Origin: a virus
Taxonomy: Duplodnaviria; Heunggongvirae; Uroviricota; Caudoviricetes
DNA length: 16,704 nt
Direction: 5' to 3' (one strand)
IMG/VR virus record: IMGVR_UViG_2541047712_000007
Shown: piece after piece, positions 1 to 16,704 of the stretch
How positions within the stretch are numbered: the first letter of the stretch is position 1
Layout of the letters: every line of letters begins with the position of its first letter
Position numbers and translations under genes: made by a program
The notes under the pieces: generated by a model
The model's input: the letters and a program-made list of their open reading frames with translations, nothing else
Told to the model about the DNA's origin: nothing
The model's database searches: none

Positions 1-1461
1 ATGAAAAAATTACTGCGTCTTTTTTTCCCGCTCTCGCTGCGGGTACGTTTTCTGTTAGCAACGGCAGCAGTAGTATTGGTGCTTTCGCTTGCCTACGGAA
101 TGGTTGCGCTGATCGGTTATAGCGTCAGTTTCGATAAAACCACGTTTCGGCTGTTACGTGGCGAGAGCAATCTGTTCTATACCCTTGCGAAGTGGGAAAA
201 CAATAAGTTGCATGTCGAGTTACCCGAAAATATCGACAAGCAAAGCCCCACTATGACGCTAATTTATGATGAGAACGGGCAGCTTTTATGGGCGCAACGT
301 GACGTGCCCTGGCTGATGAAGATGATCCAGCCTGACTGGCTGAAATCGAATGGTTTTCATGAAATTGAAGCGGATGTTAACGATACCAGCCTCTTGCTGA
401 GTGGAGATCATTCGATACAGCAACAGTTGCAGGAAGTGCGGGAAGATGATGACGACGCGGAGATGACCCACTCGGTGGCGGTAAACGTCTACCCGGCAAC
501 ATCGCGGATGCCAAAGTTGACCATTGTGGTGGTGGATACCATTCCGGTGGAGCTAAAAAGTTCCTATATGGTCTGGAGCTGGTTTATCTATGTGCTCTCA
601 GCCAATCTGCTGTTAGTGATCCCGCTGCTGTGGGTCGCCGCCTGGTGGAGTTTACGCCCCATCGAAGCCCTGGCAAAAGAAGTCCGCGAACTGGAAGAAC
701 ATAACCGCGAATTGCTCAATCCAGCCACAACGCGAGAACTGACCAGTCTGGTACGAAACCTGAACCGATTGTTAAAAAGTGAACGCGAACGTTACGACAA
801 ATATCGTACGACGCTCACCGACCTGACCCATAGTCTGAAAACGCCACTGGCGGTGCTGCAAAGTACGCTGCGTTCTCTGCGTAGTGAGAAGATGAGCGTC
901 AGTGATGCTGAACCGGTAATGCTGGAGCAAATCAGCCGCATTTCACAGCAAATTGGCTACTACCTGCATCGTGCCAGTATGCGCGGCGGGACATTGCTCA
1001 GCCGCGAGCTGCATCCGGTCGCCCCACTGCTGGACAATCTCACCTCGGCGCTGAACAAAGTGTATCAACGCAAAGGGGTCAATATCTCTCTCGATATTTC
1101 GCCAGAGATCAGCTTTGTCGGTGAGCAAAACGATTTTGTCGAGGTGATGGGCAACGTGCTGGATAATGCCTGTAAATATTGCCTCGAGTTTGTCGAAATT
1201 TCTGCAAGGCAAACCGACGAGCATCTCTATATTGTGGTCGAGGATGATGGCCCCGGTATTCCATTAAGCAAGCGAGAGGTCATTTTCGACCGTGGTCAAC
1301 GGGTTGATACTTTACGCCCTGGGCAAGGTGTAGGGCTGGCGGTAGCCCGCGAAATCACCGAGCAATATGAGGGTAAAATCGTCGCCGGAGAGAGCATGCT
1401 GGGCGGTGCGCGGATGGAGGTGATTTTTGGTCGCCAGCATTCTGCGCCGAAAGATGAATAA
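1..1461 (+). CDS. phoQ: Sensor histidine kinase PhoQ (complete, 486 aa)
   Basis: Full-length ORF. Two hydrophobic segments flank a periplasmic domain with an acidic patch ([10 protein letters not shown]). H-box [13 protein letters not shown] and ATP-binding boxes ([25 protein letters not shown]) are present. The sequence matches E. coli PhoQ as I remember it. Confidence 0.97.
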
Positions 1462-1896
1462 ATATGTCCTTTTATCACCACAGCAAGGCAACCCATTGAT
1501 TTAATTAAACAACCCACACTGCAAAAAGTGCTAAAAACAGCAAATTGACTACACCATTAACTACACCGTTCGGTGCACTGTATGAAACAACGTGGAACAA
1601 ATAGACACAAGAAATATACAGGCGGGTAATCTTTCCAGGGGGAAGCGCACCAATTCATGAGGGGCGTTAATGTCGATATGGGGATCCCCATAACGGGGCT
1701 ACCGGATTTTTTTTCCGGTTAACTGTTAATCAGGCTGGTGGGTTTTACCTGTTCGGTAGGTGTTATGATTATCGTAATACCTTTCCCCCAGTGGGGTAAA
1801 AGCTCCAACCGTAACGATGTTCGTTGTGGTTGCCTTGATGGTCTGCGTGGTCATTATGACCATTCCCAAAAACAACATATTCGTTGTTTTTCTGTG

Positions 1897-2350
1897 CCCC
1901 GACCTCCTCAAATTGAGGAGGTCGAAAGTATCAACCAGTTACCGCGCCGACTTCCTCAAATTGAGGTTCCCGAAAATATCAGCGGGTTAACGATCAAACT
2001 GGCGAGTAATTAAACTGCGAAAATTTCGCATGTGAGGGATGTAGTCGGCGCAATTTTGCGCTTTGCTTTAATCTCAGTAAGTTACCGCGCCAACTTCCAC
2101 AGTCTGTGGAAATTGGGAAGAATCAACGGTTTAGGCCTTAATCATCTGCGTAATCATAAGTAATCATAATGTTCATTCAGCCACGCAATTTTGCGTTATC
2201 GGGAATATCAGCAAGTTACCGCGCCGGATTCCGCCAATGGCTGTTTCCGAAAGAATCAACGGGTTAGGCTGGTTTCCCCGATGTTCGCCGCTGGCGAATT
2301 TCGAAAATATCAACCAGTTACCGCCGCAACCGCTCCGGCTTCTTCCAGTG
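1897..2350. repeat. Degenerate direct-repeat array: four units of conserved box, 24-28 bp variable hairpin-prone segment, second conserved box
   Basis: Left boxes aaagtatcaaccagttaccgcgcc (1925-1948), tcagtaagttaccgcgcc (2075-2092), tatcagcaagttaccgcgcc (2206-2225), aaaatatcaaccagttaccgccgc (2303-2326). Right boxes aaaatatcagcgggttaacg (1973-1992), aagaatcaacggtttaggcc (2118-2137), aaagaatcaacgggttaggc (2250-2269). A perfect 9-bp-stem hairpin gacctcctcAAATTgaggaggtc sits at 1901-1923. Spacers carry near-palindromes gcgaaaatttcgc / gcgcaattttgcgc. Confidence 0.65.
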
Positions 2351-2599
2351 GTACGTTATTTTTTCTTTCTCCCGATGCAGTTCAACGCGGCGATTGTAGG
2401 CCAGCATTTCAAGAACGCGGATCCGTATGTTGCGCATATCAACATCATTAAGCTGGATACCATCACGGCACATCACCTCAGCAACAACACGCGCATAATT
2501 TTCGGCTGTCACGCTGTCCGGCTGCGTGGTCTGTTCGTCAGCCTGCTGGCTGATTCCAGATACGCGGCGGATTAATCCCAGTAGTTCGGCTTCTGTCAT
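2318..2599 (-). CDS. Hypothetical protein (93 aa), last gene of the packaging operon
   Basis: ATG at 2599 with a GAGG Shine-Dalgarno about 9 nt upstream, 13 nt after the TerL stop. Helix-rich translation. Its last 13 codons lie inside repeat unit 4. No family recognised. Confidence 0.5.
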   Translation of the reverse strand: MTEAELLGLIRRVSGISQQADEQTTQPDSVTAENYARVVAEVMCRDGIQLNDVDMRNIRIRVLEMLAYNRRVELHREKEKITYHWKKPERLRR

Positions 2600-2612
2600 G
2601 CTGCTGACCTCA

Positions 2613-4274
2613 TTACACCCCGCTGAATTCTTCCAGTTTCTGGCGGTGGCTGTCGCTTATATCAAAAGCAAAATCCTCATGCTCTGCCTGGAATGTACCA
2701 AACGCCATCAGTGCCGCCACGCTCGGGTCTATCTTGTTCGGTGATTTTTTCTTGTTCGGCTTGATATTGGCGTTCGCGTCACTCTGCATCACGACGTTAC
2801 TCATCGACCAGGACAACACCGGATCGCCACGATGCACAATCACCCTGCGGTTAACAAAAACTTCGAACGATTTCGCCGCCGGACTGAATCTGAGGTAGGT
2901 TTGCGGGAACGGCTCCACCTCAAAACCTGCCCCCTGTAATTGCGTTCTGAGATGCGTGGCGTTCCACGTATCAAAGCCCACCAGCCTGATATGAAATTTC
3001 TCCGCGTCCTGCATGATGTCATCTCTGATCCGGTCGTAATCAATGCAGTCGCCAGGCGTTGTGCGTATCCAGCCCGCTTTAGCCCACTGACGATAGACAG
3101 CGCGGTTTTTATTGGCGGGGTTCTGTAGCTGGAACTCCGGCAGATAATGACGGGAAATCAGCATAATGGTTTTACCGACCGGAAAGGCATAGCATACGCT
3201 GGAAATATCGCTGGTTGATGATAAATCCAGCCCCGCGTAACACTCCTGGCCGTGTAAATCTTCCTCCGTGAACGTTCCGGCACACTCAGCCCATGCGCCG
3301 TTACCCATCCACGGGGTAGCCCCCTGGCACCAGATATTAAATCGCTTTGTCATCATCTCCACCCACTGCGACGGTATTCCCCGCGCTTTCTGGATGGTTG
3401 AGGCCAGTTTTTCACGATCGACGGAAACATCGATATTGGGATTCGCCTTTATCCACATCGCCGGATCGTCAACCTCGCTTTCATCATCCAGCTCGTAAAT
3501 CAGCACGAACATGGATTCGTTCACCTCTTCACCATCCAGTATCTGGCAGCAATAGTCGTAGTGTTGTTTACAGGCTGAAACAACGTTGCTCCCCGATGTG
3601 GTGATGGCAAATAACAGCCCCTCCGGACGCGCCCCCATTCCCAGTTCAAGCGCGGAATAAACCCCGTTGTCAGGGTGCAGGTGATATTCATCCACAATGG
3701 CAAGACTCGGGTTTGTACCTTCAATGGTTGCCGCTTTTGCTGCCAGCGGCTTTAACAGGCTGTTGCTTTTCGGGTGTATCACCTTATGCGCCTGAATATT
3801 CACTCTCTTGCGTAACGGTCGGGATAAAAGGCACATCTGACGCGCATCATCAAAAACGATCCGCGCCTGGTCGCGGCTCACCGCTGCGGTGTAAATATCC
3901 TGCTGCCCGTTCTCCATAATCAAAAACCAGTTAGCCAGAATCGCGGCTGTCGTGGATTTCGCATTTTTGCGCGGCACTTCGATAAAGGCGCTCGTGTATT
4001 TGCGCCTTCCGGTGGCCTTAACCTTAAAGCCGAGGATGCACGCAAAGGCAAACTGCTGCCACGGTTCCAGCTCAATGGGTCTTCCACGCATCGGCCCTTT
4101 TACGTGCGGGCACACCCTGGAAAAGGCAATAAACCGCTCAACAACCTCACGATCGAACATGTAAAGGGGGTTTTCAAGGTCCGAAAAGTATCGTTCAACG
4201 GTCTGTTTCAGCCGTTTACAGGCCGGAATCTTGCCCGTTTTTACGTCTTCTGCGTACTTATTCCAGGCGGTCAA
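2613..4274 (-). CDS. terL: Terminase large subunit (553 aa)
   Basis: N-terminus TAWNKYAEDVKTGKIPACKRLKQTVERY is typical of TerL. Size, and position immediately after TerS with a 17-nt overlap, fit. The first codon at 4272-4274 is TTG (GAGGA upstream), so the exact start is uncertain. Confidence 0.92.
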   Translation of the reverse strand: MTAWNKYAEDVKTGKIPACKRLKQTVERYFSDLENPLYMFDREVVERFIAFSRVCPHVKGPMRGRPIELEPWQQFAFACILGFKVKATGRRKYTSAFIEVPRKNAKSTTAAILANWFLIMENGQQDIYTAAVSRDQARIVFDDARQMCLLSRPLRKRVNIQAHKVIHPKSNSLLKPLAAKAATIEGTNPSLAIVDEYHLHPDNGVYSALELGMGARPEGLLFAITTSGSNVVSACKQHYDYCCQILDGEEVNESMFVLIYELDDESEVDDPAMWIKANPNIDVSVDREKLASTIQKARGIPSQWVEMMTKRFNIWCQGATPWMGNGAWAECAGTFTEEDLHGQECYAGLDLSSTSDISSVCYAFPVGKTIMLISRHYLPEFQLQNPANKNRAVYRQWAKAGWIRTTPGDCIDYDRIRDDIMQDAEKFHIRLVGFDTWNATHLRTQLQGAGFEVEPFPQTYLRFSPAAKSFEVFVNRRVIVHRGDPVLSWSMSNVVMQSDANANIKPNKKKSPNKIDPSVAALMAFGTFQAEHEDFAFDISDSHRQKLEEFSGV

Positions 4275-4614
4275 GCTCGTCCTCTTCTTCTGTTTCCGGT
4301 GGATTTTTACGGCGGCTTATCGGGTCAAAACCGAGCAAAGAGGCCATTTTTATCATCACTCTTTCCGCGTCGGATTTCGCGCTTAATGCGGGGTTTCTGC
4401 TCTCTCCGCCCTGACTGTTAACAATGCTGAATCCGCGCGCCGCAAGGTCTGCGACGGCTTTCCGGTATATCGAGTAATTGACGCAATACAGTTCCAGATT
4501 ACTCCAGTCGGCAGGGGTCAGGTCTCCCCGTTCCGCAAGCTGCCGCGATTTTTCCCGCCACTGCTTCACGGCGATATCATCCAGGTAGGCGGGGACTTTC
4601 GGTGGTCTTGCCAT
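4258..4614 (-). CDS. terS: Terminase small subunit, P27-like family (118 aa)
   Basis: N-terminal MARPPKVPAYLD motif, size, acidic C-terminus, and position directly upstream of and overlapping TerL. Confidence 0.85.
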   Translation of the reverse strand: MARPPKVPAYLDDIAVKQWREKSRQLAERGDLTPADWSNLELYCVNYSIYRKAVADLAARGFSIVNSQGGESRNPALSAKSDAERVMIKMASLLGFDPISRRKNPPETEEEDELDRLE

Positions 4615-4903
4615 GCTTATTTTTTCGCCAGATTATTTTTCAAAAAATTACCGTGCATAAAAATTTGGGGAGGCGTTCGGTGCCCGGCGGGGTCGGGTTT
4701 GTCCTGAAAACGCCCCCCACCCCGTCATACAGCCTCATCAGCGATTGCGGAAACATTCCATAACCTCGCAGTCACGGTCGGTTAATCGCTTCGCTGTGAT
4801 GCGTTCTGCGCGTCCTGACGCTTTATCTTTATGCCCTGTTTCTTGTGTCTTCCATGCGTCACGCTGCCTTATAAGTCCACGGATAAGGCGGTTTTGTTCC
4901 CGC
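4615..4903. other. HNH-TerS intergenic region; candidate cos/packaging initiation site
   Basis: A 289-bp non-coding gap between the HNH and TerS genes, the position where HNH-associated cos phages keep cos. It contains an AT-rich tract with tttttcaaaaaa (4621-4660) followed by a GC-rich block ggggaggcgttcggtgcccggcggggtcgggtttgtcctgaaaacgccccccacccc (4667-4724) with an imperfect inverted repeat. Confidence 0.3.
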
Positions 4904-5344
4904 TCATTCATCAGCGTCATACATCCAGTTATTGCGGTTAGCGGCCCGTTCTTCCTCTTCACGAAATCCACCTGCGGCACGCTTGCTTTTTGTTGCCGGA
5001 TCAAGCCATTTCGTTTTCTGGTTATGGCACGCCTGGCACAATGGCTGATGGTTCCATTCGGGCCAGAAGAGAACATCATCACCGCCATTAATCGGGATAA
5101 TGTGATCCACCACCACGGCGGGCGTATATATCCCCTTCTCAAGGCATCGCACGCATAACGGGTTTTTACTCAGATACATGGCGCGGTATTTGTCCCACTG
5201 TCTGGAGTACCCACGCGCGCGGCGGTGTCCTCGTCTGGCATCCTCTGCACGCCATGCCGCCCGCCTGTGCTCCTCACACTTGCCGGACTTCACGCGCCTG
5301 TTACAGCCTGGTTCTGTGCATCGTCTTAATGGTTGCCACGGCAT
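4904..5344 (-). CDS. HNH endonuclease (146 aa)
   Basis: Cys-rich zinc-binding motifs (CTEPGCNRRVKSGKCEEH, CVRC, CQACHNQ) and the HNH core VVDHIIPINGGDD...NHQPLCQACHN. Confidence 0.9.
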   Translation of the reverse strand: MPWQPLRRCTEPGCNRRVKSGKCEEHRRAAWRAEDARRGHRRARGYSRQWDKYRAMYLSKNPLCVRCLEKGIYTPAVVVDHIIPINGGDDVLFWPEWNHQPLCQACHNQKTKWLDPATKSKRAAGGFREEEERAANRNNWMYDADE

Positions 5345-5640
5345 CAGTACACCCCCACATCACGGTAAGCCGTCCAGAGTGCACCAATCGTCATGGGTAC
5401 GCGTGTTTTTGCGTTATCCGCGACAATCTGGCGATTTTCATACAGGTGAGCGATAAACATCATGCAGCCAATCTTTATGGCTGGCGTGAACTCCAGCCCG
5501 TCATCAAAGCGCCTGCCTATGTGTATCTGGCACGCCTCAAGCGATGCGGCGATGTATCCGCTGATTAACTGGTCTTCCTCGTCGCCATCGATGCGGCAAT
5601 GGAGTTTCACTTCTTCCAGGGTGATAAGTTCTTCTGTCAT
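5344..5640 (-). CDS. gp6-like head-tail connector protein (98 aa)
   Basis: MTEELITLEEVKLHCRIDGDEEDQLISGYIAAS matches the N-terminal pattern of phage gp6-type connector proteins. Start overlaps the upstream stop (ATGA). Confidence 0.7.
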   Translation of the reverse strand: MTEELITLEEVKLHCRIDGDEEDQLISGYIAASLEACQIHIGRRFDDGLEFTPAIKIGCMMFIAHLYENRQIVADNAKTRVPMTIGALWTAYRDVGVY

Positions 5641-5975
5641 TTTTCCGCGCCCTCACGACAAAGAATTTCAAGGCGTGTCCTGGCGGCATCCGGCAGCGGC
5701 TGCCCGATGATATTCAGTACACGCCCCGCCAGCGGCCCCGTATTGACCTTTATCCGGCTGGTGGCGTTGATGTCCTTCCTGTAGCGTATCCATATCCTTA
5801 CCGTTCCAGTCGCCAGTTCTGCACCCGATGAAATGGCCTCCTTGCTGCTGATCATGTTCACGCTTGCCCAGAGTGTGTGACCGTCCTCCCACGTTTCGAG
5901 TATTTCGCCGGTTATATCCCTGGTCTGTTTCAGGGTCTGAATCGTTACCCTGTCACGCAGTCGCCCTATGTTCAT
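5637..5975 (-). CDS. Head-tail adaptor / head-closure protein (Phage_H_T_join-like), about 112 aa from the internal ATG
   Basis: RLRDRVTIQ...IRYRKDI...LEILCRE pattern. The ATG at 5975 overlaps the portal stop (ATGA) and has a GAGGGAG upstream. The ORF extends in frame to an ATG at 6017 that has no Shine-Dalgarno. Confidence 0.7.
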   Translation of the reverse strand: MNIGRLRDRVTIQTLKQTRDITGEILETWEDGHTLWASVNMISSKEAISSGAELATGTVRIWIRYRKDINATSRIKVNTGPLAGRVLNIIGQPLPDAARTRLEILCREGAEK

Positions 5976-7183
5976 TCCGGTTTTTCTCCCTCGCTGATTT
6001 TTACTTCCTGTTTCCATGCCTGGCTGAACTCATCACCACCATCACGCGGGGACAGCCCTTCACGTTCGCGGGCTTCGTTCGGGCACATAACGCCGGATTT
6101 GATGCCGCGTTCATAGGTGGCAAAGCGTTCGCCAGGAGTGGCCCGTAACAGGTCCGCGCTGTCAAACTCCACCTGATACCGGATACCAGGTACAGGTGAG
6201 GCCACCAGCAGGGCGTTTTTTATCTGCTGCTCAAAGTTCGCCAGCCACGGGCGCATCGTCATGGTGAGAAATGCGCGGCTTGCCTCGCTGAAATTGCTGT
6301 AGGTGCTGTTGCTGTATTCCTGCAAAAAAATCGGCGAGACGTTGAACATTCGGGCGATGTCTTCAATGGTGAAGCGACGGGAGGCCAGCCATTCAGCATC
6401 CTGATTACTCATGCCCAGCTGCTGATAGCTCATACCCCCTTCAAGGATGGGCGTTTTTCCGGCGTTTCTGGCCCCTTTGTAGCGTTCCAGTGCGGCTAAT
6501 GCCTGTTTGCCCTTCACGCCGTCCAGCCATTCGCCTGACGTGATAACCCCTGCCGCCATCATGCCATCACGCATCACGCTCGCGCCGTGGCGTTGTTGGG
6601 CCAGCCCAAGCCCCAGCGATTCGCGGCAGATGGTTACAGGTGAGCGCCCCATAAAACCGTCATCCGTGGAGTAACGAAGGTGGAGAACCTCCCACGGTAA
6701 ATAGTTGCGGGTGTTTCCGGTGTAGGCGTCAGTGATGCAGTAGCGCCAGTTATGCTCACCTGTCTGCTCAACGTTCACCGACTGCGGCGGGTAAGGATGC
6801 AAAGCGACTGGAAAACCATCACGCCCCCACTGAATCACCGCATAAGCATTACCGTTTAACAGGCAGTGGCGGATCATCATTCGCTTAAACTGGTAGGGGG
6901 TTTGCCATGCGTTCGGGCGCTCGTTGAGGATGTGATCGACCGGATGAGAATCAAGCCACTCTCGGGCCTCCTTCCCCTTCTCATTGCGTACCAGGTACAG
7001 GTAACACGGCATGGTAGCCACCGCCTCAGAGATGACCGTGACGGCGTTCATGACGGCGGGCAGTGATTCCGCTGTCCCCGATGATACGTACTCACCCGCC
7101 CCCGTGTTCGATGTGCCAGCCAGCGCCATAAACTCATCAAGCGTCATGCTGCGCTGCTCTTTTTTTCTTCTGAAAGGCCACAT
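5972..7183 (-). CDS. Portal protein, HK97 family (403 aa)
   Basis: Size and the motif RRFTIEDIARMFNVSPIFL characteristic of HK97-type portals. ATG at 7183 with a G-rich Shine-Dalgarno. Confidence 0.93.
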   Translation of the reverse strand: MWPFRRKKEQRSMTLDEFMALAGTSNTGAGEYVSSGTAESLPAVMNAVTVISEAVATMPCYLYLVRNEKGKEAREWLDSHPVDHILNERPNAWQTPYQFKRMMIRHCLLNGNAYAVIQWGRDGFPVALHPYPPQSVNVEQTGEHNWRYCITDAYTGNTRNYLPWEVLHLRYSTDDGFMGRSPVTICRESLGLGLAQQRHGASVMRDGMMAAGVITSGEWLDGVKGKQALAALERYKGARNAGKTPILEGGMSYQQLGMSNQDAEWLASRRFTIEDIARMFNVSPIFLQEYSNSTYSNFSEASRAFLTMTMRPWLANFEQQIKNALLVASPVPGIRYQVEFDSADLLRATPGERFATYERGIKSGVMCPNEAREREGLSPRDGGDEFSQAWKQEVKISEGEKPE

Positions 7184-7184
7184 A

Positions 7185-7757
7185 TCACACCCCCGCTAAA
7201 TCCGCCCACCAGCGGCGATTATCCGCACGCGGCATTTTTTCGGGGTGCTGCTCGTACAGGGAGCGGCGGGCCAGCTCCACGCCGGAATCAGGGTAAGCCG
7301 GTACGGATGTAACGGTAATTTCGTATAGTTCCGCCACCAGCACGGTGCGCACGCATGGATCTGTTGTGGTATCCCATACATCCTTACGGGAACGAAAGCC
7401 AAAGCTCATGCCGGATATATCACCTCGTTTAACCAGTTCGATAACGTCGCGCCCTGTACTGGTATCCGGTGGGGTCAGTTCAAAGCGTAACCCTGTTTCG
7501 TCCTCTTCCAGTTTCAGCGTGCCGGAACGGGTGCGCCCCAGTAACATGCTGTGGTCATGCTCATACAGGCCGCGAACGTCATTACCCGCCGCAAGCCACT
7601 CAGTAAACGCCCCCCGCTGGAATTTTTCGTAAAACTCCCCCCATAGCAGTTCTGAAAGCTTATCCCAGCGAACAACGTAGCCCGTCAGCGTACCGGCTCC
7701 GCTGGTAGTGATTTCCGATGACCGGATTTCCATACTCTTCATAATTTTTTCACCCAT
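7185..7757 (-). CDS. Prohead maturation protease, HK97 family (about 180-190 aa)
   Basis: GYVVRWDK...LYEHD...LGRTRSGTLKLEEDETGL matches the HK97 prohead protease family. The start could be the ATG at 7757, 7742 or 7733. Confidence 0.88.
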   Translation of the reverse strand: MGEKIMKSMEIRSSEITTSGAGTLTGYVVRWDKLSELLWGEFYEKFQRGAFTEWLAAGNDVRGLYEHDHSMLLGRTRSGTLKLEEDETGLRFELTPPDTSTGRDVIELVKRGDISGMSFGFRSRKDVWDTTTDPCVRTVLVAELYEITVTSVPAYPDSGVELARRSLYEQHPEKMPRADNRRWWADLAGV

Positions 7758-7786
7758 AAAACACTAAAGGGGCTTTTAAGCCCCTT
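7757..7786 (-). terminator. Intrinsic terminator or attenuator between the capsid and protease genes
   Basis: Minus-strand hairpin aaggggcttaaaagcccctt (8-bp stem, 7767-7774 pairing with 7779-7786) followed by a U-rich run (uaguguuuua). Confidence 0.5.
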
Positions 7787-7796
7787 CTGTATGCTG

Positions 7797-8954
7797 TTAA
7801 TCGTCGTCCTGTGGCAGTTCCAGAATCTTGATCGCGTTCGAATCCACCACGCCACCGCCTAAATATTTCTGCGTGAAAATTTTGATGAAGCCCGGCTCTG
7901 TGAGGTTGTCCGGTCTGGTGCGAACACCTGTTTCGTGATCAACAATGTAGTAACCGCGTTTGAAGTCACCCAGGGCAATAACGTTATCAGGCATAAACTC
8001 CAGATATTCGACCGGAAGGCCCAGCAACGTATCAGGATCACCCGCCTGTAAACGGTCGCGCCAGATGTAATCACCGTTCGCGTTCTTCACCTTCTGAAGT
8101 TTTGCCGCCGTCGTGGAGTTAACCACCCAGACCGCGTTTTTGCGGTATTTTTTACGTAATGCAAATTTCAGGTCGATCAGCGGGTCCGCAGATGTCCACG
8201 CCAGAGATTCGGAAGGTTTAATTACCTGCAACGTACCAAAATCACGCTCTTTGTCGTTCTTCTCTGCACGGGGTACGGATAAAAAACCTTTTGCTTTTTT
8301 GTCACCGTCGCCCACAACCAGATCGCTTTCTTCGGTTTCCGTGAAGGTGTCGCCAATCTCACCCGTCAGCCATGAAAGGATGTCCACATCGGAAAAATCC
8401 ACGATTTCCTGTGTGGTGCGCGGGTACGCATAGACCGGATACAGCTTAATGCTCACCTCGTTAATCTGCGGGGTGCTGGTCTGTTCGCGTGTCTTACCCT
8501 CTTCACCGTGGTTAACGGTCGCACCGCCAGCGGAAACAAGCTGCTTAAACTCGTTGCTGCTGATTTTCTTCACGGTACAGATGCGGCGCATGGTGGATTC
8601 ATCCGTCAGCATTCGCATGATTTCGGTGTTCAGTTCGGGGATAACGGTATAACCACCATCAGCGGGAACGCCTGTACTTAATGCGCGGGTTTCACCTGTC
8701 AGAATGTAGTTGCGTAGTTCTGCGGGGTCAGTGGTCTGGCTGCTTTTACCTGGCTTGCTGCGCTCTTCGTCTGCAATGGCTTCAAGGCGGGAAATGTCTT
8801 TATCGAGGGATTCAGCTTTAGCGCGTAATTCGTCAAATTTTGCGCCCTCAGCATCGTTAAGACTGCGGTTTTCTTTTTCCGCGTTCTCCAGCATGTCGCG
8901 CATCTGATTTTTAATGGCGGTTTTCTGCTGGCGTAATTCGATTATTCTCGGCAT
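7797..8954 (-). CDS. Major capsid protein, HK97 fold, with N-terminal coiled-coil delta/scaffold-like domain (385 aa from the ATG at 8954)
   Basis: HK97-family capsid-like C-terminal two thirds. The N-terminal roughly 90 aa are charged and heptad-like, and no separate scaffold gene exists. ATG at 8954 with AGGA upstream; the ORF track extends to a GTG at 9002. Confidence 0.92.
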   Translation of the reverse strand: MPRIIELRQQKTAIKNQMRDMLENAEKENRSLNDAEGAKFDELRAKAESLDKDISRLEAIADEERSKPGKSSQTTDPAELRNYILTGETRALSTGVPADGGYTVIPELNTEIMRMLTDESTMRRICTVKKISSNEFKQLVSAGGATVNHGEEGKTREQTSTPQINEVSIKLYPVYAYPRTTQEIVDFSDVDILSWLTGEIGDTFTETEESDLVVGDGDKKAKGFLSVPRAEKNDKERDFGTLQVIKPSESLAWTSADPLIDLKFALRKKYRKNAVWVVNSTTAAKLQKVKNANGDYIWRDRLQAGDPDTLLGLPVEYLEFMPDNVIALGDFKRGYYIVDHETGVRTRPDNLTEPGFIKIFTQKYLGGGVVDSNAIKILELPQDDD

Positions 8955-9210
8955 AAAAAAAGTCCTGGGGTTAAGTAAGGAACTCCAGGACGCGGCAAAC
9001 ACTCAACCGTTTTTCATAAGGAAATCAGTAATCGCACCGATCGTTTTCCCGCCTGGTAATGAATATTGGCGAGCACATTAACAGGCGGGAAAATGGCCCC
9101 AGCGTCCTGGCACCACGGGCGAGAATAATCATGATTCAGGTCGGGTAAAATATGCCGTTCCGGTCAGCGAGCAACGTGGAACAACCACGAACAAATAATT
9201 TACAAAACAT

Positions 9211-9234
9211 GACAAAAAGCCGGATTGCTCCGGC
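9211..9234 (-). terminator. Rho-independent terminator ending the early/replication operon
   Basis: Minus-strand hairpin gccgga-GCAA-tccggc (GNRA loop; 9219-9234) followed by uuuuugucauguuuug, immediately after the stop at 9242. Confidence 0.7.
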
Positions 9235-9241
9235 TGTGTGA

Positions 9242-9514
9242 TTATCTGTCCTGGTAATTTCGCCATATTTCATCGCTTACACCATCTATACCCATTTCAG
9301 CATAAGTGCGATCTACTGCCTTTCTCAGGTCTCCGAAGTTATCCGGCGGCTCCGGTGGCTTCTGTGCCTTCCTGGAACATTCCAGCCGTCGCATCGTAAC
9401 CTGATGCCGTTCCTTGTCTGTCTCCACCAGCAGCATGACTTCACCCCATCGCGCCGACGCCCTCCGGTAAAAGCCTTTCGCCTCGAGTTCTTCCGCTATG
9501 CGGTCATGTACCAT
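9242..9514 (-). CDS. Hypothetical protein (about 91 aa)
   Basis: ORF downstream of ssb. The ATG at 9514 has a GAGGGG Shine-Dalgarno 6 nt upstream; the track ORF extends to 9634 but would overlap ssb. No family recognised. Confidence 0.5.
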   Translation of the reverse strand: MVHDRIAEELEAKGFYRRASARWGEVMLLVETDKERHQVTMRRLECSRKAQKPPEPPDNFGDLRKAVDRTYAEMGIDGVSDEIWRNYQDR

Positions 9515-9524
9515 CGCCACCCCC

Positions 9525-9935
9525 TCAGAACGGAATACCGTCACCGTAAGGGTCATCGCCTCCCGCTGGTGGCTGATTACCCTGTGTGCCTGTGGTTTTG
9601 CGTCTGTTCCCGCCAGGACGTGCCGCACGGGCACTGATTACGCTGTCTGCAATAACCTGATAACCCTGCCGCGTTTCCCCGTTCTGTCCCGTCCACTGGC
9701 TGACCTGCATCGTGCCGGATACGCTGGCAACGTCGCCTTTTTGATGTTTAGCCAGGAAGTCGGCCTGCTTACCAAATGCGATGACCGATAGCCATAACGT
9801 CGCCTGCCCATCCTGCGCCTGACTACATGGCAACGATACCGCCATACGCGCCAGCGTCATCGGTGTGCCCTTACTGGTCTGTTTTACCTGCGGGTCGTCC
9901 ACCAGCCGCCCGTAAGCCGCTATCTGTGCTGTCAT
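9525..9935 (-). CDS. ssb: Single-stranded DNA-binding protein (136 aa)
   Basis: OB-fold-like N-terminal region (AAYGRLVDDPQV...LWLSVIAFGKQADFL), Gly/Gln/Pro-rich linker, and the C-terminal acidic tail ...DDPYGDGIPF resembling the SSB DDDIPF tip. ATG overlaps the upstream stop; GGAGAGGTGG Shine-Dalgarno. Confidence 0.85.
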   Translation of the reverse strand: MTAQIAAYGRLVDDPQVKQTSKGTPMTLARMAVSLPCSQAQDGQATLWLSVIAFGKQADFLAKHQKGDVASVSGTMQVSQWTGQNGETRQGYQVIADSVISARAARPGGNRRKTTGTQGNQPPAGGDDPYGDGIPF

Positions 9936-10210
9936 GATTCCACCTCTCCGGTTTTAACGTTGATGGTTGTTACCTGTTCCGCTTCGGCAATCTCCCGTTC
10001 TGTCAGCGTGGCAAAGTTTGCCGCCGCCGTGGTCATGAATGCGCTTATCAGTTCGGGATGTGCTTTCGCGTATCCTTCCCCCGCGTGGCGGTCTATCGTT
10101 CTGATTGCCACCTTTAAAGCGTGCTCTGTCATGTCTAACGCGCGATATTTCGGTTCTGTTCTGTCTCTGCGTTTTTTGAGTGATTTATTAAATTTCCCTG
10201 AAGTGTGCAT
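9932..10210 (-). CDS. Hypothetical protein (92 aa), first gene after the origin
   Basis: ATG at 10210 with a GAGGGGG upstream; translationally coupled to ssb. No family recognised. Confidence 0.5.
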   Translation of the reverse strand: MHTSGKFNKSLKKRRDRTEPKYRALDMTEHALKVAIRTIDRHAGEGYAKAHPELISAFMTTAAANFATLTEREIAEAEQVTTINVKTGEVES

Positions 10211-10254
10211 ATTTATTTTTACCCCCTCGTTTAAAAAGTTTTGAGTTGTGCCTC

Positions 10255-10490
10255 CCCTTGTCTACCTTATCTACCTTACTGGCTCTCATGCCAGTAATGG
10301 CGCGGCTTTCAGCGGGGTAGAGTGCTTTTATCCACTATCTACCCCGTGTCTACCTCCCTGTCTGATTCAGGTAAAATCAGGTAGAGAGGGTAGATAGTGG
10401 GTAGACAGTAAAAAAAGGCTATCTACCTAACTTAATGCACTGAATTAAATGTATTTTTCTTTACTCAGGTAGACAGGGTAGACAGCAATT
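10255..10490. repeat. Iteron-type replication origin
   Basis: At least 11 copies of the 7-mer GGTAGA(C/G/T) in both orientations (for example tgtctaccttatctacc 10259-10275, ggtagagagggtagatagtgggtagacag 10380-10408, caggtagacagggtagacag 10466-10485), interspersed with A/T tracts, directly 3' of the primase gene. Confidence 0.75.
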
Positions 10491-10498
10491 ACAAAAAA

Positions 10499-12253
10499 TT
10501 ATAAAAACGCGTCGCACTCGTCTGTTGTTATTGCGTTAGTCTGCGTTACTCCCTTAACTTTCCGCGTAATATATTCATGTCCGTAAACTTTCGCGGCTGG
10601 CTTCATAGCCTTGCCAAAGTCATTTACGTTTAGCGGTTTGCTCCTGCCTGCGTACGCCATAAACGCCAGATAGACGCGGTAAAGACTGTTTCTGGTCGTG
10701 TACTTCACTGAATCGCCACCGCCGCCCATCATCAGGCCGCGTGCTTCCTCCAGAAAATTCAGGAACTGGCAAAACTCAATAACCGGATCCGTCTGTTGCT
10801 TTATTGCCAGAGCTTCATCACCGTCACGCTGTTCCAGTAGTAAAGCCCTCGCCTTCTCAGGGTCGGTAAAGTTCGCCAGCAATCGGCGGATAATGACAGG
10901 GATTTCAGCCGCGATCTTTTCCGGTAGCTCCCTGTCTTTTTCGGCCTCACTGACGATATTGTCGAAACGGAAAATCACGCGACGACGTGCCACACCTCCG
11001 GCCCGTTCGGTGAATATCATCGGGTTATTGTTGGTCGCCAGCACCACCGCCCTGATTACAGCCGTGAAACGCTTTTCGTATTTCGGGTTAATTTCCACGG
11101 GGTCACCGCCCGTGATTTTCTTGATGCCCGTTCCTTCGCCTGTATATTTCGGCTGGTCAGCCAGGACGATAAGACGACTCCCGACAACCTGCGCACGTCC
11201 ACCAGCATCATCAAGCGATGTCATTTCAGCGCTTACCGTGTTCTGTTTCCCTGCCAGAAGGCTGGCTATGTGTGTGAATGTACTTTTACCGCTCCCGCCG
11301 TCTCCGGTGGCCTCAATAAACATCTGCCAGTCGTACCGGTTCGCCATAATCATGTACAGCGCGGCACATATACGCATCATCTTGCGCGGGTCTTTTCCGG
11401 CTGCGTGCTCAAGCCATTTATGAAAGTTTGGCGCGTTATCGCGGATGTTCTCCCCTGGTGCTGGTGGCGTGTACTCAATGCCGTTGTGCGTGGTGATCCA
11501 GTTCTCCGGCGTGTGCGGGGAAAATTCCCCCGTTTTCAGGTCAAGCGCACCATTGGCGAACGGCAGCAAATCGCCGGACGGCTCGCCCATTGGTTCGGCA
11601 ATAACTTTTAACGCTTCCACGGCGTTATTGATTACGCGCTTGCTGAAAGTGGCCCTGTGCTCTGAATAGATCGCCACCATTTCGCGGCTAAGTTCCATTG
11701 TGCTGACCGGACACCATACCCCGCCGCGCCATACGTGAACGATTTCACTTTCAGGATGTACGCAAACGCCATCAAAGCGATCGGCAAGCAGCTGCGCGCG
11801 CTCACTGTCCGCCATCTGCGAAAGTTGCGCCTTTTGCTTTACCGGAAGCTCAATGACCAGACCATCAGAAAGATTCTGGCGCTCACGGGCCAGATATTCG
11901 CGCCAGTTCTCCACCTTCTGACCGTGCATACCCTCAGGATAAAAATTTGCATCCTGTACGCCTGCCGCCGCCAGCTTCTGGCCAATCGCCTTTATCATTA
12001 CTGGCGCAAGATATCCGGCCCTGAATATGCGCACGGATTTTCTGCCTTCCGGCACAATTTGCAGCTTATCCAGTTCTGATAACTGCTGCTCCCCAAGCCA
12101 CACAGGAGGCTCATTATCTCCGGCCATACGCGCATCATGTTCCTGCCATTGTTTCGCGTGTGCCCAGGCATCACTACCCGCAAAAATAATGACTTCTGTT
12201 CCTTTGTGTTTTATGCCGCGTGACTGCTGTTTTACGTTCGGTGCCAGTTTCAT
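10499..12253 (-). CDS. P4-family primase / SF3-type helicase replication protein (584 aa)
   Basis: Walker A motif TGDGGSGKSTF in the C-terminal half, size, and the position upstream of the iteron origin. ATG overlaps the upstream stop (ATGA). Confidence 0.9.
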   Translation of the reverse strand: MKLAPNVKQQSRGIKHKGTEVIIFAGSDAWAHAKQWQEHDARMAGDNEPPVWLGEQQLSELDKLQIVPEGRKSVRIFRAGYLAPVMIKAIGQKLAAAGVQDANFYPEGMHGQKVENWREYLARERQNLSDGLVIELPVKQKAQLSQMADSERAQLLADRFDGVCVHPESEIVHVWRGGVWCPVSTMELSREMVAIYSEHRATFSKRVINNAVEALKVIAEPMGEPSGDLLPFANGALDLKTGEFSPHTPENWITTHNGIEYTPPAPGENIRDNAPNFHKWLEHAAGKDPRKMMRICAALYMIMANRYDWQMFIEATGDGGSGKSTFTHIASLLAGKQNTVSAEMTSLDDAGGRAQVVGSRLIVLADQPKYTGEGTGIKKITGGDPVEINPKYEKRFTAVIRAVVLATNNNPMIFTERAGGVARRRVIFRFDNIVSEAEKDRELPEKIAAEIPVIIRRLLANFTDPEKARALLLEQRDGDEALAIKQQTDPVIEFCQFLNFLEEARGLMMGGGGDSVKYTTRNSLYRVYLAFMAYAGRSKPLNVNDFGKAMKPAAKVYGHEYITRKVKGVTQTNAITTDECDAFL

Positions 12254-12549
12254 TTTTTACCCCTGAATCCTTTAATCATGGTTTTCATCTTCTGAATATT
12301 GGCGCGTGCTTTCTCCCTGCTGGTGGGCACGTTACGCGGTACGGCCTGCACAAGAGAAAAATCACGGTCGAACTGATAAACAGGCATCACGCAATCATAT
12401 TCGTAGCCTTCACGACGGTAGGTTACGCGCCGTTCCTCCACGCCCTTAATCATTACCGTGCCGCCGTACTTATCGCGGTAAATATCACCGCGCATGAATT
12501 TAGTGCGAGTTTTGCCACTGGCAGTTAAGCCAGAATATTTAAGTTTCAT
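12250..12549 (-). CDS. Hypothetical protein (99 aa), basic
   Basis: ATG at 12549 with GGAGAA upstream; translationally coupled to the primase. No family recognised. Confidence 0.6.
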   Translation of the reverse strand: MKLKYSGLTASGKTRTKFMRGDIYRDKYGGTVMIKGVEERRVTYRREGYEYDCVMPVYQFDRDFSLVQAVPRNVPTSREKARANIQKMKTMIKGFRGKK

Positions 12550-12554
12550 TATTT

Positions 12555-12788
12555 TTATTCTCCGGTGTGGGGCGCTTTATACTGGTCGTGTAATGTCTCT
12601 ATTTCCTGCAACTCATTTATTACAGGCTCAAGAAGCGTTATTAATGCCGTGACAATCCTTGATTTCTGTTTATCACGTTCATTATCTCCAAGCGTTTCAA
12701 GACATATGCGCAATATTTCCAACATATTTTCACTGTGAGAAAGTGCAAGAAATGCGCGGTCTATTGTTTCGTGGTAAATATCACGCAT
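12555..12788 (-). CDS. Hypothetical protein (77 aa)
   Basis: ATG at 12788 with GGGGA Shine-Dalgarno; tightly packed in the operon. Confidence 0.55.
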   Translation of the reverse strand: MRDIYHETIDRAFLALSHSENMLEILRICLETLGDNERDKQKSRIVTALITLLEPVINELQEIETLHDQYKAPHTGE

Positions 12789-12789
12789 A

Positions 12790-13011
12790 TTAATCCCCGT
12801 CCGTCGTTTTTCTTAAAATAACCTCTGTCACGAAATCAGCATAATCGGCGGCGATATTCAGTACATCAAGCCCCGTTGATTTATATTCTCTCGTGGAAAG
12901 TAAGAAAAAAGCCGCTCTAATAAGCTCTGGCATTGACGAAAGCGCATCAGCCGCATCATCAGGAACGCCGGAAAATTCCTGTTTCAGGGAATTAAAACGA
13001 TCATCACGCAT
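12790..13011 (-). CDS. Hypothetical protein (73 aa), acidic
   Basis: ATG at 13011 with AGGGGGG Shine-Dalgarno; overlaps the upstream stop. Confidence 0.55.
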   Translation of the reverse strand: MRDDRFNSLKQEFSGVPDDAADALSSMPELIRAAFFLLSTREYKSTGLDVLNIAADYADFVTEVILRKTTDGD

Positions 13012-13369
13012 GTTTACCCCCCTGAATGACCTGATAACCGCAACTGGTCAGCAACTCGATAAATTCCGGCAGTGTGCCGAAACAGCAATCATCACGCAGC
13101 CGTTCGCAGGATACCTCGACGCCGTTTTCGTAGTGACTCACCATACATCCGGTAAAATGCAGATCATCATCGTGATGGCTCGTTGACGGCTTAATCAGTC
13201 GCGCACGTTCCGCCAGTTCCAGCAATGCTTCAACGCTTCCGGCAATTGCACCATCCGGCAGGTGATAATTACGCACTATGCGCCCGTTCTCCACATTGAC
13301 CAGCAACTGCCCGGTAAATTTCTCGTCAAACTGAATGCTGTTAAGGTCAGAAATTGACAGGTTATGCAT
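13004..13369 (-). CDS. Hypothetical protein (about 121 aa)
   Basis: ATG at 13369 (MHNLSISD...) with GGAGG upstream, overlapping the upstream stop; the track ORF extends to 13387. Confidence 0.55.
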   Translation of the reverse strand: MHNLSISDLNSIQFDEKFTGQLLVNVENGRIVRNYHLPDGAIAGSVEALLELAERARLIKPSTSHHDDDLHFTGCMVSHYENGVEVSCERLRDDCCFGTLPEFIELLTSCGYQVIQGGKHA

Positions 13370-13586
13370 GGTGCACCTCCTGCACATCAGCCATGATAAT
13401 TTTTCCGGCCTTATCCAGTGCCTGATCGGCTTTTAGCTGCACAAATGCTAAATAATGGAAGATGCATTCTGATTCTCTGGCTGCGTGTTTATGCGCCCTG
13501 TCAGCAATAACAGAAATATCAATAAGCGCGTGCATCAGCGTAGTGAGCGCGGCGGCTGCTGCGTCCGGTGTGGTTTTATTGCACAT
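13362..13586 (-). CDS. Hypothetical protein (74 aa)
   Basis: ATG at 13586 with AGGGGGT Shine-Dalgarno. Confidence 0.5.
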   Translation of the reverse strand: MCNKTTPDAAAAALTTLMHALIDISVIADRAHKHAARESECIFHYLAFVQLKADQALDKAGKIIMADVQEVHHA

Positions 13587-13782
13587 GGCCTACCCCCTGG
13601 CGAATACGGGCAGCGAATACCATCACGCAGCCATCAGGAGATTGCTGACGCGCTTCCTGTTCGCTGGTGGCCTCGATGGTAATCACGCGCGGTTGTGCCG
13701 TGCTCAGGGCGATAAAACGCCAGATGTATTTATTCAGGTCGTGCGAATCCCGCCCTTGCGGGTGTGTGGTATGATTTCTCAT
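13576..13782 (-). CDS. Hypothetical protein (68 aa), first gene of the leftward operon
   Basis: ATG at 13782 with GAGG 5 nt upstream. It is the C-terminal, plausible part of a 430-aa track ORF whose remainder is antisense to plus-strand genes and the operator region. Confidence 0.45.
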   Translation of the reverse strand: MRNHTTHPQGRDSHDLNKYIWRFIALSTAQPRVITIEATSEQEARQQSPDGCVMVFAARIRQGVGHVQ

Positions 13783-13878
13783 AGCTACCTCGATACTTTC
13801 GCTATCGTTGGTGGTTAGAAGCCCGGTTAGTGTTAGCGCACTGCCGGGTTTCGTCGTTTCTGCACCTTGCGCCAACAA

Positions 13879-13931
13879 GGTGTTGAACACCAATTTAAAC
13901 CCAGGTGTTAAACACGTCAAGTGTTGAACAC
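13879..13931. promoter_or_regulatory. Triple palindromic operator in a divergent promoter region
   Basis: Three copies of the palindrome GTGTT-N-AACAC: gtgttgaacac (13880-13890), gtgttaaacac (13905-13915), gtgttgaacac (13921-13931), lying between the leftward operon start (13782) and the plus-strand RHH gene (13982). Confidence 0.7.
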
Positions 13932-13981
13932 TTATTTTTTTTCCTGCATACTGCATTTGTTTTTTATGAGGGGTACACCAC

Positions 13982-14161
13982 ATGGCGACAAAAGCAGTAA
14001 ACGCAAAATCACAAACCGTTGCGGCAAGGGTTCCGCATGAAGTTATGAACAATGTTGAGGCGGTAAAAATGCCTGGCGAAAGTACGGGGCAATTTGTTAC
14101 TGCGGCATTAAAACGAGAAGTTGAATATCGCCAGCGGCGCAAGGCCAAAGAACCAGAGTAA
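13982..14161 (+). CDS. Ribbon-helix-helix (Arc/CopG-like) DNA-binding protein, 59 aa; candidate island repressor
   Basis: ATG at 13982 with GAGGGG Shine-Dalgarno. The translation has an RHH-like beta-strand (QTVAARVPHEV) followed by two helices. Below the ORF-track length cutoff; I translated it directly. Confidence 0.6.
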   Translation: MATKAVNAKSQTVAARVPHEVMNNVEAVKMPGESTGQFVTAALKREVEYRQRRKAKEPE

Positions 14162-14218
14162 TCACCATCAGCGCCGTGGTGTGAGGAACTACGGCGCATT
14201 GCTATGCAGGACAACACA

Positions 14219-14392
14219 ATGACCGATAAAGAATTGACCAAAACATTATCACCGGCACGGAAAAGACGGCGCAGAAAGATAGAGCATGAATCAGAAAGAT
14301 TCGCGCCATGTGCTTTTGCCCTTGAGCAATTCCTTAAAGAGTACAGGGAAAAGCGCTCATTGCAGGTATGGCAACGAACTGAACCAGACTGA
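14219..14392 (+). CDS. Hypothetical small basic protein (about 57 aa)
   Basis: ATG at 14219 with AGGA 7 nt upstream (track ORF starts at 14204). Arg-rich (RKRRRRK); followed by a plus-strand terminator. Confidence 0.3.
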   Translation: MTDKELTKTLSPARKRRRRKIEHESERFAPCAFALEQFLKEYREKRSLQVWQRTEPD

Positions 14393-14470
14393 TTGCATTG
14401 CCCACCAGCCGCAAATGTGGCATTGTTGGCAATGCTCATGCGTTGGGGATAACGTGTAGCTTGTGTCGAG

Positions 14471-14500
14471 GGGCCACCGTAGCGGGTGGCCTTTGTTTTG
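14471..14500 (+). terminator. Rho-independent terminator (plus strand)
   Basis: Hairpin ggccacc-gtagcg-ggtggcc followed by tttgttttg. Confidence 0.6.
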
Positions 14501-14594
14501 CCCGTTATTCGGCAATTGTGGCGCTTCTCCACATGGTTGATATAATCCCACTGCTCAGATTCATTTTTTGCGCAGTAGGTTAATTGTTCACAAA

Positions 14595-14626
14595 GGCGCT
14601 CCGGCAACGGGGCGCTTTTTGTTTTT
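14595..14626 (+). terminator. Rho-independent terminator (plus strand), GNRA loop
   Basis: Hairpin gcgctccg-GCAA-cggggcgc (8 bp including one G-U) followed by tttttgttttt. Confidence 0.6.
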
Positions 14627-14920
14627 ATTAGTTTGTAGAAACCTGACTCAGAGATAATGCTCATATTCTGATTGCCGTCAGGGGTGTAAGTTAAATTTAC
14701 TCCCTTTTTATCATCAAACATCTGCAACGCTCTGGCGTTAGCAATATTGGTTTCACTCCCGCCAGTAAGGCCGGAAATAACCGGAATAATTTCGGCAAAA
14801 TTTTGCAGATTCTGTTTTTCAGGACGAACGAAGCCCCGCCCTTGTTCGGGAGAATATCCAGTATTCATGGTTAGATCTCTGTATTAGTGGATGGGTGGCG
14901 GCTGTGTGCCGCCAGCCTGA

Positions 14921-15109
14921 TTAGTGAACTGCCTCGCAGCTGTCCTTCCATGCCAGAACTTCGGATAAAGACCAGCCAACGGAACGACCGCCCAGCTTAC
15001 GCCGTGATGGGAATTGTCCGGCTTTTTCCAGGCGGTACCGACATGAGCGGCTCAGGCCTGTAAGTTGCTGACATTCTTTTTCACGTATAAAGCGATCTGT
15101 GCTTAACAC
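14921..15109 (-). CDS. alpA: AlpA-family transcriptional regulator / excisionase-like protein (62 aa)
   Basis: QQLTGLSRSCRYRLEKAGQFP...KLGGRSVGWSLSEVLAW matches the AlpA winged-helix signature. GTG start at 15109 with AGGGGGAA upstream. Confidence 0.8.
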   Translation of the reverse strand: MLSTDRFIREKECQQLTGLSRSCRYRLEKAGQFPSRRKLGGRSVGWSLSEVLAWKDSCEAVH

Positions 15110-15113
15110 AATT

Positions 15114-15195
15114 CCCCCTTTGTTGTTTCTTAAAGAGTCATTGGGTGGATTATTGGGTTGGGTTGTGTCGGATTGTGTCAGGGTGTTTGTGGAAT
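15114..15195. promoter_or_regulatory. TTGT-rich phased direct repeats immediately upstream of alpA
   Basis: 10-bp register: ttgggtggat / tattgggttg / ggttgtgtcg / gattgtgtca / gggtgtttgt (15141-15190), preceded by tttgttgtttc (15117-15127). Confidence 0.45.
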
Positions 15196-15390
15196 GGCAA
15201 ACACTGGCGGCGGTCGTTTTACAGAAGCAGGGGGAATGAGAATAAAAACTCTTTTAATTCATTATGATGCAAAGGCATAAAATTTTACTTTTACGCCTTT
15301 TTTACATATTTTTAAGAGTGATTCGCCAGTGTATAAAAAAACAGTACACCTATAAAAATCAAATGGTTATTACGATGGCTGATTTTTAAC

Positions 15391-15450
15391 CCGTTGTTCC
15401 ATTTTGTTCCTTGTTGTTCGTCGTTGTGTCTCGTTGTTTCACGTTGTCCG
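15391..15450. repeat. Six tandem 10-bp repeats (NCGTTGTNYC) 3' of int
   Basis: ccgttgttcc / attttgttcc / ttgttgttcg / tcgttgtgtc / tcgttgtttc / acgttgtccg in an exact 10-bp register. Confidence 0.6.
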
Positions 15451-15474
15451 CGTCCTGAAAAATCGCAAAAAAAA

Positions 15475-16704
15475 TTATATTTCTCTGGCTATTGGCAATG
15501 TGGTTACGTTTTCATGTGTTCCCGCCAGTATCCCTAACCGCTCCGTCCACATATCCAGCGCGTCACGTTTCGCATCCAGATAACGGGAATGGTTATAGAC
15601 TCGTTGCATCCCTGGCATCTGATGACCTGTAAGCTGCTCCACGACGTGAGGATCCACGCCTAAATCGTTCAGCATCGTTGTAAAGGTGCGCCGGATGTCA
15701 TGCAGTGACCAGTGAGGGTGTTTTAGCCTCCTGTGCGCTAATCTGCCGTACTGCGACACGCTTGTTTCCTGTTTCACTTCCCCCAGCAATAAGCCCGTGT
15801 GCCTGTTCTGCTCCACCAGCTGCGTGACGAACGGCAGTATTGCTTCCGGTATGGGCCGGAATATTGCCACCTTCGTTTTGCTGTGTTCTTTCGGCACGGT
15901 CCAGAGCATTTCGGTAAAATCCCACTCGCTGATCTCCGATAACCTCAGTTCTACCGTCCGGCATCCGAAAACAATCAGGAGGCGGATTAGTGCGACGTAG
16001 TAAGGGGAAAATATTTTTTTGTCCAGTGCCTGCAATAATTCGCCAAGTTCTTTGGTGCTTAAGACGCGCTCGCTTATATCCGGTTTTTTCCCAACGTCCG
16101 CCACACTCATATCATCAAGAACGTTGCTGATTGCATAGCGCCGCCTCCGGCAGAACTTAAGCGCCTGTTTGCACGTCTGTAGCAAGAATCCGGCAGTAAC
16201 AGGCGTTCGCTTTGCCACCTGGTCAAAACAGGCCAGCCAGTGCCGTAGCTCGCATTTATCCAGCGGCATAGCACCAATGTGCTGTATTACGTGATTATTA
16301 AGGCGCTTTTTCAGGGCGGCATAATCCACGCGGTTTTCCTTTGCGTACGACTCAAGCCAGTAGGTGAGCGCATCGCCAACCGTTACCGGCTTTAACGCTT
16401 CCTGTACGGTGTAATTCATTTCATGACGTGGATTTTTCCCCTCTGCCAGCCATGCGCGACACTGGGCGGCTTTTTCCCTGGCTGATTTCAGGCTCAGATC
16501 AGGATAATTTCCCAGCTTAATGCGTTCCGGTGGTGCCCCCCTTCCCGTTCCGGCCCTGTAAGTGAAATACCAGGTTAAAAGGCCACTGGTTGAATGCCTG
16601 ACGCTCAGGTTTCCACCGTCATTAAGAAAGGCTGTTTTTTGGGCGGGTGTGCCGTTGATTTTCCTCAGCTGTGTATCGCTCAGTTTGTTAAGTGCTCTGC
16701 TCAT
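15475..16704 (-). CDS. int: Tyrosine integrase, P4-like family (409 aa)
   Basis: C-terminal catalytic signature LHDIRRTF...GHQMPGMQRVYNHSRY (His-x-x-Arg box plus terminal Tyr) and a long N-terminal arm/core-binding region. Start codon is the last three bases of the window. Confidence 0.93.
   Translation of the reverse strand: MSRALNKLSDTQLRKINGTPAQKTAFLNDGGNLSVRHSTSGLLTWYFTYRAGTGRGAPPERIKLGNYPDLSLKSAREKAAQCRAWLAEGKNPRHEMNYTVQEALKPVTVGDALTYWLESYAKENRVDYAALKKRLNNHVIQHIGAMPLDKCELRHWLACFDQVAKRTPVTAGFLLQTCKQALKFCRRRRYAISNVLDDMSVADVGKKPDISERVLSTKELGELLQALDKKIFSPYYVALIRLLIVFGCRTVELRLSEISEWDFTEMLWTVPKEHSKTKVAIFRPIPEAILPFVTQLVEQNRHTGLLLGEVKQETSVSQYGRLAHRRLKHPHWSLHDIRRTFTTMLNDLGVDPHVVEQLTGHQMPGMQRVYNHSRYLDAKRDALDMWTERLGILAGTHENVTTLPIAREI

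Follow-up and report, generated by a model that had tools for sequence, protein, structure and literature searches.

A stop-free minus-strand frame and an embedded plus-strand cassette between alpA and the replication genes of an E. coli phage satellite

The window analyzed here is the whole 16,704-nt stretch of IMG/VR record IMGVR_UViG_2541047712_000007. Positions 14393-14920 are part of the 'Bro zone' of a capsid-forming PICI-type phage satellite of E. coli and are placed between alpA and the replication genes. The upstream gene, alpA, occupies 14921-15109 on the minus strand (Pfam Phage_AlpA, E = 3e-18; stop codon at 14921-14923). Directly downstream and co-oriented lies a long stop-free frame of 430 codons (13576-14868, minus), taken from the list of open reading frames and read here as an analogue of P4 eta/kil. 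Its ATG at 14868 is 52 nt past the alpA stop, and its 5' third coincides with 14393-14868. From the N-terminus, the frame runs through two hairpins (T2, then T1), the antisense strand of two small genes, and a promoter/operator region to an Icd/Kil-like end. An earlier note on this DNA, made from the letters alone, had placed three hairpins in 14393-14920, and folding confirms the positions of all of them, namely T1, T2, and a third, H3, between alpA and the frame.

BLAST of 14380-14640 against deposited phages returned no match, so the region is not common to P4 itself, while a 128-nt query covering a conserved block and T1 (14385-14512) matched 753 of 5426 complete E. coli genomes. Exact-pattern scans of a one-genome-per-species collection, using the conserved block and the T1-T2 spacer, found nothing and yielded no cross-species sample. 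Two shorter open reading frames, of 61 aa on the plus strand (14398-14583) and 64 aa on the minus strand (14357-14551), were dropped for want of a significant family match. A 19-codon minus-strand frame within the spacer was rejected on inspection, given its non-synonymous variation and missing ribosome-binding site.

The earlier note had held that 14393-14920 contains no credible gene and that the upstream part of the 430-aa minus-strand frame is implausible. Both statements are at odds with the frame itself. No in-frame stop interrupts the 362 codons that precede the Icd-like core, whereas the other two minus-strand frames have 20 and 23. Dinucleotide shuffles of the same region carried 14.4 stops on average, with 0 of 20,000 stop-free; the P value for stop-codon avoidance in the window is ~5e-7. 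None of the related E. coli loci inspected interrupts the frame, and it is stop-free also in L004, L005, L007, L009, and L010, where the leader regions are just 52-67% identical. Most of 51 distinct IMG/VR versions keep it open for ~300-765 codons, ending in the Icd-like C-terminus; it is interrupted in a few relatives (L037, L019, and L067). Its start is always found where the preceding gene finishes: the ATG overlaps the ant stop in L004, and L009 and L012 place it 19 nt past the stop codon of alpA. Three different in-frame fusions occur, one each in the window, L006, and L013. Judged by these comparisons, what is conserved is the openness, or translatability, of the frame rather than the sequence it encodes, and in that sense openness is the most strongly conserved feature of the locus.

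By similarity, pieces of two antirepressors, AntA and BRO-N, are joined in frame at the N-terminus of the long frame. The first 48 codons (14725-14868, minus) derive from an AntA/AntB protein: residues 6-48 share 77% amino-acid identity with the intact 266-aa AntA/AntB protein of L004, and nucleotides 14723-14850 are 89% identical to L004 3543-3670. Codons 42-86 (14611-14745, minus) form a BRO-N fragment, with 69% identity to residues 57-107 of the intact 192-aa BRO-N protein of EC93, that is fused in frame to the downstream part at '...FYKLIKTKSAPLPER'. A complete copy of either domain was not found, as the AntA/AntB likeness is confined to the first 48 aa and the Pfam Bro-N match spans profile positions 34-85 of 96 at E = 0.06, below the cut-off. 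PGAP marks the BRO-N gene as incomplete, calling a BRO-N pseudogene at 14137-14664 here and a 300-470 aa 'Icd-like protein' in other genomes. At the other end is a nested C-terminal gene, the 68-aa Icd/Kil-like core (13576-13782, minus), and NCBIfam phage_ICD_like (NF033153) matches residues 381-424 of the long frame at E = 1.8e-18. NCTC86 has the 68-aa form as an annotation of its own, and the core resembles P4 Kil. Within the long frame, minus-strand positions 13920-13892 carry a promoter-like TTGACG-17-TAAATT that agrees with the consensus at 9 of 12 positions, in a region where the number of such sites is not above that in shuffles; operator-like repeats flank this site.

A rival reading is that the frame encodes a genuine multi-domain protein (Bro-like N-terminus, linker, Icd-like C-terminus) whose product is itself the function. 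In the overlap with ylcI and orf62, both strands share third codon positions, which makes coding on either strand inseparable there and caused counts of synonymous and non-synonymous changes to fail; the strand question was accordingly judged on non-overlapping stretches. In the two stretches outside the plus-strand genes, 14393-14630 and 13783-13981, substitutions show no 3-periodicity, and polymorphic columns of the spacer fall 12/8/14 by codon phase. The protein reading draws on 1705 database 'proteins' with matches to the central part of the frame; many are 300-470 aa long and appear in NCBI as 'Icd-like proteins', and some have N-terminal Bro-N or Ash domains. Pfam Phage_ASH (PF10554) is present in the frames of some relatives and has no match at E <= 1 in the frame extension here. 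There is also a precedent in P4 Eta, a translated product of 197-199 aa (P4 record; Forti et al. 1999, as summarized in PMC10111431). Several points speak against this reading: codon periodicity is lacking outside the plus-strand genes, both N-terminal domains are truncated, and the frame crosses two terminators, a stretch with promoter and operator features, and the complement of a gene with a family assignment. Its content, moreover, differs wholesale between lineages, with openness alone being kept. We therefore regard a protein whose sequence is the point as unlikely and continue with a frame maintained for its translatability.

The plus strand within the frame carries a small cassette. 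A YlcI/YnfO-family gene (13982-14161), antisense within the long frame, matches NCBIfam NF041551 at E = 2e-16, and its substitutions follow the plus-strand pattern pos2 < pos1 < pos3. The second small gene, orf62 (14204-14392; called by PGAP as a 57-aa version at 14219-14392), has third-position substitutions in excess (9/20/11). Three operator-like repeats, AGGTGTTGAACAC, lie at 13878-13931 without assigned strand and overlap divergent promoter-like sites; other immunity types have their own AGGTGTnnnnCAC repeats. The ylcI gene and leader are swapped as one unit between lineages, and the ylcI-like gene co-varies with the operator repeats. We infer that the YlcI-like protein is a putative type-specific repressor. 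A search of the literature on YlcI/YnfO function found nothing useful, and a single-sequence model of the protein (pLDDT 75) shows two helices with no significant PDB match; a ribbon-helix-helix fold would be a guess. Just past orf62 is a near-invariant 40-nt block (14396-14435, strand unassigned) containing a Chi site, GCTGGTGG (14402-14409, minus), and an 8-bp inverted repeat. The block is invariant in loci whose flanks are just 75-80% identical, has no promoter of its own, and has a predicted fold no better than shuffles (z = -0.9).

T1 (14469-14499, plus) is assigned by fold and covariation as the intrinsic terminator of the ylcI-orf62 cassette and lies ~105 nt after the orf62 stop. Its stem, GGCCACC/GGTGGCC at 14472-14491, is followed by TTTGTTTT, and the fold of -18.5 kcal/mol has z = -2.05, which is marginal if judged on energy alone. 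In other lineages, the stem is GGCGACC/GGTCGCC and loops vary freely. T2 (14592-14626, plus) has a 12-pair stem (14592-14619), a GCAA loop, and a U-tract, with TTTTTGTTTTT after the stem. It folds at -20.5 kcal/mol (z = -5.1; equalled by 0 of 200 shuffles) and is also found by a terminator scan; in the minus-strand frame, the same bases spell 'KSAPLPER'. Four relatives have a different hairpin in its place. Neither T1 nor T2 has a U-tract on the minus strand, where T2 is followed by CUUUGUG. The count of terminator-like patterns is not above chance (4 sites versus 4.5 expected). Across 33 distinct relatives, 95.9% of T1/T2 cells pair, versus 44-64% when the partners are slid, and three pairs show compensatory changes, a level reached by 0 of 500 shuffles. 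These comparative data are decisive that T1 and T2 are more than chance. As the earlier note had proposed, T1 and T2 are plus-strand terminators; on sequence grounds they are intrinsic and orientation-specific, with pairing kept via compensatory changes.

Published data bear on transcription in the other direction. In EcCICFT073, c1487 is listed as 'icd-like', 428 aa ('ORF3') (Fillol-Salom et al. 2018, PMC6092414), and the long frame is c1487 of CFT073 in the same locus type. Between CFT073 and the window, identity is 100% across 14393-14630 and 99.6% across 14631-14868, and 64% in the ylcI and operator module. The insert of reporter pJP1290 (PMC6092414 supplement) maps to window positions 15507-14435 in the minus-strand direction, so transcription of the reporter crosses T2 and T1. 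The reporter depends on AlpA for its expression and is induced by helper phage (PMC6092414). This activity is evidence of read-through in CFT073-type sequence, not of translation as its cause. In that study, c1487 is a gene named by similarity, and its stop-free non-conserved frame, antisense cassette, terminators, and internal plus-strand promoter are not described. The earlier suggestion that the hairpins act as an insulator thus holds in one direction: lying between the small plus-strand genes and alpA, T1 and T2 can halt rightward transcripts that would run antisense into alpA and int, but they do not insulate in the minus direction, given the AlpA-dependent read-through.

The same results bear on the reading that the locus is a decaying pseudogene with ordinary convergent terminators, in which the open frame is a roleless by-product and the hairpins simply separate two units. 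The incomplete BRO-N call of PGAP, the truncated AntA and BRO-N domains, and the canonical plus-strand form of T1 and T2 between convergent genes are all compatible with decay. Decay does not account for stop-codon avoidance of this strength repeated in many diverged lineages, for three independent deletions that were all in frame, or for minus-strand transcription that crosses both hairpins, and we find this explanation quite improbable. A translatable frame crossed by plus-strand terminators remains our working interpretation.

Between T1 and T2 is a perfect extended -10 promoter element, TGATATAAT (14538-14546, plus), aimed at T2. It is the sole occurrence of TGnTATAAT in the window and stands ~45 nt upstream of the T2 stem. 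The element is invariant in 41 distinct relatives, which were retrieved with a bait that left it out, and both flanks vary. L004 has an unrelated spacer, yet again carries TTCACT-17-TATAAT. The geometry of promoter and terminator predicts an antisense RNA of ~74 nt (14553-14626, plus) that would start ~7 nt after the -10 and end in the T2 U-tract, with a fold of -24.8 kcal/mol (z = -4.4) and a U-rich stretch preceding T2. In the window, it overlaps codons 81-105 of the long frame; the corresponding overlap is at ~codons 3-25 in L009/L012-type relatives and at ~codons 5-30 in L004. The small RNA or RNAs imagined in the earlier note are thus plausible in the form of a predicted ~74-nt plus-strand antisense RNA from the invariant promoter to T2. 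Rfam returned no match at gathering score for the whole window, and at E <= 10 over 13400-15500 it gave only terminator-like chance matches, with no family explaining the hairpins and no C4/isrK. A trans target search of the predicted RNA against the translation starts of the island gave no signal (best -20.7 versus a shuffled mean of -21.9). That the main product of the locus is one or two trans-acting plus-strand sRNAs regulating host or helper phage, the candidates being one RNA made up of the orf62 3'UTR, the conserved block, and T1 (~105 nt) and the spacer RNA ending at T2, is very improbable: the invariant extended -10, the strong terminators with long U-tails, the U-rich stretch before T2, and a 40-nt block far more conserved than its flanks would suit such RNAs, but there is no Rfam match, pairing to the island's translation starts is no better than shuffled, and the block combines an unremarkable fold with the lack of its own promoter.

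The third hairpin, H3 (14893-14917, minus), occupies the interval between the alpA stop and the ATG of the long frame. Its stem, TGGCGGC/GCCGCCA at 14896-14914, folds at -20.2 kcal/mol on the plus strand (z = -3.6) and -17.3 kcal/mol on the minus strand (z = -5.3). A U-tract is absent from either strand, and H3 is not a terminator of the usual kind. In relatives, the stem is invariant and the loop variable, and the hairpin is broken in L013. The slot after the alpA stop holds H3 here and canonical terminators in other island types, so that transcripts from the alpA promoter may not read through in every island.

Taken jointly, these observations probably describe an eta/kil-like translatable minus-strand frame in which a plus-strand cassette, T1, T2, and a predicted antisense RNA are embedded. 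By analogy with P4, ribosomes would trail RNA polymerase from the AlpA-activated upstream promoter and keep the transcript from terminating, and induction would thereby reach icd and the primase operon. On the plus strand, T1 would end the convergent cassette of the ylcI-like gene and orf62, and T2 would end the short RNA from the extended -10 while doubling as a backup for T1. The antisense RNA, lying opposite the start-proximal part of the frame, may damp translation of the frame in the uninduced state, and H3 would be an RNA hairpin in the alpA-to-ORF spacer. The anatomy, the avoidance of stop codons, the covariation of the hairpins, the invariance of the promoter, and the published AlpA-dependent read-through are established, and on them we place a proposed translation-dependent antitermination, a candidate repressor, and a predicted regulatory RNA.

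A bolder extension, which we offer tentatively and consider rather doubtful, is a two-strand switch in enterobacterial PICIs that combines a translatable frame, a YlcI-like repressor, and a sar-like RNA in one DNA. Here, the frame would be under selection for translatability alone, and ribosome transit from the AlpA-dependent promoter would carry transcription through 1.3 kb into the replication genes. The YlcI-like protein on the opposite strand would be the long-sought PICI repressor, acting at type-specific AGGTGTnnnnCAC operators. In the uninduced state, the ~74-nt sar-like RNA would stop the frame from being translated and so lead to termination, and convergent transcription from the alpA promoter would silence the repressor cassette. 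If true, such a switch would bring together three elements, P4-style translation-dependent antitermination, a protein repressor, and a cis-antisense RNA, and would explain the quiescence of Gram-negative PICIs.

What this analysis adds is that the DNA from alpA to the replication genes appears to be organized like the P4 eta/kil antitermination device, and that its opposite strand holds a candidate repressor cassette whose operators are type-specific, together with two terminators that are conserved and a promoter, invariant among relatives, for a predicted short antisense RNA. It supplies testable hypotheses for how widespread satellites stay silent and for how AlpA induction reaches the replication genes. 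There is also a warning for annotation, as a single frame, conserved for its openness and not for its sequence, underlies both the 'Icd-like proteins' of 300-470 aa and the 'BRO-N pseudogenes' recorded here.

The closest known counterpart is P4, in which eta lies downstream of an alpA homolog and Eta translation prevents termination (Forti et al. 1999, as summarized in PMC10111431). The P4 record contains an open frame at 8821-8171 that begins with MMM at the stop codon of vis (8764-9030) and has a 65-aa Kil at its C-terminus. As in eta/kil, the long frame here lies directly downstream of the alpA/vis homolog and co-oriented with it, encloses an internal promoter region (promoter-like here), ends in a small Kil/Icd-like gene, and has a long form translatable solely from the upstream regulated promoter. 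The differences are considerable. The frame is twice as long, it starts 52 nt past the alpA stop with H3 between, whereas the P4 start overlaps the vis stop, and a CI RNA with seqA/seqC immunity elements was not found here (no Rfam C4/isrK matches). The extension also shows no similarity to P4 Eta at the level of Pfam Phage_ASH. The frame of the window is unique in hosting an antisense protein-coding cassette, two intrinsic terminators, and an opposite-strand promoter.

Two further immunity regions share parts of this design. P22 immI (mnt, arc, ant, sar; PMC2629481) likewise has one or more small repressor genes beside an antirepressor-type gene, and its sar RNA resembles the short antisense RNA predicted here, with a promoter inside the antirepressor unit and a strong terminator at the end. 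Unlike P22, there is no sequence similarity and no Rfam match, the antirepressor gene here is a truncated chimera, and the predicted RNA overlaps codons 81-105 rather than a ribosome-binding site, being start-proximal only in L009-type relatives. In comparison with P1 immI (c4 RNA-icd-ant), the gene order is reversed, with the ant-like part upstream of icd, and no c4-like RNA was detected. P1 immI and the present locus nonetheless both place Icd-family and Ant-type genes in one regulated operon, and translation of an upstream frame controls expression downstream in P1 and, as we propose, in the satellite.

Rather than the roughly 500 bp without a credible gene described in an earlier note, the interval 14393-14920 forms the front of a minus-strand reading frame that runs from an ATG at 14868 to 13576 (430 codons) and ends in an Icd/Kil-like core (13576-13782). 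The note had dismissed this long frame as implausible, but it contains no stops in the 362 codons upstream of the core, against 20 and 23 in the other two minus-strand frames. Dinucleotide-preserving shuffles carried a mean of 14.4 in-frame stops, and 0 of 20,000 were stop-free. Every related E. coli locus that we fetched keeps the frame open, even with a leader/operator region only 52-67% identical, as do most of 51 distinct versions from 60 IMG/VR contigs, in which it extends over 305-765 codons and control frames hold 17-45 stops each. Interrupted frames occur in a few copies (loci L037, L019, and L067). Searched against a database, the middle part of the frame matched 1705 predicted proteins, many of 300-470 aa and named "Icd-like protein"; the counterpart in strain CFT073 is c1487 ("icd-like," 428 aa). 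In L015 (1-1755; NZ_AP042554.1), the minus frame is open for more than 585 codons over a tandem pair of ylcI cassettes.

Adjoining phoQ on the E. coli chromosome, the island in the window is a capsid-forming phage satellite of the PICI type. It encodes large and small terminase subunits, portal, S78 protease, capsid, SSB, and a D5-type primase, with small genes, the Icd-like gene, alpA, and a tyrosine integrase at the right end. Its insertion site is bounded on the left by chromosomal phoQ (1-1461, plus strand; PhoQ sensor, HAMP, HisKA, and HATPase domains) and on the right by roxA/pepT; in matching genomes, int is followed by roxA and pepT. Its regulatory end aligns collinearly with EcCICFT073 (strain CFT073), at 100% identity over 14393-14630 and 99.6% over 14631-14868. 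The Chi sequence (GCTGGTGG) has 15 copies in the 16.7 kb (at 1734, 2978, 5757, 6202, 7206, 7334, 9424, 9565, 9899, 11199, 11460, 12319, 13663, 14402, and 15813), compared with 0.61 expected from shuffles; the E. coli genome average of ~1 per 4.5 kb corresponds to ~3.7 in this length. Relatives carry further copies at module junctions, after hairpin T2 in L014/L015 and, in L004 (the strain 98202 locus), after the alpA hairpin.

Judged from sequence comparison, it is openness that is conserved in the long frame, not sequence. Three-base periodicity of substitutions was absent in 14393-14630 and 13783-13981, where the plus strand is non-coding, and polymorphic columns of the spacer between hairpins T1 (14469-14499) and T2 (14592-14626) distribute 12/8/14 by codon phase, with the third position lowest. 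The minus frame and the antisense plus-strand genes ylcI (YlcI/YnfO family; 13982-14161) and orf62 (14204-14392) have third codon positions in common, so both frames can be maintained within the overlap, where coding on one strand is indistinguishable from coding on the other. We favor ylcI as the constrained gene there, because its substitutions follow pos2 < pos1 < pos3 on the plus strand and its product has an NCBIfam match (E = 2e-16).

Codons 6-48 of the frame share 77% identity with the N-terminus of an intact 266-aa AntA/AntB antirepressor occupying the same slot in strain 98202, and codons 42-89 share 69% with the middle of an intact 192-aa BRO-N protein from strain EC93; past "...FYKLI" the frame enters T2 directly ("KTKSAPLPER"). 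Neither domain is complete, which accounts for the PGAP pseudogene call. The frame start differs among relatives, yet always falls where the preceding gene ends. The ATG of strain 98202 shares bases with the ant stop codon (CATGTGTAA); in L009 and L012, which lack ant, the ATG lies 19 nt past the alpA stop with T2 as codons 5-12; and the window, L006, and L013 carry three different deletions, each in frame. Such starts look like a translation relay from alpA onward. Within 14868-14800 (minus strand) and in relatives, a motif (..P.QGRGFVRPE..) in the first ~15-20 codons is common to AntA-type, BRO-N-type, and deletion-fusion genes of the Bro zone, between alpA and the replication genes, which otherwise differ. 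The segment 14820-14920 is ~80% identical in a large fraction of the E. coli genomes (1,905) matching the region.

Sequence and folds place three hairpins where the earlier note had them, and its two plus-strand terminators are upheld by stem, U-tract, and covariation in relatives. T1 pairs GGCCACC with GGTGGCC (14472-14491) ahead of TTTGTTTT (-18.5 kcal/mol, z = -2.05), and T2 forms 12 pairs around a GCAA loop (14592-14619) ahead of TTTTTGTTTTT (-20.5 kcal/mol, z = -5.1). A simple pattern count gave no excess of terminator-like sites over chance. In 33 distinct sequences, T1 and T2 stem cells pair in 95.9% of cases versus 44-64% with partners slid, a level matched by 0 of 500 shuffles, and three stem pairs show compensatory changes (e.g., GGCCACC/GGTGGCC versus GGCGACC/GGTCGCC in T1; C:G to A:U in T2). 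Because pairing is kept across relatives, both hairpins are settled as more than chance. Their loops vary freely, and four relatives have a different hairpin in T2's place. Neither is followed by a U-tract on the minus strand; both are therefore one-directional. The third hairpin, H3 (14893-14917; TGGCGGC/GCCGCCA, 14896-14914; -20.2 kcal/mol, z = -3.6), lies on the minus strand directly 3' of the alpA stop, lacks a U-tract, and is probably an attenuating or stabilizing RNA hairpin. Close relatives keep the stem unchanged and vary the loop, with no supporting covariation among the relatives compared; H3 is broken in L013, and in its position other island types carry canonical terminators (a stem followed by U6).

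The primers of a published reporter, pJP1290 (supplement of PMC6092414), map to window 15507-15487(-) and 14435-14454(+). The insert therefore spans the alpA promoter region, alpA, H3, the ATG at 14868, T2, and T1, with the reporter past 14435. This fusion to "ORF3," the EcCICFT073 counterpart of the long frame, was AlpA-dependent (pJP1290 vs pJP1291, p = 0.0011) and turned on by helper phages (PMC6092414). Such AlpA-dependent activity means that minus-strand transcription traverses both T2 and T1; translation along the long frame may be needed for this read-through.

On the plus strand, ylcI and orf62 precede a near-invariant 40-nt block (14396-14435) and T1. Among lineages, ylcI and its adjacent leader are swapped as one unit (64% identical to the CFT073 unit, with flanks ~100%), each type having its own repeated motif of common form AGGTGTnnnnCAC. 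Between ylcI and icd, the window holds three copies of operator-like AGGTGTTGAACAC (13878-13931); the repeat is AGGTGTGGCCCAC in CFT073 and AGGTGTCAGCCAC in L010 (1986-2068), and L007 1985-2029 and L005 1853-1936 hold repeats of the common form. The repeats overlap divergent promoter-like sites and co-vary with the YlcI-like protein, making the pair a candidate repressor/operator (immunity) module of Gram-negative PICIs; a fold search for the protein gave no assignment. Module swapping with type-specific repeats over promoter-like sites is a repressor/operator signature, and T1 most plausibly terminates this candidate cassette. The 40-nt block stays nearly invariant where flanks of loci are 75-80% identical, contains one Chi copy, and holds an 8-bp inverted repeat (GCATTGCC...GGCAATGC), most of whose variants remain compatible with G-U pairing on the plus strand. 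Among 5426 E. coli genomes, 753 match a query containing the block, which could act as an RNA element of a 3'UTR or mark a recombination junction.

The T1-T2 spacer contains TGATATAAT (14538-14546), the sole TGnTATAAT of the window. Its nine bases are invariant in 41 distinct relatives, retrieved with a bait excluding it, and both flanks vary. The minus-frame codons beneath (TAT ATC) show no change, not even a synonymous one, which places the constraint on DNA rather than protein. In strain 98202 the spacer before T2 is unrelated, yet it again contains TTCACT-17-TATAAT. Starting near 14553 and stopping at T2, the predicted RNA would be ~74 nt long and include a U-rich stretch as well as a long U-tail. 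In L009-type and 98202-type islands it would lie antisense to the opening 25-30 codons of the long frame, and in the window it would span codons 81-105. Searches found neither a trans target within the island nor an Rfam family; on sequence grounds, the antisense RNA probably exists, with a putative regulatory role. A weak SymR-like Rfam match (33 bits vs a gathering score of 61, E = 6e-4) at 13783-13855 (+), antisense to the Icd-like gene leader and ending with a hairpin then a U-rich run, may be an antisense RNA against a toxic Kil/Icd-like gene.

Together, what had passed for 500 bp without a gene is the front of a read-through frame like eta/kil of phage P4, with the tail of a candidate repressor cassette, and probably a short antisense RNA as well, on the opposite strand. 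Our confidence is high in this anatomical reading and moderate in the joint mechanism of translation-dependent read-through, repressor, and antisense control. In the P4 record, an open frame runs from 8821 to 8171; three Met codons sit where vis (homologous to alpA) stops, and the C-terminus is the 65-aa Kil, which resembles the window's Icd-like protein. As PMC10111431 summarizes Forti et al. 1999, the eta-internal promoter yields only short transcripts and Kil, full-length Eta being translated solely from the upstream late promoter, and this translation averts premature termination. The window frame shares the position and nested gene of eta/kil; unlike P4, it has no CI/seqA RNAs, Phage_ASH similarity, or overlapping start.

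Follow-up and report, generated by a model that had tools for sequence, protein, structure and literature searches.

An E. coli island between phoQ and roxA

The window, that is, the whole 16,704-nucleotide stretch of viral DNA that was analyzed (IMG/VR record IMGVR_UViG_2541047712_000007), carries a phage-inducible chromosomal island (PICI) of E. coli that is inserted between phoQ and roxA. Over 601 bases around the arrays described below, the region between int and alpA shows an identity of 100% with E. coli strain 266917_2 and of 99.7% with EcCICFT073, which is the island of E. coli CFT073 and the prototype Gram-negative PICI (PMC6092414). In both strains the segment lies within an island between phoQ and roxA. 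The genes of the window island include those for terminase, portal, protease and capsid, and it is therefore a capsid-forming PICI.

The region of interest is the 365-bp intergenic region downstream of int and upstream of alpA. The naming of these two genes in the original prediction was right, as Pfam assigned an Arm-DNA-bind_3 integrase to one and Phage_AlpA to the other. No terminator was found 3' of int, and a search of the intergenic region against Rfam returned no match at the gathering threshold or at an E value of ≤1. The features of this region, and of the parts of the island that share its repeats, are collected in Table 1.

Table 1. Positions in the window of the genes, repeat units and predicted control elements
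Feature	Position	Strand	Description
att core, left copy	1462-1469	+	ATATGTCC; true island boundary, by comparison with the K-12 empty site
IHF consensus site, P' arm	1489-1501	minus	Between core and doubled motif
Doubled 12-bp motif	1544-1567	+	ATTGACTACACC ATTAACTACACC; P' arm, repeated in P arm
Three phased units	1583-1612	+	AAACAACGTG GAACAAATAG ACACAAGAAA; P' arm, 17 bp past doubled motif
Late-region array	9170-9217	+	4-5 phased units: AGCAACGTGG AACAACCACG AACAAATAAT TTACAAAACA TGACAAAA
Intrinsic terminator hairpin	9218-9235	minus	Ends perC/replication transcript; adjoins late-region array
alpA	14921-15109	minus	62 aa; Pfam Phage_AlpA, E 3e-18; excisionase-type winged helix-turn-helix; proposed array binder
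Proximal phased units	15141-15180	minus	TGACACAATC, CGACACAACC, then degenerate CAACCCAATA, ATCCACCCAA
PalpA -10 hexamer (predicted)	15172-15177	minus	CACAAT; inside first proximal unit TGACACAATC
PalpA -35 hexamer (predicted)	15195-15200	minus	TTGCCA; TTTGCCA in 59/59 relatives
AT-rich spacer	15225-15390		24-32% GC; conserved blocks such as TTTTTTATACACTGGCGAATCAC; constrained length
IHF consensus site	15357-15369	+	AATCAAATGGTTA (WATCARNNNNTTR); perfect consensus; about 20 bp from distal array
Distal array	15391-15450	minus	Six tandem 10-bp units
int	15475-16704	minus	P4-type tyrosine integrase; Arm-DNA-bind_3 (N-terminal, arm-binding) and Phage_integrase domains

A six-unit array of 10-bp repeats follows int

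The distal array starts 24 bp past the int stop codon, at about -285 to -226 relative to the predicted alpA transcription start. On the plus strand its units read CCGTTGTTCC, ATTTTGTTCC, TTGTTGTTCG, TCGTTGTGTC, TCGTTGTTTC and ACGTTGTCCG, which corresponds to GGACAACGTG AAACAACGAG ACACAACGAC GAACAACAAG GAACAAAATG GAACAACGGG on the alpA-sense strand. The tetramer TTGT is exact in all six units and recurs in a 10-bp register (15394, 15404, 15414, 15424, 15434 and 15444). Both the placement of six 10-bp units right after the int stop and the consensus NCGTTGTNYC, as originally proposed, were accurate. When every 4-mer was scanned at periods of 7 to 13 over the whole 16.7-kb window, this TTGT run of six was the sole run longer than four, as compared with a longest run of three in 60 first-order Markov simulations. 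A period of 10 was also returned at the distal array by Tandem Repeats Finder. The distal array is thus a real phased repeat, far beyond chance.

A coding origin of the repeat, in open reading frames at 15394-15537 and 15404-15583, was considered. Relatives differ from one another by whole 10-bp units, and since such steps in copy number would shift the reading frame, the coding explanation was ruled out.

The region was then compared with its counterparts in 17 E. coli chromosomes and 57 IMG/VR contigs, giving 74 regions, of which 59 were distinct in sequence. The islands concerned sit at roxA, at abgR, at tqsA or next to a magnesium-chelatase pseudogene. Searches with AlpA as the query returned 3 loci among contigs and 19 near-identical proteins in the protein database. 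The distal array was present in all 59 distinct regions, with 5-7 units in each when single-base lapses were allowed. Absence of the arrays from related islands had been named as grounds for abandoning the original prediction, and their presence throughout therefore removes that objection. Across 284 units from the 59 distinct relatives, the family unit on the alpA-sense strand is S-n-A-ACAA-y-g-n. The ACAA cores stay in register and the three bases that separate them are free to vary, while position -3 of the unit is always G or C. Distal copies are gained or lost solely in whole 10-bp blocks.

The proximal units overlap the predicted alpA core promoter

The original prediction also placed a second phased set at 15141-15190, just upstream of alpA, and this claim stood only in part. 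Two clear units, GGTTGTGTC and GATTGTGTC, are present at 15162-15180 and lie 10 bp apart, but their neighbors at 15141-15160 are degenerate (ATTGGG) and slightly out of register, with irregular 12- and 9-bp spacing. Tandem Repeats Finder scored the proximal set at 2.8 copies with 77% matches. Taken alone, this set is not above chance; the case for its reality is that it is conserved and overlaps a conserved promoter. In related islands it reads GGGAACAATAC GACACAATAA GACACC, and in one relative it is short by exactly one 10-bp unit.

The promoter in question is a predicted sigma-70 promoter of alpA (PalpA). Its -10 hexamer has TG directly 5', as in an extended -10 element, and is separated from the -35 hexamer by a 17-bp spacer. 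This spacer length, together with CACAAT or AACAAT at -10, is kept in 59/59 relatives, such that TTGCCA-17-CACAAT shows both the 16- to 18-bp separation and the conservation required of a sigma-70 promoter. Transcription of alpA is predicted to start near 15165, and the proximal units would span the -10 element plus the first ~25 nt of the transcript. Because the -10 and start region lie inside the proximal units, the set is better described as the predicted core promoter itself than as a site upstream of alpA, and the original prediction was mistaken on this point.

Exactly 10 bp downstream of the -10 hexamer, the second proximal unit holds a -10-like hexamer, CACAAC, which is CACAAT in other islands. 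This duplication of a -10-like element in the alpA start region is recorded as a curiosity only.

An AT-rich spacer and an IHF consensus site separate the two sets at a fixed distance

The AT-rich stretch said to lie between the two sets was recovered, with a GC content of 24-32% across about 15225-15390. Next to the distal array, this stretch holds an IHF consensus site that is found beside the array at the same offset in 56/59 distinct relatives, about 29 bp past the last unit. In the window as a whole, 10 matches to the IHF consensus were observed, compared with 1.1 expected. Between the last distal unit and the -35 hexamer lie 196-200 bp in 56/59 regions and 206-208 bp in the other 3, and this array-to-promoter distance is kept despite 20-30% sequence divergence within the spacer. 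The conserved IHF site and the fixed spacing, which the original prediction had missed, connect the two arrays and point to a defined three-dimensional assembly.

A 10-bp periodicity of A-rich units, combined with a spacer of 24-32% GC and an IHF site, would also suit a host protein that recognizes direct repeats of 10-11 bp, such as a response regulator of the OmpR/PhoB type, or an effect of DNA shape, in which anisotropically bendable DNA flanks an H-NS-silenced AT-rich tract. Some units read GAAACA or TGTTC, which we take to resemble OmpR and TorR half-sites. We nevertheless consider a host factor or DNA shape to be very unlikely as the explanation. The spacers drift while every base of the ACAA core is conserved, a pattern that resembles direct readout; the flavor of the units differs between island classes within one host species; and the units co-occur with recombination sites.

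The layout of the int-alpA region also matches the published description of a PICI replication origin (PMC6092414), and the region was examined as a candidate second origin. This candidate was rejected and is extremely improbable. The mapped type of origin lies 3' of the primase gene, and the island's own Pri-Rep iterons (GGTAGACAG-like, 10338-10507) are located elsewhere and are unrelated to the TTGT units. In addition, the int-alpA region carries the conserved alpA promoter.

The same units recur in both attP arms and ahead of the late operon

From the empty site in K-12, the crossover maps to ATATGTCC. This comparison excluded as the att core a 75-bp direct repeat at the island ends, which is therefore a module that lies within both attP arms. 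In each arm it consists of a doubled 12-bp motif, 17 bp of intervening DNA and three phased ACAA units. The doubled motif reads ATT(A/G)ACTACACC twice and lies at about +90 and -139. Its P-arm copy is upstream of int, outside the window, and the matching trio of units in the P arm was located at 18863-18895 of L001. By chance, 0.01 three-unit phased clusters would be expected per window. The doubled motif probably represents the Int arm-type sites, and the repeat units accompany these probable integrase arm sites as one trio in each att arm. The doubled motif is absent from the int-alpA intergenic region, which leaves the ACAA units as the only repeated element there.

A further array lies directly past a minus-strand terminator and ahead of the late (capsid and packaging) operon. 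It is also present in an island of the second AlpA allele class, hereafter allele 2 (L025, 9877-9918), and is identical in both allele classes. The occurrence of the units at both attP arms as well as at the late operon points to a combined role of their binding protein as excisionase and regulator.

AlpA has the fold of proteins that bind phased direct repeats

The gene beside the sites, alpA, encodes a small winged-helix protein that resembles recombination directionality factors (RDFs). By sequence, the closest solved relative of AlpA is the GIsul2 excisionase (PDB 8c3t, E 2.6e-6), and the same structure was the best fold match (TM 0.78) of a single-sequence model of AlpA (pLDDT 88.5). The model also superposes on RdfS (8dgl, TM 0.66), TorI (1z4h, TM 0.64), BldC and the DNA-binding domain of CarH. 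All of these proteins bind tandem direct repeats or form filaments. No NCBIfam model matched AlpA, BLASTP detected no sequence similarity between AlpA and lambda Xis, and a sequence search of the PDB gave no match to TorI.

The AlpA protein of P. aeruginosa (PA0907), an antiterminator whose loading site falls between the -35 and the -10 and is accompanied by a -10-like pause element, was considered as a model and rejected as not homologous. Its contact residues extend up to H142, so that it is much longer than 62 aa, and its fold, which has eight helices and an HTH at the C terminus, is like that of the antiterminator 21Q. No chain of the AlpA-loading complex was among the PDB sequence matches of the island AlpA, and the two proteins share their name by coincidence.

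In Gram-negative PICIs, AlpA is required for induction, excision and transfer. The protein activates its own promoter, though not Pint, and its overexpression sets off both excision and replication (PMC6092414). When the primers of that study were mapped here, the published PalpA-lacZ fragment corresponded to window positions 15052-15507 and therefore holds both arrays. The pBAD-alpA plasmid activated this reporter in DH5alpha, a strain that has neither the Int of the island nor any of its other genes (PMC6092414). In the Vibrio PICMI satellites, excision requires AlpA and needs nothing beyond it, and this AlpA is predicted to be structurally similar to known excisionases (PMC10803314). The literature searched describes no AlpA binding site in these islands.

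RDFs occupy direct repeats that are spaced by one turn, and they do so cooperatively, as monomers arranged head to tail (PMC7498355). Tandem direct repeats one helical turn apart, at least three in a row, are what was found here, with six TTGT units in the window and 5-7 in relatives. The original prediction held that a small regulator would bind such phased repeats cooperatively on the same face of the helix. This idea is well supported, if indirectly, because it is the documented mode of excisionase-type winged-helix proteins (PMC7498355), AlpA has their fold, and AlpA alone activates the published fragment with both arrays in a strain that lacks the island. On balance, we infer from sequence, structural model, published data and analogy that the arrays are probably operator sites for the island's own AlpA.

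AlpA is favored over the integrase as the candidate binder

An alternative binder, likewise named in the original prediction, is the N-terminal domain of Int, for which the units would be arm-type sites, with Int shutting the alpA promoter or blocking read-through. The three-unit arrays of both attP arms lie within about 150 bp of the core, Int has an Arm-DNA-bind_3 domain, and no terminator was found past int. Proximal units over the -10 element suit repression, and in KplE1 the IntS integrase does repress a promoter via arm-type sites (PMC2951348). The present islands have no known repressor (PMC6092414), and the arm-site reading would make the constitutively made Int the missing repressor of Gram-negative PICIs.

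We consider this role for Int unlikely. Arm-type sites are expected within roughly 150 bp of the core, whereas the int-alpA arrays lie 1.25 kb from it, beyond the int start at 16704; by location, arm-type sites could be only the separate trio at 1583-1612 and its P-arm counterpart. Further, the doubled motif, with four half-sites over two arms, better suits the four Int arm domains, and it has a counterpart in the helper-embedded PICIs (HE-PICIs; PMC10111431). Finally, AlpA alone activates the reporter fragment in a strain without this Int.

The sequence of the units was also compared with the recognition helix of AlpA and with the Int N-domain. Islands whose AlpA helix reads CRTTR (the cspD-site, rcnR-site and metagenomic roxA-site islands) have 3-4 P-arm units of the form CGAAC(A), while those with SR(S/T)CR have 0-1 CGAAC units, the remainder being G(A/G)AACA. 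The pairing of CGAAC(A) with CRTTR holds in three Int lineages that are 49-77% alike, which is a small number of lineages. Among these three CRTTR islands, the Int N-domains have a mutual identity of only 49-58%; more generally, islands with N-domains that are 49-60% alike have the unit flavor in common. The Int of the cspD-site island is 77% identical to that of the window, and an SR(S/T)CR island at equal distance has G(A/G)AACA units. The flavor of the units thus differs at equal similarity of the Int N-domain, whereas the sequence of arm-type sites should follow that domain, and it seems to track the AlpA helix instead. This tentative covariation favors AlpA, within few lineages and with unit flavors that overlap (CGAACAA is a subset of SnAACAA). 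Islands at roxA, abgR, tqsA and yifB have a nearly identical P arm, so these islands cannot separate Int from AlpA. Given the 1.25-kb distance from the core, the activation of the reporter without Int and the apparent covariation with the AlpA helix, AlpA is favored over the Int arm domain as the candidate binder.

Proposed action of AlpA and the points against it

If AlpA is the binder, the alpA control region would consist of the six-unit distal array, the IHF site, the ~165-bp AT-rich spacer and the units over the -10 and start region. A helper phage would start alpA expression, and AlpA would fill the arrays head to tail and cooperatively. A bend induced by IHF could then bring the distal AlpA filament to the promoter and raise transcription, so that AlpA on the distal array would account for the positive autoregulation of alpA, which is known. 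In the attP arms, the trios beside the probable Int arm sites may let AlpA act as the recombination directionality factor, and a further candidate AlpA array would stand ahead of the late operon. The architecture of the sequence with its conservation, the fold of AlpA and, by published work, the AlpA-dependent activation of a fragment with the arrays are shown; we infer the AlpA contact, the IHF bending, the transcription start and the mode of activation in this scheme.

Several observations speak against the AlpA reading. Repression is what one would expect from units over -10 and +1, while the measured effect is activation, and sigma-70 promoters are not usually activated from positions -226 to -285. 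A Pint reporter did not respond to AlpA (PMC6092414), although the P arm carries ACAA units. The late-region array is the same in both AlpA allele classes. Lastly, the cspD-site (allele-2) islands have 2-3 AATATC units after int instead of an ACAA array. Their CGAAC units lie in the att arms and in the 5' UTR of alpA, where three of them follow the promoter TTGCGT-17-CACGAT. With AATATC at the distal position in allele 2, that position may belong to another factor.

One such factor could come from the helper phage. The distal array would then be a helper sensor, at which an excisionase or Cox-like factor of the helper fires alpA before AlpA takes over. An alpA reporter that includes the arrays responds to the helpers lambda and phi80, the inducer not being named (PMC6092414), and cross-talk between PICI and helper excisionases has been reported (PMC11773190). 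By the works in the reference list of PMC7498355, P2 Cox activates prophage P4 and has sites of action on both phage genomes. The different motif at the distal position of allele-2 islands would fit a sensor, and the lambda Xis site X1 (TATGTTGTGTTTT) has GTTGTGT in common with the window units. A 7-mer match of this kind is weak evidence, however, and AlpA and lambda Xis share no detectable sequence similarity. The distal units are also of the same flavor as the att-arm units of the same island, and several unrelated helpers induce the island. A helper sensor is therefore quite unlikely in our estimation. We hold similarly little belief in a wider version, in which either a helper repeat-binding protein or the displacement of Int as a hidden repressor would fire alpA through the distal array together with the IHF site and the units at the promoter, with AlpA thereafter spreading over the same units there, in both att arms and at the late operon. 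Were it true, the arrays would be the cis-acting switch for helper induction of Gram-negative PICIs.

Comparison with known excisionase systems

Operator arrays for AlpA, the favored reading, would most likely be an element type that is ordinary for excisionase-type regulators, at sites that we did not find described for this island family. Since the kind of element is ordinary, the map is of practical more than of conceptual value. In Gram-negative PICIs, AlpA serves as the master switch (PMC6092414). The map defines the unit (10 bp, S-n-A-ACAA-y), a six-unit distal array that stands with its IHF site at a fixed spacing from a predicted promoter, trios in both attP arms and an array at the late operon, by which the AlpA switch of a well-studied satellite family becomes a set of defined, mutable predicted sites.

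The closest parallels are Apl and, in P2-like phages, Cox. Apl of coliphage 186, which is both an excisionase and a transcriptional regulator and a sequence outlier among RDFs, has 7 sites at promoters and 5 at att, which it binds cooperatively and with bending of the DNA (PMC7498355). Like the proposed AlpA system, those of Apl and Cox combine a small monomeric protein and direct repeats of 10-11 bp with IHF and Int as partners (PMC7498355). In place of the 7 and 5 sites of Apl, the window island has 6 plus about 2-4 units at alpA and 3 per att arm. Apl and Cox repress promoters, with sites between face-to-face promoters, whereas AlpA activates its own promoter (PMC6092414). Unlike in the Apl and Cox systems, the main candidate AlpA array lies about 230-285 bp upstream, with the IHF site in between.

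TorI, the RDF of prophage KplE1, is an atypical winged-helix excisionase on which the AlpA model superposes (TM 0.64). Its sites form blocks of two and three, the three being 2 nt apart with a 10-bp period, and their 5-bp cores (GTTCG, GATCG or GTCCG) stand beside the IntS arm-type sites (PMC2951348). The allele-2 PICI units have as their core CGAAC, the reverse complement of the TorI core GTTCG. TorI sites were reported on attL only and repress intS (PMC2951348), and AlpA is without effect on Pint. In contrast to the TorI sites, the PICI arrays occur in both arms, at alpA and ahead of the late genes.

RdfS of ICEMlSym R7A is a winged-helix RDF that forms head-to-tail filaments; it binds attP and its own promoter and thereby coordinates expression with excision (PMC11963761). 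RdfS differs in its extra N-terminal helix and in lacking a clear consensus motif, in contrast to the sharp ACAA core of the PICI units. Vis of the satellite phage P4, a satellite-encoded protein of the AlpA family that is needed for excision, also regulates late promoters. According to Fillol-Salom et al., Vis is remotely related to PICI AlpA, and P4 and PICIs differ in genome organization (PMC6092414).

A doubled 12-bp motif is known from the HE-PICIs, in which tgTGTATTGCantgTGTATTGCa occurs once per attP arm, co-oriented and at fixed distances from the core; Int arm domains or AlpA were named as its possible binders (PMC10111431). The doubled motif was reported as unique to HE-PICIs, and adjacent 10-bp arrays were not described there (PMC10111431). 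In the window island, the doubled motif has a different sequence, and each copy is followed by an ACAA trio.

Conservation of the int-alpA layout among related islands

Comparison of the islands carrying a second AlpA allele (58% identical) showed that their int-alpA region is non-homologous, yet is laid out on the same plan. In these islands, int is followed on its 3' side by a terminator hairpin and two to three phased AATATC units. The second-allele promoter was identified as TTGCGT-17-CACGAT, and is followed by three CGAAC units with a spacing of 10 bp in the 5' untranslated region.

Some islands have an additional gene separating int from alpA; in these, a hairpin of terminator-like or stem-loop type lies directly 5' of alpA. 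One such island is L024, where a T-run comes after the hairpin CGTCCTCGTTCGGCAACGTTCGAGGACG and CGTTCG occurs twice within the hairpin, at 10-bp spacing. This arrangement hints that alpA may be subject to read-through control in the extra-gene islands.

In the window, a -10-like hexamer, CACAAC (15162-15167), lies around the predicted start and repeats, exactly 10 bp downstream, the -10 element of the predicted alpA promoter. At the equivalent position in other related islands, the -10-like repeat is CACAAT. At other promoters, a downstream -10-like repeat arranged in this way causes promoter-proximal pausing that depends on sigma-70.

Attachment site and other repeats

Sister islands in which the P arm of the attachment site is nearly the same have different crossover cores at abgR, at tqsA and at a site beside a magnesium-chelatase pseudogene. 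Thus, only core specificity has changed.

In each unit of the hairpin-unit array, a hairpin precedes a conserved box, GAAA(A/G)TATCA(A/G)CnnGTTAC. The sequence of the hairpin stem varies between units (for example, 1900-1924 versus 2090-2116), and the box fits the IHF consensus, supplying six of the ten IHF matches in the window (1.1 expected). Strain CFT073 has three copies. The array has the P' att arm on one side and the last late gene on the other.

The short tandem repeats found downstream of the primase gene are the ori iterons expected of a PICI; they bear no relation to the TTGT units, the 10-bp phased repeats between int and alpA.

Features of the related islands and the window (window coordinates unless a locus is named)
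Feature	Location	Strand	Remarks
Crossover core ATATG(T/C)CC	1462-1469; L001 18977-18984		phoQ/roxA site
Hairpin-unit array	1896-2334	+	~7-8 units, period ~48 bp
Tandem repeat families CCTTATCTA, GGGTAGACAGT, GGTAGACAG	10256-10507		Downstream of primase gene
YlcI/YnfO family gene	13982-14161	+	Inside 430-aa frame, opposite strand
Hairpin before alpA	L024 2784-2874; L096-L102; L108 3448-3500		Terminator-like or stem-loop
Second-AlpA-allele islands	L022/L025; L104, L105		L022/L025: E. coli MMC-J-0020, cspD site

Region 13576-14868

A 430-aa open frame on the minus strand (13576-14868) was rejected as a gene; RefSeq has only a BRO-N domain pseudogene there (~14137-14664). At the corresponding position, other islands carry intact antA/antB-type genes. 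Rfam gave a match to the SymR antitoxin RNA below the gathering threshold (13783-13855, plus strand; 33 bits, gathering score 61; E 7e-4), and the matched segment lies just upstream of an icd-like gene (~13576-13782), on the opposite strand.

Follow-up and report, generated by a model that had tools for sequence, protein, structure and literature searches.

A probable EcCIEDL933-type capsid-forming PICI at the known phoQ-roxA attachment site of Escherichia coli

In this study, we provide evidence that a window of 16,704 nt (the whole stretch of DNA that was analysed, IMG/VR virus record IMGVR_UViG_2541047712_000007) very probably consists of phoQ and a 15.4-kb capsid-forming PICI (cf-PICI) of the EcCIEDL933 type, integrated by an EcCICFT073-type integrase at the known phoQ-roxA PICI site. 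While an earlier note on this DNA had regarded the boundaries of the island as unresolved, both were placed by aligning the flanking sequence and island-free references and by reading the 10-bp repeat between them, and on this alignment they are resolved to the base, with attL at 1460-1469 and attR at window-equivalent 16876-16885 (Table 1). The island itself is an ordinary, already known member of a well-studied E. coli phage satellite family, and its phoQ-roxA site is likewise already known and published. It is established that satellites of the PICI family interfere with helper phages and spread across species.

The window opens on the ATG of phoQ and closes on the ATG of the minus-strand int ORF. 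Since int abuts the right edge, as the earlier note had observed, the att site on its 5' side cannot be inside the window, and the right flank was read in genomes that differ from the window at 2 SNPs instead of in the window's own record. When the whole window was searched by megablast against 5,426 complete E. coli genomes, several full-length matches were listed at 100.0% identity, and the best match, THO-008 (locus L001), differed by 2 SNPs over 16,704 nt (99.99% identical). On the right side of this genome int is followed by 248 bp, roxA (also named ycfD), pepT and potABCD, and on the left side of phoQ lie phoP, purB, hflD, mnmA, nudJ, rluE and icd. In MG1655 (K-12), phoQ and roxA are neighbours with a spacer of 75 bp. 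The K-12 gene order given in the earlier note was therefore accurate, the island does lie between the two genes in the near-identical genomes, and the attR core was found in THO-008 beyond position 16704, where the att site next to the 5' end of int had been expected. The insertion left the phoQ ORF and its stop codon undamaged, and roxA retains 67 bp of native DNA upstream.

Table 1. Features of the window and of the adjoining right flank (window coordinates unless the THO-008 locus, L001, is named)
Feature	Position	Strand	Remarks
phoQ	1-1461	+	left chromosomal flank; ORF, RefSeq phoQ WP_000735412.1 and alignment to K-12
attL identity block AAATATGTCC	1460-1469		left repeat copy; its first 2 nt close the phoQ stop codon TAA
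Island portion within the window	1470-16704	-	island as a whole: 1470 to window-equivalent 16885
Int-distal attP arm (P')	1470-1640	+	begins TTTTATC, inverted partner of GATAAAA
Arm doublet ACTACACC-N4-ACTACACC	1548-1567		~93 bp from core centre, far side; putative arm-type site
Five-unit palindrome array	about 1880-2320		inside the island, ~400 bp from the junction
Capsid/packaging module	2318-9002	-	Pfam and RefSeq names
PerC-family regulator, SSB, small ORF, replication protein	9242-12253	-	Pfam and RefSeq
D5_N / P4-family primase replication protein	10499-12253	-	TIGR01613, 109.1 bits vs cutoff 108.7
AlpA-family regulator	14921-15109	-	PICI hallmark gene near int; PF05930, 3e-18
int, tyrosine integrase, EcCICFT073 type	15475-16704	-	409 aa, complete; ATG on last window base
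Second ACTACACC doublet	L001 24731-24750		~140 bp from core, int side; co-oriented with the first
attR core	L001 24876-24885 = window-equivalent 16876-16885		172-181 nt to the right of the window; 67 bp upstream of the roxA start codon (ATG)

Alignment of K-12 attB, the attL of the window and the attR of THO-008 revealed that the island is bounded by an exact direct repeat of 10 bp, AAATATGTCC. The attB reads ...GATGAATAAATATG(C/T)CC ATACTTCACGC..., attL reads ...GATGAATAAATATGTCC TTTTATCACCACAGC... and attR reads ...CACTAATTGATAAAATATGTCC ATACTTCACGC.... In island-free genomes the match to a left-junction query ends at window position 1469 (query position 90), and the match to a right-junction query starts at the first base of the core (query position 237). 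On this comparison recombination is shown to have occurred inside the 10-bp block, which begins in the phoQ stop codon, and the crossover must fall within the attL copy of that block. Counting one copy of the core, the whole island is 15,416 bp.

The earlier note had proposed that the left junction lies in repeat-rich DNA within 1462-2317. The interval was correct, with the junction at its extreme left, but the repeat-rich DNA was not, since chromosomal homology ends at 1469. The repeats within this interval are two distinct things, namely the region of the ACTACACC arm doublet and the palindrome array, which sits downstream of the last ORF (2318-2599, minus strand). Each array unit is a palindrome of varying sequence followed by a constant box, GAAARWATCARC, and in most units GTTACCGCGCC precedes the next palindrome; the folding of the array is more stable than that of shuffles (z = -4.1). 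Five units are also present in the O157 cf-PICI, and a single one in a cf-PICI integrated at tqsA and in a classical PICI at phoQ. An Rfam scan of the window gave nothing at gathering score, and the left-end repeat region had no match in the phage database. A left junction within the array was ruled out by the end of empty-site homology upstream of it, and is also contradicted by other PICIs at the phoQ site, which share window 1-1865 at 99%.

The attachment site has been catalogued before. Table S1 of Fillol-Salom et al. 2018 (ISME J, PMC6092414) gives the core GGACATATTT and the att gene 'ycfD-phoQ' for two islands, EcCICFT073 (CFT073, 11.4 kb) and EcCIRM12579 (O55:H7, NC_017656.1 1438155-1449376). 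The published core is the reverse complement of the island repeat, and the core projected from the genome match begins exactly at 1438155, the left end published for EcCIRM12579. The window island thus has the core of the ycfD(roxA)-phoQ site duplicated at both ends, together with an integrase of the EcCICFT073 clade. Eight PICI att sites were counted in E. coli in the same work, and the E. coli att loci of its Table S1 bear the names of protein-coding genes, of an IS110 transposase gene or of intergenic regions, not of tRNAs, thus a non-tRNA target is normal for PICIs rather than an unusual specificity.

Besides the Arm-DNA-bind_3 (PF13356) and Phage_integrase (PF00589) domains found with Pfam, the integrase has a weak Phage_int_M match (22.3 bits, under the 27-bit cutoff), and the catalytic motifs CRTVELR, HDIRR and RVYNH are present in its translation; RefSeq annotates a complete tyrosine recombinase at identical coordinates. 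It is identical to the CFT073 integrase at 405 of 409 aa, with identical attR sequences, to that of the cf-PICI of O157:H7 RM8376 at 402 of 409 and to the tqsA-type integrase at 369 of 409. Synonymous changes exceed non-synonymous ones in comparison with relatives (15 to 4, 21 to 7 and 32 to 9).

On the minus strand the gene order begins with int, alpA, an Icd-like region with several small ORFs, primase, SSB and perC, and continues with major capsid, prohead protease, portal, head closure, connector, HNH, terS (Terminase_4), terL and a small ORF. Read in window coordinates, the capsid/packaging module runs from a hypothetical protein through terL, terS, a small ORF, HNH, head-tail connector, head closure, portal and HK97 prohead protease to the major capsid. 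Capsid, portal, HNH, Terminase_4 and TerL were recognised by Pfam, and the protease, head closure and head-tail connector by RefSeq; the integration and replication genes are int (PF00589/PF13356), alpA (PF05930) and a D5_N/TIGR01613 replication gene. No tail or lysis genes were found among the 23 annotated island genes, in which every large ORF is accounted for, and cf-PICIs characteristically lack both lysis genes and a tail module. The distance between the att cores, 15,416 bp, falls within the cf-PICI range of about 10-18 kb. With int, alpA and primase, a capsid/packaging set, and neither tail nor lysis genes, the island therefore qualifies as a capsid-forming PICI as defined by Alqurainy et al. 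(bioRxiv 10.1101/2022.09.08.507074; see also the criteria of 10.1101/2025.02.11.637232). Small capsids, induction by helper phages and the use of helper tails have been experimentally shown for EcCIEDL933 only (bioRxiv 10.1101/2022.09.08.507074). A long ORF at 13576-14868 looks degenerate.

The island was compared with the closest known systems. EcCICFT073, the prototype Gram-negative PICI, has the same ycfD/roxA-phoQ site and the same 10-bp core, alpA adjoins int and perC is also carried; however, it is an 11.4-kb classical PICI relying on capsid and terminase proteins of the helper phage, whereas the 15.4-kb window island carries its own HK97-type capsid, protease, portal, connectors, HNH, terS and terL. 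EcCIEDL933, the prototype cf-PICI of O157:H7, is 15.4 kb, combines int, alpA and rep like those of EcCICFT073 with a complete capsid/packaging set, and is mobilised by helper phages (Alqurainy et al., bioRxiv 10.1101/2022.09.08.507074), and the island of EDL933 and Sakai is entered as 15.5 kb, 'HNH; terL' in the 2018 supplement (PMC6092414); gene content and size (15.4-15.5 kb) are the family likeness to the window island. A 15.5-kb island at the same phoQ-roxA site of O157:H7 RM8376, which stands in here for the EDL933 record, shares window 1-9237, that is attL, the hairpin array and the entire capsid/packaging module, at 98.4% nucleotide identity. The two differ in the replication protein (D5_N / P4-family primase in the window island, DUF927 in RM8376) and in several small genes between primase and alpA, with no nucleotide match at ~10187-11831 and 12565-14163. 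The likeness to P4 and P4-like islands extends to the P4-type integrase architecture, the AlpA-family regulator, the P4-family primase domain and an Icd-like annotation, but unlike P4 the island encodes capsid and terminase proteins of its own and has a non-tRNA target. None of sid, psu and delta, the genes for capsid size and regulation by which a P4-like satellite is recognised, is annotated on the island (RefSeq annotation and Pfam), and NCBIfam PRK09692 scored far under its cutoff (45.6 vs 434 bits).

The cf-PICIs integrated at tqsA have cargo that is 97.7% identical over window 2306-13587. Their attP arms are nearly identical as well, the doubled ACTACACC motif included, whereas a block of ~30 bp at the attP core is replaced and differs throughout, the first 200 nt of int are only 73-80% identical, and 21 of the 40 amino acid differences between the integrases fall in residues 1-84. 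The tqsA type inserts inside tqsA and disrupts the gene. The direct repeat there (locus L002) is TGCTGTTAT, the reverse complement of the core ATAACAGCA published for EcCI042 at tqsA (PMC6092414, Table S1). The phoQ and tqsA types thus represent modular exchange of an int/att cassette between otherwise identical satellites, which fits the published catalogue and is not new.

The phoQ-roxA site is in frequent use. The reconstructed empty site was contiguous in 4,823 of the 5,426 complete E. coli genomes and often matched at 100% identity, and the attL junction was found in 600 and the attR junction in 600, so that empty and occupied sites together account for 5,423 genomes and the site is filled in 11%. 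Chance would not produce junctions in such numbers. The 5' part of int with the int-proximal attP arm was found at ≥95% nucleotide identity in 599 records of the same genomes, so that, against 600 occupied sites, integrase type and site pair essentially one to one. A left end of the cf-PICI type is joined to phoQ in about 137 genomes, and the remaining occupied sites probably carry other PICIs, such as an 11-kb classical PICI in O157:H7 TR01; PICIs were present in all four occupied sites inspected. No integrase more than 50% identical was found in the phage collection, where the best phage-borne one reached 49.8%. According to Fillol-Salom et al. 2018 (PMC6092414), PICI att sites are not used by prophages.

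Rebuilt from the int-side end and the far end of the island, attP reads ...CACTAATT GATAAAA TATGTCC TTTTATC ACCACAG..., with a perfect 7-bp inverted repeat flanking a 7-bp spacer at its core (GATAAAA-TATGTCC-TTTTATC). By analogy with other tyrosine integrases, we infer that GATAAAA and TTTTATC would be the core-type Int sites and TATGTCC (1463-1469) the 7-bp overlap region. This overlap is favoured by symmetry. Identity with the K-12 attB allele, AAATATGCCC, is restricted to AAATATG and CC, and a hybrid attR with the K-12 C allele, which would narrow down the crossover, occurred in none of the 600 occupied sites. The octamer ACTACACC is present in 4 copies in 32.7 kb, against 0.47 expected and at most 2 in each of 100 shuffles, and these copies form two co-oriented doublets with 12-bp spacing, at the two ends of the island only; ~75 nt around the doublet of the window (1543-1617) constitute the arm homology common to the other island end. 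In a related clade of PICI integrases, Tommasini et al. 2023 (PMC10111431) described a co-oriented doubled motif 81 and 132 bp from the attP centre and proposed that it is bound by the arm domain. By comparison with that work, the ACTACACC doublets are putatively arm-type sites for the N-terminal Arm-DNA-binding domain of Int.

On these grounds, the satellite was very probably inserted by its own EcCICFT073-type integrase into the 75-bp spacer between phoQ and roxA (ycfD), and recombination in the AAATATGTCC block left the duplicated core as attL and attR. Excision would need Int, and a part for the adjacent AlpA is suggested by the proposal of Fillol-Salom et al. 2018 that in E. coli PICIs it is a DNA-binding regulator which may control int (PMC6092414). 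Induction by a helper phage would set off excision and packaging, which has been demonstrated in the relative EcCIEDL933; the attP junction of the excised circle would then read ...TTGATAAAATATGTCCTTTTATCACC... / ...CACTAATTGATAAAATATGTCCTTTTATCACCACAGC..., and the restored empty site ...GATGAATAAATATGTCCATACTTCACGC.... The junction of the excised or packaged form, TTGATAAAATATGTCCTTTTATCACCACAG, had 0 matches in IMG/VR and JGI metagenome contigs, a result that is uninformative rather than negative, thus the case for mobility of the window's copy is drawn from its relatives. Fillol-Salom et al. 2018 (PMC6092414) showed spontaneous excision, circularisation and int-attP integration for the Gram-negative PICIs that they examined. 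Together with these published experiments, the intact int with more synonymous than non-synonymous changes and the intact att cores and arms suggest that the copy in the window is probably active.

Other readings of the target have next to no probability. The P4-type architecture of the integrase, Arm-DNA-bind_3 with a catalytic domain, would suit a P4-like island inserted in a tRNA gene just right of the window, and many integrases of this architecture do target tRNA genes (PMC10111431). However, ARAGORN detected neither a tRNA nor a tmRNA in the window and the 8 kb flanking it on each side (L001), the int-proximal junction included, the right flank is roxA and the empty site is the 75-bp phoQ-roxA spacer, so that a tRNA target is refuted by the right flank, the attB alignment and ARAGORN alike. 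The conditional statement in the earlier note that the target may not be a tRNA is thereby borne out, but the unusual integration specificity that it derived from this is not, since the site and the core GGACATATTT were already in Table S1 of PMC6092414 and the site is so widely occupied. That the integrase recently switched to an undescribed non-tRNA target is about as improbable as a tRNA target: the intergenic, non-tRNA position is compatible with it, as is the use of tqsA by a 90%-identical integrase with a swapped ~30-bp attP core, yet the 2018 E. coli PICI catalogue (PMC6092414), whose Table S1 refutes this idea, already contains the two sites with their cores, and 600 of 5,426 genomes are occupied at phoQ-roxA.

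It is also very unlikely, if less so, that the island is a decayed, immobile prophage remnant in the manner of earlier annotations (e.g. O-island 51), its end repeat being a relic. The degenerate look of the ORF at 13576-14868, the want of tail and lysis genes and the lack of a circular junction in virome or metagenome data would be in keeping with decay. On the other hand, int has its full length and catalytic motifs and shows an excess of synonymous over non-synonymous changes, neither the two att cores nor the two arm doublets are damaged, and the site holds differing cargos, cf-PICIs in ~137 genomes and probably other PICIs in the rest of the 600. Missing tails and lysis genes are a defining trait of cf-PICIs, and EcCIEDL933, which has this trait, is mobilised by helpers (bioRxiv 10.1101/2022.09.08.507074). 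The occurrence of 97.7%-identical cargo at tqsA with a different int/att module moreover shows recent mobility.

For annotation, the island is best labelled a cf-PICI at ycfD/roxA-phoQ with ends at 1470 and window-equivalent 16885, a label preferable to 'cryptic prophage' or to an island whose specificity is unknown. The phoQ-roxA and tqsA int/attP pairs, with near-identical arms and a swapped core of ~30 bp, offer a tidy substrate for mapping integrase specificity. The attB itself is polymorphic, reading TATGTCC in most E. coli and TATGCCC in K-12 and a minority of others. The C allele was found at attR in 0 of 600 occupied genomes, against roughly 10-20% of empty sites, in counts made without control for phylogeny, and its absence could reflect a SNP inside the 7-bp overlap or simply phylogeny. 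It is conceivable, but unlikely, that this single-base polymorphism is a natural barrier to satellites of the EcCICFT073 and EcCIEDL933 types, and an int-attP plasmid has been reported to integrate in DH5alpha, a K-12 strain (PMC6092414), which is in tension with such a barrier. Among the genes carried by PICIs are PerC-family regulators, and some of these control the LEE pathogenicity island (PMC6092414). If the barrier were real, a host SNP 7 nt past the phoQ stop codon would shape which lineages are able to carry LEE-regulating satellites.

The attB site of the phoQ-roxA island exists as two alleles, TATGTCC in most E. coli and TATGCCC in K-12 and a minority of other strains. Among 600 occupied genomes, that is, phoQ-roxA sites with island junctions in 5,426 complete E. 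coli genomes, none carried the C allele at attR. The polymorphism may fall inside the inferred 7-bp strand-exchange overlap and hinder integration there, while the absence of the C allele from occupied sites may, on the other hand, reflect nothing but phylogeny. Alignment of the attP sites of the phoQ-roxA and tqsA types showed nearly identical arms, with the swap limited to a core block of ~30 bp. The integrases of the two types share 90% identity, and their differences cluster in the arm-binding domain, the first ~84 aa. At the nucleotide level, identity over the first 200 nt of the two genes is 73-80%.

Coordinates of the features discussed (L001, near-identical genome THO-008; L002, tqsA-integrated cf-PICI; L003, K-12; L004, classical PICI at phoQ; L005, O157 cf-PICI)
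Feature	Position	Strand	Remark
attB polymorphism positions	window 1463-1469; L001 24879-24885; L003 empty site
Integrase, phoQ-roxA type	window 15475-16704	minus
Integrase, tqsA type	L002 18802-20031
Native DNA upstream of roxA	L001 24886-24952		67 bp
Prophage tail-fibre genes	L001 29814-32704		past potB, outside the window
Palindrome array	window 1880-2320; L005 2240-2619		five units
Single array unit	L002 5598; L004 18513
430-aa ORF	window 13576-14868	minus	translation implausible, looks low-complexity
AT-rich gap	window 10211-10498		GC about 0.45

Insertion leaves roxA with only a short stretch of native upstream DNA, in which there is a TATAAT as well as a hairpin, TTAAGCATCC...GGATGCTTAA, extending over the start codon of roxA. 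Beyond this stretch the upstream sequence belongs entirely to the island, whose int gene is divergent from roxA, and the insertion may affect expression of roxA or of the 3' end of phoQ. On the far side of potB, prophage tail-fibre genes follow immediately in THO-008 and therefore belong to a separate prophage or remnant in the potB-potC region, only a few kb away from the satellite. The window differs from THO-008 at two positions, 2636 (G in the window, A in THO-008) and 4595 (A and G, respectively), and the remaining top matches to the window have the same bit score as THO-008.

Within the island, each unit of the palindrome array consists of a palindrome of variable sequence followed by the constant box GAAARWATCARC, and in most units GTTACCGCGCC precedes the next palindrome. 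The constant box has 10 matches across the window, where 0.72 would be expected. Stem sequences vary from unit to unit but keep their self-complementarity, and the minus-strand RNA fold of the array gave z = -4.1. No match to the array was found in Rfam or in phage sequences. The O157 cf-PICI also has five units as in the window, whereas both the tqsA cf-PICI and the classical PICI have only one.

The 430-aa ORF is probably not one real gene. RefSeq annotates only 13576-14508 within it, as 'Icd-like', GC skew turns positive over window 13501-14500, and in relatives the matching DNA is divided among several genes: small ones, a YlcI/YnfO gene on the plus strand, and a pseudogene. Directly downstream of the primase gene lies the AT-rich gap; in the published PICI layout the replication gene is followed immediately on its 3' side by the origin, and by analogy with this layout the gap is the likely origin of replication.
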